A stretch of 64,000 nucleotides of DNA, taken from contig JBDRQI010000005.1 in the NCBI GenBank assembly GCA_043826355.1, positions 84,879 through 148,878 on the forward strand, written 5' to 3'. Below are positions 1 to 64,000 of this stretch, one piece after another. Under the pieces are notes generated by a model, which did no database searches, was not told the DNA's origin, and saw nothing but the letters and a program-made list of their open reading frames with translations. The stretch's first letter is position 1. Every line of letters starts with the position of its first letter. The position numbers were made by a program, and so were the translations under genes. This DNA comes from Candidatus Omnitrophota bacterium. GTDB taxonomy: Bacteria; Ratteibacteria; UBA8468; MWAK01.

Positions 1-253
1 GCCGGTAGCTTAAATCCAGGAACTTGTCGGATGGACGACGTTTCAGGATGTCAAGAATCTGGCTGGCTAAAACCGGCGTGACATTGAACGTTGCCTTTAT
101 CTCCGGAAAACGGTTTAAGGTAAGAGCGAAACCGTAATAGTCCTTGATGGCGTGCAGCCGCACCCAGGGCATCCGGTAAACACCGGCAGCATAATCCAGA
201 TAACAGGGTTGGTGGAAGTGCCACACGAAAACAACCGGCAGAGGTTTAGACAT
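1..253 (-). CDS. Glycoside hydrolase family 57 (amylopullulanase-like), N-terminal part; runs off the window
   Basis: Manual translation from ATG at 253: MSKPLPVVFVWHFHQPCYLDY...MPWVRLHAIKDYY...KATFNVTPVL, the GH57 HxHQP and PWVRLH motifs; directly downstream of glgA. Confidence 0.85.
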   Translation of the reverse strand, partial: MSKPLPVVFVWHFHQPCYLDYAAGVYRMPWVRLHAIKDYYGFALTLNRFPEIKATFNVTPVLASQILDILKRRPSDKFLDLSYR

Positions 254-265
254 TGTAGTATCCCC

Positions 266-1765
266 TTACCTTGCATCCTCTCCCCGATGGGAAAAGGTAG
301 GGTGAGGGGAAATCATGGAACGGTATAACGCCAGATATTTTTGGGCGGAACTTGACCAGGAAAAATCAGAAGCAAAAGCGCTGGAAACCAATTTTGTCCA
401 ATCCTTTTTATTGCGGTAAACAACGGCAGCCTTTTGAAGAATGTCAAGCAGGTTCGCGGCTTTAGGCGGAACAAAACTGAATCCGTTTCCACTGGTACCG
501 TCAAAATTAACAACCGAATCGGCCAATCCGCCGGTCTTGCGCACAACCGGAACGGTGCCGTAGCGGAGGGCTATCATCTGGCCCAGGCCGCAGGGTTCAA
601 AGAGGGAAGGCATCAGGAAAAAGTCGACGCCGCCGTAAATCAGGTGGGCCAACTCTTCGTTATAACCGGTCCTGAACCCAAAAACACCTTCGTATTTTTG
701 GGCGGCTGATTCAAAAAATTTTTCATAATCCGGACTCCCGCTGCCCAGGATAACCAGTTTAAATCCCTGTTTCAAAATTTGCGGCAATGCCTCCATTATC
801 ATATCAAAACCTTTGGGCGGCACCAGGCGGCTCACCACGCCCAAAAGCGGATTATCCGATTGTTTCAAAGAAAATCGGCGGAACAATTCCGCCTTGTTTT
901 CGGATTTCCCGAATAACCTCTCTTTTCCATAATTATATTTAAGCAACGGGTCGGTTTCCGGATTCCAATACCGGTAATCAATTCCGTTCAAGATGCCGAT
1001 AAGGTCCTTTGCCCGTTTGTTTAAAACTCCTTCCAGTTTCTGCCCGAACTCTTCGGTTTTAATCTCCTCGCTGTACGTGGGGCTGACCGTGGTAATCCGG
1101 TCCGCCCAGAGAAGTCCGGCTTTAAGCAGGTTGATTTTACCGTAGAATTCCAGTCCTTCCGGGTTAAAAAGCCGGTCCGGGAGAGAGAGTATCGACCATT
1201 CATCTTTCGGGAAGATACCCTGGTAACCCAGATTGTGAATAGTCATAATGCTTTTCATCTTCCGGTAAAACGGGTCCGCCAAAAACAGCTCCTTCAAATA
1301 CACCGGCACCAGGCCGGTGTGCCAATCGTGGCAGTGCACGATATCCGGTTGAAAGTTGAGACCGGCCATAGACCAAATAGCGGCGTAGGAGAAAAAACCG
1401 AACCGCAAAAGATTATCCGGGTAATCTTTGCCGGCCAGTCCGTAAATGGCGTCCCGGCCGAATAGTTCCGGCTGGTCGCAAAAAAGATACTCCACCCTCT
1501 GCTTTTGCAGGGAAAGAATCCGGAAGGCCCGGTCTTTGCCGGCAAAATTGAGCGTCGCTTCCAGGACCACCGAACATTCCTTTTCAAAATTAACGAGCCG
1601 GCGGTAAAAGGGCAGGATAATCTTGACTTCTACATCCAGGCCGGTTTTCGGCGAAGGGGACCCGGCCAGGAATTCCGGCAGGGAACCGATTACATCCGCC
1701 AGTCCGCCGGTCTTGAAGAACGGTACCGATTCTGCCGCCGTAAAAAGTATTTTTGTTTTCATCAT
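266..1765 (-). CDS. glgA: Glycogen synthase
   Basis: KTGGLADV, HCHDWHTGL, TIHNLGYQG, PSLFEPCGLGQM motifs; start taken at MMKTKILF. Confidence 0.95.
   Translation of the reverse strand: MMKTKILFTAAESVPFFKTGGLADVIGSLPEFLAGSPSPKTGLDVEVKIILPFYRRLVNFEKECSVVLEATLNFAGKDRAFRILSLQKQRVEYLFCDQPELFGRDAIYGLAGKDYPDNLLRFGFFSYAAIWSMAGLNFQPDIVHCHDWHTGLVPVYLKELFLADPFYRKMKSIMTIHNLGYQGIFPKDEWSILSLPDRLFNPEGLEFYGKINLLKAGLLWADRITTVSPTYSEEIKTEEFGQKLEGVLNKRAKDLIGILNGIDYRYWNPETDPLLKYNYGKERLFGKSENKAELFRRFSLKQSDNPLLGVVSRLVPPKGFDMIMEALPQILKQGFKLVILGSGSPDYEKFFESAAQKYEGVFGFRTGYNEELAHLIYGGVDFFLMPSLFEPCGLGQMIALRYGTVPVVRKTGGLADSVVNFDGTSGNGFSFVPPKAANLLDILQKAAVVYRNKKDWTKLVSSAFASDFSWSSSAQKYLALYRSMISPHPTFSHRGEDAR
277..310 (-). 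repeat. CCCCTCACCC...CTCCC-N-GGGGAGAGG palindromic element forming the glgA C-terminus
   Basis: Minus strand TCCCCTCACCCTACCTTTTCCCATCGGGGAGAGG encodes SPHPTFSHRGE; related copies at 48361 and 61245. Confidence 0.7.
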
Positions 1766-1818
1766 AATATTTAGTTTATCATATTGATTGTAGATTTGAC
1801 GAGTAATTAACAATAACT

Positions 1819-1851
1819 TTGACAAAAAACCATCGTGCGGTATGGTATAAT
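1819..1851 (+). promoter_or_regulatory. Putative sigma70 promoter for the SOR/rubredoxin/OFOR operon
   Basis: TTGACA at 1819 and extended -10 TGGTATAAT at 1843-1851 (spacing longer than ideal); GGAGG RBS before ATG 1879. Confidence 0.5.
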
Positions 1852-1878
1852 AAATATTTAACAACAGGGAGGCGTGAA

Positions 1879-2277
1879 ATGGTCAAATTGGGTGAACGGA
1901 TACAGGAAGCGGATTGGAAGACGGAGAAACACGTTCCGGCGATTGACGGCCCGGACAAGGTGAAAGCGGGTGAATTCTTTGAAGTGAAAGTGGCCGTGGG
2001 AAAGGAGATTGCGCACCCGAACACCACCGAACATCACATCCGGTGGATTACGCTCTTCTTCCACCCGGAGGGTGAAAAGTTTTCCTTCCAGGTCGGCCAC
2101 TATGAATTCACCGGTCACGGCGAATCAATCCAGGGGCCGAACACGGGCCCGGTTTACACCCACCCCGGAATCACCACTTCGTTGAAAATCGATAAGCCGG
2201 GCGCGCTCTACGCTCTGGCCCTGTGCAACATTCACGGATTGTGGCAATCCGCCAGGGAAATTGCGGTGAACAGTTAA
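1879..2277 (+). CDS. sor: Superoxide reductase (1Fe-SOR, neelaredoxin-type)
   Basis: EKHVP, HPNTTEHHIRWI and CNIHGLW motifs. Confidence 0.92.
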   Translation: MVKLGERIQEADWKTEKHVPAIDGPDKVKAGEFFEVKVAVGKEIAHPNTTEHHIRWITLFFHPEGEKFSFQVGHYEFTGHGESIQGPNTGPVYTHPGITTSLKIDKPGALYALALCNIHGLWQSAREIAVNS

Positions 2278-2321
2278 TCATGAACGGTGAACGGTAACTG
2301 CTGACTACGGTGAGGAGAAAA

Positions 2322-2456
2322 ATGGCTAACGTTAAGAATGCGGGCGAGGTCTATAAATGCGAAGTCTGCGGCAATACCGTCCAGGTGCTGGCGGTGGGCG
2401 GCGGTGAACTGGTCTGCTGCGGACAGCCGATGACGCTGACTGAAGAAAAGAAATAA
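2322..2456 (+). CDS. Desulforedoxin (stand-alone FeCys4 domain, 44 aa; below the ORF-track cutoff)
   Basis: [44 protein letters not shown]; CxxC...CC motif; GAGGAG RBS. Confidence 0.9.
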
Positions 2457-2558
2457 AAAAGATGCGCATACTGGCCCTCCGTCGCAATACGGACGCCTCG
2501 CGAACGGGCGGCTTCGCCGCCACTCGACGTCCATGCTATGGCGGGCAAAGGAGACTAA

Positions 2559-2717
2559 ATGGATAAATGGCGCTGTCTGGTCTGCGGATATATTTATGAC
2601 CCGTCACTCGGGGACCCGGAAAACGGAATCAACCCGGGAACCTCTTTCGAACAACTCCCGGAAACCTGGGTCTGTCCGGAGTGCGGCGTGGGAAAGGACC
2701 AGTTTGAAAAGATCTGA
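2559..2717 (+). CDS. rub: Rubredoxin (52 aa; below the ORF-track cutoff)
   Basis: [66 protein letters not shown] coupling to next gene. Confidence 0.95.
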
Positions 2718-4453
2718 TGGAACAAAATGAGATTGCTTTCAAGATTGCCGGCGAGGCGGGCCAAGGGCTGAACGTTTCCACCCTGAATCTGGCCAGAACG
2801 TTCACCCGGAAAGGTTTCCACGCTTTTCTGCTGACCGATAACCCCAACTCCATAAAACTGGAGCCCGCCTGGTGTTCCCTGAGGATAAGCACCCACTTGA
2901 TAGCCAGCCAGACCGAACGGGTTGACATTCTGGTGGCCTTAAAACCTGACGCCCTCCTGCATCACCAGGCAGAGATGTCGGACAACGGCTTCATTATCTA
3001 CGACAAAGAGGCTGCAAACCCGGAAGGCGAAAAAGGGAGCGCGAAGATTAAATACCTGCCGGTACCGCTTTCCGGAATAGCCAAAGAGATGAAAGCCCCG
3101 GATTTAATACGCAACACTATCGCCCTGGGCGCTTTTCTGTCTTTGATTGACTGCCGACCGGACGGGATGGAAGAGATTATAACCGAGGGCTTCGCGCGTA
3201 AAGGCGAAGCGGTCATCAAGCAAAATATCTCGGCGCTGAAAGCCGGTTTCAATTTTGTGCAAAGCAATTACGGAAATTTTATCCGGAAACGTTTACCCGA
3301 GGAGAACGGGCCGGCCCGTTTATTTCTAACCGGGAACGAGGCGCTTTCGCTCGGGGCCGTTAAAGCCGGCTGTAAACTGCTGGCCGCCTACCCGATGACA
3401 CCTTCCTCACCCATTCTCCATTACATCGCTTCCAAGGAGCAGGAATATAATATCGTGGTCAAGCATACCGAAGATGAGATTGCCGCCATCAATATGGCCA
3501 TCGGCGCCAATTTTGCCGGAGTGCGAGCGATGACCTGCACTTCAGGCGGCGGTTTCTCCCTGATGGTGGAAGCGTTGGGCATGGCGGCGCAAAGCGAAAC
3601 GCCGGTCGTGGTGGTGGTCGGCCAGCGTCCTGGACCAAGCACCGGCCAGCCGACCCACACCGGCCAGGGAGAATTGCAGTTTTTAATCTCCGCTTCGCAG
3701 GGTGAATTTCCCAGAATCATTATTGCGCCCGGCGACGCGGCCGAGACCTTCCGGGAGACTTTTAACGCCTTCAATCTGGCGGAAAAGTTCCAGGTCCCGG
3801 TTCTCATCCTGACCGACAAATACCTGGCGGAAAGTTACGCCGACTGGCCGGAACTTAAAGATGATGACTTGAAGATTGACCGCGGTAAGTTATTAACCGA
3901 AGCGCAATTATCCGCGGAAAAAGATTACCGGCGCTATCGGATTACGCCCGACGGAATTTCTCCCCGGTCCACCCCTTCCCAAAAGAACGGCATTCACGTC
4001 GCCACCAGTTATGAACACGATGAATCCGGCTGGTACCAGGAAAACCCGGTTGGAGTTAAAACGATGTACGACAAGCGGTTCGCCAAAATGCCCTTTATTC
4101 TGAAGGAGATGAAAGAACCAAAACTTTACGGACCGGATGAGGCGCAAATAACGCTCCTGGCCTGGGGTTCCACCAAAGGCCCGGCTCTGGAAGCCCTGGA
4201 ACGCCTGGCGAACAAAGGCATAACAGCCAACCTGATTCACCTAACCTACCTGTGGCCGCTGCCTGTTGAAACGCTGTCCGGATTGATTGAAAGCGCGCAG
4301 CAAACGCTGATGGTTGAGGGCAACCATAACGGACAATTAGCGCAGGTCATCCGCCAGGAGACCGGTTTAAAAATTAACCATATTTTGACAAAATATGACG
4401 GACAGCCTTTCTACCCGGCTGACATTTGCGCAAAAGTCAAGGAGATTATTTAA
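2717..4453 (+). CDS. 2-oxoacid:ferredoxin oxidoreductase alpha subunit (gamma-alpha fusion)
   Basis: GEAGQG, YPMTPSS, EDEIAA, TSGGGFSLM, RPGPSTG motifs. Confidence 0.92.
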   Translation: MEQNEIAFKIAGEAGQGLNVSTLNLARTFTRKGFHAFLLTDNPNSIKLEPAWCSLRISTHLIASQTERVDILVALKPDALLHHQAEMSDNGFIIYDKEAANPEGEKGSAKIKYLPVPLSGIAKEMKAPDLIRNTIALGAFLSLIDCRPDGMEEIITEGFARKGEAVIKQNISALKAGFNFVQSNYGNFIRKRLPEENGPARLFLTGNEALSLGAVKAGCKLLAAYPMTPSSPILHYIASKEQEYNIVVKHTEDEIAAINMAIGANFAGVRAMTCTSGGGFSLMVEALGMAAQSETPVVVVVGQRPGPSTGQPTHTGQGELQFLISASQGEFPRIIIAPGDAAETFRETFNAFNLAEKFQVPVLILTDKYLAESYADWPELKDDDLKIDRGKLLTEAQLSAEKDYRRYRITPDGISPRSTPSQKNGIHVATSYEHDESGWYQENPVGVKTMYDKRFAKMPFILKEMKEPKLYGPDEAQITLLAWGSTKGPALEALERLANKGITANLIHLTYLWPLPVETLSGLIESAQQTLMVEGNHNGQLAQVIRQETGLKINHILTKYDGQPFYPADICAKVKEII

Positions 4454-5313
4454 TGGCTACACTGCCGGAATTGAAGACCGGACATAATCCATCCTGGTGC
4501 CTGGGCTGCGGTAATTACGGAATCCTCAACGGACTGAAAGCGGCCATCAGCCAGGCCGGACTTGAGCCGCACCTCACGGTGCTGGTCTCCGGCATCGGCT
4601 GTTCCGGAAAAGACCCTCACTTTGTCAAAACATACGGTTTTGAAGGCATCCACGGCCGGGTCCTGCCGGTGGCCACCGCCGTCCGGCTGGCCAACCACAA
4701 ACTGAAAGTAATCGGTTGCGCCGGAGACGGCGACGCCTACGGAATCGGCGGCAACCATTTTCTGCATACGATGCGCCGCAACGTTGAGATAACCTACCTG
4801 GTCCACGACAACCAGATTTACGGTTTGACCACCGGGCAAACCTCGCCGACCAGCGTCAAGGGATTCGCCACCAAATCCACGCCCTTCGGTGTCATTGAAG
4901 AACCGGCTAATCCCGTCAGTCTGGCGATTGCGGCCGGCGCCACCTTCGTGGCTCGCGCTTTCGTGGGTGAGTTCAATCACTTCAAACAGGTCCTGGTACA
5001 GGCCCTGAAACACAAAGGGTTCGCCCTAATTGACATCCTTCAACCCTGCGTCACCTTCAACTACCTGAATACCTACCAGTGGTTCAGCCAGCGCGTTTAC
5101 AAATTGGAAGACGAGCCCGGCTATGAACCGCGCGACCGAATGTATGCGTTTACCCGGGCGCAGGAATTAGGAGAACGGATTCCAATCGGGGTTTTCTTTC
5201 AGGAGACCAAACCAACCTACGAGGAACAGCTGCCGCAGATAAAAGATAAACCGCTCGCCGAGCAGGACATCTCTTCCGTTGATATTAAAAAGTCGCTCGC
5301 GGAATTTATTTAA
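4453..5313 (+). CDS. 2-oxoacid:ferredoxin oxidoreductase beta subunit
   Basis: WCLGCG, SGIGCS, GDGDAYGIG TPP motif, QPCVTFN; TAATG coupling. Confidence 0.92.
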   Translation: MATLPELKTGHNPSWCLGCGNYGILNGLKAAISQAGLEPHLTVLVSGIGCSGKDPHFVKTYGFEGIHGRVLPVATAVRLANHKLKVIGCAGDGDAYGIGGNHFLHTMRRNVEITYLVHDNQIYGLTTGQTSPTSVKGFATKSTPFGVIEEPANPVSLAIAAGATFVARAFVGEFNHFKQVLVQALKHKGFALIDILQPCVTFNYLNTYQWFSQRVYKLEDEPGYEPRDRMYAFTRAQELGERIPIGVFFQETKPTYEEQLPQIKDKPLAEQDISSVDIKKSLAEFI

Positions 5314-5343
5314 TCCAAAATTTACCGCCGGCGGCGGTCTCCC

Positions 5344-5820
5344 TTATTTTCTCTTGGCCTTCAAGGAACCGATCTTGCCTTGAAGGGTCCCCATCGGACA
5401 AACTACGCACCAGGCCCTTTCCCGGGTAAATATGCCCAGGACGATGGCAACTAAAGTGGATAACAAGCACATCTGAACAAAAACAAATCCGATTTTAGGA
5501 AAAGTTTTTTCCACGGTTGCTAGCCGGAACATAAAAAACCCGATAAAAAACGCAAAAACAACCCACCGGAACCACTTTTTTAAAAACAAGCGGGGAACCT
5601 GTCTCTTTAAACTTGCCTGGCTCAAAACAAGGTCCAGAAAAGAACCGCGCGGGCAAAACCGGCTGCACCAGAGCCGTCCCTTAAAATAGGAAAGGACCAG
5701 AAAAAAGAGCATCATTAAGAAAACCAGGTAACCCATAAGCGGGTAAAACAACCCCCCGAAAATTATCAGGGGCAGAAACCAAACCATGATTTTTTGAACG
5801 CTCTTTTTCCCCGGCGCCAT
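5344..5820 (-). CDS. Membrane 4Fe-4S-binding protein (NapH/MauN/NosR-like CxxxCP domains)
   Basis: Hydrophobic segments with RLWCSRFCPRG and RAWCVVCPMG. Confidence 0.75.
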   Translation of the reverse strand: MAPGKKSVQKIMVWFLPLIIFGGLFYPLMGYLVFLMMLFFLVLSYFKGRLWCSRFCPRGSFLDLVLSQASLKRQVPRLFLKKWFRWVVFAFFIGFFMFRLATVEKTFPKIGFVFVQMCLLSTLVAIVLGIFTRERAWCVVCPMGTLQGKIGSLKAKRK

Positions 5821-5822
5821 AC

Positions 5823-6308
5823 CTACTCTTTTCTTCTGGCCAGCTTCCGATTCATCGCAGCAACCGCATCGGGCCCGGATTTCTGTTTCAACTCCGCTGC
5901 AATCCGGGAAGCGTTCTCTTCCTCTTCAACCTGTTCCCTGACAAACCATTGAAGAAAATCGGAGGCGTCCTTGTCACCGGATTCCTTGGAAATAGCGCAG
6001 AGCCGCTTAATCAAACCGGTTACTTTCTGTTCGTGCCGGTAAACCCGTTCAAACAGGCCCGGAGATGAAGTGAACTTTACCGTCGGCTGGTTAATCGCCT
6101 TTAAAACAACCCTTTCTCCCCGGCTGACCAAAAAATCATATAGCTTCATCCCATGCGCCCACTCTTCCTTAAACTGGATTTTCAACCAGTGCGCAAACCC
6201 CGCAAGCGAAACTGAATCACTGTAAGCGGCCATGGATAAGTAGAGATACGCCGAATAAAATTCTTTGTTAATCTGGTCGTTCAGAGCATCCCGTAATTTT
6301 TTGTTCAC
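5823..6308 (-). CDS. ftnA: Non-heme ferritin
   Basis: LNDQINKEFYSAYLYLSM, EEWAH, FLQWFVREQVEEE. Confidence 0.9.
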   Translation of the reverse strand: MNKKLRDALNDQINKEFYSAYLYLSMAAYSDSVSLAGFAHWLKIQFKEEWAHGMKLYDFLVSRGERVVLKAINQPTVKFTSSPGLFERVYRHEQKVTGLIKRLCAISKESGDKDASDFLQWFVREQVEEEENASRIAAELKQKSGPDAVAAMNRKLARRKE

Positions 6309-6907
6309 AAACCCTCCCCTTTCTGCATCTGGTTTTGTCTGACTAAATAAGCGACCTTGGCACCCAACTCAAAAACTTTTTCCAGGCAATCCGGGCGCTG
6401 CAACACTTTGCCTTTTTCATCAATACCCCGACACAAAATTTCTTCCCGGTAGTTAGCGTCAATAACCGCAAAAAAGTTCTTGATGATAGAACGGGCATTT
6501 ACAAAAAAATCTTCACGGTTTGAGGCCTCCACTGAGATAAATGCGCCTACTTTTTCTTTTTTAACCGTGCTCTTTTTCAAAATAAACTTAGCCCGCCAGA
6601 GGCACTGGAAACGATCAATCATAATCTTCACCTGGGCGGTAATGCTTCCGAAAAATACCGGTGAAGCCATAATGACGGCGTCCGCTTCCAAAATCTTCCG
6701 GTACACCCCCTGCATATCATCCTCAATTATGCAGGAGCCGTCGTCCTTGAGGTTTGCGCATTCCTGGCAGGGAGCAATCTTCAGGGTGTTCAGTATTACT
6801 TTTTCGGTCTCCGCGCCGATACTCCGGGCGCCTTCCAGCGCCTTGTCAAGCAGAATATCCGTATTTCCGCCAATCCTGGGGCTTCCGTTTATCCCGATTA
6901 TTTTCAC
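6305..6907 (-). CDS. Iron-sulfur flavoprotein / flavodoxin-family protein
   Basis: GSPRIGGNT, PCQECANL...CIIEDDM, ASPVFFG. Confidence 0.85.
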   Translation of the reverse strand: MKIIGINGSPRIGGNTDILLDKALEGARSIGAETEKVILNTLKIAPCQECANLKDDGSCIIEDDMQGVYRKILEADAVIMASPVFFGSITAQVKIMIDRFQCLWRAKFILKKSTVKKEKVGAFISVEASNREDFFVNARSIIKNFFAVIDANYREEILCRGIDEKGKVLQRPDCLEKVFELGAKVAYLVRQNQMQKGEGL

Positions 6908-6908
6908 T

Positions 6909-7106
6909 CTATTGTCTTCCTTTTCTCGTAAGATAAATAATTGTTCCGGCGTGCACGGTCGCCAGGATAACGGTCAGCAACGCCGGCAATTTGTGGTGCC
7001 TGAGTTTGAGTTTAAATTTGACCCGGAATAAACCGCTTAAAATGGTTGCCACCAACAGGGTATAAGCCAAGACGCCTAAAGGTACAACGAATAGGTCCAG
7101 GTCCAT
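6909..7106 (-). CDS. Small two-TM membrane protein
   Basis: Two hydrophobic helices with His residues (RHHK, TVHAG); first gene of the flavoprotein/ferritin operon. Confidence 0.65.
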   Translation of the reverse strand: MDLDLFVVPLGVLAYTLLVATILSGLFRVKFKLKLRHHKLPALLTVILATVHAGTIIYLTRKGRQ

Positions 7107-7244
7107 ATTTGGAAAATAAGTATATCACTTTTTCCGGTGCCGGTCAATTTGCCGCTTGATTCTATTTTTTTCTTGCATTACAATAATAAGCGGGTCCGCC
7201 TGCGTCCGCCTCTGGCGGACTATGACGGGCGAAGGAGGTGCGCT

Positions 7245-7502
7245 ATGGAAGAAAAGGAAATTGGGCAGGTTGCGGATTTTTTTACGCACGTCAACGTAAT
7301 CGCGGTAAAGCTTTCCGGAGAACTGTCGGTCGGCGACCGTATCCATATCAAAGGTCATACCACCGACTTCATCCAGGAAGTAGCTTCAATGCAGATTGAG
7401 CACCAGGCCGTGCTTAAAGCGAAGGCCGGCGACGATGTGGGAATTAAAGTCACGGAAAAGGTCCGTCACGGGGACAAGATATTCAAGGTTATCGCCGACT
7501 AA
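7245..7502 (+). CDS. EF-Tu domain-2-like beta-barrel protein
   Basis: IGQVADFF...LSVGDRIHIKGHTTDF...SMQIEH...AKAGDDVGIKV; AAGGAGG RBS. Confidence 0.8.
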   Translation: MEEKEIGQVADFFTHVNVIAVKLSGELSVGDRIHIKGHTTDFIQEVASMQIEHQAVLKAKAGDDVGIKVTEKVRHGDKIFKVIAD

Positions 7503-8433
7503 AATCGAGCCACACGATTCGTTTCTCTTTACGGAACCAGGTCAATTGCCGCTTAGCGTAATTCCTGGTCTTCTGTTTGATAATCTTTTTTGCCTCCGGC
7601 AGGGATATTTTTCCGGAAAGATAGGCTGCCGTCTCCCGATAGCCGATCGCTTCAAAAGCCGGCAGAGTGAAATCATAACGTTTGCGAAGCGCTTCTACTT
7701 CCGCCGGAAATCCGGCCGTAAAAATCTCCTCAACCCGCCGGTCAATCCGGCCATAAAGTTCCTCCCGGTTCCGGTGAACGCCGAGCAGACGGAACGGGTA
7801 GACAAACCGCGTGGTCTGACGTTGCAGTGCCGAAATGGGCTTGCCGGTCGCCAGGTAAATCTCCAGCGCCCGGCCCAGGCGGTAAGTATCGTTAGGGTGA
7901 ATCCGGACGGCTGCCTCCGGATCCACCCGTTTTAATCGAAACAGGAGTTCTGCCGGGCCAACACCGAGGAGCCCCTTTCTTGCTTCCAGGACCGCTGCCT
8001 GGTTTGGAACTTCAAAAAATCCATCCAGAACCGCTCTCAGATAAAGTCCACTTCCGCCCACCAGAATCGGAACCCTCTTGCGGCCGATAATCTCCGGAAC
8101 TAACGAACAAACTTTTTCGGCATACCAGTAAGCGTTCGCATTTTCTTCCGGAGAGAGGCAATCAATAAGGTGGTGGGAAACTTTTTCTCTTTCCGAAACG
8201 GTTGGTTTGGCAGTGCCCAGGTCAAGGCCGCGGTAGAACTGAAAAGCGTCGGCGGAGATTATCTCTCCGCCTATCTTTTCGGCCAGAATCAGGCCCGCTT
8301 CGCTCTTGCCGGAGCCGGTAGGCCCGCAGATAAACAGAACGACTGATGCGGGAAATACAAATCCCTCACTTTTTTTCTGCTTCCAGAAGTTCTTTTCCGT
8401 ATTCAATTCCGGCGATAACCGCAGAATCGTCAC
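7489..8433 (-). CDS. miaA: tRNA dimethylallyltransferase
   Basis: GPTGSGKS, IISADAFQFYRGLDLGTAKP, GGSGLY, AIGY, TRNYAKRQLTWF; start uncertain (overlaps thyA). Confidence 0.93.
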   Translation of the reverse strand: MTILRLSPELNTEKNFWKQKKSEGFVFPASVVLFICGPTGSGKSEAGLILAEKIGGEIISADAFQFYRGLDLGTAKPTVSEREKVSHHLIDCLSPEENANAYWYAEKVCSLVPEIIGRKRVPILVGGSGLYLRAVLDGFFEVPNQAAVLEARKGLLGVGPAELLFRLKRVDPEAAVRIHPNDTYRLGRALEIYLATGKPISALQRQTTRFVYPFRLLGVHRNREELYGRIDRRVEEIFTAGFPAEVEALRKRYDFTLPAFEAIGYRETAAYLSGKISLPEAKKIIKQKTRNYAKRQLTWFRKEKRIVWLDFSRR

Positions 8434-9238
8434 TGCGCAAAGTTCTTCCTTTACCGCTTTCCGGGCTGAAAAAAACCCTTTCCCGGTAAAGCTTCAAAAA
8501 ACGTTTCTTAAAATCTTCAAAACTGGAACCGTAGATATGATAGGAATCGGTAATGTCAACGTAAGACCCGACCGATACCGGCTGTTTCAACCTTTCCTGA
8601 ATTTGAGCCGCCAAGACCTTTTGAAGGTCGGTCAATCCGTAAATATTCATATAGGCGGCCCGGTAAGCGTCCCGGCTGCGCCAATGGGTATGCATCTGAA
8701 GGTTATACCCTTCCCCTTCCGAAAAAAGCCGGCACCAAACCCGCTGCAGACAGGGCGGGTCGTCTGTTTCCGGATCAACCAGGGGCATCCAGGTAATACC
8801 CTGGGCGCGGCGGCTGTAAGGCTGTTCCGAAAGTTTCCGAACGATATAGTCCAACTGGTTGACGCTTTTAAAAGGAAGCTTCTTCGGGTTGCGGCAGGAA
8901 AGGTCATCGGTAACCAGATAATCGGTCAGACGCTGGTGATAGGTGTAAGTCCACTTCCCCTCTTCCGGGGCAATCCAGTGGTCGTGAACACCGTCAACCA
9001 CTTCCTGACGATACTTTTCCAAATCTTCAATCCCGCCGCAGAAACCCAGGTGTATCCTGGGTTCGGCAAACGGTTGGCGAATCACCATTACCATTCCTGC
9101 GTCCTTGGCCGGCGGGTCAGTTGGTTTGTCATATTCGGTCTTAATCTGAGTTCCCTTTTCCCACAACAGAACCAGACTCTTCTCCCAAACTTCTGCGATC
9201 CCGTCGCCTTCCACAAAAAGAACCGGCGCTCCTCCCAT
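8366..9238 (-). CDS. thyA: Thymidylate synthase, divergent archaeal-like ThyA
   Basis: YTYHQRL, SRRAQ, DPPCLQ (catalytic Cys), RSRDA, AYMN, SYHIY. Confidence 0.75.
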   Translation of the reverse strand: MGGAPVLFVEGDGIAEVWEKSLVLLWEKGTQIKTEYDKPTDPPAKDAGMVMVIRQPFAEPRIHLGFCGGIEDLEKYRQEVVDGVHDHWIAPEEGKWTYTYHQRLTDYLVTDDLSCRNPKKLPFKSVNQLDYIVRKLSEQPYSRRAQGITWMPLVDPETDDPPCLQRVWCRLFSEGEGYNLQMHTHWRSRDAYRAAYMNIYGLTDLQKVLAAQIQERLKQPVSVGSYVDITDSYHIYGSSFEDFKKRFLKLYRERVFFSPESGKGRTLRSDDSAVIAGIEYGKELLEAEKK

Positions 9239-9500
9239 CTCATCACCCCGTTAATATGCCCTTACCGATTCAACGGTACGGGTACTCATGTTGCAAATGC
9301 AGTTTGCAACAATCCCGTCCTTTATGATACCACAGAACACTTGCCGCAAGAAAGGCGCTAACATCTAAAATATGGTAAAATATTTGGTCGGTCGCACTGT
9401 TTTGCTGTTCACTTTAAATTTATCAGGGCGCAGCGCAGTCTGCCAGAGGCGAAGCTGAAGGGATATGAGAAGGGGCAAAACCTTTCTTAAATATTGGTTT

Positions 9501-9575
9501 CGGGGCGTAGCTCAGCTTGGCTAGAGCGCTTGGTTTGGGACCAAGAGGTCGCTGGTTCGAATCCAGTCGCCCCGA
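9501..9575 (+). tRNA. tRNA-Pro(TGG)
   Basis: CGGGGCG acceptor stem, CTTGG-TTTGGGA-CCAAG anticodon arm, GGTTCGAATCC T arm; CCA not encoded. Confidence 0.96.
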
Positions 9576-9640
9576 CTCTTCCTAAAGCTTATATATAAGA
9601 ATTAAATCTTTTCCTGCCTGCATCCCCGCCGGTTCGAACC

Positions 9641-10072
9641 TTAGAAATTCCTTTTTGAAGGGATAATGTACGGTTCCACTTGGTTGAAGTTGCTTAATGA
9701 CGTCAATACTGCCGACTTCTTCATTTCGTTTTTCAGGTAATCGATTATGAATCCGTCGATTCGTTTCCAAATGTAAGAAACAAATTTAACGGGCTTGAGG
9801 TTTCCCTGCTTGTCCCGATAATAAGGGTCGTAACTTTCAATCTTCTTGTAAACAACCGGAATGATTTCTGCGAGCAAGTCCTCCCCGAACCGCCTAATTA
9901 ACTCGGGGAATACTCTCCGGTGGATTCTAAAGATTAAGAAATCGATATGACGAAGAACAATCTCATCCTTGCTTTTCTTCGAACCTTTTTGGGCTTTTGA
10001 GATTAAACGTCGTTCTTCAGATAGGGTAACTTTTGGATGGTCCTGAATAATGTTGCGGTATAATTCCCACAT
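9641..10072 (-). CDS. Sigma70 region 1.2/2-like protein lacking regions 3-4
   Basis: YRNII..HP.VTLSEERRLI..AQKG, EIVLRH, EDLLAE, YDP...KFVSYIWKRIDGFIIDYL. Confidence 0.6.
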   Translation of the reverse strand: MWELYRNIIQDHPKVTLSEERRLISKAQKGSKKSKDEIVLRHIDFLIFRIHRRVFPELIRRFGEDLLAEIIPVVYKKIESYDPYYRDKQGNLKPVKFVSYIWKRIDGFIIDYLKNEMKKSAVLTSLSNFNQVEPYIIPSKRNF

Positions 10073-10180
10073 ATTTAGGTAGCAAAATGGGGGATAATTT
10101 TTAAATTATTACGACTAAAAAATTAGGTTAGGCAAGGTAGTTATCCAAAAAGCCTAATGGCTATGACGAGAATCGCAAAA

Positions 10181-11160
10181 TGAAGTGAACCCCTATCCTT
10201 GGACAGACAGGTTAGAATAACATGGCTGGACCGGCGAATTATTTTGTTCTTTGAAAAGTAACCGATTTTCAAACTCCTCCGGGGCAAGTACCCCAGGGAA
10301 GAATGCAACCTTTTTTTATTATACACCGCTTCCAGGAAATAGGGAATCCGTCCCTGAACATCCGCGAGGTTTCGTTATTTCCAGAGGTAAACTTCTTCCG
10401 CTTTCAGAGTTTTAAAGAAACTTTCGGCGGTGGCGTTATCGTAAGGGTTGTCTTTTCGGGACATACTGATTTGAAAACCGCAGGTTTTAAGCCGGTTTGT
10501 ATAATCGCCGGACGCATACTGCACCCCGCGATCGGAATGGTGGATTGTTCCCGGAGCGGGATTTCTCCGGCAGATAGCCATATCCAGGGCGGTAAGCGCC
10601 AACTGGGTATCCAAACTCCTGGAGACGCAGTAACCGACGACCCGGCGGGAGAAGGCGTCCAGGATAACCGCCAGATAAACAAAGCCCGATTCTATCCGAT
10701 ATAGGTAATGTCGGATACCCAAACCTGATTTGTCGCTGTTGGCGGGCGCTCTTTTGTCAGGTTCGGATAGATTGGATAAGCATGGTTGGAGTCGGTGGTG
10801 GTTACCCAGCGTTTCTTAACGGATACCAAGAGGGAACTTTCCCGCATGATGCGGAGGACCCGCTTGTGGTTTACGCAAGATCCGTCTATCTTTAAGTTGA
10901 TGGGTTATATGCCGGTATCCGTATTTGGAAAATTCCAGGGCGACCTCTTCTATCCGGTCCCGAAGATCGTTGTCCGTTTTCATCTTTACCCGGTTTTCCG
11001 GCCGGTAGTAATAGGTGCTGCGGGGAATCTTTAACATTTGGCACCGCCTTTTGACGCAGCCGTGGTATCGGGGGGAAAAGCCGGTAACAAGCCTTCTCTT
11101 TTCCGGGTTTGTTCGATCGTGGCGGAAATGGCGTTTTTTAAAAAGCTCTTGATTTCTGCT
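10181..11160 (-). pseudogene. IS3-family transposase relic (fragmented rve integrase OrfB)
   Basis: Fragments IPRSTYYY...YGYRHIT; YLAVILDAFSRRVVG...HHSDRGVQY...DNATAESFFKTLKAEEV; YNKKRLHSSLGYLP in different frames; probable terminal IR at 10181-10212. Confidence 0.88.
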
Positions 11161-11164
11161 GTAA

Positions 11165-11383
11165 TTATACTGGAATCGCCACTCTTCCGACCACAAAGCC
11201 GGAATCCTTGGGAACTTTCAGGTGTTCCTCCTTCATTCCCTCAAGATGAAGTTCTATTGCCTCCTCAACATTCTTCATCGATTCTTCAATCGTTTCACCT
11301 TGTGAGTAGCAACCGGGAAGAGCCGGAACGTCAACCCAATATCCACCTTCTTCCGCTTCGTGAAAAATCACTGTGTATTCCAT
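11165..11383 (-). CDS. hicB: HicB-family antitoxin
   Basis: EEGGYWVDVPALPGCYSQGETIEES...EAIELHLE. Confidence 0.9.
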   Translation of the reverse strand: MEYTVIFHEAEEGGYWVDVPALPGCYSQGETIEESMKNVEEAIELHLEGMKEEHLKVPKDSGFVVGRVAIPV

Positions 11384-11391
11384 TTTGCTCC

Positions 11392-11616
11392 TTATAGAAG
11401 TTCTAAAAACTGAGATTCGGTAAGGCCTGCTTTTCGCAGGGCGTCCTTTAGCAACCCAATTTTCAACTCTTTTGTTACCGGAATTGTTATCAGTTGTCCG
11501 TTTGTCATCTTGATGTTAACGTGGCTTCCTTTAGTGGACTTTTTTACGCCTCCTGCCCGTAGAAAGGCTTTTACGGCCGCCTCTCCTTGGATGCTTCTAA
11601 GTTGCTTGCCGCCCAT
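11392..11616 (-). CDS. hicA: HicA-family toxin
   Basis: KGSHV...ITIP...ELKIGLLKDALRKAGL; upstream of hicB. Confidence 0.85.
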   Translation of the reverse strand: MGGKQLRSIQGEAAVKAFLRAGGVKKSTKGSHVNIKMTNGQLITIPVTKELKIGLLKDALRKAGLTESQFLELL

Positions 11617-12033
11617 GTCAATATTTTACTCTGATTATGACTTTTTGTAAAACACGGGGGTGTTTGATCTCTTCCCTTAAAACTATGTTGTACCACCCAC
11701 AAGTCTAATCTTTGGCTTTTTTAAAATTCTTATTAATTCGTCCAGCGTATACACGCCCCCTTGGGTCAGCGGTCAACTGTTTCCACCGGATAATTAATAA
11801 CCCTTCGTATGTTATAATATTTCTGCGGGGTTTGGCTGTATGTCTGTTTTCTTTAAGAACAAACCTTACGGGTCTTCTACCTTTACTTATTAAAGTGCTT
11901 CATTCTGGGTGCAAAGATCATGCAAAAGGTCAAGCTGGATTTCCAGTTCGGTGGGGTTGAATAAGGACTGAAAAGAGGTTCGAATTGCGTCCAGTCGCCC
12001 CGACAATAAAATAACATTTGAGGAGGAAAAATT

Positions 12034-13746
12034 ATGACAGCAAAAGGCCTGCCGCTTACGACCCGAATGGAAAAGAGCGTACCGGCCATCGGAGTATTTG
12101 CCACCTGCGACCCGCGGGTGGATAACCCTTCGCGGGAACGGGCCGCAAACATCATCCGGATGACCGCGGAAATAATCGCCAAATCAGTAAAGACGCCGGA
12201 CGGCGAACTTGTGCCTGTGGTCTGGACCCCGGTGTTGATAGACGGAGAAAAAGAGGCCGACATCGTCGCCAGGCAGTTTAAAGACGAAGGGGTGCAGGCC
12301 CTGGTCTGCCTGCCGGACACCTGGGCGTTCCCGCAACTGAGCCTGCTCTCCCTGCTCAGCCACTTCCCCGTCAACACTCCGATTAACCTGACCTGCGGCA
12401 ACAGCGGGCCGAAACCAGGCGTGGTCTTTGCGCACGCGGCCAGCGGGGCCCTGGCCCAATCCGGACGTCTTTCGCACCTGAACGTCGGTTCCTGGCCGGA
12501 TACCGGACTGGAACCGAAGATGACCGGCGAGACCGCGGAAGCGCTGATTGACTGGTGCTACGCCGCCTTCACCACGGTAAATCTAAGGGGCAGGCGCCTG
12601 GTAAACTTCGGACACGACTCCATGGGCATGGAGACCGCCCTGGCCCACATTTTCCCCACCCGGAAGACCTTCGGCATCGAGATTACCCGGCTGGACATGA
12701 AGATGCTGGCGGATATGCTCCGAAAAGGTTCTTACGACAAAAGGGAACTTAAGGAACTGCGAGGCTGGATCGACAAATGCGTCGGCAAACGCCTGGAACT
12801 GAAGACCGGGGACGACAGCGAACTTTTCAACCAGAGCTTGGCGATGTATTTGATAACCCGGGATTTGATGCATGACCTGAATGCGGTCGGCGGCGGTTTC
12901 ATGAGTCAGCTGGAATGGGGTTCGGATAAACGCGGCCTGCCTTTGCCGGTGGCGGACGTGATGGAGTCGCTCTTCAACTCAACCTTCGACCACAACGGCA
13001 AAAAACCGCCCCTTCCTTACGCCACCGAAGCGGATGTCCAGGGGCTATTAACCATGCTCTTCTTCACCGGCCTCTCCGGCGGCAACCCTCCGCTCTTCAT
13101 GGACTTCCGCAAGGTCTGGGAACCGTGGGAGATAAAAAACCTGGCCGGAAAAATTGGCGTCAAATTGAATAATTCCACGCTCTGGGAAAGGAAGGGTTTT
13201 GTGGACGGCGACAATTCCGGAAGTGCGTCTTTTGACTGGGCGGCTTTGCCCGGAGAGAACGTAAGGGAAATTATGAGCCGGATAAAACTGCCGCTGGCGG
13301 ACCAGTTCTATTTCCCGGGCGGCGGCAATTCGGTCACCTTCGTGACTCCGGAAGGTATTTCCGGCATAGCGGGCAGGATGGCTTACAGTTCTCTCAACAA
13401 CCTCTTCTCCATGGTTTGGGACGAGGCAACTACCGTGGAACTTCCGGAAAAACTATCCCGGGCCGTCTGCCAGACGTCCACCGCCACCTGGCCGCACACT
13501 TTCGTCGTGCCGAAATACGCCAGCATGCTGGAATACAAACAGTTCGCGCCGGCAAACCACTTCCACATGACCTGGAATTTAAAGCCGGCCCGACTTCAGT
13601 ACTGGATGGATTTGACCAACGTGCTCTCCGTAACGCCCTGGAATGGACGGCCGGCGTTCGTGGAGAAGGTTGACCGGCCCACGCCCCTGCTTTACCTGAT
13701 AAACGGGGGCGAACTGGAAACAAAAAAACTCCTCAGTCCGAGATAA
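12034..13746 (+). CDS. L-fucose isomerase-family sugar isomerase
   Basis: DSMGM, QLEW, FNSTFDHNG, ATEADVQG, NSGS, WPHTF, ANHFH motifs parallel FucI. Confidence 0.8.
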   Translation: MTAKGLPLTTRMEKSVPAIGVFATCDPRVDNPSRERAANIIRMTAEIIAKSVKTPDGELVPVVWTPVLIDGEKEADIVARQFKDEGVQALVCLPDTWAFPQLSLLSLLSHFPVNTPINLTCGNSGPKPGVVFAHAASGALAQSGRLSHLNVGSWPDTGLEPKMTGETAEALIDWCYAAFTTVNLRGRRLVNFGHDSMGMETALAHIFPTRKTFGIEITRLDMKMLADMLRKGSYDKRELKELRGWIDKCVGKRLELKTGDDSELFNQSLAMYLITRDLMHDLNAVGGGFMSQLEWGSDKRGLPLPVADVMESLFNSTFDHNGKKPPLPYATEADVQGLLTMLFFTGLSGGNPPLFMDFRKVWEPWEIKNLAGKIGVKLNNSTLWERKGFVDGDNSGSASFDWAALPGENVREIMSRIKLPLADQFYFPGGGNSVTFVTPEGISGIAGRMAYSSLNNLFSMVWDEATTVELPEKLSRAVCQTSTATWPHTFVVPKYASMLEYKQFAPANHFHMTWNLKPARLQYWMDLTNVLSVTPWNGRPAFVEKVDRPTPLLYLINGGELETKKLLSPR

Positions 13747-13795
13747 TTAAAAATAGCGGTGCGATACATCGCGGCCCTACGCCACGGAGAAATTT

Positions 13796-14521
13796 ATGGT
13801 AAAAATAATTGCCCACCAAGGATTTTCCGGAAGGTATCCCGGAAATACGGAGATTGCGTTTCAGAAAGCCCTTGCCCTCAACGTCGATGCCGTTGAATTT
13901 GACGTTCACCTCTCCGCAGATGCAGCGTTAATCATATGCCACGACGGGGACGTGGACAGAACATCCGATGGTTCCGGTAAAATCAGTCAACTGACGCTGC
14001 CGGAAATTAAAAACTTGGACGCCGGCGGCTGGTTCGGAAAGGAATTTGAGAAACAGCGTTTTTTAACGCTTCAAGAAGCGCTTGATGTCCTCGGCACCAA
14101 AATCAGGCTTAACATCCACGTCAAGACCTATGAATTTGACCGGGAAAAAATAACGCCGCTAATCGTTAAGGAACTGGAACGCAGAAATCTCCTGCGCCAG
14201 GTGTTCATCGCCTCTGGCGAAGAAACGATTAAACTGGTCAAAAAGATTCAGCCGAAACTGGAAATCTGCAACCTTTCCAGGAAACCCGAAAACACTTACA
14301 TTAAGCGTTCTCTCTCGGTCGGGTGCTACATCCTGCAGCCGGAAAATATACAAGTAAATCAATCATTCGTTGAAGAAGCCCACCGCCACGGTATGGAGGT
14401 CAACCCGTTTTACGCCGATGATATTGCCGAGATGCGCCGGCTGATTCAATGCGGGGTAGACGGAATATTAACGAATTACCCGGATGTGTTGTTAAGAGTC
14501 CGAAAGGCAATCTCCTCATAA
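13796..14521 (+). CDS. Glycerophosphodiester phosphodiesterase
   Basis: IIAHQG, EFDVHLSAD, HDGDVDRTSDG, GVDGILTNYPD. Confidence 0.88.
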   Translation: MVKIIAHQGFSGRYPGNTEIAFQKALALNVDAVEFDVHLSADAALIICHDGDVDRTSDGSGKISQLTLPEIKNLDAGGWFGKEFEKQRFLTLQEALDVLGTKIRLNIHVKTYEFDREKITPLIVKELERRNLLRQVFIASGEETIKLVKKIQPKLEICNLSRKPENTYIKRSLSVGCYILQPENIQVNQSFVEEAHRHGMEVNPFYADDIAEMRRLIQCGVDGILTNYPDVLLRVRKAISS

Positions 14522-14646
14522 AAATTGCGTTTTTGATTAAATAAACTTAAAAAACGAACTTTCTTGGTACTCAATTTTGAGGAACCGGATCGGGTGCCAA
14601 GTTTCGACCGCCAGAGCGACGGCGGCATATCAGGACTACGGACACT

Positions 14647-14997
14647 ATGCCAGGAAAAATGTTGTCGGAACAGATTAAAAAAATCAACGAATCCACACAC
14701 CTCAGTGAAACAGATAAGAACCGCCTCATTTCGGAACTGCTCAAACATGCTGCGCCGCAACCCGACAGCCCGGAATTCAATCCGGCAGGCGGATATATCC
14801 TCAGTTTCCTCTTTCCCCCGCTGGGCTTATTCATCGGCGGCCATTACCTGTTCCGCTATGGGGAAGACGGGGTTAAACCCGGCATAATCTGTATCACGCT
14901 CACTTCTATTTCACTGGTAATCGAACTCCTGCTCTTCAAAAACATGCTCCGGGCTCTCCTGTCCGGCCTTTCCTCCTTGAAAATCCCGGGCATGTAA
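14647..14997 (+). CDS. Hypothetical membrane protein
   Basis: 116-aa ORF with two hydrophobic segments (YILSFLFPPLGLFIG; IICITLTSISLVI). Confidence 0.6.
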   Translation: MPGKMLSEQIKKINESTHLSETDKNRLISELLKHAAPQPDSPEFNPAGGYILSFLFPPLGLFIGGHYLFRYGEDGVKPGIICITLTSISLVIELLLFKNMLRALLSGLSSLKIPGM

Positions 14998-15044
14998 TTA
15001 CAATAAAAACTCAAGCAAGCTTGGCAACTACAACAGCAATTCTT

Positions 15045-16418
15045 ATGAAATTCTATATCAGGACGTTCGGGTGCCAGATGAACCAGGCCGACAGCGCCTA
15101 CCTGTTCGGTCGCCTCATTGAGGCCGGGTACCGGAAGACGGAAGACCCGGAAGAGGCACAGGTCATCATCTTCAATACCTGCAGCGTCCGGCAACACGCA
15201 GAGGAGCGGCTCTTCCAAAACCTGAAAACGTTGCAGCCTCTGAAAAAGAAGAGGCCGGAGTTGATTATCGGCCTGATCGGTTGCATTCCGGCCCTGCGCC
15301 GGGAGATGCTGTTCCGCTCTTTCCCTTACCTTAATTTTCTGGCCGGTCCAGAAAGTCTGGCCATGATTCCGGACTTGATTTCCCGCAGTAAAAATGGCGC
15401 GCAGATTGCGGTCTTTGACTCCAAATTAGATTCCTATGCCTGCCCTCAAGCGCAAAGGAATATCAGCGCTTTTCTACCGATAATCATTGGCTGCGACAAC
15501 TTCTGCAGTTACTGCGTGGTACCACTTACCCGGGGCAGGGAAAAGAGCCGACCGGCCGAAGATATTCTGACAGAGGCGAAAAAAATGGTTTTCGGCGGCG
15601 TCAAAGAGATAATCCTCCTGGGTCAGAACGTCAATTCCTACCGGGAAACGACAGGGACGAGATTCCCGCTTACAACATGCGGGAATGACATCGTTTCGGG
15701 TCGGATAAATCCGCCCCCCGGAAATAAAGGGATCGAAATCGATTTTCCGGAACTCCTGTCCCGGATAGCCGGGCTATTCGGCATCTTGCGACTGGGTTTT
15801 ATGACCTCCCACCCCAAGGACGTCTCCCCGAAACTTTTTAAAGTAATCGCCGAACATTCAAGCATCTATCGCCACCTGCACCTCCCCTTGCAGAGCGGTT
15901 CCGACTCCATCCTGCAGACAATGAACCGCGGCTACACCGCCGCCCATTACCGGCAGAGAATGGGAGAAGCCAGGGAAATTGTTCCCGGGTTGTCGCTCAC
16001 TTCGGATGTCATCGCGGGATTTCCGGGCGAAACGGAAGATGACTTTAATAAAACCTTATCGTTAATTGAGGAAATACAATTTGATGACTTGTTTGCCTTT
16101 AAATATTCGGACCGCCCCAAAACTAAAGCCGAAAGACTGGGCGGCAAGATTCCGGAAAAGACGAAAGAGGAACGCTTGGCCAAACTCTGGAAACTGCAGG
16201 ACGGAATCTCCCTGAAAAAAAACCTGGAGATGAAAGGTAAAACTTGCGAAGTTCTCTTGCTGAGCGAGAGCTGGAAAAGACCGGGTTTCCTGATTGGCAA
16301 GACGGAAAATGGAAAGAAAATTCTCGTTTCGGAAAACGCAAAATCAGTCGGTTCTTTAGTTCGGGTTCAAATTACTTCGGTTGACCGCCGCCTGCTCTAC
16401 GGGGTTGCCGAAAAATAA
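15045..16418 (+). CDS. miaB: tRNA methylthiotransferase MiaB
   Basis: [22 protein letters not shown] radical SAM motif, [15 protein letters not shown]-terminal TRAM domain. Confidence 0.93.
15659..15717 (+). repeat. In-frame palindromic insertions in miaB
   Basis: GAGATTCCCGCTTACAACATGCGGGAATGACA (29/32 identical to the reverse complement of 23577-23608) plus GGGTCGGATAAATCCGCCCC. Confidence 0.8.
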
Positions 16419-16432
16419 ACAGGACACGCGCC

Positions 16433-17464
16433 ATGAAAAATTTTACGGTTAAAGCCAAAATGATATGTACGCTCGGTCCGGCTTCATCAAGTGAAACTGT
16501 TATAAGAAAAATGATGCGCGCCGGCATGGATGTTGCGCGTCTTAACTTTTCGCACGGAAAACCCCAGGAATTGCTTCACAGAATAAAACTCGTCCGGCTT
16601 TTAAACACGAAACACCGCAGACGCATCAAACTTCTCGGCGACCTTCAGGGCCATCGGATAAGGATAGGCCAATTCGTTGCTCCGTTAGAGCTTAAAAAGC
16701 GCCGGATAGTTTGGCTTTCCCGCCAAAAGACAAAAAGCGAAAACGCAAAAATACCATTCGATTACCAGGGACCGTTAAGCGGCATTAAAAACGGCTGCCA
16801 AATATTTATAGACGACGGTAATATCGCTTTGGAAGTAATCGGCCGGTCTAAAAACAGCCTGAAGGCCCGGGTAATAGCCGGCGGGCTATTAAAGGAGCGC
16901 AAAGGCGTAAATATTCCGGGGGCACAGCTTGAGTTCGGCGGTATAAGCAAAAAAGACGCCCGGGATATACTTTTTTGCGAAAAAACCGGTGTTGAATATA
17001 TTGCGCAGTCATTCGTGCGTACAAAAAAAGATATTTTAGAGGTAAGAAAACTTCTCCAGCCGGGTTCGTCCTGTCAGGTTATCGCTAAAATTGAATGCCG
17101 GGAAGGCATAAAAAATATTGACGATATAATCAAAGTTTCAGACGGCATTATGATTGCGCGCGGAGACATGGGCGTATCGCTCCCTGTTTACGAAATTCCT
17201 ATTATTCAAAAGATGATTATCAAAAAATGCAATCGCGCCGGGAAATTTGTCATTACCGCCACCCAGATGCTTGAGAGTATGACGGATAACCTTCGCCCTA
17301 CCCGCGCAGAGGTAACAGACGTGGCAAACGCCATAATAGACGGCACTGATTTTGTGATGCTCTCGGCAGAGACGGCAGCGGGTAAATACCCCGCCGAAGC
17401 GGTTACGATGATGAATAATATAATAAAATTTACGGAAATAAATTCGAGTAAATTGTTTTTATAA
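16433..17464 (+). CDS. pyk: Pyruvate kinase, short form without the C-terminal regulatory domain
   Basis: [55 protein letters not shown]. Confidence 0.92.
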
Positions 17465-17499
17465 GCACCCGGTTCAACGCCAACAAACACGGAGAAAAT

Positions 17500-20217
17500 A
17501 TGAAAGAATTAAAATGGTATCAGCATTCAATAACGGAAGTTCTTTCGCATCTCCAGGTTACGGAAACGGGGCTTGCCGAACAGGAGGCGCAGGCAAGGCT
17601 GGCTGAACACGGGCCAAACCAGTTGGAAGCAAAAAAGAAGGAAAGCCGGCTTTTAATCTTCATCAAGCAATTCAAAAGTCCGCTTATATACATTCTGTTA
17701 TTTGCCGCCTTGATATCGTTTTTTGTCGGTAAAACCGTCAACGCGCTGGTTATCCTTTTCGTTCTATTTTCCAACGCAATAATCGGTTTCATACAGGAAT
17801 CAAAAGCCCGGAGCACCATGGATTCCCTCAAGGAACTCTCTTCGCCAAAAGCCAGAGTAATGCGCGCGGGTGAAGAAACGGAGATACCCACCAAAGACAT
17901 CGTGCCGGGAGATATCATCCTGGTGGAATCGGGAAGCAGGGTTCCTGCGGACGCGCGGATTATTGAGTCGGTAAGGCTCCAGATCGATGAAGCGGCGCTT
18001 ACCGGAGAATCCCAGCCGGTCTATAAAATCATTGATTCCATCAAACTGGAAACCACGGTTGCCGACCGGCTGAACATGCTCTTTGCCGGAACGGTTGTCG
18101 CCTCGGGCCGGGGCAAGGCGGTGGTCATCTCCACGGGCATGAATACGGAAATCGGCAAAATTGCCGGCATTATTCAATCGGAACCGGAGACCAGAACTCC
18201 GCTCCAGCGCCGCATGGAGGCTTTCGGCAAGGTTATCATCTTTATCGTCCTAGCGCAGGTAACCTTTGCATTTATCGTCGGATGGGTTCTGCGGGGTCTG
18301 CCGTTTTACGAGATATTCCTGGTTGTCTTAAGCCAGACGGTCTCTTCCATACCGGAAGGCCTGCCGGTGGCGGTAACGGTGGCCCTGGCGGTAGGCATGC
18401 AGAGAATGGCAAAAAAGAAGGCTTTTATCAGGAAACTGGCGGCGGTGGAAGGGTTGGGCAGCGCCACTATTATTTGCAGCGATAAAACCGGAACCCTTAC
18501 GAAGAACGAGATGACTTCGCGGCGTCTGGCCACCATGAAGCAAACAATAGAAATAACCGGAGCCGGATACCGGCCTCAGGGTAAATTCTTATTAGACGGC
18601 AACGAAATAAACCCGCTTGAAAATAAAGAAATAAACCTGCTTCTCAAAACAGCTTCTCTCTGCAATAATGCCCAGTGGAAGGAGAGGCCGGATGATGACG
18701 GCGGGGTAAAAAGTTCGGGAGACCCGACGGAAATCGCTTATCTGGTAACGGCCGTTAAAGCCGGAATTAGCCCGGATAAACTTAATGAAGAATTTCCCAG
18801 AATCGATGAAATTCCTTTTGAGTCCCATATTCAGATGATGGCAACCAGGAATAGGTCGGGTGATAATAAAAATATGATCTCGGTCAAGGGCGCTCCGGAA
18901 AAGATTGCGGACCTTTGCGGGTATTATCTTCAAGACGATAAAACAACGGAATTAACCGATTCTCTGCGCAAGGAAATATTATTACGTTCGGAGAAAATGG
19001 CCAAGGATGCGCTCCGGGTTTTAGCTTTCGGTTTCAGCGAAGAAGACAACGCGCCGGGCGGCGCATTTGACTGGGATTCTTTAAAAAGAAAAATTGTTTT
19101 CGCGGGCTTAATCGGCAATATTGACCCGCCGCGGCCGGAAGCCAGAGAAGCGATAAAAATATGCAAAAACGCAGGTATTAAAATAGCGATGATTACCGGA
19201 GACCATCTCTCCACGGCCGAAGCGGTGGCGGTTGAATTGGGCATAATGGAAAAGGGCGACGAAGGCATTGCCGGTGACCTATTAGACAATATGACCGAAA
19301 AAGAATTAGAAGAGGTGGTGACAAATTTCACGGTCTTCGCCCGAATCGAGCCGAAACACAAATACCTGATAGTCAAGGCCCTGCAGAAACACGAAGTGGT
19401 GGCCATGACCGGCGACGGGGTAAACGACGCGCCGGCTTTGGCGGCGGCCGATATCGGGGTGGCCATGGGGATAACCGGCACCGACGTGGCCAAGGAATCG
19501 AGCAGTATGGTTATCGCCGACGATAATTTTGCCACTATCGTGGATGCGGTTGAAGAAGGCCGGGGCATAACCGCCAACATGCGCAAAACCATCCTGTATC
19601 TTCTCTGTTCCAGCAGCACCGAAATTTTAGTCCTGCTGACCACCCTGGCCATCGGGGTGCCTTTACCGTTATTTGCCCTGCAGATTTTATGGATAAACCT
19701 CGTTACCGACGGCGCCCTTACGGTTAACTTGATTATGGAGCCGAAAGAGGAGGTAATGAACCATCCGCCGGATAAGAAAAATGAACTTTTGCTGAACAAG
19801 AGGTTGATGGGGCTGCTGATTTTCCGCGCTTCCATTATGGCGGCGGGAATAATCGGACTCTTTATTTACGAGTTGACCAGGGGTATGCCTTTAATCTATT
19901 GCCGCAGCGTTGCCTTTACGACGCTGGCGGTTACCCAATGGCTGAACGGAATCAACTGCCGTTCCACTACAAAATCTATCTTTAAAATGCCGTTTTTAGG
20001 CAATAAGTACTTGATTGCCGGCCTGACGGCGGCAATAATCTTACAGATATCGGTTATTTATATTCCTTTTCTGCAGAATATCTTTTCTACGGTTACGCTT
20101 GATTCAACGGACTGGATTAAAATCTTACTGGTGGGCAGCGGCGTATTCTGGCTGGAAGAGGTGCGGAAATTCATCGCCGGCCGCCGCCTTTCCGGCGCAA
20201 ACGAAAATTTAAGATAA
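17500..20217 (+). CDS. P2A-type (Ca2+-like) cation-transporting P-type ATPase
   Basis: TGES, IPEGLP, DKTGTLT, KGAPE, MTGDGVNDAPAL, LWINLVTDG. Confidence 0.93.
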   Translation: MKELKWYQHSITEVLSHLQVTETGLAEQEAQARLAEHGPNQLEAKKKESRLLIFIKQFKSPLIYILLFAALISFFVGKTVNALVILFVLFSNAIIGFIQESKARSTMDSLKELSSPKARVMRAGEETEIPTKDIVPGDIILVESGSRVPADARIIESVRLQIDEAALTGESQPVYKIIDSIKLETTVADRLNMLFAGTVVASGRGKAVVISTGMNTEIGKIAGIIQSEPETRTPLQRRMEAFGKVIIFIVLAQVTFAFIVGWVLRGLPFYEIFLVVLSQTVSSIPEGLPVAVTVALAVGMQRMAKKKAFIRKLAAVEGLGSATIICSDKTGTLTKNEMTSRRLATMKQTIEITGAGYRPQGKFLLDGNEINPLENKEINLLLKTASLCNNAQWKERPDDDGGVKSSGDPTEIAYLVTAVKAGISPDKLNEEFPRIDEIPFESHIQMMATRNRSGDNKNMISVKGAPEKIADLCGYYLQDDKTTELTDSLRKEILLRSEKMAKDALRVLAFGFSEEDNAPGGAFDWDSLKRKIVFAGLIGNIDPPRPEAREAIKICKNAGIKIAMITGDHLSTAEAVAVELGIMEKGDEGIAGDLLDNMTEKELEEVVTNFTVFARIEPKHKYLIVKALQKHEVVAMTGDGVNDAPALAAADIGVAMGITGTDVAKESSSMVIADDNFATIVDAVEEGRGITANMRKTILYLLCSSSTEILVLLTTLAIGVPLPLFALQILWINLVTDGALTVNLIMEPKEEVMNHPPDKKNELLLNKRLMGLLIFRASIMAAGIIGLFIYELTRGMPLIYCRSVAFTTLAVTQWLNGINCRSTTKSIFKMPFLGNKYLIAGLTAAIILQISVIYIPFLQNIFSTVTLDSTDWIKILLVGSGVFWLEEVRKFIAGRRLSGANENLR

Positions 20218-20231
20218 ACCGAATAACATAA

Positions 20232-20717
20232 TTATCGTTTCGGTTGACCGCCGCTTGCTCTACGGAAAAACTGCCTGAGTGCAAAAGCAAGTATCGCTAA
20301 AAGGGCTAATTCCGACGAAAGTTTTAATCTGCTCCGGTCAAGAATTTCGTCAACGGCATTACCGGACCTGATAATCTCTATGCGGGAGGCGTGAATTCCG
20401 GTCTGCCCGTAATGGACAGGGCAGGCGTCGTAAAAGGTCCCAGTTACCCTCACCCTGTCTCCGACAATCTTGTAACGGCCCAGGTGTTTAATCTGGTCTA
20501 AATATTCGCTGGGGGCGTAAACGCCGATGGCGCTATTGCCGTCGTTCAGGTTAACCCAGCCGTATTCCCCCCTCAACATTAAATCGCCAATCGCTTCCCC
20601 TTCGGTCACTATTACCCTGCCGTCATAAAAACGGCTCTGGGTAATAAGGTCGGAGATGGAGACGGGCGCAGGCGCAATAATGTTACCGCCGAGCGTTAAA
20701 AACCAAAGTATCAACAT
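20232..20717 (-). CDS. Membrane-anchored OB-fold-like protein at the end of the Trk operon
   Basis: GEAIGD...WVNLNDG..AIGV...GDRVRVTGTF..ACP.H.G; C-terminal TM. Confidence 0.65.
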   Translation of the reverse strand: MLILWFLTLGGNIIAPAPVSISDLITQSRFYDGRVIVTEGEAIGDLMLRGEYGWVNLNDGNSAIGVYAPSEYLDQIKHLGRYKIVGDRVRVTGTFYDACPVHYGQTGIHASRIEIIRSGNAVDEILDRSRLKLSSELALLAILAFALRQFFRRASGGQPKR

Positions 20718-20730
20718 AGTTTTGTAAAAC

Positions 20731-20799
20731 GGGATCCTTCACTTAGTTCAGGATGACAAACTCAACAAGGTGTCATTCTGAGTGTAAGCGAAGAATCTC
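20731..20799. repeat. REP-like inverted pair, GTCATYCTGAG...GAAGRATCTC family
   Basis: GGGATCCTTCACTTAGTTCAGGATGAC and GTCATTCTGAGTGTAAGCGAAGAATCTC; second pair at 62205-62274. Confidence 0.75.
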
Positions 20800-20815
20800 G
20801 TCTCTTTTAATCGCA

Positions 20816-22315
20816 TTACCTGCCTTTAGCCCAGGAAAAGAGAAATCCGAAAAGTCCGAAGAGGGCCATAAATTCAAAGCGGCCTATCCACATCTGTATC
20901 ATATAAGTTATCTTTAAAGCGGCCGGCATCGTCGTGGCGGTAATGCCGACGCTCTGGCCGACGTTGGCGGCCGCTGAGACCGATTCAAAGAGTGCGGGCA
21001 AAAACTGGTATCCGCAGAAAACGCCGACCAGGGAACCCAGCAAGTAGAGAAAAAGATAGGCCAGGAATACCAGGCCGGCGGCCGCAATCTGGTTATCTTC
21101 CAGGACCGTATCCCGGAAGTGATGAATCTTTTCAATCACTATCCCCTGTTCCGGCATCAGGAGCATCTTCATCTGGCGCCAGAAACCTTTAAAAATAATT
21201 CCGATACGCAGGGCCTTGATGGCGCCGGCCGTGGAACAGGCACAGCCGCCGATTGCCATCGCCATAATGATACCCAGCAGCGCCAACTCGTTCCAACGGG
21301 ATAATTGGCTGGAAGTCACGGTCATAAAACCGACGCCGGCGTGGCCGGAAATCACCTGGTAGAACCCGACCCGCAAAACAGACGGCAGGCTTGCAAAGAA
21401 CGGCAGCCGGACCAGACCCAGCAGGGTTATGAATAAAGTAATAATGATGGTGGAAACGTAGGTCCGGGTCTCAATGTCCCGCCACAACTCGCGGCGCCGG
21501 CCGTTCCAGACAAGATAGTGCAGGCCAAAGTTGATGGAACCCAGGAAGAAGATTATGAAGGTCGTTATTTCGTAAAATACGCTGTGGTAATAGAGAATGG
21601 ATTGACTCTGCGGGGTGAAACCGCCGGTATCCCAGCCGGCCATAAAGATGCATACCGCGTGAAAAATAGAGCGGCCCGGACCGATGCCCAGTCGTAAGCC
21701 GATGATTGTCAAGATCGCGCCTCCCAATAAAAAATAGACCAGGGTAACTAACCAGATGAACCGGGCGGTGGAAATGACGTTGGGAAGTATCTTCTCTTCC
21801 CTGGCTTCGCCCAAATACAGGGAAAAAGCGCCGCTGACCCCCCTGATGAAAAAGGCGAGCGCGATGATGACCACGCCCTGCCCGCCGATAAATTGGGTAA
21901 CGTGGCGCCAGAGGTTGTAACTGTGGGCAAGATGGTCAAGGTCCTGGGTCAAAGAGAGGCCGGTAGTGGTAAACCCGCTCATCATTTCAAAAAGGCTGTC
22001 CAGGAACGAGACATAGTGGCCGGAAAGGAAGAGCGGAATCGCCGAGAGCGCCATTGCCAAAAACCAGGAGATGCCGGCGATTAAAACCCCGTTAACCAGA
22101 GAAAGGTCTGTCTTCTTTGGCCGGAAAAAGGTTAGCAGGCAGCCCAGGGACAGAGAAATGCTGATGCCGGATATAAAATCGAGCGCCGGGTTCAATTCCC
22201 AAAAGAGAAACGCGGTGAATAAGGGCGCCAGCATCGTAATCCCCAGACCCGCGGAAATTTTGCCCAGGTAATAACCGATTACCTTAAAATCTTCTTTTTG
22301 CGGTTTCAAAAACAT
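20816..22315 (-). CDS. trkH: Trk potassium uptake membrane protein
   Basis: FEMMSGFTTTG, GGQG, TGGF, STAGAIK, FESVSAAANVG, MWIGRFE. Confidence 0.9.
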   Translation of the reverse strand: MFLKPQKEDFKVIGYYLGKISAGLGITMLAPLFTAFLFWELNPALDFISGISISLSLGCLLTFFRPKKTDLSLVNGVLIAGISWFLAMALSAIPLFLSGHYVSFLDSLFEMMSGFTTTGLSLTQDLDHLAHSYNLWRHVTQFIGGQGVVIIALAFFIRGVSGAFSLYLGEAREEKILPNVISTARFIWLVTLVYFLLGGAILTIIGLRLGIGPGRSIFHAVCIFMAGWDTGGFTPQSQSILYYHSVFYEITTFIIFFLGSINFGLHYLVWNGRRRELWRDIETRTYVSTIIITLFITLLGLVRLPFFASLPSVLRVGFYQVISGHAGVGFMTVTSSQLSRWNELALLGIIMAMAIGGCACSTAGAIKALRIGIIFKGFWRQMKMLLMPEQGIVIEKIHHFRDTVLEDNQIAAAGLVFLAYLFLYLLGSLVGVFCGYQFLPALFESVSAAANVGQSVGITATTMPAALKITYMIQMWIGRFEFMALFGLFGFLFSWAKGR

Positions 22316-22319
22316 AAAG

Positions 22320-22490
22320 TCATTTAAATTTTATCCAGTTTCCAAAAAGGGTGGCTAAAGCGATAATCAGGATAAATCCCAGGAGAAGAGCAATCGGCAG
22401 CAGCAGAGAATAACCGATGCCCAGAAGTCCGTTTCGAAAAGAAAGAATGAAGTTGCGAATATGACGCGGAAATGCAACCAGAGGTTTCAT
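22320..22490 (-). CDS. 56-aa membrane microprotein between trkA and trkH (not in ORF track)
   Basis: MKPLVAFPRHIRNFILSFRNGLLGIGYSLLLPIALLLGFILIIALATLFGNWIKFK fills the gap with 5- and 4-nt spacers. Confidence 0.6.
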   Translation of the reverse strand: MKPLVAFPRHIRNFILSFRNGLLGIGYSLLLPIALLLGFILIIALATLFGNWIKFK

Positions 22491-22495
22491 AAATT

Positions 22496-23158
22496 TTAAA
22501 TTTCAGGCAGGAAAATCTGCAAAACCGCGTTCTCCTCACCGATTCGCGTCAAAGCCACGATTTCGTCCTGGGGTTTGAAAACGGTGTCTCCGTGCGGAAT
22601 GAAAACACCGTCTCCCCGCACAATGGCCACCAACACCGACTCTACCGGCAGGATAACTTCGGAAACCTTTTTGGAAATTATCGGAGACTCGGCCGGAAGG
22701 TCAAACCGGACCAGCGCTAATTTTCCCTTGCGAAAGGTCACCAGGTTTACGAAATCGGAAAGAGATACTTCTTCTTCAATGACGCGCGCCAGGATGCCGG
22801 TGCTGTCAATCGGCACATCCACGCCTAATTCATTGAAGATGTGCTCATTGCGGCTGTCGTTCACCCGGGCTACGGTCCGGTCAATATGGAAAACCTCCTT
22901 GGCTAACTGACAGATAACCAGGTTATCCTCGTCGCTGCCGGTAACCGCGGCCAGAACATCGGCGCGCTCAATGCCGGCCGCTTGCAGGGTGGAAATTTCA
23001 CATCCGTCGCCGTTCACAACCAGGATATCAAGCTCCTGGCCGATACGGTCGCACACGGCGCGGTCTTTCTCCACCAGGGCAATCATGTGCTTATCCCCGA
23101 AGAGGCGGTGCGCAAGATAATGCCCTACGTTTCCGGCGCCGACAATAATTACGTACAT
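22496..23158 (-). CDS. trkA: TrkA (RCK N+C domains)
   Basis: IIVGAGNVG, GDGCE, AVTGSDEDN, TrkA-C domain. Confidence 0.9.
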   Translation of the reverse strand: MYVIIVGAGNVGHYLAHRLFGDKHMIALVEKDRAVCDRIGQELDILVVNGDGCEISTLQAAGIERADVLAAVTGSDEDNLVICQLAKEVFHIDRTVARVNDSRNEHIFNELGVDVPIDSTGILARVIEEEVSLSDFVNLVTFRKGKLALVRFDLPAESPIISKKVSEVILPVESVLVAIVRGDGVFIPHGDTVFKPQDEIVALTRIGEENAVLQIFLPEI

Positions 23159-23161
23159 ATT

Positions 23162-23566
23162 TTATCCTTTCGTAAAGACCTTTTTTTTGAGAGCATCCAC
23201 CACCAATTGGGTTTCGCTGATGATATCCACGCCCATCTTCTGGTAAGTTGCCGCCCGGGCCGGGTCGTAAATCCGGGCAAAGACCTTCTCCAGATTAAAT
23301 AACTTCCTGGCAACCTGGGCGCAGACAATATTGGCGTTATCGCTGTCGGTAACCGCCAGGAGGACGTCAGCGCGGCCAATACCGGCCTCTTTAAGAACCT
23401 CCGGTGCAAAACCGTTTCCGACTATCGTAATACCGGAAAAAGACCGGCCCAGTTCTTTCAGATTTTCCCGGCTCCGGTCAACCACCACTACGTTGTGACC
23501 TTCGCTTTCCAGCAATTGAGCGATTGTAACTCCCACCCGGCTGCATCCCACGACAATAATATACAT
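23162..23566 (-). CDS. TrkA-N-only RCK protein
   Basis: IVVGCSRVG, AVTDSDNAN, ARIYDP. Confidence 0.85.
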   Translation of the reverse strand: MYIIVVGCSRVGVTIAQLLESEGHNVVVVDRSRENLKELGRSFSGITIVGNGFAPEVLKEAGIGRADVLLAVTDSDNANIVCAQVARKLFNLEKVFARIYDPARAATYQKMGVDIISETQLVVDALKKKVFTKG

Positions 23567-23576
23567 AATTATTTTC

Positions 23577-23608
23577 TGTCATTCCCGCATGCATTAAGCG
23601 GGAATCTC
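23577..23608. repeat. GTCATTCCCGC...GCGGGAATC palindromic element (intergenic copy)
   Basis: TGTCATTCCCGCATGCATTAAGCGGGAATCTC; relatives at 15659, 38607, 44935 and 51700. Confidence 0.8.
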
Positions 23609-23617
23609 TAATTTAGG

Positions 23618-24010
23618 CTATTTTATCATTAAATACCTTTTCATCCCTTCCAGTTTCTTCGAACCGACCCCCTTAACTTTCAACAGGTCTTCCACCTGCA
23701 AAAATTGCTCGCCGGCCCTGTATTCTATTATTCTCCCGGCCAGTTCCGGACCGATGCCCGGTAAAACATCCAGCTCTTCCGGGGAGGCGGTGTTCGGGTC
23801 AATCCGGGCCCGAACTAAACGTGTTTTTAAATCATTTCTTTCTGCCGCTGCTGCTACCCGATGAGCCTGCTCCAGGGTCTGGCTATCTGAAGCGCGATAA
23901 TGATAACTCACCTCCGCGGTTTTTTTGTATAGAGCCACCGCCTGACTGAGCAAAACACTTCCCACTACAAAAAGAATACCGAACCGTTCCGTCTTTGTCA
24001 GCGATATCAC
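23618..24010 (-). CDS. comEA: ComEA-like helix-hairpin-helix DNA-binding protein
   Basis: N-terminal TM; IDPNTAS.EEL..LPGIGP.LA.RI...DLLKVKGVG; GTG start at 24010 inferred. Confidence 0.8.
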   Translation of the reverse strand: MISLTKTERFGILFVVGSVLLSQAVALYKKTAEVSYHYRASDSQTLEQAHRVAAAAERNDLKTRLVRARIDPNTASPEELDVLPGIGPELAGRIIEYRAGEQFLQVEDLLKVKGVGSKKLEGMKRYLMIK

Positions 24011-24036
24011 GTTTTTTTGTTTTTGACTAAAGCGAA

Positions 24037-24202
24037 GGTGTTTGGTTAAGCAAAACTTCACGGAGTGACAAAAATAAAACAAGCAAAACGAGGGAATGAG
24101 TATCCGGGGCGCGCCTTGTTTTACAGGCAAGGACACGGAGAACCTCGTTCCCGAGTTGCGTAGTTTTATCTGTCACGTAGGGCGTTTTGCGAACCAAACA
24201 CC
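24037..24202 (-). ncRNA. ~166-nt rod-shaped structured RNA, candidate 6S RNA
   Basis: Nested complementary blocks GGTGTTTGGTT/AACCAAACACC, GCAAAAC/GTTTTGC, GTGACAGATAAAAC/GTTTTATTTTTGTCAC, GGGAACGAG/CTCATTCCC, CCTTG/CAAGG; starts 4 nt after tRNA-Arg. Confidence 0.5.
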
Positions 24203-24206
24203 CGAG

Positions 24207-24280
<74 letters not shown>

Positions 24281-24293
24281 AACCTCCTGCTTT

Positions 24294-24788
24294 CTAAAAT
24301 CTTTCCCAGTGCAAAACTTCGGAAAGCGGCCTCTTGGCCGGGTTGGGTAAATCCCCTTTCGGATAACCAATGGCAATCAGGCTGATTAATTTATAACCGC
24401 TGGGCACGCTCAGGAAACTTAAAACCTTATCCGCGTATGGTTTTTTATCCCCGGCAACCCAACAGGAGCCCAGACCCAGTTCCGTGGCGGCCAGCAGGAT
24501 ATTTTCGGTTGCAGCCGAACCATCCTCCAAGTAATATTTGGTCTCTTTGGCGACCACCGCAATACAGGCGCCGGCATCCTTGATAAACTTTCCGTGGTCG
24601 GTAATATCAGCCAGTTCTTTCCTTCTTGCCGGGTCAACAATGACGATAAATTCCCAGGGTTGGATATTGATGGCCGTTGCCGCCAGCCTCCCGGCATCAA
24701 CAATCTTTTCCAGCAGATTCCTGGCTACCGGGTCCGGACGATAGTTCCGTACGCTTCTCCGTTTTTCGATTAACTCCAACCCGTTCAT
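24294..24788 (-). CDS. Nitroreductase-family protein
   Basis: RRSVRNY, NIQPWEFIV, ENILLAATELGLGSCWV, IAIGYP. Confidence 0.9.
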   Translation of the reverse strand: MNGLELIEKRRSVRNYRPDPVARNLLEKIVDAGRLAATAINIQPWEFIVIVDPARRKELADITDHGKFIKDAGACIAVVAKETKYYLEDGSAATENILLAATELGLGSCWVAGDKKPYADKVLSFLSVPSGYKLISLIAIGYPKGDLPNPAKRPLSEVLHWERF

Positions 24789-24816
24789 TTTTTGCCTTTA
24801 AGAGTTTAAAATAATA

Positions 24817-24868
24817 ATTTTATCCTTTTTCGGGTGATTTGGCAAGAAACAACACCGTGTTGTATAAT
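24817..24868. promoter_or_regulatory. Overlapping divergent sigma70 promoters (nitroreductase / leuD)
   Basis: Minus strand TTGCCA-17-TAAAAT; plus strand TTGGCA-18-TATAAT. Confidence 0.5.
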
Positions 24869-24894
24869 TTAAAGTTAAAGATACGGAGGAACTT

Positions 24895-25392
24895 ATGGTT
24901 TTAAAAGGAAGGGCGCATATTCTTGGCGATGACATCAACACCGATTATATCATATCCGGAAGATACAAGTTTAAGACACTGGATAAGAAAGAACTGGCCA
25001 GCCATCTTCTTGAAGATTTAGACCCGGAATTCGTAAAAAAAATTGCCCCGGGAGATATCATTATAGCCGGTAAAAATTTTGGGTGCGGAAGCAGCCGAGA
25101 ACAGGCACCGCTAGCAATCCAATATGCCGGTGTCGCCGCCGTCTGCGCGCAAACTTTTGCCCGGATCTTTTTCCGGAACAGCATTAACGTTGGCCTACCA
25201 CTAATTGAATGCGATACTTCCGGAATCGAGGAAGGCGACAAAATCGAACTCAATTTCGGCGGAGGTAAACTGGTCAACATCACCCAAAAAACAACCATTT
25301 GCTTTAAACCTCTCCCGAAAATAATGCTTTCCATACTTTCCGAGGGAGGCCTGGTTCCCTATTTCCAGAAAAACCGTCAATTTCAACTCTAG
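24895..25392 (+). CDS. leuD: 3-isopropylmalate dehydratase/homoaconitase small subunit
   Basis: GDDINTDYII, NFGCGSSREQAP, FARIFFRNSINVGLP. Confidence 0.88.
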   Translation: MVLKGRAHILGDDINTDYIISGRYKFKTLDKKELASHLLEDLDPEFVKKIAPGDIIIAGKNFGCGSSREQAPLAIQYAGVAAVCAQTFARIFFRNSINVGLPLIECDTSGIEEGDKIELNFGGGKLVNITQKTTICFKPLPKIMLSILSEGGLVPYFQKNRQFQL

Positions 25393-25398
25393 AATATT

Positions 25399-25473
25399 TC
25401 CGGCGTAGCGCAACGGTAGCGCGGCTGGCTGTTAACCAGTAGGTTGTAGGTTCGAATCCTACCGCCGGAGCCA
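25399..25473 (+). tRNA. tRNA-Asn(GTT)
   Basis: TCCGGCG acceptor stem, CTGTTAA anticodon loop, GGTTCGAATCC T arm, encoded CCA. Confidence 0.96.
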
Positions 25474-25555
25474 CGTAAAATCCGCCTTCGGCGGATCACG
25501 TGGTCCCGTGATGATTCGCAGAATCATTTTACGGGACAATATATCAATTACAAGT

Positions 25556-25831
25556 ATGTATTATGTTTATATTCTGCGTAGCCTGAAAGATAACCGGTTT
25601 TACACCGGTTACACGGAAAACATCCAAAGAAGATTCAAGGAACACAATGCAGGTCAAGAAAAATCCACCAAATATCGCCTGCCTTTTGTCTTGGTCTATT
25701 TTGAAGCCTACACAGATAAACGGGATGCTCTCGGTAGAGAGGAATTCCTGAAAAGCGGTTCAGGTAAGAGATATTTGAAAAAACAACTCAAGAATTATCT
25801 GACTGAAAACGATGGGCTGAATTTAATATAG
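25556..25831 (+). CDS. Stand-alone GIY-YIG nuclease
   Basis: YYVYIL...FYTGYT.N...R..EHN.G...STK.R.P..LVYFE....DAL.RE..LKSG.G. Confidence 0.9.
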   Translation: MYYVYILRSLKDNRFYTGYTENIQRRFKEHNAGQEKSTKYRLPFVLVYFEAYTDKRDALGREEFLKSGSGKRYLKKQLKNYLTENDGLNLI

Positions 25832-25848
25832 TGAAAACCGAGCGGTAC

Positions 25849-25867
25849 CGAATCCTACCTCCGGAGC
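25849..25867 (+). repeat. Duplicated 3' end of tRNA-Asn (att-like)
   Basis: CGAATCCTACCTCCGGAGC vs tRNA 25453-25471 CGAATCCTACCGCCGGAGC (18/19). Confidence 0.8.
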
Positions 25868-26893
25868 AAGCCCAATAACCGCACTATTCCTACGTTTATG
25901 ATTGTACCCTGGTAGGACGTTCGAACCTTTTTCTAAAAACCCAAACTAAAATAGACCTATCCCAATTTTAAAATTGACTTTTCTTTGCGTAAGTAATAGA
26001 GTATCTATTATAAATAGAGGTGTAAAATGTTTAAAAAAACAGGATTCACCCTTATCGAACTCCTCGTCGTAATGGCAATTATATCAATTCTTGCCGCAAT
26101 GCTACTGCCGGCTTTAAGTAGCGCCAGGGAAAGTGCAAGACGAGTAAATTGTATTTTGGTAATTTGAAACAAATCGGCTTGGCGGTAGCGATGCGCGGAC
26201 AAGATGGCGTGGACTCACCTTCAAACCCTTTTGATTTTGCGACACCGTTTATAAGAATCGGCGCAGACCAATATACAGGACTTGGCCGTTTATATCCAAA
26301 CCGTACCAGCAATATAAGAATATTCAGCTGTCCTGGAAGTACCAAAGCAAAACCCGATGATGTTCAAAAAGCGCTTGATGGAACCGGAGATGTGGTTGGA
26401 AACTATAATTATCGAATAAAAACCGGTGGAACTACGCCACTTCCTACATTAGTTATTGCGATGAGTTATAATTGTAAAAGCCAAAACAGATATGACCATA
26501 CGGGAAAATGGGTATCCCTGTTATATTATGACGGAAGCGCGAGAGGCGTAAATAATTCTGACGGAAAATTGACAAACTTATCCGATACAGATGAGGAGTT
26601 TGAAAGAACTTTTTTAGAGGCGGGTACAAAGTAAAATGTCAATATTATGCGTTCAATCTATATTCCCTGTGTCGCCGAAACTATCAAAAACAGAGATACA
26701 GTGAGTGGCACGGTAGGATAAACTTTTACAATTAAGCCAAGCTGGCTTGCAGCGCCAAATCTGGTATGTAAATCGCCTCGTTTGACCGTTGAAGTATGGT
26801 TCTAACGTTGTCCACGATGCGGAGCTTTTAAGCCCAAGAACCGCACTATTACTACGTTTCTTATTGTACCCCAGGTAAGATGTTCGAACCTTT
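25868..26893 (+). repeat. 63/64-bp direct repeats flanking the prepilin-like gene
   Basis: Copies at 25868-25930 and 26830-26893; 7 mismatches and 1 gap. Confidence 0.8.
26027..26634 (+). pseudogene. Prepilin-type N-terminal / H-X9-DG-like protein (DUF1559-like), frameshifted
   Basis: [42 protein letters not shown] stops at 26167; GNLKQIGLA...H..W..LYYDG continues in another frame; removing 2 T from TGTATTTTGGTAAT restores CIGNLKQ. Confidence 0.8.
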
Positions 26894-27055
26894 CTGCCTT
26901 TCTGTTAAAAATTACCTTATGGCGGTTAAACCGGGTCAAGTTCTACCCTCAAACAGTACGGTTTTCGGAGAGAAGATCAAAAATACTCCCATAAATTACT
27001 TTGGCGAGACTTTTAAAAAAAATAAAAATAATTTATAATTAACATACACAACTAT

Positions 27056-27219
27056 ATGGAAAAAACATGTAAAAATTGTCAGAGTTGCGGAATACCGACA
27101 AAAAAGACCCGGAAGGCGGCGGAACAAATACCGAAGGAACAAAATCGGAAATGTATTGCAGTTATTGTTATCAAAAAAGAGCTTTTACAAGGAATTGCAC
27201 GGTAGAACAAATGCAGTAA
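27056..27219 (+). pseudogene. Zinc-ribbon-domain protein relic
   Basis: MEKTCKNCQSCGIP, a frameshift, then GGTNTEGTKSEMYCSYCYQ; premature stop. Confidence 0.7.
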
Positions 27220-27280
27220 CCCGGTGGGTAATTAGAATTGTCGCCGTTGGGTAAATAATTGACGTTAATCATAAATCACT

Positions 27281-27676
27281 ATGAACACATACAACTGGTA
27301 CTCACAAATTATCAGACCTTCATGGTCGCCACCGTCTTGGCTCTTTGGGCCAGTTTGGACGCTCCTATATATATTGATTGCTGTTTCGTTTGGCAAGGTT
27401 TTTTTGATGGTGTGGAAAAAAGAGATTGCGTTTCTGGTTGCTTTGCCATTTATTCTTAATCTCGTTTTCAACCTTTCTTTTACGCCTTTGCAATTCGGGC
27501 TGAGAAACAATCTCCTTGCGGCGATTGATATTTTATTGGTGCTGGGCACGCTCATCTGGGCAATGGTAGCTATTTATCCTCACGCGCGCTGGATTGCATA
27601 CATCCAAATTCCGTATTTGCTTTGGGTATCGTTTGCGACAGTTTTACAATTAACCATTACATATCTTAATCGTTAG
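27281..27676 (+). CDS. tspO: TspO/MBR tryptophan-rich sensory protein
   Basis: WY..I.RPSWSPP.WLFGPVWT.LY, PYLLWVSFA. Confidence 0.9.
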   Translation: MNTYNWYSQIIRPSWSPPSWLFGPVWTLLYILIAVSFGKVFLMVWKKEIAFLVALPFILNLVFNLSFTPLQFGLRNNLLAAIDILLVLGTLIWAMVAIYPHARWIAYIQIPYLLWVSFATVLQLTITYLNR

Positions 27677-27680
27677 CTTT

Positions 27681-28022
27681 ATGCGCATATGGGATATTCA
27701 TCCAAAACATTTGTGCCGAAAGCATTTGCTGGCAGAACATAGAGAGCTCCACGGTCTTTGGAACATCTTAACCAAACACAAAAGTAAAGGTGGATATTCA
27801 CGACACCCGGAAACCCTGCGCTGGGTAGATAAACAGAAGGCGCTTTATTTAAGGCACGAAAAGCTAATAGAAGAGTTTAAACAACGTGGATACAAACACT
27901 ATTCTCCGCTCAATAAACGCTTTGCCACAGGATCGGGAAGTCAAAAGATTTTCATCAATATGATAAAAGAACAAAAAATCATATTGAAAAATAAGCCATG
28001 CGAGTGTTTTTCGCATCTTTAA
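27681..28022 (+). CDS. Pyrimidine-dimer DNA glycosylase / endonuclease V family
   Basis: MRIWDIHP..LCRKHLLAEHRELH, HPETLRW, E...RGY.H. Confidence 0.8.
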   Translation: MRIWDIHPKHLCRKHLLAEHRELHGLWNILTKHKSKGGYSRHPETLRWVDKQKALYLRHEKLIEEFKQRGYKHYSPLNKRFATGSGSQKIFINMIKEQKIILKNKPCECFSHL

Positions 28023-28082
28023 AAAGCAGCGCACCAACTTTGCCGGTACGAAATTCAGCTTCTGTATTTTCGCTAAAAAAGT

Positions 28083-28185
28083 CCGGACCGGCCAGAAGAA
28101 ATACCAAAGCCACCCCCGGACTCATGCCTTTTGCAATTAAAGCCGCTGCTATGGGAGTTGATGCGCTTGCGCAGATATAAATTGG
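28083..28185 (-). pseudogene. Fragment of a DUF318/ArsP-type permease
   Basis: YICASASTPIAAALIAKGMSPGVALVFLLAGP with no N- or C-terminus. Confidence 0.7.
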
Positions 28186-28358
28186 ATACGCCGGTGCTCT
28201 ACCGGGACGAACCGGTGGAAAAGGCGATTGAGACCTTCCGGGGGAGCAGTTATCACGCTTTCCCGATCCTGGAAGCAACTGAGGAGGGCGATCTTTACGT
28301 TGGCCTGGTTCTCCTGAAAGACATCCTGCCGGACCTGCCGGTCCGGTCAAAAGCCTGA
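28185..28358 (+). pseudogene. CBS-domain fragment
   Basis: PVLYRDEPVEKAIE.F....YHAFPIL......YVGLV...DIL. Confidence 0.55.
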
Positions 28359-28440
28359 TACCCGACAAAACAAAAATCCTACCAGTCTGTATCGGTTGAA
28401 GTTAACATATGGTTTGCGTTCGGGTGATCGTAGAAATGGT

Positions 28441-29949
28441 TTAAAATCGCTTCCGGCGTTTCCACCAGACCAGGAAGGCGGAGATGCCGGCGGCCAGGGG
28501 ACCGACCGGAAGAGAACCATAATCGCCGGTCATAATGTCTGCCGCCACCACGGCATGATTAGAGTAAATGTAGCTGGGAGAACTGCCGGCAACATTCTGC
28601 CGCCAAACCGCCACGACGTTATCCCCTGAAATTGCGATTTGGGGATAATCGCTGCCCCCGTCGCCATTTGAAACCGTATCAACGGTTGTCGTATCCCAGA
28701 TAATCGCCCCGTCATCATCTATGGTTGCGTAGTTGGAATAGATACGGTCATAACTATTGCCGTCGTTTTTAACCCAGACCACCGCAACGTTATCCCCGGA
28801 AATTGACACCCGGGGCAAAGACGCGTATTGTTCAGTATCATACTCAACCAACTGGTCTGAACTCCAGACGGGAATACCCTCCGATGAAATGGTGGCGTAA
28901 TTGAAGTAGACGCGGTCGTAGCTGCCGTCAGATTGCTGCCAGACCGCCGCAACCGTATTCCCGGAAACTGCGATTTGGGGATCAAAAAACGCACCGTAAT
29001 AATTATTCTCAATTATACTGGTATTTGCCGGGTCCCAGGCAACAGCTCCGGCACCATCTATTGTTGCATAATTGGAATAGATGTTTATAGCGCTACCGTC
29101 ATATTGCCGCCAGACCGCCACGGCCGTGTCGCCGGAAATCGCGATTTGCGGACCGCCATACGCGGGATTTGACTGATTATCAACCGTTTGGATACTCGAC
29201 CAACTCTCTCCTCCATCTGTGGAATAGTTGGAATAAATATTGGCATTGCCGCCGGTGCTTCCCCGCCAGACCGCCACAACCGTATCACCGGAAATCGCGA
29301 TTTGCGGTTCATACCAAGACCCTTCGACCGAACTAATCTGCTGGGCCGTTTTCCAGTCCGGAACTCCCCCGGTAATCGTGGCGTAATTGGAGTAGATGAA
29401 GTTAGGCCAACTCGAATTTTCGTCTTCTTTCTCCCAGACCGCCACGACCGTATCACCATCGGCGTCACCGAATATCGCGATTCGGGGGTTGGACGCATTG
29501 TAATCATTACTCTCAATCGGACCGGCATTTGCCGAATCCCAGACAACAGCCCCATCCCCGTCTATCGTTCCGTAGTTAGAGTAAATGCTGTAATAGTCGC
29601 CGTCATATTGCTGCCAGACCGCTACAACCATATCCCCGGAAATTGCGATTCGGGGGTTAAATGCATCTCCGGCAGCCGCTTCAATCAACTGGGTATCGCT
29701 CCAGGTTTCTCCTCCGTCTGTGGAATAGTTGGAATAGAGATGGGAATAACCCGCTCCAATCTGTTGTACCCAGACCGCCGCAACCGTATTCCCGGAAGTT
29801 ACGATTTGAGGAGTATACACATCGCCGATATTCTGCTCAATCCTGGCCGCATTTGTTTCGTCCCAGGTAAGAGTCTGGGCTCCGATAAAATTCGGAAACA
29901 AAACTAACGCCGCAAGTGCTGCCGTCGTATAGACAAAAAGTTTTTTCAC
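28441..29949 (-). CDS. Secreted 8-repeat (BNR/Asp-box-like) beta-propeller protein with C-terminal TM and basic tail
   Basis: Signal peptide after GTG 29949 (AGGGGG RBS); 8 repeats P(Q/R)IAISGD.V.AVW...IYSNY; STDGGE(T/S)W. Confidence 0.8.
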   Translation of the reverse strand: MKKLFVYTTAALAALVLFPNFIGAQTLTWDETNAARIEQNIGDVYTPQIVTSGNTVAAVWVQQIGAGYSHLYSNYSTDGGETWSDTQLIEAAAGDAFNPRIAISGDMVVAVWQQYDGDYYSIYSNYGTIDGDGAVVWDSANAGPIESNDYNASNPRIAIFGDADGDTVVAVWEKEDENSSWPNFIYSNYATITGGVPDWKTAQQISSVEGSWYEPQIAISGDTVVAVWRGSTGGNANIYSNYSTDGGESWSSIQTVDNQSNPAYGGPQIAISGDTAVAVWRQYDGSAINIYSNYATIDGAGAVAWDPANTSIIENNYYGAFFDPQIAVSGNTVAAVWQQSDGSYDRVYFNYATISSEGIPVWSSDQLVEYDTEQYASLPRVSISGDNVAVVWVKNDGNSYDRIYSNYATIDDDGAIIWDTTTVDTVSNGDGGSDYPQIAISGDNVVAVWRQNVAGSSPSYIYSNHAVVAADIMTGDYGSLPVGPLAAGISAFLVWWKRRKRF

Positions 29950-30217
29950 GTTACCCCCTATTTTAGTCGGAAAATTATAGTATTTGACATACTCCATTTG
30001 CCCATCAAAAAGAAATATTTTAACCTGATTCCCTACTTTACTTACCATCATTTTACTCCGGTACATCTATCGTGTCAATTAAAAAATTAAAAAGCTCCAA
30101 ATTCTTATTCCTAAACACCCTAAAACTCCTGTTTTTAGATCTTACAGTCTTGGATAATTTTGCAAATGCGCCCCATTACCGTGTTGATTTTTAATTGGCG
30201 GGGATATTTGTTCTTTA

Positions 30218-31680
30218 TCATCCAGGCGCCGGACAAAGACCGCGTATCTTTTGCATGATGCTTTTCCAGAGATGTTCATTGATCGTTGCTTCCGCTAAAA
30301 GCAGATAGTAATACCGGGCATGCCTGATAAGCCTGCCGCCCATCTTTATCAGTTTTAACTGTATCGTCCTTAAGGACCAACTCCTTATCTTTTCCGGCAA
30401 GGCCAGCGTCCGGAAAATATTCCCCAGATTATATGCCATGATGAATAGTTTCAGCCGGATTTCGTTCTCCTTAAATCCCTGGCAACTAAGCCTGGTCCAG
30501 TTTAAGGCATATTTTCCTTCTTTTATCTCCGCCGGAGGCGGATCTGCCTCTGGCATGACACTGCTCGCAGGTGCCCCGGTGGTTGTAGAATTTTATTACC
30601 GCCTTATTATTCCATTTGAGACTGGTTACGATGTATCCTATCCTGGGAAACAGTTCTCCCTGATGGTGCTCCATCTTCGCTACTATTCTCCGCTCTTTTT
30701 CCCAGGCGGCAGCACGATACTGGAAACTGACATATTTTACCACCGGTTGCTTTCCGGGTCTGCCCACCGACCGCTTTGCATATGGCGCCACCAACTCTCG
30801 TAACTTCTCATTCTCTTTTATCCGCACCGTATAGTCTATTCCCAGTTCTTCGCATAATTTATACAGACCCGGTATGGCAAAGGCGGCATCTCCCCGTACC
30901 TTTATGTTGATTCCTTTTTCGGCGTAAGACCTCAATATCGGCTCCAGGAATTCCTGCCATCCATCTGCGCTATGCACATTACCCGGCCTTAGTTTTACCT
31001 TGAGACAGTCACCGTACTGGTTGAATACCAATAATGGGTGGTAACACCTTGAAAGAAAATGTCCGTTATAACTTGACCCTTCCTGTTCCCCGTACACCGG
31101 GCTCTCGGAACTGTCTATGTACAAGATTATTTCCTTCATACCTCGTACTGAATCTACCTTTTTTTGTCCATTGCTTCAGTATCTCGTCCAGATTGTTCGG
31201 ATTATCTCCCTCCAGCAATATCTCTTTCTCAAACCTGCCTACGGTTGTTTCTCCGGCGCCGGTCTTTGCCAGGGCGCGATTTCCGATTACCGCTCTCATG
31301 CCAGGGTCTTTCCTCAAGCCTTCAGCATCGTTGGTGTCTTCGTATCCTCCCAGGCGTGAATAGACACTCTGCCGCAGTAATCCCTCCATCTCACGCTGGA
31401 TGTTTTTGCCGTGCCGCTTGTCTTCCAGATATTCCCCGGCGATTTTTGTTAATCCTAATTGTTCGTCCATCTCTCTTATCGCTACCAATCCTCCATCAGA
31501 TGTTACCTGGGTTCCTCTGAATCCGATCTTCAGTTTTTGATTAAAGCCTACCCGGAAATAGCTGTTTTTACTTTCACCCATTAGGTATCTCCTTTTTTTC
31601 GTCTGTTTCCAGCTATATTATAGACGCAAGAAAGGTCAAATTGTCCAGAGGAAATTCTGTCTTTATATGGGGAATGCGGG
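30218..31680 (-). mobile_element. IS1380-family transposase pseudogene in three pieces
   Basis: TSDGGL, GYEDTNDA..LR.DP, YNGHF..CYHPL, LRPGN, RGDAAF, YN.RGTCEQ, IKEGK, LIKMGGR; probable IRL CCCGCATTCCCCATATAA at 31663-31680. Confidence 0.88.
30528..30558 (-). repeat. 31-bp double-hairpin micro-element inserted in the IS1380 transposase
   Basis: TCATGCCAGAGGCAGATCCGCCTCCGGCGGA; removal restores CAG TGG ATA (EQWIKEGK). Confidence 0.85.
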
Positions 31681-31908
31681 ATAATTACTTCTCACTTTTG
31701 GATGCTTATTGAACATTGCGGAAACCCGGAAGAATTTTTAAAAACAGCGAAAAATTAGTTTATGCAAAAAAATAGTGTCCGATAAAATTTTTTCTTTTTA
31801 AAATGAACTTATTTCACAGCAAGGATCTCGTGACCGCCTCGTTTTTTGAAACTGACAATAAATAATATTTTGGTATAGTGAAAAAAATGTACGACCCGCC
31901 TTTAATCT

Positions 31909-32415
31909 TTATTTTACGGCTTGGTTTCGCGGCAAACTATCTTCAACATTAAGGGAAGGGTCTACGCTCTTCTTCAGGCTGTCTAACCCAATCTTATCCC
32001 CGACCCTGAACCCCTTGCGCCGCATGACGTTCGCATTGGTTTCGATCACATATTTTGTCCCTTTCGGCATCTTTATCATCTCAGTTTCCGGAGGCGCATC
32101 AACAATTTGCAGGACCTTGCCGTCCTTGTCAAGCGCGGTCATCTCTATCGTAAAGAGACAGTTACGGCAGTGGAACGTGTCAACACGCCCCAGGTCTCTG
32201 AATAAAACCCCAACGCTCTCCGGCATCTCCGTAACGTATTGAAGACCTAACGATAAGTCGTTCCGGTTTCTCGTAGCAATTAAAGTTACTCCATCAAGTT
32301 GCCTGGTTTGGGGTGATGCGCTTTCCGGCAAAACTATAGTGGCAGGAAAGAAAAATGGAAAGAGAATGGTAATCAGGGGAATCGCCATTTTAAAAAATCC
32401 AATTTTATTTTCCAT
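31909..32415 (-). CDS. DUF192-family protein
   Basis: GLQY...MPE..GVLF, FHCRNC, YVIETNA...GF.VGD. Confidence 0.7.
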   Translation of the reverse strand: MENKIGFFKMAIPLITILFPFFFPATIVLPESASPQTRQLDGVTLIATRNRNDLSLGLQYVTEMPESVGVLFRDLGRVDTFHCRNCLFTIEMTALDKDGKVLQIVDAPPETEMIKMPKGTKYVIETNANVMRRKGFRVGDKIGLDSLKKSVDPSLNVEDSLPRNQAVK

Positions 32416-32585
32416 TTTGCAGAATTGAAAATTTAATTTGTAATCATTCGTTTGCCCGGCAAAAAATTTTTAGCCTGAGATGCTTCTTGTTTATTATACT
32501 GTACCACGATATGACAATTTATCAAATGAAGAAGTGAACCCCTGTTCTCGGACAGACAGGTGGCATAGCCATAAATAATGGCGGA

Positions 32586-32927
32586 TTACTTAAGGCTGAC
32601 GGTGCCGGTAGCCGGGTCGTATGAAATTTCCTGATTAGCCGGAGGTTTCGGCAGTTCTTTGATATAACCCTTGCCTACCAGTTCCTGAAGAGAGGTCGGA
32701 TATCGGTCTTCCTGAACATAAAAAGAGTCCACCAGTTGCTTGAGAGGGAGAACCACGTCCATCGCCTTGGCTTTCCGGTAGGTCTTCCCCATTACACCGC
32801 CGTACTGCTGAATCGCATTGCCCGGAGTGAGCGGTGGAGACTCAGGGGTGGGTTCTTGTTTCTTTCCGCAAGAAACAAGACCGATAGTGAATAAAATAAC
32901 GGCCAAAAATAGAACCAATCTTTTCAT
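32586..32927 (-). CDS. Lipoprotein with a pseudopilin GspG-like C-terminal segment
   Basis: Lipobox LVSC; F...EDRYP.SL.ELV.KGYI..LP.PP....YDP.TG.V. Confidence 0.65.
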   Translation of the reverse strand: MKRLVLFLAVILFTIGLVSCGKKQEPTPESPPLTPGNAIQQYGGVMGKTYRKAKAMDVVLPLKQLVDSFYVQEDRYPTSLQELVGKGYIKELPKPPANQEISYDPATGTVSLK

Positions 32928-32937
32928 ATCATTTCTT

Positions 32938-33762
32938 TTAGATTTTGACGACCTTCCCATCGTAGGCGACTTCAATACCCTCTTTACCCAGAATCTTTTC
33001 CAACTCAGCATGAAGCAAGCCGCCGTTATGAGAAAAATGAGTGGCAACACACCGGCAGCTTTTTTTCAGATTTCCGTTCCCTGCTAATCTTTTTTTTACT
33101 TTCATTACCCCTTTAATTCCGAGATGGTACCGTTCTTCGTCTATCTTGCCGTTGGTACAATCCAGAACTATCAAATCAAATTTAAAATCCTGGAGCGCTT
33201 TCCAGGTTTCCTCGGGATACCAGCCCGTATCATGGCCGTGAAGCAGGGTACGGCCTTTGTACCGGAAGACAAAGTTAAAACAGAGTTTTTTAGGGTCATG
33301 GTCGGCTTTAACGGGTAGGACTTTCATCTCTCCGGCCGTAAATTCTTTATACGGTTCGATAATATGAAAAGAAATACCCGTCGATTTTTCATAATCTCCC
33401 CGGTGCTGTGCTTTTAGAGTAGAATCACAAACGGATTTACTGGTGTAGATGTTAAGGATATCTTCTTTCCCGAGATGAGCAAATGGCGCAGCGCGAAGGC
33501 GTAAATCTAACGGGCAGTAATGGTCGCTGTGGTCATGGGTTACAAAAAGATGTTTCACTTTAGCCAACCTGATGTTGTATCTATTCATCTGCCAGTAAGT
33601 ATCCGGAGGAAAATCAACCTTGTAGCGGCCGTCTATTAAAAGGGAAGAACGGGACCGGATGTCTTTTCCTTTTAACCGCCGCGCTCGTTGACAATAACGG
33701 CATTCACAAAACAGTCCCGGCCAACCTTCGGCCGCCGCCGTGCCTAAAAAAAGTATTTCCAT
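32938..33762 (-). CDS. MBL-fold metallohydrolase (PhnP-like)
   Basis: LGTAAAEGWP..FCEC..C, THDHSDH, DTG, THFSHNG. Confidence 0.85.
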   Translation of the reverse strand: MEILFLGTAAAEGWPGLFCECRYCQRARRLKGKDIRSRSSLLIDGRYKVDFPPDTYWQMNRYNIRLAKVKHLFVTHDHSDHYCPLDLRLRAAPFAHLGKEDILNIYTSKSVCDSTLKAQHRGDYEKSTGISFHIIEPYKEFTAGEMKVLPVKADHDPKKLCFNFVFRYKGRTLLHGHDTGWYPEETWKALQDFKFDLIVLDCTNGKIDEERYHLGIKGVMKVKKRLAGNGNLKKSCRCVATHFSHNGGLLHAELEKILGKEGIEVAYDGKVVKI

Positions 33763-34076
33763 AATTATTCCTTTAATTTAATCCATCAGGTAATTTACGG
33801 GAGAAGTATATATCTTCAGACTTTTTTGAATAAATTTACCTGGTTTGAAATTTGCGGTTTGATGTTGTTCTTAGTTGCTGTTTTGGGTGATTTTTTTGCT
33901 TTCAGATTATACTTCTTCCTGCGTTTCGGAGTCAACCGCCTGGAGCCAAAATTCTGTTTTTCGGTCAAATCCAATAACTTTGGCTGTCGCTGACAAAAAA
34001 TACAGGAAAATATATTTTTTTACAAAAACGCCCGATATGTTATAAAATTAAACACATTACAACCGGGAGGAATACG

Positions 34077-34676
34077 ATGAACCCAAAAGAACTTGACGTA
34101 AGAGGAACAGACAACACCGCAAATCCGGCCCCGCTTGGACTGGCTGGTTTTGGAATGACCACCGTACTTCTCAACCTTCACAACGCCGGATTGTTTGAAC
34201 TTGGCACCATGATTCTGGCAATGGGTATATTTTATGGTGGATTGGCGCAAATAATCGCCGGAATAATGGAGTGGAAAAAAGGCAATACATTTGGAACAAC
34301 TGCTTTCACTTCATACGGTCTGTTCTGGTTGTCTCTCGCAGCTCTTCTTGTTATGCCAAAAATGGGGCTCGGTGAAATCAACTCTCTGGTTGCCATGTCA
34401 TTCTACCTTTTAATGTGGGGAATCTTCACGTTTTGCCTATTTCTGGCAACTCTTAAAATGAACCGGGCGATGCAGTTTATTTTTGGATCTCTTACGCTAC
34501 TGTTTTTGCTCCTGGCTCTCAGCGATATTACGGGAAATACGGCATTGAAAAAAATAGCAGGGATAGAAGGTATAATCTGCGGGGCATCTGCCATATATAC
34601 GGGCATGGCGCAGATATTGAATGAAGTATACGGCAGAACGATTCTGCCGCTCGGGGCTTCAAGTAAAAATAACTGA
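34077..34676 (+). CDS. satP: Acetate/succinate uptake transporter
   Basis: [37 protein letters not shown]. Confidence 0.92.
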
Positions 34677-34785
34677 CAATGCACGTACTTGATAAGACAG
34701 ATTACCGAATTTATCCAATAAAATAGGCTCTAACGTCTTCCAGCCGCAAAAAAATTAGCCGGTATTAATCCACTGCCTATACCCC

Positions 34786-36291
34786 TTAAGGAGAGTAATA
34801 ATTCCAGTTCTGTTTCTGTCTCCGGTAGTGCTGCAGGGTCCAATAACGGTCCGGACTTTTTAATCCGGGTCTGGCATTATTCCAAAAGACTTTAATGATC
34901 CCTTCCTCGCCAAGAACGAGGACCTCTTCGCGATAGTCCCCCAACACGTCGGCGGCATAAATTCGCACCGCCTTTCCAGAAAAAATGGTTTTGAATTCGC
35001 CCGTGAGAGCATCAACAATGGCTCCGGTACCGTGCTTATGTCTCTCCATACCTATAAGATAATCCTTTCCATCCCCATACCAGTCTATCCTACAAATTTC
35101 CTCTAAACCGTGCCCGGTCCACCAATCAGGTTTATGGTCGTTGAGGTAGTACTTGGTAATGAGATTTCCCGCAGCATCAAGAACCCAAGGGGCCAATTCG
35201 TACCGATAAGGTTCCTCCCTGCCCCTGGGAGTGGTTCCATCACCGCCGGAAGAACGGTTGAAGATCTCCAGGCCGGGGCGACCAGGGTCGAAATCGCCCA
35301 CAGCCAGCTTATCCGGATCCTCCCAATTCCAGGGATTTAAAGTTCGAAAAATAATCCTATCTGGATTTACAACAACAGTATGAGAATTGGCTCCTCTTTG
35401 TTCCGCAAGAGCAACTTCTAAAGGATACCCCGGAACAATATCAGCAATTACAATGCTGTCCATACTTTTCCAGGTCCCGCCAAGGTCCCAACGGTTCATT
35501 TTCGTCCCGTCATGGTCAATAATAACCGCACCGGCAACTTCGTCCAAACCGTCACCATCTAAGTCTGCTTGACGTAAAGAACTGTGTTCGATTCCGCGGT
35601 ACTCATGAGTTTCCCATAGTAAAGAACCACCTTCGGCACAGATTGCTTTAAGGTGGGTCTGGCTGTATTGAAGGACAATATCTCTATCCCCCAGACCTCT
35701 CAGATTGACAATGGCCATCGCGATAGGTTTACCTACACCGGAAAGAACTTTTTTCTCGGCACCGGTCTTTCCGTCAAGAAAAACGATTTCATCATTAGCG
35801 GTCAGGTAGGCAATTTCTTCTTTTCCGTCGCCATCCAGGTCACCTGCAATTGCGCTGGGGTGGTGATAAAAATCAAAAAGACGAATATCGGTCTTGCGGA
35901 CCCAAAGAGTTTTTCCGCGTAAGTCATAGGCGCCAATGTGCCCATCGCTGGTAACGAGAATATCCATACGGCCGTTGTTGTCTAAATCATGGACGAACAG
36001 ACCGCCGCCTTCGCCGGGAACTGGCTGGGCCAGGTGAATGATGACTGAAAATACATTCCGCTGTTCCTTAATTTGTACCGGTTGGCCTACCTCGACGGTA
36101 GCGCACCCCGCCAGCAATAATAAATCAAGAACAAATAATCCCTTTTGCCAAAAAACACTTTTCAATCCTCCTCCGTGATTGTTAATATCCCTCACAGAAC
36201 CAAATTTGAGGATTTCCCACAGCCGGCTCTTAAGGAAAGCGCCCTGCCGGAACACCGGATAAGAGTGCTCCGACATCTTTCTTTTGCCCAT
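34786..36291 (-). CDS. FG-GAP-repeat lipoprotein (rhamnogalacturonan lyase-like beta-propeller)
   Basis: Repeated DLD.DG..EI/EV motifs; lipobox LAGC; true start probably near 36165. Confidence 0.65.
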   Translation of the reverse strand: MGKRKMSEHSYPVFRQGAFLKSRLWEILKFGSVRDINNHGGGLKSVFWQKGLFVLDLLLLAGCATVEVGQPVQIKEQRNVFSVIIHLAQPVPGEGGGLFVHDLDNNGRMDILVTSDGHIGAYDLRGKTLWVRKTDIRLFDFYHHPSAIAGDLDGDGKEEIAYLTANDEIVFLDGKTGAEKKVLSGVGKPIAMAIVNLRGLGDRDIVLQYSQTHLKAICAEGGSLLWETHEYRGIEHSSLRQADLDGDGLDEVAGAVIIDHDGTKMNRWDLGGTWKSMDSIVIADIVPGYPLEVALAEQRGANSHTVVVNPDRIIFRTLNPWNWEDPDKLAVGDFDPGRPGLEIFNRSSGGDGTTPRGREEPYRYELAPWVLDAAGNLITKYYLNDHKPDWWTGHGLEEICRIDWYGDGKDYLIGMERHKHGTGAIVDALTGEFKTIFSGKAVRIYAADVLGDYREEVLVLGEEGIIKVFWNNARPGLKSPDRYWTLQHYRRQKQNWNYYSP

Positions 36292-36540
36292 TAAAAAGAA
36301 ATATTTTGGTCGAATACTCTGACCTTATATTTAAAACATACCGGGATCTTTTCAACGAAATGTCATATTTCCTTCAATTATAACGTTTCCCCTGTTTTAG
36401 AATCAATTTCTGAGAATCGCCTTATAAATAAAATAATTACGCCTGGATGATGGGGTGAATTTCGAAAGTAGGATCATTGCGAGGAACAAAGTGACGCGGC
36501 AATTCCCTGTTACTGTTTTTAACCAGGGTCTGGATTGCTC

Positions 36541-37818
36541 CTATTCGTTGCGCAACGCGGCTATCGGGTCCAGTTCGGCCGCGGAACGGGCCGGGTACAG
36601 ACCGAAGATAACTCCGATGGCCGCGGAGATGGCAAAAGCCAGGATTGGCGACCAAAAGGTAACTATGGTCTTCATACCGGTAGCGCGCGTAACCAGTACC
36701 GGGATGAAAATGCCCAGAATAACGCCGATGGCGCCTCCGATGCCGGAGAGGATTACCGCTTCGGACAGGAACTGGGTTATGATGTCCCGCTTGCGGGCGC
36801 CCAAAGCCCGGCGCAGGCCGATCTCCCGAATCCGTTCCATAACGCTGGCCAGCATAATATTCATAATGCCGATGCCGCCCACTAACAGCGAAATAGCCGC
36901 AATAGACCCTAACACAATATTAAAGATACGTTTGGTCTGTTCGGCTTGTTTCAGCAGTTCCAGGGGCACCATAATTTCGTAATCGGCTGCTTTATGGCTT
37001 CGCTTCATCTCGGCGGAAATCAGGCTCACGGTTGCCGGAATGTCAGATTCCCGGCCGGCCTTCAACACTATTTCGTGCAGTTCCACCCATTCCCGCACCT
37101 GGCTTCCCCCCTCGTTCTTAAAGATGAACTCGCCGAATTGACTCAGTCCGGTTGAGAGCGGGACGTACATCTCATAATTGACGTTTTCCGTCGCCACCGT
37201 GGACCCGCCTCCGGAGATACTCCGGTCCGATAAAATTCCGATTACCCGGTAATAATTATTTTTAACCCGGACGGTCCCGCCAAGACCGCCGCCCAGCGGA
37301 AAAAGTTTTTGGGCAAGTCCGGCGCCTAAGACCGCCACGTTGGAACGGTAAAAATAGTCGTTTTCATTAAATAACCGTCCGGCTGACAGAGACAAATTGA
37401 CCAGGTGAAAATAACTGGGGTTGGTTGATACCAGGTGTGCGGGGAAACTCCACTCTCCCTGCCAGACCGTCTCCCTTATCCGGCGCAACTGGGCCGACTG
37501 GTTTAACGAAGGAATGGCCTTAAGCCGGGCAAAATCGCTCTTCAGCAACCCATACTTATCCATTCTTCCCGTAGTTTGGGAACCACTACCGGCTTCAGCC
37601 GGCGGTTTGACGCTGCGCACGATAATATTCAAACTGCCCATCTGCTTAATCCGCTGCTGGGCCTCATAACTGGCGCCCTCGCCGATAGCCAGCATCGCGA
37701 TGACGGAAGCAACGCCGAAGACGATACCCAGGACCGTCAGCAGGGAACGGAGCCGCCGGTGCCAGAGACTTTTTAAACCGACGGTCAGATTTCGCTGAAA
37801 AAATAAAGGAAGCGCCAT
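36541..37818 (-). CDS. MacB-type ABC permease
   Basis: RSLLTVLGIVFGVASV, SLLVGGIGIMNIMLASV.ER.REIG.R.ALGA. Confidence 0.92.
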   Translation of the reverse strand: MALPLFFQRNLTVGLKSLWHRRLRSLLTVLGIVFGVASVIAMLAIGEGASYEAQQRIKQMGSLNIIVRSVKPPAEAGSGSQTTGRMDKYGLLKSDFARLKAIPSLNQSAQLRRIRETVWQGEWSFPAHLVSTNPSYFHLVNLSLSAGRLFNENDYFYRSNVAVLGAGLAQKLFPLGGGLGGTVRVKNNYYRVIGILSDRSISGGGSTVATENVNYEMYVPLSTGLSQFGEFIFKNEGGSQVREWVELHEIVLKAGRESDIPATVSLISAEMKRSHKAADYEIMVPLELLKQAEQTKRIFNIVLGSIAAISLLVGGIGIMNIMLASVMERIREIGLRRALGARKRDIITQFLSEAVILSGIGGAIGVILGIFIPVLVTRATGMKTIVTFWSPILAFAISAAIGVIFGLYPARSAAELDPIAALRNE

Positions 37819-37845
37819 TAGTTTTACGAAAACACTATTCAGGGT

Positions 37846-37869
37846 ACGCAGGCTAAAGCCTGCGGCTAC
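37846..37869 (-). repeat. GTAG-type REP-like palindrome supplying the ATPase stop codon
   Basis: GTAGCCGCAGGCTTTAGCCTGCGT; interrupted twin at 50739-50794. Confidence 0.8.
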
Positions 37870-38555
37870 CCTTTTATGTGCCCGTCCACAATCTGAATCG
37901 TCCGGGAAGAGTGTTGCGCCACGCTGACATCATGGGTAATAACCACCAGCGTCTTACCCTGGCTGTGCATTTCATTCAGAACAGAAAGTATCTCCTGCCC
38001 GGTTTTAGAATCAAGGTTGCCGGTCGGCTCATCCGCCAGGATGATAAGCGGTTCATTTACCAAACTGCGGGCGATAGCCACCCTTTGCTGCTGTCCGCCG
38101 GAGAGTTGGGCCGGCCGGTGGTCCAAACGGTTACCGAGGCCAACCATTTCCGCCAGGCGGACGGCGCGCTTAAGCCCGTCGGGGTCACGGGGGTTCCGGT
38201 AGAAGAGAGGAATCTCAATATTTTCCAGCACGGTCAGTTCCGGAATCAGGTTATACGATTGGAAAATAAAACCTATTTTTCGGTTGCGAATCTCCGAGAG
38301 TTGGTCGTCGGGAAGCGCCGAAACGTCTTCTCCGCCGAGATAATACCGGCCGCCGGTGGGCTGGTCCAGGCAACCCAACAGGTTGAGCAGGGTTGTTTTG
38401 CCGGAACCGGAAGGACCCATCACCGCCAGGTATTCGCCCTCTTCCACCGTCAGGTTAATTTTCGCCAGGGCCGCCACTTCGCCGGCCGCCATCCGGTAAA
38501 TCCGGCTGATCTCTTCCAATTGAATTGCCGGTGTTATTTTATTCTGGGCAACCAT
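37866..38555 (-). CDS. MacB/LolD-type ABC ATP-binding protein
   Basis: [31 protein letters not shown]. Confidence 0.95.
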
Positions 38556-38644
38556 TTAATACAAACACAATTAGCGACCTTAAAAGGATCGCACTACGTT
38601 AAAACATGGATTCCTGATTAAAACATTCGGGAACGACAAAGTTA

Positions 38645-40438
38645 TCAGTTTGATTTTTCTTCCCGGATAATCGGTCTTTGCCTGACCGGCCGCGAGGCGC
38701 CGCCGGCGTTTTCACCACCCGGATTTCCCGGATTTCCGGCCGCCGGTTCCGCCGTTTTTGCTGGGGCAGACGGTTGCGGCTGACCGGCGTCGGTTCCGGC
38801 ATCTTCCGGTCCCACCTTTTCCATTTTCGGCGTTTCCGATACCAGCGTAGGCAGGGTAGCGGCTCCGGATATAAGCACTACGTCTCCGCTCTTCAAGCCG
38901 TTTTGCACTTCAACAAAACTGTCGTTGCTCAACCCGATTACCACCGGCGCCTCAATTGGCCGGCGCCGGACCAGTTTGACACAATAATAATTTCCGGCCG
39001 AACCACGAAGGGCCGAAAGCGGAATTGAGAGCACGTTTTTACGTTCAGCCACCAGTATCTCCACCTGGGTTGACATTCCCGGACGCAAATCCGGCATTCC
39101 CTTGTCCAGCACCACATCCACCGCGTACACATTAATATCAGGGTTCATCCAGCGCATGGTGGCGTCCGGCAAAAGCGCCATCTTGCTTACCTTGCCGGTA
39201 ACGGACATCCCCGGAAAAGCATCCACCGTAACCCGGGCCGTCTGACCTTCCCGAATCTTATCAATGGAGGACTCCGGCACCTTCAGTTCCACCGACATCT
39301 GGGAAATATCCGGCAGGGTGATAATAACCTGACGCTGATTGACGGAGGCGCCGGCCTGAATAGGACCCTGTCGTGATTGAAAAGGATTGGCGCTGCTGGC
39401 GTAAACCACGATACCCGGCTGGGTGGCAACGATAACGCTTTGTTCCACCTGGGTCTGGTAGCGCTTGACCCGGTTCTGAATAAGCTGGTAAGAAGCCTGC
39501 CGGGTTGCCAGGCGATTCTGGGCCTGGGCTGATTGAGCCCGGGCGTTGGCCTTAACGCGGGTCAATTCTTCTCCGGCTTCCCGGAAATCGGAAAGACGCT
39601 TGGTCAACTCTTTGGGAAAATCGTAATTTTGAAAAAGGAGATAAGCGATCTGGGCCTGCTCGGTCTCCACCTGCCGCTGCTGGACCGCCAGGTTATCCGC
39701 CTCCTGTTCTCCCCGGGTTGCGTAGCCCTTTTCCACTAATTTTTGGGTCCAGTCCAGCCGGTCCTGGGCGCGGGAAAGTTGTTCTCTGGAAAGGTCAATC
39801 GCATTCTTAAACTGTTTCAGCTGGCGCTGGGCTTCGCCTTCCAGGTCCGGGCTGGCAAAAAGTTCCCCGGGCTTGATTCCGTCCTTCTGCTTCAACACCG
39901 CTTCAGTCAAACGGCTGCCCAGGTACTTTTCCAGTTCCATGCGGGTAAAAGTCAGGCTCAATTCACTTTTTCGGATGTTGGTGTCATTCTGGTTAATCTG
40001 AATCTGATAACCTTCCCGGGCGTCGGTCAGCGCCGTCTCCGCGTTCTGCAGGTTAATCTCTTCCTGGGCCAACTGCTCTCCCACCCGGTCCGAATCCAAA
40101 CGCACCAGTACCTTACGGTTCGCAACATCCTCTTCAGTCACCACGGTCCCTTCCGGCACTATAGCCAGAATCGTATTCTGCCCTGCAATCTCGGAAATAA
40201 TATCCTGACTCCTCATCGCTTTCAGGGTCCCGCCTGTCAGTACCGTCACCCTGAAATCTCCTGGTTTCACCTGCCAGGTCAACCCGGTGGTCTTTTCTTT
40301 CCGGCTGCCCGACATCAGGATAAGCAAAAAAATAAGCGCTAAGAGAAGAAACCCTAAGAATAGGCGTTTTCTCTTTTTGGGGGGTATTTTAGCCCAAAAA
40401 ACCGGTTTAGTTGTTAACCGCTGCATTAATTTGCGCAT
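38645..40438 (-). CDS. MacA/HlyD-family periplasmic adaptor
   Basis: N-terminal TM, long coiled coil, VDAFP...GKV, LRPGMS; start inferred. Confidence 0.85.
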   Translation of the reverse strand: MRKLMQRLTTKPVFWAKIPPKKRKRLFLGFLLLALIFLLILMSGSRKEKTTGLTWQVKPGDFRVTVLTGGTLKAMRSQDIISEIAGQNTILAIVPEGTVVTEEDVANRKVLVRLDSDRVGEQLAQEEINLQNAETALTDAREGYQIQINQNDTNIRKSELSLTFTRMELEKYLGSRLTEAVLKQKDGIKPGELFASPDLEGEAQRQLKQFKNAIDLSREQLSRAQDRLDWTQKLVEKGYATRGEQEADNLAVQQRQVETEQAQIAYLLFQNYDFPKELTKRLSDFREAGEELTRVKANARAQSAQAQNRLATRQASYQLIQNRVKRYQTQVEQSVIVATQPGIVVYASSANPFQSRQGPIQAGASVNQRQVIITLPDISQMSVELKVPESSIDKIREGQTARVTVDAFPGMSVTGKVSKMALLPDATMRWMNPDINVYAVDVVLDKGMPDLRPGMSTQVEILVAERKNVLSIPLSALRGSAGNYYCVKLVRRRPIEAPVVIGLSNDSFVEVQNGLKSGDVVLISGAATLPTLVSETPKMEKVGPEDAGTDAGQPQPSAPAKTAEPAAGNPGNPGGENAGGASRPVRQRPIIREEKSN

Positions 40439-42011
40439 CCCAATCTCCCGTCCAAACACCGTTGCTGCCAATCTCCAGCATCTCTGCGTCCCGCAGAAAA
40501 GACAGATTGGCGGAAAGATAATCTACCGTTGCCGCCAACAGGCTGTTGCGTGCCTGCAGACTGGCGCTCTGCGCTTCCAGAAGGTCCCGCTGGGATGCCC
40601 GGCCCGCATCTAACAGCATGTTGATACTCTCCACCCGCCTCCGGGCTAATTCCAGGCTCACCTTTTGATTTTCGTAACTCTGTCGGGCCTGCTCCAAATT
40701 ACGCCAGGCGGTGCGTATCCCCAGCGAAACGCTGTCCTGCACAAAAGAGAGGTTGCGCCGGCTGCGTTCCAGATAGATTAAACTCTGGCGATAGCTGTTC
40801 CTTTCCGTCAGCCGGTCAACCGGCAAATCCAGCTGCAGGCCGGCGCTGTAATCTGTTTTATCCGAGTCAAAGTTCAGAGCCGTATTTTCATCTTCCGGTG
40901 TTGCCATACCGACAGAACCGGCAAACAAAAGGCCGGCCCGGAGGTTGTCCCGGGAAACCGCTACTTTACGGCTCGCATCCTCAACCGCATCCAGGGCGCT
41001 CATCAGGTCCAGCCGGTTTTGCAGGGATATCTCCAGCGCCTGCGCCAGACTCAATTGAAGAACCGGCAGGGTCCGGATGGTCAATTCCTCGGCCTCTTTG
41101 TCGCTGAAACGGATGGCGGCGTCAGCCGGCAGGCCCAGCAGAACCTTAAACTGGTCAATCTCCTCCTGGTAGATTGTGCGAGCCGTAATCATCCGCTCGT
41201 AAGCCCGCAGTTCATCCTGACGGGCCTGGTCCACCTGAAAAAGGGGCAAACGTCCGGCTTCACCCAGCATTTCGCTGCGCTGGCGGTTTGTAACCAACTG
41301 CTGATAGTTATTCTCTTCGTTGGACAACACCATCTTCCGTTCCAGGAGCTGATAGTAGTTGGTGGTGATTTGAACCGAAAAGGTGCGCTGATAGTGTAAA
41401 AAAGAGCGAATGGCGTAAACGACGTCACGTTCGGACTGGGTAAGGTTTTCCCGGGCAACCCGGCGTCCGGCTCCCCGGAAAAGAGGCTGCAGGAGATTAA
41501 GGCGAAGCAGCGAACCGAGCGACTCCTGCGGGTCGCCGGTCAGGTACCGCAAAAAATCCGTCCTCAGGTTCAAGGTAGCCTGGGCGCCGTCGGCCAGCCA
41601 CTGAATAAGCGAAAAATCTCCGGAGAGGTTTACCCGTTCCGTGCCGTCGGTAGAGGTCCAGCCGGCGCTGAGGCCGGCGCCGAACCTGGGACGGTAGAGG
41701 TGGCGCTGGGCCGTAAGACTTAGCGCCTGGAGGTAAAGATTTTCCTTACGGGTCTGGTAATCCCGGCTGTGCAGAGCCGCCAACTGCAGCACTTCCTGAA
41801 GGCCGACTTCTGTTATCTCGTCCGGCGGAAATGCCGGAGGGCTCTTCGGTTCAATATCAAAAGAGCCCGCCGAACTCGGCCCCTTCTCCGCCAGGATGCG
41901 GTAAACTTCACGGTCCGCGCTCTCCCGGTAATGCTGAGTCGAACACCCGGCCAGGCAGGATAAAAATCCAACTATTAAACAGTATCGCCACCAATGACTT
42001 ATTTTCATCAC
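40407..42011 (-). CDS. TolC-family outer membrane lipoprotein
   Basis: Lipobox LAGC; QPLFRGAG; OEP helical repeats; first gene of the efflux operon. Confidence 0.85.
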   Translation of the reverse strand: MMKISHWWRYCLIVGFLSCLAGCSTQHYRESADREVYRILAEKGPSSAGSFDIEPKSPPAFPPDEITEVGLQEVLQLAALHSRDYQTRKENLYLQALSLTAQRHLYRPRFGAGLSAGWTSTDGTERVNLSGDFSLIQWLADGAQATLNLRTDFLRYLTGDPQESLGSLLRLNLLQPLFRGAGRRVARENLTQSERDVVYAIRSFLHYQRTFSVQITTNYYQLLERKMVLSNEENNYQQLVTNRQRSEMLGEAGRLPLFQVDQARQDELRAYERMITARTIYQEEIDQFKVLLGLPADAAIRFSDKEAEELTIRTLPVLQLSLAQALEISLQNRLDLMSALDAVEDASRKVAVSRDNLRAGLLFAGSVGMATPEDENTALNFDSDKTDYSAGLQLDLPVDRLTERNSYRQSLIYLERSRRNLSFVQDSVSLGIRTAWRNLEQARQSYENQKVSLELARRRVESINMLLDAGRASQRDLLEAQSASLQARNSLLAATVDYLSANLSFLRDAEMLEIGSNGVWTGDWDAQINAAVNN

Positions 42012-42057
42012 GATATTTTATTAGATAAGATTCTCCCGCATTTTGTTTAATTGATTT

Positions 42058-43893
42058 TTACGCTGATTCGCAAAAAAAGTCTGGCTTCTGTTTTGCATAA
42101 CGCCACTGAATTTGGTACAGATTGTGATAAACTCCGCCGCGTGACAGAAGTTCCGCATGGTTGCCGGACTCCACTACTTTTCCGTCCTGAATAACCAGAA
42201 TTTTGTTGGCATGCATCACGGTGGAGAGCCGATGGGCAATAACAAATGAGGTCCGGTTGCGCAGCAGGTGTTCGATTGCTTCCTGAATCAGAACTTCGGT
42301 CTTGTTGTCCACGGAAGAAGTGGCCTCATCAAGAATCAGGATGGGCGGGTTTTTCAAAAGGGCCCGGGCGATAGCAATGCGTTGTTTCTCGCCTACCGAA
42401 AGTCTGACACCGCGCTCGCCAATCTGATGTTCATACCCATCCGGCAGCTTAATGATGAAATCATGAGCGTTGGCCAGTTTGGAAATAGCCACTATTTCAT
42501 CCACTGTCGCATCCAGTCGTCCGTAAGCAATGTTTTCGATAATGGAGCCATCAAAAAGAAAGGGCTCCTGCATCACAATCCCGATATTTTCACGCAGATT
42601 TTTCAATTTTAATTTGCGCACATCGACACCGTCAATAAAAATTGCGCCGTTTTCGGTCTCGTAAAACCGGGGTATCAGATTGACGATGGAGGTTTTGCCG
42701 GCGCCGGTGGGTCCCACCAGCGCGATAATCTCCCCGGGCCGGGCCTCAAAACTGACCCCGCGCAAAATTTCCTTGCCCGGCCTATAGGAAAAATGAACAT
42801 CGTGAAAGACGACTTCACCTTTTACGGGATGAGACAAACTGATGGCGTTCCGCACTTCCCGAATCTGGGGTACCGTATCAATCACTTCAAAGATGCGTTC
42901 GCTCGCGGCCCGTCCGTGCTGAAGCATATGGTTCACCATATTCAACTGATGGATTGGCTGGTAGAAAAGCCCGATGTAAAAGAGGAATGAAACGATGTCG
43001 CCGGCCGTCAGTTTACCGGTTAAAATTGCCAGCTTGCCGCCGAACAAAAGCACGAGAAAGGTACCGACGGAGGTGGTAACAAAAATCGCCGGGGAGAAAA
43101 TTGACCAGAGCTTTATCGCCTGGAGGTTGGTGCCCATATAGTCGGTGCTTTTTTCTGAAAACCGGTCCACTTCATAATCTTCGCGGCTGAAACTCTTTAT
43201 TTCCCGTATACCGGAGATACTGTCTTGAAGCAGCGCACTGATTTCACCCATTTTTCGGCGCACCTGCCGGTAAATCCGGTGCGCGCGCCGGGTAAAAAAC
43301 CAGGTCAGAATTAAGAGAATCGGGATGGGAATCATGGTTACCAGGGCAAGTTTCCAGTTCATCCGGAAAAGGACAAAGGCAACGCCTATCAAGGTAAGTG
43401 AAGCAACGATTACCGCATCAACCCCATCCACGACTACCCGTTCTACCGCGTTAACATCGTTGGTAATGCGGGACATGATGTTTCCGGTCTGGTTGTCGTC
43501 ATAAAAATTAAAGGAGAGCCGCTGGAGGTTCTGGTATACTTCCTGCCACATATCATAGATAACCTTCAGACCAAGCCTTCCCAGTAAAAAACCTTTCAAA
43601 CCGCCCAGCGCATGGGAGGCAAGATACGTTAGCAGCAAAAAGAACGAAATGATATAGAGTTGGTGAAGTTCTCTTTTACCTACGGCCTGGTCTATAATCT
43701 TCCCGATAAGGCGGGGTGGAATTAAACTGAGCAGAATCCCGGACACTGAAATAAGCAGAGCAAGCGCTACCTGCCAGCGATAAGGTTTCAGGTAACCGAA
43801 TAATCTGATAAGATTAAGTTTCGCGCCGGGTTTATCATCTTCCGGCACTATCCGCTTGTCAAACCCGGGAAAATGTCTGCCCATTCCTCTCAA
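42058..43893 (-). CDS. ABC exporter (TMD-NBD fusion)
   Basis: GPTGAGKT, LSVGEKQRIAIAR, LDEATSSVD, IAHRLST. Confidence 0.93.
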   Translation of the reverse strand: MRGMGRHFPGFDKRIVPEDDKPGAKLNLIRLFGYLKPYRWQVALALLISVSGILLSLIPPRLIGKIIDQAVGKRELHQLYIISFFLLLTYLASHALGGLKGFLLGRLGLKVIYDMWQEVYQNLQRLSFNFYDDNQTGNIMSRITNDVNAVERVVVDGVDAVIVASLTLIGVAFVLFRMNWKLALVTMIPIPILLILTWFFTRRAHRIYRQVRRKMGEISALLQDSISGIREIKSFSREDYEVDRFSEKSTDYMGTNLQAIKLWSIFSPAIFVTTSVGTFLVLLFGGKLAILTGKLTAGDIVSFLFYIGLFYQPIHQLNMVNHMLQHGRAASERIFEVIDTVPQIREVRNAISLSHPVKGEVVFHDVHFSYRPGKEILRGVSFEARPGEIIALVGPTGAGKTSIVNLIPRFYETENGAIFIDGVDVRKLKLKNLRENIGIVMQEPFLFDGSIIENIAYGRLDATVDEIVAISKLANAHDFIIKLPDGYEHQIGERGVRLSVGEKQRIAIARALLKNPPILILDEATSSVDNKTEVLIQEAIEHLLRNRTSFVIAHRLSTVMHANKILVIQDGKVVESGNHAELLSRGGVYHNLYQIQWRYAKQKPDFFCESA

Positions 43894-44150
43894 TTAGTAC
43901 CTCCGGATAAAATCAATTGCTTGATGCAAATTTATTTGATGCCCCGGGTAATCAACCGCTCAACTTTACCATCTTATTAAGCCCTGGTCAAGGTTTTGGA
44001 GTTAAAACTGATTGCGGCGGAAGGAGCAAAACAATGCCCGGTTACCGGAAATTAAAGCTCAAAATCCAATTCCGGCGGCTCTTGCAGGTCAATAGATAAA
44101 ACTTGATTTTTTGCAAACCTAAAATTTCAACCTTCTTGTGATCTCTTTAA

Positions 44151-44501
44151 TTATTTCCTTTGCAAGCGCGCGGCTGCCCGCCTTGCATTTTCTTTCTTAA
44201 TTCCAAGGTGCTCTCCGGTAAGACGAACTCCTTCCACGGTAACCTCGTGAAAATAGTATCCGATTATCGTCCCCTCTGTGCTTGATTCCTCCAATTCAAG
44301 TATATCCGGAACATATTCCCAGGTCCGGCCGGTTTTCGTATCAATCAGGAGCGTGTTCTCGTTTGGATACTGCACTTCAAAAATCTGATACTGCCCAACC
44401 TCTTTTTTCCTGCATTGGTGCGGCAGTAAAATAAAACAGACACTCAATAAAAAACCTGATGCCACCAGAACAACTTTTTTAAACCACTCCTTCTTAAACA
44501 T
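44151..44501 (-). CDS. Hypothetical membrane-anchored protein
   Basis: N-terminal TM; GQYQI...LLIDTKTGRTW. Confidence 0.6.
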   Translation of the reverse strand: MFKKEWFKKVVLVASGFLLSVCFILLPHQCRKKEVGQYQIFEVQYPNENTLLIDTKTGRTWEYVPDILELEESSTEGTIIGYYFHEVTVEGVRLTGEHLGIKKENARRAAARLQRK

Positions 44502-44519
44502 CCGCACTCCCTTATTCAA

Positions 44520-44576
44520 TAGGGGCTGCGAAAGGATAAAACCGCATAAATCAGCTCTATCCTTTCGCAGCCCCTA
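44520..44576. terminator. 19-bp perfect inverted repeat (terminator or processing stem)
   Basis: TAGGGGCTGCGAAAGGATA...TATCCTTTCGCAGCCCCTA just downstream of the small basic protein gene. Confidence 0.65.
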
Positions 44577-44596
44577 AACTTGTCCGGCTGTCTTCT

Positions 44597-44737
44597 TTAT
44601 CTTTTAGCCTTTTTCTTCGCTTTCTTCTTCGTTCCACCGCGAGCCATCTGTGCTTCGCAGACGTTACCCTTGCCGTCGATATAATAAAGAAAACCCTTCT
44701 TTCTGTCAACCGCGTCCTTGATCAGGATTCTTCCCAT
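44597..44737 (-). CDS. 46-aa basic protein, Cc1-like DNA-binding candidate
   Basis: MGRILIKDAVDRKKGFLYYIDGKGNVCEAQMARGGTKKKAKKKAKR; GGAGGTG RBS. Confidence 0.7.
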   Translation of the reverse strand: MGRILIKDAVDRKKGFLYYIDGKGNVCEAQMARGGTKKKAKKKAKR

Positions 44738-45031
44738 TTTTCCCACCTCCTTCTTAAGTGCTCTGGTGAAATTGTACCATGAATATAAAACAAAAGCAAC
44801 TCCAAGGCGTCGCCAGTTACCGCGGAAACCGGATGAAGAATACACTCAACCTGAAAAATTAAAAAGAAACATTTGCGCTAAACCTGTTTTTTTGCTAAAA
44901 TTATATAATATTGCAAGCGTAATCTGCGCAACAATCCCCGCATACTGCCTGCGGGAATGACATCTTTTTCCCGGGATTGCCGCACCCGCCTCTGGCGGAA
45001 TCGCAATAACCGCTTTTTATGAAGGGGGACA

Positions 45032-46252
45032 TTGAAAATTAAAACAATCGCGGGGCTCGCCCTGGAGCAAGGCAAGGGCATTCTCCGGCTGGCACCCAAC
45101 TGGGTACCAAGGGTTTTCTGCATACCCGGTCGGAGAATAAAACTGCACCCGAACGATTATTACGCCTTAGGCGGGAACCGGGGCGGTATTGACGAACGCT
45201 GGCTTGCGTCCACCACGCCGGCGGATAACGGTCCGAAGACCGCACCGAACGAAGGCCTGAGTTTTATCGTCTTCCAGGATAGCGCGAAAGCAGAACAAAT
45301 CCTCCTGCGGAATGCGATCAACGAATTGAAAGGAATGCTCCTGGGCGAACAGCTCTGGAAGAGTTATGGCCGATGGCCGATGTATTCCAAATTTTTCGAC
45401 AATAAAAGCGCCCTGCCCCACCACGTGCACCACCGGGCAGAACATGCCAGATTGGTGGATCAAAAACCGAAACACGAGGCCTATTACTTCCCGACCCAGT
45501 TAAACAACCACGGCGGGGATTTTCCCTATACCTTTTTCGGCGTAGAACCGGGCACAACCAAAGACCAAATCCGAAAATGCCTGATGGACTTTACCAAAGG
45601 GGATAATAAAATAACCAACTTTTCCCGCGCCTACCGTCTGGAGCCGGGTACCGGCTGGGACGTCCCGCCTGGAGTGCTCCACGCGCCCGGCAGTCTCTGC
45701 ACCTACGAGCCGCAGGAGGCCTCGGACGTCTTTGCCATGTACCAATCTCTGGTTGGCGACCAGATTATGTCGGAGGAGATGTTGTGGAAGAACTCACCGC
45801 CGGACAAAGCAGGTAATTATGACTATCTGGTTGAGGTCTTGGACTGGGAAAAGAACGCAGACCCTGATTTCGCCGCCAACCGTTTTATGCGGCCGAAACC
45901 GGTCAGACCGGAGAAGGAGATGGAGGCTGAAGGTTATAATGAAAGATGGATTACCTACCGTTGCGATAATTTCAGCGCCAAGGAGCTTGCGGTCCTGCCG
46001 GGGCGAACCGTTACCGTCCGCGATAACGCCTGTTACGGCCTGATCCTCCTGCAGGGACACGGCAGAATGGGCATCTGGGACATTGAAGCGCCGGTCCTCA
46101 TCCGATACGGACAATTAACTAGCGATGAGTTCTTTGTCAGCGAAGAGGCGGCCCGGCAGGGAGTTACCATCACCAACCCTTCGCAAAACGACCCGATAGT
46201 AATGCTTAAGCATTTCGGCCCCGGAAACCCGGACCTTATAACCGGTGAATAA
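45032..46252 (+). CDS. Cupin protein, class I mannose-6-phosphate isomerase-like
   Basis: IDERW, KFFD...LPHHVH, K.EAYYF, VPPGVLHAPG...EPQ..SD. Confidence 0.7.
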   Translation: MKIKTIAGLALEQGKGILRLAPNWVPRVFCIPGRRIKLHPNDYYALGGNRGGIDERWLASTTPADNGPKTAPNEGLSFIVFQDSAKAEQILLRNAINELKGMLLGEQLWKSYGRWPMYSKFFDNKSALPHHVHHRAEHARLVDQKPKHEAYYFPTQLNNHGGDFPYTFFGVEPGTTKDQIRKCLMDFTKGDNKITNFSRAYRLEPGTGWDVPPGVLHAPGSLCTYEPQEASDVFAMYQSLVGDQIMSEEMLWKNSPPDKAGNYDYLVEVLDWEKNADPDFAANRFMRPKPVRPEKEMEAEGYNERWITYRCDNFSAKELAVLPGRTVTVRDNACYGLILLQGHGRMGIWDIEAPVLIRYGQLTSDEFFVSEEAARQGVTITNPSQNDPIVMLKHFGPGNPDLITGE

Positions 46253-46357
46253 TGAAGAATCCCGCCCACAGGGCGGGGCTTCTGGCGTTTTTCGCAAACG
46301 GCAAACAGTTAATGGTAAAAAAAACGAAATGCCTGTAAAATCAAGGAGCTAAACCAA

Positions 46358-49300
46358 ATGGAAAAAATTACAACCTGGGAAAGTGAGATTAAAAAACTGG
46401 AAAACAGCCTGAAGAATTTCTGTGGGTTGGGTGATTTCAAGTTTAAACAGAACGTAACCGGCGCCGAAGACCCGGCCTTTGACGACCGGGACTGGGAAAT
46501 AAAAAAAGAGCCGAGATGGTCGTTGAAAAACGGTCCGGCTTATTTCCGAAAAGTATTGAGGTTTCCCAAAACCGTGGAGGGTATTCCGCTTTCCGGAAGT
46601 ATGGCAGAATTAAGTTTTGTCTTTCCCTCCGGCGTGGAAATTTTCTGGGACGGAAAATCATTATACCAGAATAAATTCTGGGCTGATATGATTGCCGCGG
46701 AACTGCCTTTGCCGGATAAGATAACGCCCGGAAAAACACACGTGTTGGTATTTAAAACGCCGGGCGGTGACGGCTTAGGAGTATTCGGGGGCTATTTTTC
46801 CCTGCCTTCAGTAGAAAAAGCCTTGTTCGAACTCACCACGGCCCTCTATCAGATAAGGTTTGCCGAAAAACTCCTGAAAAAGAGCCCGGGGCTTTCCCTG
46901 GAGAAAAGTTTTCAAAGAGCGGTTTCTCTGATAGCTTTGGATGTAATTCAGAAACGCAGATGGCCTGAAATATTCGCCAATCTCAAAGAAATTGAAAATG
47001 TCCTGGAGCCGTTTCGTTCCCTGGCCCGAAAATACCGGGTCCACCTAATCGGCCACAGCCACATCGACATGAATTGGCTGTGGAACTACCCGGACACCAT
47101 CAACACCTGCCTGCGCGACTTTGATACCGTCACCAAATTGATGGATGAATACCCGGATTTGACCTTTTCCCAGGACCAAACGCATATCTACCGGATTGTG
47201 GAGGAGCACAACCCAAAACTTTTTGCCCGAGTTAAAGAAAAGATTAAGGAGGGCCGCTGGGAGGTTACCGCCAACGCCTGGACGGAAGGGGACCTCAATA
47301 TGGCTGACGGCGAAGCGCTCTGCCGCCACATCACTTACTCCCGAAAATACGTCGGCGAACATTTCGGGGTAAAACCGGAAATAATGTGGTGTCCGGACAC
47401 GTTCGGACATCCGGTTACCATCCCGGCAATTCTTTCACACGCCGGGATTACGAATTATTTTTTCACAAGGGCAGGAGGCGGTTACCCCAGCGGTGAGTTT
47501 GCTTTCCCGCTTTTTACCTGGCAAAGCCCAAATGGCAACAAGGTATTGGCTTTTAACAGCGCTTACAGTAATTGCATCAACCCGGAAAACGCCATTTCCT
47601 GCGCGCTCAAATTCCAAAAAAAATACAACCTTTTTGAGAGCATGTTTGTTTACGGCGTGGGCGACCACGGCGGCGGACCGACCCGGAAAGACATTGAACG
47701 AAAAAAACGGATGGACCGAAAACCGGTAATGCCGAACCTGGTCTTTTCCACCACGCACCGGTTCTTTGATTTAGTGAGAAACAAAAAGAACTACCCAGTG
47801 GTTAAGAAAGAACTCAATTCCATCTTTGAGGGATGCTACACCACCCACTCCGATATCAAACAGGAAAACCGGGAATGCGAAAACAGCCTCCTGACCCTGG
47901 AGACAATTGTAGCTCTCGCCGGCCTCCTGGGCAAAGAATACCCGGCCAAAAAATTGGAAAGTTGGTGGCAAGACACTCTTTTCAACCAGTTCCACGATAT
48001 CTTTGACGGTTCGGCCATATCGGAATCGTACCAATATTCCAAAGGACTGGCGGATAAGGTTATCGCCGGCAATAAAGCATTGCTTGCAGAAAACCTTACC
48101 TTCATTTCCAAACAGGTGAATACTACCAAAGAAGGCATTCCTTTGGTAGTATTTAATTCTCTGGGCTGGAAAAGAAGCGGGGTGGTTGAGTTTGAATTAC
48201 CGGAGGGAACGGCCGGAAAAGAACTGCACGTCATTGACGGAAAAGGCAAACAAATGCCGGTTCAGGCTGCAGGTAAGAAATCCGCCCTCTTTTTGGCCGA
48301 AAGCATTCCTTCTTTCGGCTATAAAACATACTGGTTAAAAATCGGTTCCTGCAACCCTGCCCCCCCACCTGCACCTCTCCCCACAGGGGAAAGGGAGAAG
48401 GAAGGAATGTTCGAGACTTCACATTACCGGATTGAAATTGCCCCAGACAGCGGCGTCATCAGGCGGCTCTACGACAAAAAGAATGAGAGAGAGGTTTTGA
48501 GCGTCGGGCGTTCCGTCGGTGAAGACCGTTCTTCCTACTGGGCAGAAACCTGCGGCAACCTTCTGCAGGTCCTGCAGGAAAAACCTCACGGCATGTCTGC
48601 CTGGATTATCGGAAATATCGCGAGGATCGAAAACCTCCTTGACTTAGAGGAGTTCAAGGTAGTTGAATCCGGCCCGGTAAGAACTACCCTCTCCATTAAA
48701 AGGCGGTACCGGGAATCAATGATTGAACAAAAAATCACCCTTTATGCCGCACTGCCCTGGATAGATTTCGAAGTCATCGCAGACTGGCAGGAAAAAGGGT
48801 CTGACAAAGACGGCGTACCAATGCTCCGGGTGAATTTCCAGGCGGATTTTGACCGGCCCCTCGCGGAATTTGAAATCCCTTTCGGCTGGCAGGAACGACG
48901 TACCGAAGGAAAAGAGTTGCCGGCCCTTAAAGCCGTCTCTCTGGCCGAAAAAGGCTACCGGCTGGGTCTTTTAAACCGGGAGAAACACGGTTACCTCGTA
49001 AACGGAAAAAACCTCGGCCTGACACTTCTGCGCAACCCCTATGAACCGGATTCCCTGCCGGACAGCGGAACCCATTGCATCGGATACCGGCTCATTTTCG
49101 GCAAAATCAGCAAAGCGGAGATGAGCCGTCAGGCGGCTTCCTATAACCGGCTGTTGTCGGTTTGCCTGACGGACAATCACGGTGGTAAACTACCTCCGGA
49201 ACTCTCCTTACTGGACTTCCGTTCCGGAGACTGCGTACCCAGTTCCCTGCAAAAATCACTGGATGGAAAAAATCTAACGTTAAGATTTTATAACGTTTCG

Positions 49301-49462
49301 GACAAGAAAACCACAACGGAATTAAAATTCGGTTTTTCGCCGAAAGGTCTCTTCCGGACAGGCCTGCCGGAAGAGAAGGGTGACCCGATTTCAATAAGAA
49401 AAAACAAGGCGCTGGTGCCGGCAAAACCGCGCAGTCTCAATACATTAAAAATAAAAATATGA
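46358..49462 (+). CDS. Alpha-mannosidase (GH38)
   Basis: GHSHIDMNWLW, WCPDTFGH, GVGDHGGGP, FNQFHDI, FEIPFG. Confidence 0.92.
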   Translation: MEKITTWESEIKKLENSLKNFCGLGDFKFKQNVTGAEDPAFDDRDWEIKKEPRWSLKNGPAYFRKVLRFPKTVEGIPLSGSMAELSFVFPSGVEIFWDGKSLYQNKFWADMIAAELPLPDKITPGKTHVLVFKTPGGDGLGVFGGYFSLPSVEKALFELTTALYQIRFAEKLLKKSPGLSLEKSFQRAVSLIALDVIQKRRWPEIFANLKEIENVLEPFRSLARKYRVHLIGHSHIDMNWLWNYPDTINTCLRDFDTVTKLMDEYPDLTFSQDQTHIYRIVEEHNPKLFARVKEKIKEGRWEVTANAWTEGDLNMADGEALCRHITYSRKYVGEHFGVKPEIMWCPDTFGHPVTIPAILSHAGITNYFFTRAGGGYPSGEFAFPLFTWQSPNGNKVLAFNSAYSNCINPENAISCALKFQKKYNLFESMFVYGVGDHGGGPTRKDIERKKRMDRKPVMPNLVFSTTHRFFDLVRNKKNYPVVKKELNSIFEGCYTTHSDIKQENRECENSLLTLETIVALAGLLGKEYPAKKLESWWQDTLFNQFHDIFDGSAISESYQYSKGLADKVIAGNKALLAENLTFISKQVNTTKEGIPLVVFNSLGWKRSGVVEFELPEGTAGKELHVIDGKGKQMPVQAAGKKSALFLAESIPSFGYKTYWLKIGSCNPAPPPAPLPTGEREKEGMFETSHYRIEIAPDSGVIRRLYDKKNEREVLSVGRSVGEDRSSYWAETCGNLLQVLQEKPHGMSAWIIGNIARIENLLDLEEFKVVESGPVRTTLSIKRRYRESMIEQKITLYAALPWIDFEVIADWQEKGSDKDGVPMLRVNFQADFDRPLAEFEIPFGWQERRTEGKELPALKAVSLAEKGYRLGLLNREKHGYLVNGKNLGLTLLRNPYEPDSLPDSGTHCIGYRLIFGKISKAEMSRQAASYNRLLSVCLTDNHGGKLPPELSLLDFRSGDCVPSSLQKSLDGKNLTLRFYNVSDKKTTTELKFGFSPKGLFRTGLPEEKGDPISIRKNKALVPAKPRSLNTLKIKI

Positions 49463-50679
49463 TGCGCATTGTCAGCGTTTCGGAATTATTGAAGATACTG
49501 GAAGAACGCCGCACCAAACTTGCCGGCGTGGAGAATCGGGTCAGGGAAATCATCCGGCGGGTCAAGGAAGACGGTGAACCGGCCTTACGGGAATTAACCA
49601 GGATTTACGACGGCTGTGAGGTTGACGATTTCCGGGTATCCGAAACCGAAATAAAAGAAGCGAAAGGAGAGTTTTTTAATCCGGAATGGCGCAAACGAAT
49701 TAAAAAAGTCGCCGGACGCATAAGAAATTTCGCAAAAAAGGAGTTACCGGGAAACTTCAAGATTACGGAACCGGAAGGAACCCTGGAGAAGATTTACGTT
49801 CCGGTGGAGCCGGTCGGTGTCTATATTCCGGCCGGAACCGCTCCGCTGGTCTCCACGGTGCTGATGGCCGTCATTCCGGCGCAAACCGCCGGCGTAAAAA
49901 GGATAGTCGCAGCCACTCCGCCGGGCAAAGATAAAAAAGCAAACAAGGCCGTGGTGGCAACCTGCGCCTTCCTGGGCGTTTCGGAAATTTACAAGGTCGG
50001 CGGCAGTCAGGCGATCGCCGCCCTCGCTTTCGGGGTCGGCAAAATCCCCAGAGTGGCTAAGATTGTCGGCCCGGGCAACGAATATGTAGCGGCGGCTAAA
50101 AAATTGCTATACGGAATCGTGGATGTAGATTGTCCGGCCGGGCCCAGCGAAGTGGTGGTCTTTGCCGACAAGACCGCCCCGCTCTCTTTCGTTTCCGCGG
50201 AACTGGCCAGCCAAGCTGAACACCACCATGGCCTGGCCGTCCTGATTACGTCGGACAAAAGAGTGGCGGAAGCCGCCTTAAAGTTCCCGGCTAACGGCAT
50301 AATCGTAGTTTCCGAAAGAGAGAAAGCGGTTGGTTTAATTGAAACAATCGCGCTGGAACATCTGGTCGTAATGGCAGCCAACGCTAAAAATTTTGCGGTA
50401 AAAATAAAAAAATCCGGCGCAATCTTCATCGGAAACTATTCGCCGGTCGCGCTCGGCGATTACCTGGCTGGACCAAGTCACATCCTGCCTACCGGCGGCG
50501 CAGCTGCCTCTTTCTCCGGACTTTCCGCCCCAACCTTCCTGCGTTCCTATGCCCGAATTTCCTGGAACAAAAAAGGGTTGAAAAAGTGGGCGGGTGATAT
50601 TGCGGAACTGGCGGAACTGGAAGGACTGCCAAACCACAAAAAGAGCATTACGACGCGGATTAATTGCGGCAAAAGGTAG
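49459..50679 (+). CDS. hisD: Histidinol dehydrogenase
   Basis: GPGNEYV, AGPSEV, QAEH, EHL, GDYLAGPSHILPT. Confidence 0.93.
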   Translation: MMRIVSVSELLKILEERRTKLAGVENRVREIIRRVKEDGEPALRELTRIYDGCEVDDFRVSETEIKEAKGEFFNPEWRKRIKKVAGRIRNFAKKELPGNFKITEPEGTLEKIYVPVEPVGVYIPAGTAPLVSTVLMAVIPAQTAGVKRIVAATPPGKDKKANKAVVATCAFLGVSEIYKVGGSQAIAALAFGVGKIPRVAKIVGPGNEYVAAAKKLLYGIVDVDCPAGPSEVVVFADKTAPLSFVSAELASQAEHHHGLAVLITSDKRVAEAALKFPANGIIVVSEREKAVGLIETIALEHLVVMAANAKNFAVKIKKSGAIFIGNYSPVALGDYLAGPSHILPTGGAAASFSGLSAPTFLRSYARISWNKKGLKKWAGDIAELAELEGLPNHKKSITTRINCGKR

Positions 50680-50738
50680 CCGGCCGCATCCTTTAGAGCC
50701 TGCCATTGCATCTTTTAGCGCGCAAACCCCTAACGATA

Positions 50739-50794
50739 ACGCAGGCTAAAGTTGTACCTCGCCGTAGCTTTAGCACAGGCGGGCCTGCGGCTAC
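50739..50794. repeat. Nested palindromes: 32-bp element inside a GTAG-type REP
   Basis: ACGCAGGCTAAAG[TTGTACCTCGCCGTAGCTTTAGCACAGGCGGG]CCTGCGGCTAC; removing the bracket gives exactly 37846-37869. Confidence 0.85.
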
Positions 50795-50808
50795 CCATTC
50801 CTGAACCT

Positions 50809-52644
50809 TCATCGTTCACCGTTCTTAAACGCGTTGGTGATGGGCAGGCGCCAATCCTTGCCAAAAGCACGACTGGTTATCTTGACACCGGGCGGCGCCT
50901 GGCGTCTTTTATATTCGTTCCGATCAACCAGCGCAATTGCCTTTCGCACCGTACCCATCTTGAAACCGCTGCCGGTTATCTCCGCCGGTGAAAGATTTTC
51001 CTCAATATAAGCGGCCAGAATCGGGTCCAGAATTTCATAATCCGGAAGCGTATCTACGTCTTTCTGGTTTGGCCGCAGTTCTGCGGAAGGCGGCCGTTTT
51101 ATGGTCCGTTCCGGTATAACCGGCTTCAGTTGGTTCCGGTATGCGGCCAACCGGTAGACCAGGGTTTTGGGAATATCCTTAAGGACCGCAAACCCGCCGG
51201 CCATATCTCCGTAAAGGGTACAGTAACCGGTGGCGATTTCACTCTTGTTTCCCGTAGTGAGGACCAGGTAGCCGAACTTGTTGGAAAAAGCCATAATGAT
51301 ATTGCCCCGAATACGCGCCTGGATATTTTCTTCGGTTATATCCGGTTTTACGCCGGTAAAACTATTCTTGAGAGTCTTCAGGTAGGCGTTAAAAACTTCC
51401 TTTATGGAAATTACGTGAAATTCAATCTCTAAATTGTTTGCCAGTTTTTGGGCGTCTATCCGGCTCATCTCCGCGGAAAACCGGCTGGGCATAAAGAGGC
51501 CGACCACCCGTTCTTTGCCCAGACTATCAACCGCGATAGCCGCAGTAAGAGCTGAGTCAATCCCGCCGGAGAGCCCGATAATTGCCTTTTTAAATCCGTT
51601 TTTATCCACGTAATCCCTGGTTCCAACAATCAGGGCCTGATATATCTCGGCCTCATCCGAAAGCCGCGGTTCAATTCGCGGTTTAATTACCGGAGGTTTG
51701 GACTCCCGCTTACTGCGCGCGGGAATGACATACGTTTTTGCAACGAAAGAATCGCAGGGGGCGGATTCATCCGCCCCGCGGGCCCCGTATAGGCGGCTGT
51801 TGCCTTTTACGGGGCGGGCGCGCCATGTCATGCCTGAGGCAGACCCGCCTCTCTCGCCTGAGGCGAGTGCGCCTCCGGTGCAAGCGGGAACGGCGCCCCG
51901 ACAAACGCTCTCCGGGTTAATATCTACAATAAGCAGGTCTTCGTCAAAAGATTTCGCCCTCGCCAAAACTTTACCTTCCGGGTTAAAGACCACGCTTTGA
52001 CCGTCAAAGACCAGTTCGTCCTGGCCGCCGACCAGATTAACATAAACCAGAAATGCTTTATACTCTACGGCCCGGTTGGATAGCATCTGCTCCCTGTATT
52101 CCACCTTGCCGAGCTGGTACGGCGAAGCCGAAATATTGATAACACATTGACTACCAGCCGCAACCTGCTGAAACGCCGGTCCGGCCGGATGCCAGATATC
52201 TTCGCAGATATTAACTCCAAAACAAAAACTTCCCAGGGAAAAAACCTTGTTTTCACGTCCGGATTCAAAATAACGCTTTTCGTCAAAAACACTGTAATTG
52301 GGGAGAAGATGTTTATGGTAAACCGCCCGGACCTTTCCGCCGGCAATGATTGCAGCCGCATTATAAAGGTTATTTTTAGACCCCTTAAGGTCAATGAACC
52401 CCAGAATCGCAGTTATTCCGACTGTTTTTTTCTCAATCTCCGCAAGACCTTTAAGATTAGCCTTTATAAAACTGGTCTTAAAGAGAAGGTCTTCCGGCGG
52501 GTAGCCGGTCAGGGCCATTTCCGGAAAAACAACCGTATCCACTCCGAATTTCCGGGCACGCTTTATACAATCGAAAATGCGAACCGCATTACCGGGGATG
52601 TCTCCCACCGTAACGTTTATCTGGGCCAGGCCGATTCTTACCAT
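50809..52644 (-). CDS. nadE: Glutamine-dependent NAD+ synthetase
   Basis: FPE..GYPPEDL, NICEDIW, LSGGIDSA, ENIQARIRG, TGNKSE. Confidence 0.95.
   Translation of the reverse strand: MVRIGLAQINVTVGDIPGNAVRIFDCIKRARKFGVDTVVFPEMALTGYPPEDLLFKTSFIKANLKGLAEIEKKTVGITAILGFIDLKGSKNNLYNAAAIIAGGKVRAVYHKHLLPNYSVFDEKRYFESGRENKVFSLGSFCFGVNICEDIWHPAGPAFQQVAAGSQCVINISASPYQLGKVEYREQMLSNRAVEYKAFLVYVNLVGGQDELVFDGQSVVFNPEGKVLARAKSFDEDLLIVDINPESVCRGAVPACTGGALASGERGGSASGMTWRARPVKGNSRLYGARGADESAPCDSFVAKTYVIPARSKRESKPPVIKPRIEPRLSDEAEIYQALIVGTRDYVDKNGFKKAIIGLSGGIDSALTAAIAVDSLGKERVVGLFMPSRFSAEMSRIDAQKLANNLEIEFHVISIKEVFNAYLKTLKNSFTGVKPDITEENIQARIRGNIIMAFSNKFGYLVLTTGNKSEIATGYCTLYGDMAGGFAVLKDIPKTLVYRLAAYRNQLKPVIPERTIKRPPSAELRPNQKDVDTLPDYEILDPILAAYIEENLSPAEITGSGFKMGTVRKAIALVDRNEYKRRQAPPGVKITSRAFGKDWRLPITNAFKNGER
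51699..51905. repeat. Stack of nested palindromic elements in the NadE interdomain linker
   Basis: Hairpins at 51700-51730, 51758-51777, 51782-51815 and 51828-51889 (with nested 51853-51883). Confidence 0.8.
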
Positions 52645-52720
52645 TGAATAGATTTTACCTTAACCGCCGGTTGCCTGACAACTGGTTAACTGCCGTTATG
52701 GTATGTTATAATAATAAAAA

Positions 52721-53992
52721 ATGGGATTATCTCTTTTGGGGTTAATTCTCCTTCTCGTTCTGTCGGCTTTTTTTTCCGCGGCCGAAACCTCACTTACTTC
52801 CTTAGGCAAGTTAAAAGTCAAAGCCCTTATTGATTTAGAAGGTCGCCGGGCTGAGGTCCTGAACCTCTGGTTGAAAAACCCGGCTCGTTTACTCACCACT
52901 ATCCTGATCGGCAACAACATCGTCAATGTTTCCGCCTCAGTTTTAGCCGCATATCTGGCCATTAAAGCCTGGGGGAACAAGGGTGTCGGTATCGCCACCG
53001 GCTTAATGACCTTCTTGATTCTGGTCTTTGCGGAGATTATTCCCAAGACCTTCGCCCGGCATCACTACGAAAAAGTAGCCCTAGTTATCATCTGGCCCTT
53101 GCTTTCTATTTCCTACCTTTTAAACCCGGTTGTCCGTTTTTTTGTACTCATATCTGAAGGCATTATTCGTCTCTTCGGCGGTCACCTTACTCCGGAGACC
53201 AGCCACATCAGCACGGAAGAGATCCGCACCTTGATTGATATCGGCGGAGAAGAAGGAGCCCTGGCCGAAGAAGAACGCGAAATGTTAAGCAGTGTAATCG
53301 AAATCCGGGACACGGCGGTGGGCAGTCTGATGACGCCCCGGATGGAAATAGCCGCCCTTCCGGAAGACGCTTCCGTAGCCGAGGCCTTTACCCTGATGAC
53401 CAAAGAGGGACACTCCCGGCTGCCGGTTTACCGGAACGATATGGACGATATCGTGGGCATCGTAGATTCCCGACAGATACTTTCCCACATCGCTGAAGGT
53501 GAAAAAACGGTTCTCCTGCGCCAGATAATGAGGCCGGCTTTCTTTGTGCCGGAAATGATGAATGTTTCCAGCCTTTTAAAAGAGTTGCGGCGCCACAAAT
53601 CACACATGGCAATCGTAATGGATGAATACGGCGGGACCGAAGGACTGGTTACGCTGCACGACCTCATTGAGGAGATTATCGGCGAACTCCCAACTGAATA
53701 CGAGGAGACCGCAGATTACCAGAAGGTCAACGAAAAAACTTACCGCATCAAAGCCGAGATGGAGATTGAAAAAGTCAACGAATTATTAAACATCAATCTT
53801 GAGGAAGACGACGATAACGCGGAAACCCTGGCCGGATTTGTCCTGAAACATCTGGGGCACTTCCCGGTTTCCGGCGAGCAGTTTCGCTACCAGAACTACC
53901 TTTTCACGGTGGAAAAAGCGGACGAACGCAGCATTTCCCTCCTTTTAGTGCAAAATTTGACCCCCCGGACGCCGCCACATGGAAATACCTGA
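52721..53992 (+). CDS. HlyC/CorC (CNNM) family transporter
   Basis: SAFFSAAE, ILIGNNIVN, EIIPK, CBS pair, DEYGGTEG.VT..D..EEIIGE. Confidence 0.92.
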   Translation: MGLSLLGLILLLVLSAFFSAAETSLTSLGKLKVKALIDLEGRRAEVLNLWLKNPARLLTTILIGNNIVNVSASVLAAYLAIKAWGNKGVGIATGLMTFLILVFAEIIPKTFARHHYEKVALVIIWPLLSISYLLNPVVRFFVLISEGIIRLFGGHLTPETSHISTEEIRTLIDIGGEEGALAEEEREMLSSVIEIRDTAVGSLMTPRMEIAALPEDASVAEAFTLMTKEGHSRLPVYRNDMDDIVGIVDSRQILSHIAEGEKTVLLRQIMRPAFFVPEMMNVSSLLKELRRHKSHMAIVMDEYGGTEGLVTLHDLIEEIIGELPTEYEETADYQKVNEKTYRIKAEMEIEKVNELLNINLEEDDDNAETLAGFVLKHLGHFPVSGEQFRYQNYLFTVEKADERSISLLLVQNLTPRTPPHGNT

Positions 53993-55922
53993 GAAAAACC
54001 TTGAAAAAACCGATGCCGGACAGGTCTATACCTGCCGAAAAGCGGCTTCGGCCTGCAGGCAAGCCGCCGAAGAAATTGCCTCTTTTTTGAATGCCCGCAT
54101 TACAAAAACCGGCATCGTTTACCGTGTGCTCTTTTTCAACCGGCGTCACCTTTTTTTTGACGATGCCGGGCGTACCTATACCGTCCACTTTTATCAAAAA
54201 GCAAAGGGTTGCTTTGTGTTGGTAGAACCGACCAAAAAAATCAAACAAGACGGGCCGGTCTTGCTGGCTCAGAAATTTCTGGTGAGGCAAAGAAGTATAA
54301 TTATTTATACCGATTTTAACCTTATCGCCGAATACTTATCCCACTTCCTGCGAAAAAGGGGCTACCCGGCCGGAAAAGTAGTCTGGAAAGAAGTAATTAC
54401 CGTTTTTCGAATTAAGGCTGGCAGGGGAACCGTAACCGCCGGTCCCTTTTCGGCCCTGGTTCAAACCAGTTTCATCCGCAACCGTTTCTCGGCCCGGCTG
54501 CAGGATAAAGATGAAAAAAACCCACATTTCTGCAGTCCCCACAACCAGTACGTTTTTACTTTCCGGAACAGGTTGCTGGTCAAAAGAAACGCCGTAAAAC
54601 TGGATAACCTTCTTCTTTCCTACGCCGAAAAAGAAATAAAAAGCGCCAGCATCAACCCGGTCGTTCTTCTCAAAAAAACCATCTATGGTTTAAGGAGTCC
54701 AAACCTGCGCGCCTTCTATTCCGATGACGGCCTGATACCGGAAGCAAAACACCTCATGAACTTTGTTGTCTTAATCTACCTGGCTATCGGCACCATTAAC
54801 GCCAGCGTCTTTGTCCGGGTGGCGGAACGCCTGAAAGGAAACACCTGGTACACCCTGGCGGCCGGCGCCCTGGTATTCTTAAGGGTGCCGGCGGAAATAT
54901 TCAACATGCGTCGTTCCCTCAAGATTACCCGGAACCTGCCGGGTTCCCGGATTCAAAAAAACGAAGATTCGGAAGGGTTCCGCGTCGCTTACGAAACAAA
55001 ACCCTTTCGTTCCTGGCGTAATTTTGAACGCGGTTACACCGAACTATTCCGCGGCACCGAATACCTGCCGGAAAAGATTGAAAAATACCGGCTGGCCAAA
55101 CCGAACCTTTACCGGCTGGTTACGGAAGGCAAAAAAGAAACGGTTGCTGCGTTTTTAAAGAACGGACTGGATTTGAATGAAGAAGCAATCAGCTCTTTGC
55201 TTCCCCTTGCCAAACAACTGCAACCCCTGGACCGGGATAAAATCAAAACGGTTTTCCGCAACCGGATTGAACGGTTAAAAGAAGAAGGTCTTCTGCTGGA
55301 AAGTGAATGGCCCGGCCTGCTGGAATTTGTCAGTCGGACCTTTCCGGACCTGCTGGAAAGAGATACCGTAGCCGGTGCCTATAAATCTCTGAAAAACACC
55401 TTAAAACGCGCGGAACGTCCGCCGAAACGCGCGGAACTTTTTTCCCTGGTTGACAAGTGCTATCGGGAACTGATTCCGTTCCGAAGAGCTGAATTTATGT
55501 TGCACATTTCCCTCTTTATGATCGGCTACGGCGCTACCTATTCACCGGACATCCCGACTTTCGCCTTCGCCATCTATTACCTATTTAGCGGAGTGATGGT
55601 TCAACTTATCGCCTCCGGATACGAGCGCTTAAGCATGCCGGTCTGGATGCAGTATGTTTTCCGGGAAATGGAAAACGACCCGGCCATCGCTTCTGCTTCG
55701 GATACCTGGAATGAATTCAGCAGCCAGCAAACCCGCCTGTTGACCATCTTTTCTTCGCTGGGCCTGATTTTGGGCATTTCCGGCCGGCTCCTGGCAAAAG
55801 TCACTCACAATATTTCCTGGTTCGGGGTGGATACCATGGCAATACTCCTTTTCCTGGTCGCCATCCGGGAATGGTTCCGGTTCTACCAGGGATTGCAAAA
55901 GAGATTACGGTCGGAGGGATAG
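53979..55922 (+). CDS. Hypothetical multi-pass membrane protein
   Basis: 647-aa ORF overlapping the end of corC; several hydrophobic segments; no motif recognised. Confidence 0.65.
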   Translation: MEIPEKNLEKTDAGQVYTCRKAASACRQAAEEIASFLNARITKTGIVYRVLFFNRRHLFFDDAGRTYTVHFYQKAKGCFVLVEPTKKIKQDGPVLLAQKFLVRQRSIIIYTDFNLIAEYLSHFLRKRGYPAGKVVWKEVITVFRIKAGRGTVTAGPFSALVQTSFIRNRFSARLQDKDEKNPHFCSPHNQYVFTFRNRLLVKRNAVKLDNLLLSYAEKEIKSASINPVVLLKKTIYGLRSPNLRAFYSDDGLIPEAKHLMNFVVLIYLAIGTINASVFVRVAERLKGNTWYTLAAGALVFLRVPAEIFNMRRSLKITRNLPGSRIQKNEDSEGFRVAYETKPFRSWRNFERGYTELFRGTEYLPEKIEKYRLAKPNLYRLVTEGKKETVAAFLKNGLDLNEEAISSLLPLAKQLQPLDRDKIKTVFRNRIERLKEEGLLLESEWPGLLEFVSRTFPDLLERDTVAGAYKSLKNTLKRAERPPKRAELFSLVDKCYRELIPFRRAEFMLHISLFMIGYGATYSPDIPTFAFAIYYLFSGVMVQLIASGYERLSMPVWMQYVFREMENDPAIASASDTWNEFSSQQTRLLTIFSSLGLILGISGRLLAKVTHNISWFGVDTMAILLFLVAIREWFRFYQGLQKRLRSEG

Positions 55923-55945
55923 AGAATTCTAAAAAGGAGACCGGG

Positions 55946-58288
55946 ATGAATTTATACTCCAGGTTGCGGCAAGGATTAAAGGAGAAGGAAAAGAACGGCC
56001 TGTTGAAATCGGAAAGGATGCTGACCTCGTCACAGGGCACGGAGATAAAAGTCAGCGGAATATCCGAACCGGTGGTCAATTTCTGTTCCAATAATTACCT
56101 CGGCCTGGCAAACCACCCTTTGGTTCTTTCCGCAGCGCGTAAAGCGCTGGAGATTTACGGATTCGGCCTCTCTTCGGTGCGTTTTATTTGCGGCACCCAG
56201 ACCATTCATAAACAATTGGAGGAACGTCTGGCCGATTTTTTGGGTATGGAGGATTGCCTGCTCTATACCTCCTGTTTCGACGCCAACGGTGGTCTGTTTG
56301 AAAACATGCTGTCCGAAAACGACGCGATTATCAGCGCCCGGCTTAACCACGCCAGTTTAATTGATGGCATACGCCTTACTAAAACGACGCGCTTTACCTA
56401 CCGGGAAGACAGCCCGGAAGACCTCAAGCGAATCCTTTCCAGTGTAAAAACGGACGGCGTAATCCTGGTGGTGACCGATGGCGTTTTCAGTATGGAAGGA
56501 ACCCTGGCGCCGCTGGATAAAATTGTTCCGCTATGCCGCAGCTACGGTGCTCTGCTGGTAGTCGACGATTCCCACGCTACCGGCTTTATCGGCAACCACG
56601 GCCGCGGAACCCCGGAACACTTCGGGATACAGGCGGATATCCTCACCGGAACATTTGGAAAGACGCTGGGCGGCGGCAGCGGCGGTTATACCGCCGGCAA
56701 GCGGAAATTAGTCGCCTGGCTGCGCAATACCTCCCGTCCCTACCTTTTCTCCAACTCCCTGCCGCCGGCGCTGGCGGCCGGAGCGATTGCGGCGCTGGAT
56801 ATCATCTCTTCCGAAGAAGGCGCCGAACTGCGCCGTAAACTGAGAGAAAACACCGCGTACTTCCGTTCATCAATGCGGCAGGCCGGATTTTCCATCCCGG
56901 ACGGCAATCATCCGATCGTCCCGGTGATGGTGGGCGACGCCGATGCGGCTTCCCGGATGGCAAACCGGATATTGGAACTCGGCATTTACGTGATTGGGTT
57001 CAGTTACCCGGTGGTACCGAAAGATAAGGCCCGCATCCGGGTCCAGATTTCCGCGCTCCACACCCGGCCGCAGATTGACCGGGCGGTCAGCGCTTTCGCC
57101 AAAACCGGTAAAGAGGCCGGCTTAATCGCAAAGGGAACTGCGCCGGTTTTGGTGAAAACGGACCGCGGTCTGCCGAAAGCGATGCGCGCTTGGGTTTATT
57201 ATAACAAGGTCCAGCCGGACGGCGGCCACGTCCGCCTGGAACGGGTACCGGTACCCAAACTCAGCCCCGGCGAACTGCTGCTGAAGGTTGTCGGCGTCTC
57301 TGTTTGCGGCACCGACGAAGATCTGTTCCACGGCAAATTTTCCGAAGTGTACGATGGCATCATACCCGGCCACGAGATATTCGGAGAAATTGTGGGCCGG
57401 GGATCAAACATCCGCGGCTTCGACATAGGACAGAAGATTGTAGCAGAATCACACTATCAGATTCCCGGTTATATTGAGGAAGGCGTTATCGGCCTCTGGG
57501 GCCCCAAAATTCTTACCGGGGGATACCTGCGGCCGTTGAATGGCGGTTACGCGGAATATGTAGCCATAACCAACTACTGCGCTCATCTTGTTCCGAAAAC
57601 CCTGGACTCATCAGACTTTTTTCCATCCTTGCTGGAAGGTATCGGCAACGACTGCCTGATCGCCAAGTACCTTTTTGACCAGGGATTGCTGGGCACGGTC
57701 GCGGTCGTCGGTTGCGGCCCCCACGGGCTCTTTACCCAGATGTTCCTGAAGCATTTCGGCGTCAAGCGCCTGGCCGCATTTGAAATTGACCGGAAACGAA
57801 TGGAACTGGCCAAAGAATTCGGCGCCAACATAGTTTTTGATTCACTGGCAAAAGACCTTGATAAACAAGTGAGCGATTTTACCGCAGGCAAAGGATTTGA
57901 TGCGGTTATTGATATCGCCGGCGGCCATGAGACAGTACTGAAGACGTGTTTCAAATACGTAATGGACCGCGGCACCCTGGTTCTCTTCGGACTTTACGGC
58001 AACGAAAAGGTCAAATTGGAGGGAGTGCCGATTAACGATATAATCTTCGGCATGCGCGACCTGGAAGTAAAATACGAAAACAAATACATTCACGTGAAAG
58101 GCATCACGGGCCGGGAAGGAATCTGGGATTATTTAATTGATACCGTTGCGGTTTCCCGGAAACTCCGTCAAAAGATAATGAAGCCGGTTACCGTTATGGG
58201 GCCCTTAGATAATCTGGGCCGGGACACCCTGAAAATAAACCGGAAAAAGGTTATGAAACGGGCCTACACCGCCTTCGGAACTCATTAA
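55946..58288 (+). CDS. kbl: Fusion of glycine C-acetyltransferase (Kbl) and an MDR Zn-dehydrogenase (Tdh-like)
   Basis: NFCSNNYLGL, SVRFICGT, LNHASLIDG, DDSHATG, GTFGKTLGG, ARIRVQ; then VCGTD, GHE, GCGPHG; AAGGAG RBS. Confidence 0.88.
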   Translation: MNLYSRLRQGLKEKEKNGLLKSERMLTSSQGTEIKVSGISEPVVNFCSNNYLGLANHPLVLSAARKALEIYGFGLSSVRFICGTQTIHKQLEERLADFLGMEDCLLYTSCFDANGGLFENMLSENDAIISARLNHASLIDGIRLTKTTRFTYREDSPEDLKRILSSVKTDGVILVVTDGVFSMEGTLAPLDKIVPLCRSYGALLVVDDSHATGFIGNHGRGTPEHFGIQADILTGTFGKTLGGGSGGYTAGKRKLVAWLRNTSRPYLFSNSLPPALAAGAIAALDIISSEEGAELRRKLRENTAYFRSSMRQAGFSIPDGNHPIVPVMVGDADAASRMANRILELGIYVIGFSYPVVPKDKARIRVQISALHTRPQIDRAVSAFAKTGKEAGLIAKGTAPVLVKTDRGLPKAMRAWVYYNKVQPDGGHVRLERVPVPKLSPGELLLKVVGVSVCGTDEDLFHGKFSEVYDGIIPGHEIFGEIVGRGSNIRGFDIGQKIVAESHYQIPGYIEEGVIGLWGPKILTGGYLRPLNGGYAEYVAITNYCAHLVPKTLDSSDFFPSLLEGIGNDCLIAKYLFDQGLLGTVAVVGCGPHGLFTQMFLKHFGVKRLAAFEIDRKRMELAKEFGANIVFDSLAKDLDKQVSDFTAGKGFDAVIDIAGGHETVLKTCFKYVMDRGTLVLFGLYGNEKVKLEGVPINDIIFGMRDLEVKYENKYIHVKGITGREGIWDYLIDTVAVSRKLRQKIMKPVTVMGPLDNLGRDTLKINRKKVMKRAYTAFGTH

Positions 58289-58289
58289 A

Positions 58290-58904
58290 ATGTTTCAAAT
58301 TTTCAATCTCATCGGGTTGATATCATTCGCCTTTTCGGGAGCCGTCAAAGGAATCCAGAAAAGGATGGACGTTTTCGGAATAGCCGTTCTCGGTATTGCA
58401 ACCGCCCTGGGCGGCGGTGCTGTCAGAGATATACTGGCCGGTGGAATTCCACAAATGTTGAAAGACATTTCCTATGTGGTCTTTTCGCTGGTCGGCGTAT
58501 TGCTGGCAATGGCTACCCGGAAATTTTACCGGCGGGTCAGAAACAGGTGGACCTTCCTGCTTCCGGATGCCCTGGGTCTGGCAACTTTTACGGTAAGCGG
58601 GTGTCTGGTTGCCGGCCGGAATAATTTCGGTTTGGTTGGATTTATAATTCTCGGGCTGTCAACTGCGGTTGGAGGCGGTATGCTAAGGGATGTGCTGGCC
58701 GGCGAAGAACCTCTTATCCTGAACCGGGAGTTTTACGCCAGTTGCGCTTTTGCCGGCAGCCTTTTATTCTGGACGCTAACCGAATTACAGGTCTCCCTCT
58801 CCTTAGCCAGTTGGATAAGCATGCTTACCGTCTTTTTGCTGAGGATAGCCGCCATCAAATATAACTGGCGCCTCCCGAAATTTTCGTACGATTCTGAAAA
58901 ATAG
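58290..58904 (+). CDS. TRIC/UPF0126 (YadS-like) membrane protein
   Basis: Two repeats D.FG...TA.GGG..RD. Confidence 0.88.
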   Translation: MFQIFNLIGLISFAFSGAVKGIQKRMDVFGIAVLGIATALGGGAVRDILAGGIPQMLKDISYVVFSLVGVLLAMATRKFYRRVRNRWTFLLPDALGLATFTVSGCLVAGRNNFGLVGFIILGLSTAVGGGMLRDVLAGEEPLILNREFYASCAFAGSLLFWTLTELQVSLSLASWISMLTVFLLRIAAIKYNWRLPKFSYDSEK

Positions 58905-58926
58905 GAAATGGGTGGGTTCTTGTCAA

Positions 58927-58948
58927 GAAGTGGAGCAGGCGGGAGTTG
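58927..58948 (-). repeat. Duplicated 3' end of tRNA-Ala
   Basis: GAAGTGGAGCAGGCGGGAGTTG identical at 58927-58948 and 59047-59068. Confidence 0.85.
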
Positions 58949-59050
58949 GCGGTCTCACTTCAACACGTTCGACTCGGCCCCCCGCTGGTATTGCTCCCTA
59001 ATCGGTCGCAACACCTTACTTCGCTCCTTTCAACTCCCCTTTTCAGGAAG

Positions 59051-59122
59051 TGGAGCAGGCGGGAGTTGAACCCGCGGTCTCTGGAGTGCGATTCCAGCGT
59101 TTTCCCACTAAACTACTGCCCC
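59051..59122 (-). tRNA. tRNA-Ala(CGC)
   Basis: GGGGCAG/CTGCTCC acceptor stem with G3:U70; CTGGA-ATCGCAC-TCCAG anticodon arm. Confidence 0.93.
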
Positions 59123-59180
59123 AAACCCCTCACCTTCATACTTTCATAATAGTTAGAGGAAAATTATTATACCAGAAAAA

Positions 59181-62100
59181 TCAGGTCCGGGTAAAGGAGC
59201 GGAGCAGGTTTGCGGTCTCCTCCGGAACCGGTCCGAAACGATCGGCCATCTCCTGCGCCATCTTTTCCGCATCCGGGGAAAGACCGAAAAGCCGGCGGTA
59301 CAGGGAGAGCCGTACCGTCTCCGACGAAACATAGTTTTCCGGAATGAAACCCTTAATTTTGGCGGCTGCAATCTCGCGCTTTACTTTCCGGCCGGTCAGT
59401 TCCGCCACCGCCTCCCGGAATAACTGGTTGTAAAGGAAGAAGCCGACCGCTTCAATAAACCCGTGCTGTTCCTTGCCCAGGATGTTTCCGGCCCCCCGTA
59501 TCTCCAGGTCAGCCAGGGCAAGGCGCAGACCGCTGCCCAATTTGGTAAACTCCTCTATCGCCTTCAAACGCTTCTGGGCGTCGTCGGTCAGGACCTTTCT
59601 TGGCTCGTAAAGAAGATAGCAATAAGCCTGGGTCTTGTACCGGCCTACCCGGCCCCGCAACTGGTAAAGGTCAGCCAGGCCGAAGTTCTGACTGTCGTTA
59701 ATGATGATGGTGTTGGCGTTGGGAATATCCAGCCCCGATTCCACGATTGAAGTGGCCACCAAAATATCTATCTTCTGGTCCAGAAAACGGTCCATCACGC
59801 CAAAGAGTTCCCCTTCGTCCATCTGGCCGTGGCTTATCCCGACCTCCGCTTCCGGCAGGAGGCGTCTCAGGCGTTCGGCGGCCCCGGCGATATTTTCCAC
59901 CCGGTTGTGGATAAAGAAGACCTGGCCGGACCGCTCCATCTCGCGGCGGCAGGCGGTCGCAATCAGGTCTTCCCGGTACGGCGTCAGGAGGGTAAGCACC
60001 GCCTGCCTTCCGGCCGGCGGCGTTTCAATCACGGAAAGGTCGCGGATTCCGGTAATGGATAGTTGCAGCGTCCGGGGAATGGGCGTGGCGGAAAGGGTCA
60101 GGATGTCGACGTCCGGCCAGCGCGCCCTCAGCCGCTCCTTGTGGGTTACGCCGAAACGCTGCTCTTCGTCAACAATCCACATCCCCAAATTTTTAAAACG
60201 GATATCGGCGCTCAGGAGGCGGTGGGTACCGACAACGATATCGACCCTGCCTTCGGCCATCTCCGCAATCACCGCCTTCTGCTCCGGCTTGCTGCGGAAC
60301 CGGGAAAGGTTCTCAATCCGCACCGGGAAATCAGCGAATCGTTCGCCGAAGGTCCGCAAATGCTGTTCCGCCAGAATGGTTGTGGGACAAAGCAAAGCAA
60401 CCTGCCGGCCCGCTTCCACCGCCTTAAAAGCAGCCCGCATCGCCACCTCGGTCTTTCCGTAACCCACGTCCCCGCAGACCAGCCGGTCCATCGGTTTCGA
60501 TGATTGGAGGTCTTTCTTAACCTCCTTGATTGCGGTTAACTGGTCGGGTGTTTCCTCGTAGATAAACTCGGCTTCAAACTCAGATTGCCAGGGGGAGTCC
60601 GCCGGATAAACAAAACCCTGCACCCCTTTCCGCTGCCGGTAAATCTTCAGAAGGTCGCTGGCCAGGTCCCGCACTCCTTCGGTAACCCGCTCCCGGGTCT
60701 TTATCCAGGCCCGGCTGCCCAACCGGGAAAGTGTTGGCGGCTTCTCCACTCCGGCGTAACGGTGCACCAGGTTAATCTGGCTGACCGGCACAAAGAGCAG
60801 GATGCCGTCCGCATATTCAATCTTGATTACCTCCGCTTCCTTCTTTTCAAAAAGGACTTTGCCGATGCCCAGAAACTTTCCGATGCCTTCGTTCAGATGG
60901 ACCACGTAGTCCCCGGGTGAAATCTCCTCCGGGCCGGAAATGGCTGCGGACTGGAAGAACGGTTTTACGCCGGGCCGGAAGGAACGGTAGCGTCCGAATA
61001 TTTCCGAATCGGCGAGAAAGGTAACATCAATCTCCGGAAAGGAAAAACCCTCTGAAAGGTACCCGATTTCAATCCGGCTGTCCGGATGCAGGGTCAACCC
61101 CCTTTCGACGATAACTTCCTTAAACCGTTTTGCCTGGCTCTCGTTCCGGCAGAATATATGCAGCGGCTTCCGGTTCCAAGCGTCGGTCACAAGAGGTCCT
61201 TTGAGGGTAAACCGGGTTACGGGTTCGGCGCGGAAAAAAAAATACCCCCCCTCCCCTCCCCCTCGAGGGGGTAGGAAGGGTAGGGGCGACGGTAGAAAAG
61301 AGAAGTTGATTTTGGGAAAGGGAACTTCCCGTAGTTTTTGCAGGGTAAGAAAATTACCTTTTTCCGCAGGGAGATATTGCTGAAACTTAATCTCTTCCTT
61401 CTCTATTTCTAATGGATGGTAAAAGATCAGGATGGTGCCGGCCGGAAAATATTCCAGAAACGAAGCGGGCTTCCCCCGGGCAAACAACTCTTTTTCGGAT
61501 ATCGGCAGGATAGACGCAACGGAGACCGGTTTCCGGCTCAACTGGCTGACCGGGTCAAAATACCGCAGGGAAATAACTTCTGCGCCGGAGAATTCAACCC
61601 GCAGCGGCTCCGGCCGGCCTGACGAGAAAATGTCTACAATCCCGCCCCTGACCGCGAACTGACCCGGTTCCACCACCAGTTCCGACCGCTGATATCCTGC
61701 GTCGGAAATTTGCGCCAGGAATTCCCGGCGGTCCAGGAATTGCTTGAGTTTAAGGCTGAAAACATATTTTTTCAGGAAAGAAGGTGAGACGGTCGGCGGA
61801 ATAATCGCCTGAATCGGGGTTACCACTAAAAACGGTTCTGCCCGGTTGGTCAGGCTGTTAAGAACCACCAGCCGCTGGCTCTCCACCTCTGCCGACGGAT
61901 TCAGTTCTTCGTTAGGCAAAACTTCCGTGAAGGGAAAAAGACCGACCCCGGCGGAAGGAAGAAAAGTCTGCAGGTCACCAAAGGCGCGGCTGGCGCTTTC
62001 CACTCCGGCGGTAATAAACAGTAATCTTTTCACGCCGGGCAACAGGGAAAAGAAGGCAGCCGCTATCAGATTTGCAGAAGAACCGACCAGGCCGGAAAGC

Positions 62101-62192
62101 GAAATTTCCTTTTCCCCGCCCTGAAGTGATCTCTCTGCTTTCCGGAAGGAATCTAACTTATGGAGGTTTCGGAAAACTTTTTCCAGGTACAC
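59181..62192 (-). CDS. mfd: Transcription-repair coupling factor
   Basis: VRGGIVD, CGDVGYGKTEVA, DEEQRFG, SATPIPRT, QLRGRVGR, DLEIRGAGN. Confidence 0.96.
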   Translation of the reverse strand: MYLEKVFRNLHKLDSFRKAERSLQGGEKEISLSGLVGSSANLIAAAFFSLLPGVKRLLFITAGVESASRAFGDLQTFLPSAGVGLFPFTEVLPNEELNPSAEVESQRLVVLNSLTNRAEPFLVVTPIQAIIPPTVSPSFLKKYVFSLKLKQFLDRREFLAQISDAGYQRSELVVEPGQFAVRGGIVDIFSSGRPEPLRVEFSGAEVISLRYFDPVSQLSRKPVSVASILPISEKELFARGKPASFLEYFPAGTILIFYHPLEIEKEEIKFQQYLPAEKGNFLTLQKLREVPFPKINFSFLPSPLPFLPPRGGGEGGYFFFRAEPVTRFTLKGPLVTDAWNRKPLHIFCRNESQAKRFKEVIVERGLTLHPDSRIEIGYLSEGFSFPEIDVTFLADSEIFGRYRSFRPGVKPFFQSAAISGPEEISPGDYVVHLNEGIGKFLGIGKVLFEKKEAEVIKIEYADGILLFVPVSQINLVHRYAGVEKPPTLSRLGSRAWIKTRERVTEGVRDLASDLLKIYRQRKGVQGFVYPADSPWQSEFEAEFIYEETPDQLTAIKEVKKDLQSSKPMDRLVCGDVGYGKTEVAMRAAFKAVEAGRQVALLCPTTILAEQHLRTFGERFADFPVRIENLSRFRSKPEQKAVIAEMAEGRVDIVVGTHRLLSADIRFKNLGMWIVDEEQRFGVTHKERLRARWPDVDILTLSATPIPRTLQLSITGIRDLSVIETPPAGRQAVLTLLTPYREDLIATACRREMERSGQVFFIHNRVENIAGAAERLRRLLPEAEVGISHGQMDEGELFGVMDRFLDQKIDILVATSIVESGLDIPNANTIIINDSQNFGLADLYQLRGRVGRYKTQAYCYLLYEPRKVLTDDAQKRLKAIEEFTKLGSGLRLALADLEIRGAGNILGKEQHGFIEAVGFFLYNQLFREAVAELTGRKVKREIAAAKIKGFIPENYVSSETVRLSLYRRLFGLSPDAEKMAQEMADRFGPVPEETANLLRSFTRT

Positions 62193-62204
62193 GCGAAAAG
62201 TGGT

Positions 62205-62274
62205 GTCATTCTGAGCCGTTCTTGCGAAGAATCTAAATTAAAATATGAGATCCTTCGCTATCGCTCAGGATGAC
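62205..62274. repeat. REP doublet overlapping the glyA stop
   Basis: GTCATTCTGAGCCGTTCTTGCGAAGAATC and GAGATCCTTCGCTATCGCTCAGGATGAC. Confidence 0.8.
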
Positions 62275-63515
62275 AGACAATTACGAGAATCCAACGGAAA
62301 TTTTCGGCAGAGGCCTTTTACCCGCTTCTTGACGTCCGAAATCTTAACCGGGTCTGCCCGGAAAGTAATCGCGTCCGAAATCAGCCCGGCGATCGTCTCC
62401 ATCTGGCCTTCCTTCATTCCACGGCTGGTTATTGCCGGAGTTCCCAAACGCAGGCCGCTTGTCCTGGTAGCATCCAGCGGGTCAAAGGGAACCATGTTCT
62501 TGTTGGTGGAAATACCGATGCCTTCCAGTAATTTTTCCGCTTCCGCGCCGGTAATATTCTTATTAGCCAGGTTAACCAGAAGCAGGTGGTTATCGGTGCC
62601 CCCGGTTACCAACCTGAAACCCTTTTTCTTCAAACTTTCAGCCAACGAACGGCTGTTTTTGATAACCTGAGCCTGGTAATCCCGGAACTCCGGCTTTTGC
62701 GCTTCTTTGAAAGCAACCGCCTTTGCGGCAATGACGTGCATCAGCGGACCGCCCTGGATACCGGGAAATATCATCCGGTTCAAAAGATGTCCGTGCTCCT
62801 TGCCTGCCAGAATAAGACCGCCCCTTGGTCCGCGCAGGGTCTTATGAGTCGTAGAAGTAATAAAATGAGCGAAGCCGACCGGGCTGGGGTGAAGACCGGT
62901 GACCACCAGACCGGCAATGTGCGCGATGTCAGCCATCAGGTATGCATTCACACTGTCGGCAATCTTCCGGAAAACCGCAAAGTCAATTACCCGGGGGTAG
63001 GAACTCGCCCCGCAAATAATCATCCCGGGCTTAACTTTTTTTACCTGTCCGGCAATTTCGTCGTAATCCAGAAGTTCTGTTTTGCGATTAACCGTGTATG
63101 GGTGGTTTTCAAAAAGGCAACCGGAGAAACTTACGGGAGCGCCGTGGCTCAAATGGCCGCCGGAATCAAGACTCATTCCCATAATCCGGTCGCCGGTCTT
63201 AAGAATGGAAAGAAGAACCGCCATATTGGCCTGAGTGCCGGAATGGGGTTGAACATTGGCGTAATCGACCTTAAATAACCGCTTGGCGCGTTCCACCGCC
63301 AGTCTCTCGATTTCGTCCACAAACTCACAGCCGCCGTAGTAGCGTTTACCCGGATAACCTTCCGCATATTTGTTGGTCAGGACCGAACCGGTCGCCTCCA
63401 GGACCGCTTCACTGACCACATTCTCCGAAGCAATTAGTTCCAGGGTAAAGGCGAGCCGCTCCTCTTCCTTTTCAATCCAACCGGAAACTTCCGGGTCTGT
63501 TTGTTTAATTTTCAT
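62265..63515 (-). CDS. glyA: Serine hydroxymethyltransferase
   Basis: LIASEN, NKYAEGYPG.RYYGG, GGHLSHG, TTHKTLRGPRGG. Confidence 0.97.
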   Translation of the reverse strand: MKIKQTDPEVSGWIEKEEERLAFTLELIASENVVSEAVLEATGSVLTNKYAEGYPGKRYYGGCEFVDEIERLAVERAKRLFKVDYANVQPHSGTQANMAVLLSILKTGDRIMGMSLDSGGHLSHGAPVSFSGCLFENHPYTVNRKTELLDYDEIAGQVKKVKPGMIICGASSYPRVIDFAVFRKIADSVNAYLMADIAHIAGLVVTGLHPSPVGFAHFITSTTHKTLRGPRGGLILAGKEHGHLLNRMIFPGIQGGPLMHVIAAKAVAFKEAQKPEFRDYQAQVIKNSRSLAESLKKKGFRLVTGGTDNHLLLVNLANKNITGAEAEKLLEGIGISTNKNMVPFDPLDATRTSGLRLGTPAITSRGMKEGQMETIAGLISDAITFRADPVKISDVKKRVKGLCRKFPLDSRNCLSS

Positions 63516-63517
63516 AT

Positions 63518-64000
63518 TTAAATTTGTATTTTACTTAAATCCCCTATCTTCCGCAAGACACAGGCTATCTGCTCCAGGAGTCCCAGCCGATTATTGCGCA
63601 GAGTCTCATTCGGCGTCATCACCATCACCTTGTCAAAAAAACGGTTAATGTAAGGGTTTAACTCCGAAATTTTCACCAGGGCTGCGCCATAATTCTCCTC
63701 AGTCAGAAAATCGCCAATCTCCTCTGCCTTAGAAATCCAGAAGGAAAAGAGTTCTTTTTCCGCCTCTTCAAAGAGAAGCTTTGGTTGAAACCATCCGAAA
63801 GAGAACTTTTTTTCTTTTGCCTGGAGAAGAATATTGGTTACCCGGCTGAAGGTGATAATCTCTTCCGGACCGCCGGGTTTTTTAACAAGGCCCGTCAGGG
63901 CCGAGGCCCGGGCCGGAAAGGCGGTAATGCTGTCTCCTTCTCCGGAAAGGGCCGCGGCTACAACGTCCGGGCGGAAACCGCGGGCTTGAAGCCCGTTTTC
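63518..64000 (-). CDS. glyS: Glycine-tRNA ligase beta subunit, C-terminal part
   Basis: Manual translation ...FSRVTNIL...EEAEKEL...INRFFDKVMVM...LRNNRLGLL...GDLSKI*. Confidence 0.85.
   Translation of the reverse strand, partial: ENGLQARGFRPDVVAAALSGEGDSITAFPARASALTGLVKKPGGPEEIITFSRVTNILLQAKEKKFSFGWFQPKLLFEEAEKELFSFWISKAEEIGDFLTEENYGAALVKISELNPYINRFFDKVMVMTPNETLRNNRLGLLEQIACVLRKIGDLSKIQI

Follow-up and report, generated by a model that had tools for sequence, protein, structure and literature searches.

Within a 64,000-nucleotide stretch of a Candidatus Omnitrophota genome (contig JBDRQI010000005.1; referred to here as the window), a 31-bp sequence lies inside the broken transposase gene of an insertion sequence, and the locus raises the question of whether these few bases are themselves a mobile element and, if so, what moves them. 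The relevant features are as follows.

30024 to 31680, minus strand: IS1380-family insertion sequence, with approximate ends placed at imperfect inverted repeats near its termini
31066 to 31581, 30486 to 31139 and 30218 to 30556, minus strand: three IS1380 transposase fragments, all matching PF13701 and the middle one also NF033539
30528 to 30558, minus strand: 31-bp element of two 15-bp GCC-NNN-GGC units in inverted order, the first with a bulged A, at the site TG^GA without duplication
31159 to 31165, minus strand: A-run with one extra A, a second, independent frameshift (+1), seen as a 1-base gap against the homologue L008
31119 to 31121, minus strand: an Asp of the conserved LDIDS motif replaced by Tyr, the homologues L007, L008 and L010 keeping Asp

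The host element was assigned to IS1380 by its DDE_Tnp_1_4/NF033539 transposase, the middle fragment of which scores 172.7 bits against NF033539 (cut-off 180), an intact homologue scoring 375 bits. Re-reading of the sequence placed the 31 bp between CAG TG and G ATA AAA, and alignment with IS1380 homologues from two other genomes (L008 and L009, with 73% and 83% nucleotide identity respectively) opened a single clean 31-base gap at the insert, the empty site reading CAGTG^GATAAA and translating as EQWIKEGK. These data clearly show that the initial annotation was right in describing a precise 31-bp insertion that splits a Trp codon, as the homologues with which the IS copy was compared do not contain the 31 bp. 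The gap cannot slide in either direction in these alignments, and hence there is no target duplication at this site. In addition, contigs of the runs X2, X3 and X7 end at 30527 and 30559 and show the letters of the empty site, and a contig of run X1, which holds the window and is possibly its source, covers 30000–31494 with 0 differences at a depth of 47 and carries the insert, which argues against an assembly artefact. The IS1380 homologue L007, in genome G003, ends before the insert site. No intact copy of the window IS1380 was found in its own genome, where two related copies run into contig ends short of the site; the IS1380 left ends L002 and L003, at the ends of contigs C35 and C3, are 91–92% identical to the window copy and are cut by these contig ends.

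It had also been proposed that excision rejoins two open reading frame fragments. Removal of the 31 bp does restore EQWIKEGK, but it rejoins just two of the three transposase fragments and the third stays apart, the extra A lying upstream of the insert and the frame stopping at 171 aa with or without it; some X2, X3 and X7 contigs are without this extra A. The insert falls two codons past the Glu of the transposase Y-x2-R-x3-E-x6-K motif, which we take to be the IS4-type catalytic signature. The element's own ATG opens the C-terminal fragment (30218–30556, a 112-aa frame) in frame, reading MPEADPPPAE..., and element-borne starts of a similar kind occur at other loci, for example L017, L029 and L081. 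That the element can inactivate other mobile DNA is only trivially true: this IS copy holds a second frameshift, and a Pfam search of 150 frames beside 79 element loci (150 of the 153 chosen, the two longest per locus) found housekeeping genes and neither a transposase nor a GIY-YIG domain. A targeted inactivation of insertion sequences was rejected, a role as an anti-transposon device is not supported, and the insertion is likely to be an incidental landing that was retained because the IS copy is dispensable.

The unit from which the element is built is a 15-bp hairpin, consisting of three variable bases, GCC-NNN-GGC and the complement of the three bases, and it is modular, occurring singly or as inverted pairs, of which the 31-mer is one. 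As had been annotated, the 31-mer as read forms a tandem of two hairpins (−9.1 kcal/mol, z −2.4), and the opposite strand prefers a single long hairpin (−10.2 kcal/mol, z −3.8); the hairpins extend to the element ends, and the element ends in a purine. The stems covary. At the GAYCC/GGCGGR stem pair, 83 copies have T-A (75), C-G (7) or a mismatch (1), Y therefore tracking R in 82 of the 83, and among 37 distinct monomers the two inner positions of the outer stem pair in 31 and 27 cases against 17.6 and 10.2 when shuffled, with four pair types, although these monomers are mutually related and the counts consequently give no probability. The outermost stem pair forms in 25 of the 37, which is not significantly above the 20.5 of shuffled monomers, and the loops of inverted pairs are complementary in 35 of 73 cases against 26.9 shuffled. 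Module sizes are heterogeneous (15, 22, 30, 31 and 44 bp). In the genome itself there are 12 pair loci at no more than one mismatch and, within REP loops, six shortened forms of 22 bp and one form of 30 bp; single units also occur. A GTAG tag is absent from the 31-mer and from the 37 listed monomers, and the G of an apparent GTCA tag belongs to the target DNA. Tandem runs of units or pairs at L104, L115 and L325 have purine^T/C junctions like those inside a pair, as would be expected of repeated insertion beside an earlier copy or of a rolling-circle product. A search of the window with Rfam returned four tRNAs only.

A second copy in the window lies in nadE, where the following features were resolved.

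51828 to 51888, plus strand (gene on the minus strand): second copy, a 31-bp core and a nested 30-bp pair making 61 bp, in a GTAG-type REP at ATG^AAY
51853 to 51882, plus strand: nested 30-bp pair, CTCGCC-TGA-GGCGAG and TGCGCC-TCC-GGTGCA, which follows directly on the second hairpin's loop, its probable ends taken from the family pattern
51782 to 51819, plus strand: separate 38-bp gain, a 36-bp hairpin repeat with a 2-bp GC duplication, from alignment with G003

The initial annotation had called this copy near-identical to the first; it does start at 51828 after TG, but it is 61 bp long, a second pair of related hairpins (30 bp) being nested in its loop. In the relatives G003 and G001 the same GTAG-type REP of nadE is empty (ATG^AAT), and the gains of 61 and 38 bp add 99 bp to the gene in frame. 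An in-frame path to this state exists, +31 presumably having come with +2 and then +30 and +36. In the window's genus, repeats of the GTCA and GTAG types form a mosaic, read in frame, that makes up the interdomain linker of nadE (51700–51900), where G008 carries another repeat; a relative of the 36-bp repeat lies at C1:56771. Seven further REP-loop inserts occupy ATG^AAT/AAC-type sites, the genome also containing 10 and 13 REP copies that match the empty form exactly, and orientation is fixed within the GTAG REP loops. The 22-bp form, in which the first hairpin has collapsed, occupies the ATG^AAT loop of GTAG REPs in a single orientation at C35:19672, C35:30433, C36:30328, C36:61551, C36:80792 and C37:8902, and is also present in such a loop in G003 (L156). 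The genome holds many REP-like families, and hairpin inserts of 30–35 bp from other families are nested in REPs at C12:21418, C36:60234, C5:135629, C26:3454, C36:43969, C22:17602, C20:27011 and elsewhere. Independent pairs of empty and filled sites in the IS, nadE, the REP loops and the duplicated tRNA halves described below bear out the proposal that the sequence is a mobile unit, that the IS was already in place when it came and that its insertion duplicates nothing, and we conclude that it is very probably a gene-less micro-element mobile at the level of DNA.

The target preference of the family was assessed from the matches listed, among which there were 119 distinct loci, 79 of them with a simple element and full flanks and 58 remaining after dereplication. 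Position −1 is a purine in 48 of the 58 sites (G in 37, A in 11) and position +2 is A in 51 (background 0.28), giving a weak consensus, purine^N-A, that is present in 44 and to which the weakly structured IS site (−4.3 kcal/mol) conforms. A fixed 5′ TG motif, which had been suggested from the IS and nadE copies, was not borne out by the collected flanks, TG preceding only 7 of the 58 sites (9 of 79 before dereplication). Flank repeats of length 0 and 1 were found at 57 and 20 of the 79 sites, compared with 55 and 20 in shuffled pairings, and a 9-nt flanking repeat at two (L036 and L109, of one tandem repeat family) may be either a duplication or an older tandem repeat. A TG target, target duplication and group II intron ends were all rejected. 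The cut lies inside a predicted hairpin loop at 51% of the 79 sites, compared with 30% of 521 distal controls and 16–22% when the position is shifted by 6–8 nt, and by inspection most host sites are other repeats. Copies are mostly intergenic, identical element sequences occur in unrelated flanks, and a hand count at 55 loci gave no orientation bias relative to neighbouring genes (27 same, 24 opposite and 4 ambiguous).

The 22-base core matches at least 121 loci. Among the matches listed, all 80 titled carriers are metagenome bins, of about ten phyla, with the labels Patescibacteria, Planctomycetota, Lentisphaerae/Verrucomicrobiota, Omnitrophota, Cloacimonadota, Elusimicrobia, WOR-1, Edwardsbacteria, Delta- and Gammaproteobacteria and Solirubrobacterales. 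The spread is patchy. A search of 40 further genomes of the window's phylum, each at least 85% complete, gave no member of the 31-mer subfamily, and the general pair pattern is present in 6 of 65 genomes of the phylum, four of them in the window's genus, and in none of the other 59. Some distant bins are rich in the pattern (45 + 43 = 88 matches on both strands in G066, and 19 + 22 in G069), copy number being strongly lineage-specific. In viral contigs the exact 22-base core gave no match; a looser pair pattern gave at least 121, of which 10 among those listed are true pairs that may lie in host flanks and the rest look like chance. No record in a plasmid collection covered 80% of the 31-mer, and among the articles searched no description of this hairpin family was found. 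That the family is an artefact of assembly or binning, or a locally generated hairpin, is a reading to which we give almost no credence: mis-binning could inflate the phylum breadth, the named carriers among the matches listed all being metagenome bins, but nadE stays in frame across its inserts, identical sequences sit in unrelated flanks beside housekeeping genes, and a reversed control pattern gave 0 matches in the 65 genomes, so that, together with the contig depth at the IS, this reading is largely refuted.

With regard to the enzyme, the initial annotation had considered an HUH/IS605-like or nick-primed insertion. A Y1 HUH enzyme (RAYT/TnpA-REP) might move the element, as a tagless miniature REPIN, by single-strand cleavage and strand transfer, and the genome encodes two candidates.

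C1:46422: Y1 gene
C6:62797: Y1 gene

The first (L016, C1:46422–46751) is RAYT-like and lies, with GTAG REPs on either side, between a gene resembling acylphosphatase and its neighbour. The cut is preceded by a purine in the target and likewise where the element ends on its 3′ side, which fits a cleavage site read on the 5′ side. HUH chemistry yields precise joins without duplication, the inverted pair can adopt either a one-hairpin or a two-hairpin fold, and many targets are GTAG REP loops. TnpA-REP also performs strand transfer in vitro, and BIME circles have been proposed (PMC3333891 and PMC8266576). However, the IS605-like anatomy suggested initially was not recovered, there being neither a guide sequence 5′ of the hairpin nor a fixed 4–5-nt target; a GTAG guide is absent; the junctions differ from the C^T or CA sites given for TnpA-REP (PMC8266576); the hairpin lies within 300 nt of only 1 of 31 Y1 loci of the phylum (loops of up to 12 nt allowed); and Y1 genes occur in 38 of the 65 genomes yet in 3 of the 6 carriers, without co-occurrence at the genome level. 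On balance we consider this route rather doubtful. Nick-primed insertion is possible.

A second type of candidate, a small nuclease lodged in a tRNA locus, is also encoded in the window.

25556 to 25831, plus strand: 91-aa GIY-YIG nuclease gene (PF01541) behind tRNA-Asn (25399–25470), candidate partner enzyme
25849 to 25867: degenerate tRNA 3′ end after the GIY-YIG gene
25481 to 25495, plus strand: one 15-bp unit on its own, TCCGCC-TTC-GGCGGA, lying between the tRNA-Asn and nuclease genes

A 76% identical copy of this cassette (25399–25867) in G044 has the unit in the same place with a compensated stem. By the same count as for the Y1 loci, the hairpin adjoins 9 of 17 GIY-YIG loci of the phylum, and around 67 metagenome GIY-YIG genes it is tenfold denser in the adjoining 30.7 kb (16 hairpins) than in 105 kb further off (5), being present at 10 of the 67 loci and at 5 of 15 in high-copy bins. 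On a tree of 91 GIY-YIG proteins, built by a quick method from 84 columns, the hairpin label is clustered (8 changes against 15.8 shuffled), although the hairpin-bearing rows are not one clade; 12 of these 17 rows, outside one large clade, are cassettes in which the unit replaces the anticodon arm of a spare tRNA half or is inserted in it. The monomer that takes the place of the anticodon arm lies 23–54 nt before the nuclease start codon. Spare tRNA halves (Pro, Ala, Glu) with the arm swapped for a GCC hairpin were noted upstream of the GIY-YIG gene at L195, L190, L281, L304, L331, L278, L289 and L290. Duplicated tRNA halves also supply empty/filled evidence at L183 (44 bp), L187 (29 bp), L188 and L326 (30 bp each); the pairs at L188 and L326 lie between anticodon bases 35 and 36 of duplicated tRNA-Gln and tRNA-Glu halves in unrelated genomes, L326 having no nuclease gene nearby, and at L187 the downstream tRNA-Asn copy is broken after the anticodon arm by a sequence resembling the start of an intron or homing element. 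The enrichment is confined to a subset of tRNA-lodged genes, and several observations speak against the nuclease as mover. A GIY-YIG gene lies within 600 bp of none of 121 listed element loci and at 1 of 38 pair loci, and at the genome level no co-occurrence with the window's nuclease was found among the incomplete bins, matches being present in 2 of the 6 pair-carrying genomes of the phylum and in 12 genomes without pairs. Spare tRNA halves gather many unrelated hairpin inserts (L186, L300, L330 and L331), so that the link may merely mark a neutral structured target. GIY-YIG enzymes nick, and we know of none that joins strands, so a host step would be needed. SsnA, a related single-domain GIY-YIG enzyme, cuts single-stranded DNA beside its own hairpin repeat (PMC11893778).

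We tentatively favour a reading in which the gene-less micro-element inserts in single-stranded form at purine^N-A sites and leaves no duplication, the pasting being done by a trans-acting enzyme that would most likely be a small tRNA-lodged GIY-YIG nuclease together with host ligase or polymerase. The element would move as a single-stranded intermediate, landing in DNA that is transiently single-stranded and preferably hairpin-forming; the small nuclease would act at these sites, host ligase or polymerase would complete the join, and nuclease cassettes and REP units may ferry the element between phyla.

The element can also be read in the absence of any dedicated mover, stable mini-hairpin oligonucleotides from degraded foreign or own DNA being captured by break repair or by template switching at stalled forks or nicked hairpins. 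The weak target sequence, the hairpin bias, the heterogeneous modules, the swaps of arm for hairpin in tRNA copies and the lack of an enzyme gene adjoining dispersed copies are as such capture would predict, but exact ends repeated across phyla, a lineage-specific copy number (88 pattern matches in G066, none in 59 genomes of the window's phylum), and the fixed orientation in GTAG REP loops are not, and we regard it as unlikely. The brevity and structure of the element, its insertion without duplication and its self-nesting would also suit an RNA-templated route, i.e. target-primed reverse transcription of a short structured RNA, which is said to have been raised for the small dispersed repeats (SDRs) of cyanobacteria of the Nostocaceae. 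Against this, the genome (86% complete) gave no RVT_1 match, the copies show no orientation bias (27 versus 24) and no larger transcription unit is conserved around them, which makes this route very unlikely. Among the sequencing runs listed as carrying the sequence, none was of RNA. The same genome gave no match to IS110 (PF02371).

Among known systems, SDRs were reportedly described from Nostocaceae by Elhai et al. 2008. Like the present element, they are 20–40 bp, gene-less and precisely inserted, with empty and filled sites, a likeness of general anatomy; SDRs are cited in PMC4390886, PMC5861425, PMC2884548 and PMC3116915. They are reported from Nostocaceae only (PMC5861425), whereas the 31-bp unit varies little among bins labelled as about ten phyla, lacks a fixed target word and consists of a 15-bp module that is also found singly. 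With the REP/REPIN/BIME repeats of RAYT enzymes it shares short GC hairpins, inverted pairs and intragenic copies, some inside other palindromes (PMC3733652, PMC3116915, PMC3333891 and PMC8266576), the lack of duplication that HUH chemistry would give and, with GTAG-REPs and REPINs, an inverted doublet that can fold into a single long hairpin. In contrast with these, it has no GTAG or CGTC tag, its stems are of 6 bp with 3-nt loops and no spacer, it does not accompany Y1 genes, and REPs are its targets. The Ssn nucleases with their NTS/SRM repeats combine a single-domain GIY-YIG gene with an adjacent cognate single-stranded hairpin and dispersed hairpin copies (PMC11893778), an arrangement that the 15-bp hairpin shows at the minority or half of GIY-YIG loci counted above and at none of the 121 listed element loci; Ssn nucleases are not known to insert their repeats. 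However, none of 121 listed element starts matches the SRM form (tag, 8–9-bp stem, 4–5-nt loop), of which the genome has 33 other sites, and the GIY-YIG genes linked to the 15-bp hairpin sit in tRNA loci. The genome's own Ssn-like GIY-YIG gene (L159, C4:112730–112951) is flanked by GTCA-tagged repeats.

IS200/IS605 elements and their gene-less derivatives also have hairpin ends, no terminal inverted repeats, no target duplication and a probable single-stranded route; unlike them, the 31-bp element has no conserved 4–5-nt target and no guide 5′ of its hairpins, which are terminal and not subterminal, and no parent element was found. Rickettsia palindromic elements (PMC3733652) are similarly tolerated in frame in working genes, as in nadE here, but the 31-bp element is much shorter, is not a multiple of three and is mostly intergenic. 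The definition of a MITE by terminal inverted repeats plus target duplication excludes an element without duplication. The 31-bp element thus lacks features by which IS200/IS605 derivatives, GTAG-REPs, SRM repeats and MITEs are defined, and appears closest in behaviour to the Nostocaceae SDRs and to what would be a tagless miniature REPIN.

A wider reading, to which we would give only guarded credit, is that the 15-bp hairpin is itself mobile, and among the smallest mobile units known. Mini GIY-YIG nucleases lodged at tRNAs would recognize it, take it from phylum to phylum and insert it alone, paired or in exchange for other stem-loops, with targets chosen by single-strand shape. If true, this would be transposition by a nuclease plus host repair without a transposase. 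How very small bacterial repeats such as REPs and SDRs spread is an old open question, and the present family, with its exact ends, empty/filled pairs, defined target bias and two candidate enzymes in one genome, makes it testable with short oligonucleotides. The element carries an ATG (reading MPEADPP...), through which spurious or new gene starts can arise, the C-terminal transposase fragment being one example. The presence of almost the same 31-mer in bins labelled as about ten phyla implies that very small pieces of non-coding DNA pass from one phylum to another.

Follow-up and report, generated by a model that had tools for sequence, protein, structure and literature searches.

The nadE gene and its product

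The locus described here lies within a window of 64,000 nt, the whole stretch of DNA that was analyzed, and is carried by nadE, the gene for a glutamine-dependent NAD+ synthetase (Table 1). The encoded protein scored 741 bits against the NCBIfam model PRK13981, whose cutoff is 479, and its top named matches were from Ca. Ratteibacteria and Ca. Omnitrophota. A nitrilase-type glutaminase domain (aa 3-247) and a synthetase domain (aa 336-583) were identified in one frame, and both were 78-85% identical to those of the seven closest relatives, with the catalytic residues retained. The residues E42, K111, and C147 and the SGG-x-DS motif at aa 359-364, which we take from knowledge of the family to be catalytic (the former as a Glu-Lys-Cys triad), showed no variation in 20 aligned proteins. 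Judged by its sequence, nadE is an intact gene for a glutamine-dependent enzyme.

The peptide quoted in a first-pass annotation of this DNA as the interdomain linker corresponds to NadE residues 247-315, and its frame is open, as had been reported there. In an AF2 model, which that annotation had proposed, both domains adopted the NadE fold and pLDDT was below 50 over aa 250-301. In solved homologs the interdomain joint measures about 6, 10, and 42 residues, and its length is therefore free. The available text of PMC6946656 states that the linker influences domain placement and that the enzyme also takes free ammonia, and a mild effect of inserts is therefore possible. The 33-aa extension specific to this genome is probably disordered and near neutral for what is probably a working enzyme. 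A strand was predicted at aa 303-307, where it overlaps the first residues encoded by element A and occupies the position of an ancestral strand; with a confidence of about 67, and an AF2 input alignment that may have induced it, this prediction hints at an exaptation of A-encoded residues.

Table 1. Features of the nadE linker and of related repeats in the window
Feature	Position	Strand	Remarks
nadE, glutamine-dependent NAD+ synthetase	50809..52644	-	open, 611 aa
Element A, TGTC-tagged palindrome of CGTC-1/dRS3/NTS type	51700..51730	-	9-nt loop; aa 306-315
24-nt non-repeat spacer	51731..51754	-	common to relatives; aa 298-305
REP-like GTAG head-head doublet, second half	51754..51781	-	hairpin H at 51758-51777; tag decayed by one base
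Element F, 34-nt palindrome in hinge of REP doublet	51782..51815	-	specific to this genome at this site
4 extra nt beside F	51816..51819	-	candidate parse: 2-nt F junction duplication + 2-nt GC slippage
8-nt remnant, right arm of REP first hairpin	51820..51827	-	shifted frame
Outer B, in loop of REP first hairpin	51828-51851 + 51883-51888	+	30 nt as present
Inner 31-nt B-like unit within outer B	51852..51882	+	one base lost at junction
REP-like doublet, first arm	51889..51903	-	tag decayed by one base, synonymous Arg codon position
B control copy, clean 31-nt insertion in IS1380 transposase	30528..30558	-	frameshifts already broken gene
miaB in-frame insert, A + H-type hairpin	15660..15720	+	adds about 23 aa to loop relative to PDB 7MJV
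Candidate mobiliser cassette after tRNA-Asn	25481..25870	+	hairpins + GIY-YIG gene
B-type half hairpin of cassette	25481-25495	+	
F-type palindrome of cassette	25502-25537	+	
Small GIY-YIG gene	25556-25831	+	91 aa, PF01541, E 1e-16
Decayed copy of tRNA 3' end	about 25846-25870	+	

Palindromic units of the linker

About 183 of the 207 nt at 51699..51905 consist of palindromic repeats. Along the gene, the first arm of the REP-like doublet is followed by outer B with its inner unit, the 8-nt remnant, the four extra nucleotides, F, H, the spacer, and A. The first-pass annotation had described a nested stack of palindromes, whose elements were recovered here to within 1 nt of its positions, and the nesting itself was upheld; its composition was revised in that B plus the inner unit measures 61 nt instead of 62 and F comes with four extra nucleotides. 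Elements H and F, which had been placed alongside the nested units, turned out to be part of them: the REP doublet has H as its second half and F within its hinge, and the nesting is deeper than first described. The view of F as a repeat family in the window was not borne out, as no sequence copy of at least 68% identity was found in the 64 kb, and the only relative was an architectural sibling with the same ends at 25502-25537.

The units differ in how they are represented elsewhere. Element A has three good copies in other parts of the window (24-26 of 31 nt) and a weaker fourth; its TGTC tag is present in all five aligned copies, and the stem of the nadE copy has one mismatch. The REP doublet has stems of 7 and 8 bp in a dimer layout, with both GTAG tags off by one base. 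Outer B agrees at 26 positions with the 31-nt copy in the IS1380 transposase, including 22 of the first 24 nt, where the best of 100 shuffles reached 18. The inner unit matches the same copy in register at 22 of 31 positions, and no second copy of it was found in the 64-kb window. B can be folded as one long hairpin or as two small ones; only the latter fold places the inner unit in a loop.

The linker strand (216 nt) folds at -109 kcal/mol (z -3.9), which none of 200 shuffles equaled. Segments covering the linker ranked 1st and 3rd of 912 by raw fold energy, and 11th and 12th after GC correction. Among the single units, H and F were equaled by none of 200 shuffles and A and the inner unit by four, and a hairpin in the spacer was not significant (32 of 200 shuffles folded as well). 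A strict hairpin scan recovered only H within the linker, so that most of the units must be imperfect. No NCBIfam model matched the linker peptide at E values up to 1, and no Rfam family matched the linker RNA, four tRNAs being the only matches obtained. A known peptide family was also sought by profile search and dismissed, the two matches both being unrelated repeat proteins. Among plasmid sequences, B gave 18 weak matches, the best with an E value of 0.4.

Relatives and the age of the layers

Relatives were compared by protein and back-translation, so that their DNA layers are deduced from proteins. Linker length was obtained for 118 of 120 full-length matches, of which 115 fell between 46 and 58 aa; the outliers were 24 aa (P0008), 40 aa, and 85 aa, the last being the present gene. 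The eight proteins P0001-P0008 formed a clade with a support of 100/98. None of its eight members carries the basic linker motif, which was found outside the clade in 87 linkers (HDPRRRK in many), with a close variant in 21 and a degenerate form in two. In an AF2 model of P0010, which has the ancestral-type linker, two short helices were predicted along with a strand at 266-268. The distribution suggests that the repeats replaced the ancestral linker and were not merely added to it.

Ordering the insertions by aligning NadE from relatives, as had been proposed, proved workable at the protein level and separated an older layer, A with the doublet, from 99 nt that came later. Element A is common to six of the seven closest full-length relatives: its back-translation matched 25-28 of 30 positions in P0002-P0005, P0007, and P0008, whereas the 105 distant linkers reached 24 at most. 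The match in P0003 is marginal and represents an independent A copy. The doublet matched 37-39 of 42 positions in P0002, P0004, and P0005, with a maximum of 32 in the distant linkers, and the peptides of the relatives are compatible with intact GTAG tags. By this comparison element A is the oldest layer, and both it and the 51-nt REP doublet predate the other inserts, are in frame, and occur in relatives. The part specific to this genome amounts to only 99 nt (33 aa), made up of 61 nt (B with the inner B-like unit) and 38 nt (F with the four extra nucleotides) that lie 8 nt apart; this layer is known from one contig, its sequence cluster having one member.

Additional variation was observed within the clade. 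In P0003, F-type ends matched at 20 of 21 positions against a maximum of 18, and their starting point coincides with the junction where the P0002 doublet begins; the linker site has probably been struck more than once. P0004 and P0005 differ from P0001 and P0002 by paired non-synonymous changes on both arms of H (S..D versus A..A), fitting either a different family variant or hairpin self-correction. P0006 is without repeats yet nested in the clade, and a tree with P0006 outside was not rejected (p-AU 0.31). A further clade fragment, P0208, carries element A on a 1.3-kb contig and is uninformative about intermediate alleles. Visual inspection pointed to a candidate independent palindrome in the P0011 linker, with match counts of 29/36 against a background maximum of 28 and 28/40 against 31.

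A linker-focused protein search for intermediate alleles returned seven matches among 494 candidates, all already known, and no split gene of the clade stood out in 120 of 2661 short matches, five of which were read. A genome scan for DNA loci yielded at least 80 distant nadE loci, with a best identity of 59% among the matches listed, and a motif scan of those 80 found scattered palindromes only, including one nested case. This case, L031 at about 8930-8985 of a Planctomycetales MAG, consists of a B-type double hairpin within a CGTC-type element, the same nesting habit in another phylum.

Reading frame and its repair

That a single 31-nt insert shifts the frame had been stated in the first-pass annotation, and the clean 31-nt B in the IS1380 transposase agrees with it. 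At this site 34 nt take the place of a single codon in an intact homolog. The insert can be placed in either of two registers 1 nt apart but its length is certain, and no target-site duplication accompanies the insertion. The transposase gene (30221-31581, minus strand) is broken twice, by a frameshift near 31050 and by B at 30528-30558. Compensation was indeed needed for the nadE inserts, but for only the 99 new of the 207 nt, A and the doublet being older and in frame. To the two routes envisaged earlier, compensating insertions or a pre-assembled composite, a third can be added in which small indels beside each insert keep the gene open save for one +1/+2 pair.

The sequence of P0002 through the doublet is CRGAIHGARGADKSAPY. 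When both 51828-51888 (61 nt) and 51782-51819 (38 nt) were removed in silico, the product aligned to P0002 without gaps, and when one insert alone was removed, a stop appeared at aa 259 or 280. The intervening 51820-51827 are read as T-W-R here and P0002 has H-G-A; this difference directly shows that the frame was shifted locally and then repaired. Boundaries of 62 and 34 nt also left the frame open but lost the H-G-A match, and 61 and 38 nt were preferred. Read in frame, the 30-nt outer B meets a stop at aa 262, hence B must have been read in the +1 frame and compensated within a few codons downstream by +2. A stop-free linker is by itself weak evidence, given that 16% of shuffled 210-nt linkers were open.

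Under a candidate parse of the 38 nt as 36+2, an inferred split beside which others fit, and with the inner unit at net 30, all states are open save B31 alone and the GC slip alone. A path that is open throughout leads from the base state to the addition of F36, then of B31 with GC, and then of inner30. For F, a duplication of 2 or 6 nt is just one of the possible parses. On the frames as read here, one +1/+2 pair is unavoidable. The only ATG, GTG, or TTG codon among aa 236-335 is Met272, within B; re-initiation of the synthetase at this codon was considered and rejected, as it is out of frame in broken intermediates.

Related repeats and a candidate mobiliser

At the sequence level, in-frame palindromes in this window are not limited to nadE. 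The insert in miaB (15021-16418, plus strand) has H just upstream of A and in A's orientation, as in nadE. Besides this, C-/G-rich, palindrome-like stretches that are candidates for in-frame inserts were noted in mfd (about 61250-61290), in an alpha-mannosidase gene (48355-48400), and at the 3' end of glgA (262-310), where they read as Pro/Gly-rich peptides; for mfd and alpha-mannosidase the candidate sites fall outside the PDB alignments.

The region 25399-25870 (plus strand) comprises a tRNA-Asn gene and the features listed in Table 1, with the B-type half unit in a hairpin loop, and it has the appearance of a small cassette that integrated at the tRNA. The GIY-YIG product is presumably more like the SLX1-like group than the cd10448 clade of Ssn nucleases, and five plasmid relatives were found, all below 60% identity. 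The nearest copy of A lies about 2 kb away, at 23577. By analogy with the nuclease SsnA of the Ssn system, the cassette at this one locus is a candidate mobiliser of the nadE inserts.

Proposed history of the stack and its alternatives

The history to which we give slightly better than even weight is one of imprecise insertions into a tolerant, disordered linker, kept only where a small neighboring indel brought the frame back; the same weight covers jointly the origin of the +1/+2 pair in a single imprecise event, which is favored over conversion or a separate rescue. The linker would have been a tolerant landing site, colonized stepwise by selfish short palindromes. The loops and hinges of their hairpins may draw in further insertions, the junctions would be imprecise, and purifying selection would retain only alleles with a net length of 3n. 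In the most economical parse the inner unit would add a net 30 nt (31-1), F would add 36 (34+2), and B would add 33, composed of 31 and a 2-nt GC slip 6-8 nt away that would bulge the REP arm and may have arisen in the B repair event itself or soon after. The mobilizing enzyme would likely be a single-strand hairpin nuclease, for which a RAYT-type HUH or a small GIY-YIG enzyme are candidates only.

This stepwise history is favored by the gap-free match to P0002 after both removals and the stops after either, the open states along the path under the parse, the clean 31-nt B in the dead IS1380, the linker of pLDDT below 50 with its free joint length, the F-type insert at the same junction in P0003, and the second in-frame insert in miaB. 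Against it stand the lack of an intermediate allele in the linker-focused and short-match searches, the non-unique parse, the single contig, the protein-only comparison, the repeat-free P0006 within the clade, and the result that a Pfam scan of 57 window ORFs, with 15 of the 71 small ORFs included, showed no Y1/RAYT gene.

As an alternative, the composite may have been built at a neutral intergenic REP doublet and copied to nadE by one gene conversion, with only a 3n donor surviving, an account that we regard as unlikely though not far-fetched. One conversion tract would cover both late inserts, as they lie wholly inside the doublet and 8 nt apart; the doublet variant of P0004 and P0005 would fit the exchange of whole elements, and a broken intermediate would be unnecessary. 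However, a donor, a copy of the inner unit, and a copy of F were all absent from the 64-kb window, and the doublet retains its own point decay and agrees with the P0002 variant. A broken intermediate is central to a further account, which appears still less probable: a +1 insertion would have transiently disrupted nadE in a lineage that survived by salvage, leaky frameshifting, or extra chromosome copies, until the frame was regained through a later event, either F with its 38 nt or the GC slip. Consistent with such a phase, the blocks of 61 and 38 nt lie at distinct sites and either one breaks the gene, and B is known from IS1380 to insert at 31 nt without repair; yet the synthetase domain would have had no in-frame start, Met272 being out of frame before compensation, and the domains, at 78-85% identity to the seven closest relatives, have not decayed, so any broken phase would have been short.

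Two other explanations are very improbable. Selection of the hairpins as an RNA element, acting in interdomain ribosome pausing or mRNA processing, would agree with the strong fold and with stems that are better conserved than loops, at the peptide level, across relatives. It is disfavored by the absence of an Rfam match, by relatives with different elements or almost none (the 24-aa linker of P0008), and by the 110 of 118 measured linkers that fall outside the repeat-bearing clade; family variants would explain the paired arm changes equally well, and the miaB copy has a hybrid arm. An assembly artefact in the 99-nt layer, which has hardly any probability in our estimate, is suggested by the single contig and by a cluster without a second sequence, but the inserts are diverged from the other members of their families, the window contains no identical source for them, their flanks align gap-free to independent orthologs, and the neighboring genes are intact.

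The stepwise history could also be extended to a broader proposal, which is doubtful as a whole. Palindrome families would swap at one junction as through a revolving door, and most relatives would keep a linker of close to 50 aa; the ancestral beta-strand packing on the enzyme would be replaced by the A-encoded V-I-P; junction indels would routinely rescue units that are not 3n; and B and F would be spread by small tRNA-anchored GIY-YIG cassettes instead of RAYTs. If true, a core enzyme would owe one of its structural parts to selfish repeats, and a direct test would become feasible for the mobiliser of palindromes with and without a TGTC tag.

Comparison with known systems

In-frame coding palindromes have been in print since 2000. 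In the available text of Di Nocera et al. (2013; PMC3733652), GTAG/CGTC elements are reported in frame within real genes of many species, including the PVC member Opitutus terrae, and where elements occur in groups they contribute 43-82 aa to the protein (81 aa in DnaE2 of S. wittichii); linkers and loops are proposed there to tolerate the elements. Element A shares the features of CGTC-1, an unpaired CGTC/TGTC tag, an AT-opening stem, and a short tail, and both yield VIPA-type peptides. In contrast, the loop is 4-5 nt as described there, 4 nt in CGTC-1 with some variants, and 9 nt in element A, which is a CGTC-1-like variant and not CGTC-1. The entries given in that text are single elements, dimers, or groups with one family per row, whereas the nadE stack nests four families. 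Neither four-family nesting nor a frameshift-repair history appears in it, no NAD synthetase was among its five 'nad' matches, and B and F are outside the families that it describes.

Rickettsia palindromic elements (RPEs) are likewise palindromic repeats fused in frame in conserved genes, and an RPE-bearing Gmk was tested and found active, which implies that such inserts are near neutral, according to the portions available of PMC2229807 and PMC10969869. RPE-1-type elements are described there as 105-146 bp long with one conserved peptide, unlike the nadE units, which are 31-51 nt, mostly not 3n, nested, and without an NCBIfam match. MITEs have terminal inverted repeats with a target-site duplication, and B in IS1380 lacks such a duplication. 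For REPtrons/RAYT and BIME mosaics, mixed repeat clusters are placed in intergenic DNA in the text seen of PMC3733652. The GTAG-like head-head doublet in nadE resembles a REP-type dimer, with stems of 7 and 8 bp against the 6-13 bp given for GTAG REPs, but the nadE mosaic is translated, both of its GTAG tags are decayed, and no RAYT was among the window ORFs scanned.

A parallel for a mobiliser is the Ssn system (Chenal et al., 2025; PMC11893778), where, in the text available, SsnA cuts single-stranded DNA just upstream of the NTS hairpin. Element A resembles the NTS consensus, and the later nadE inserts all lie upstream of A. Both Ssn and this window have a small single-domain GIY-YIG gene beside hairpin repeats, and the present gene, at 91 aa, fits the Ssn size of about 90-100 aa. 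Ssn genes are flanked by NTS/SRM-type hairpins, whereas the gene in the window is flanked by B/F-type hairpins and tRNA direct repeats, not by A. Ssn is a cleavage system as presented there, and insertion of repeats by it is not demonstrated in that text.

In-frame palindromes are therefore already known, from RPEs and from the clusters of 43-82 aa in the text available of Di Nocera et al. (2013). What is new here is four-family nesting with visible frame repair, together with a candidate mobiliser, the GIY-YIG gene beside B/F-type hairpins. A full-text literature search, outside of which most subscription papers fall, gave no report of nested multi-family palindromes with frame repair, nor of such repeats in Ratteibacteria/Omnitrophota, and no 'palindrom' match was obtained in the text available of the Omnitrophota preprint 10.64898/2026.06.07.730766. 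The nadE locus works like the RPE and Di Nocera cases, as an unusually deep and datable stack, and extends RPE-like coding palindromes to Ratteibacteria/Omnitrophota. Its layers are dated by orthologs, the dead IS1380 gives the unselected insert size, and the shifted 8-nt stretch shows the repair, making the linker a readable record of selfish non-coding hairpins turning into protein in a core metabolic enzyme. It is also a hot spot at which population reads could capture insertions and frame rescues as they occur.

Other features of the window

More tagged palindromes and B-type hairpins were observed at 20730-20800, 62200-62275, 36470-36510, 44930-45010, 13765-13790, 7190-7220, and 9430-9455, intergenic or at gene ends and some of them paired or nested. 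For example, a B-type hairpin at 44974-45010 lies in the loop of another element. A long palindrome with 21-nt arms was found at 44520-44576, in the segment with the strongest GC-corrected fold. Additionally, a 31-nt repeat at 10182 recurs at 32531, and a remnant of an integrase-core (rve) transposase at 10144-11616 lies beside a HicA/HicB pair.

Among the remaining genes, a 647-aa ORF at 53979-55922 (plus strand) had no Pfam match, and a 541-aa protein encoded at 28441-30066 (minus strand) contains about seven internal repeats of 52-57 aa with weak BNR matches. An 805-aa fusion of Kbl (glycine C-acetyltransferase) with a threonine-dehydrogenase-like domain is encoded at 55871-58288 on the plus strand.
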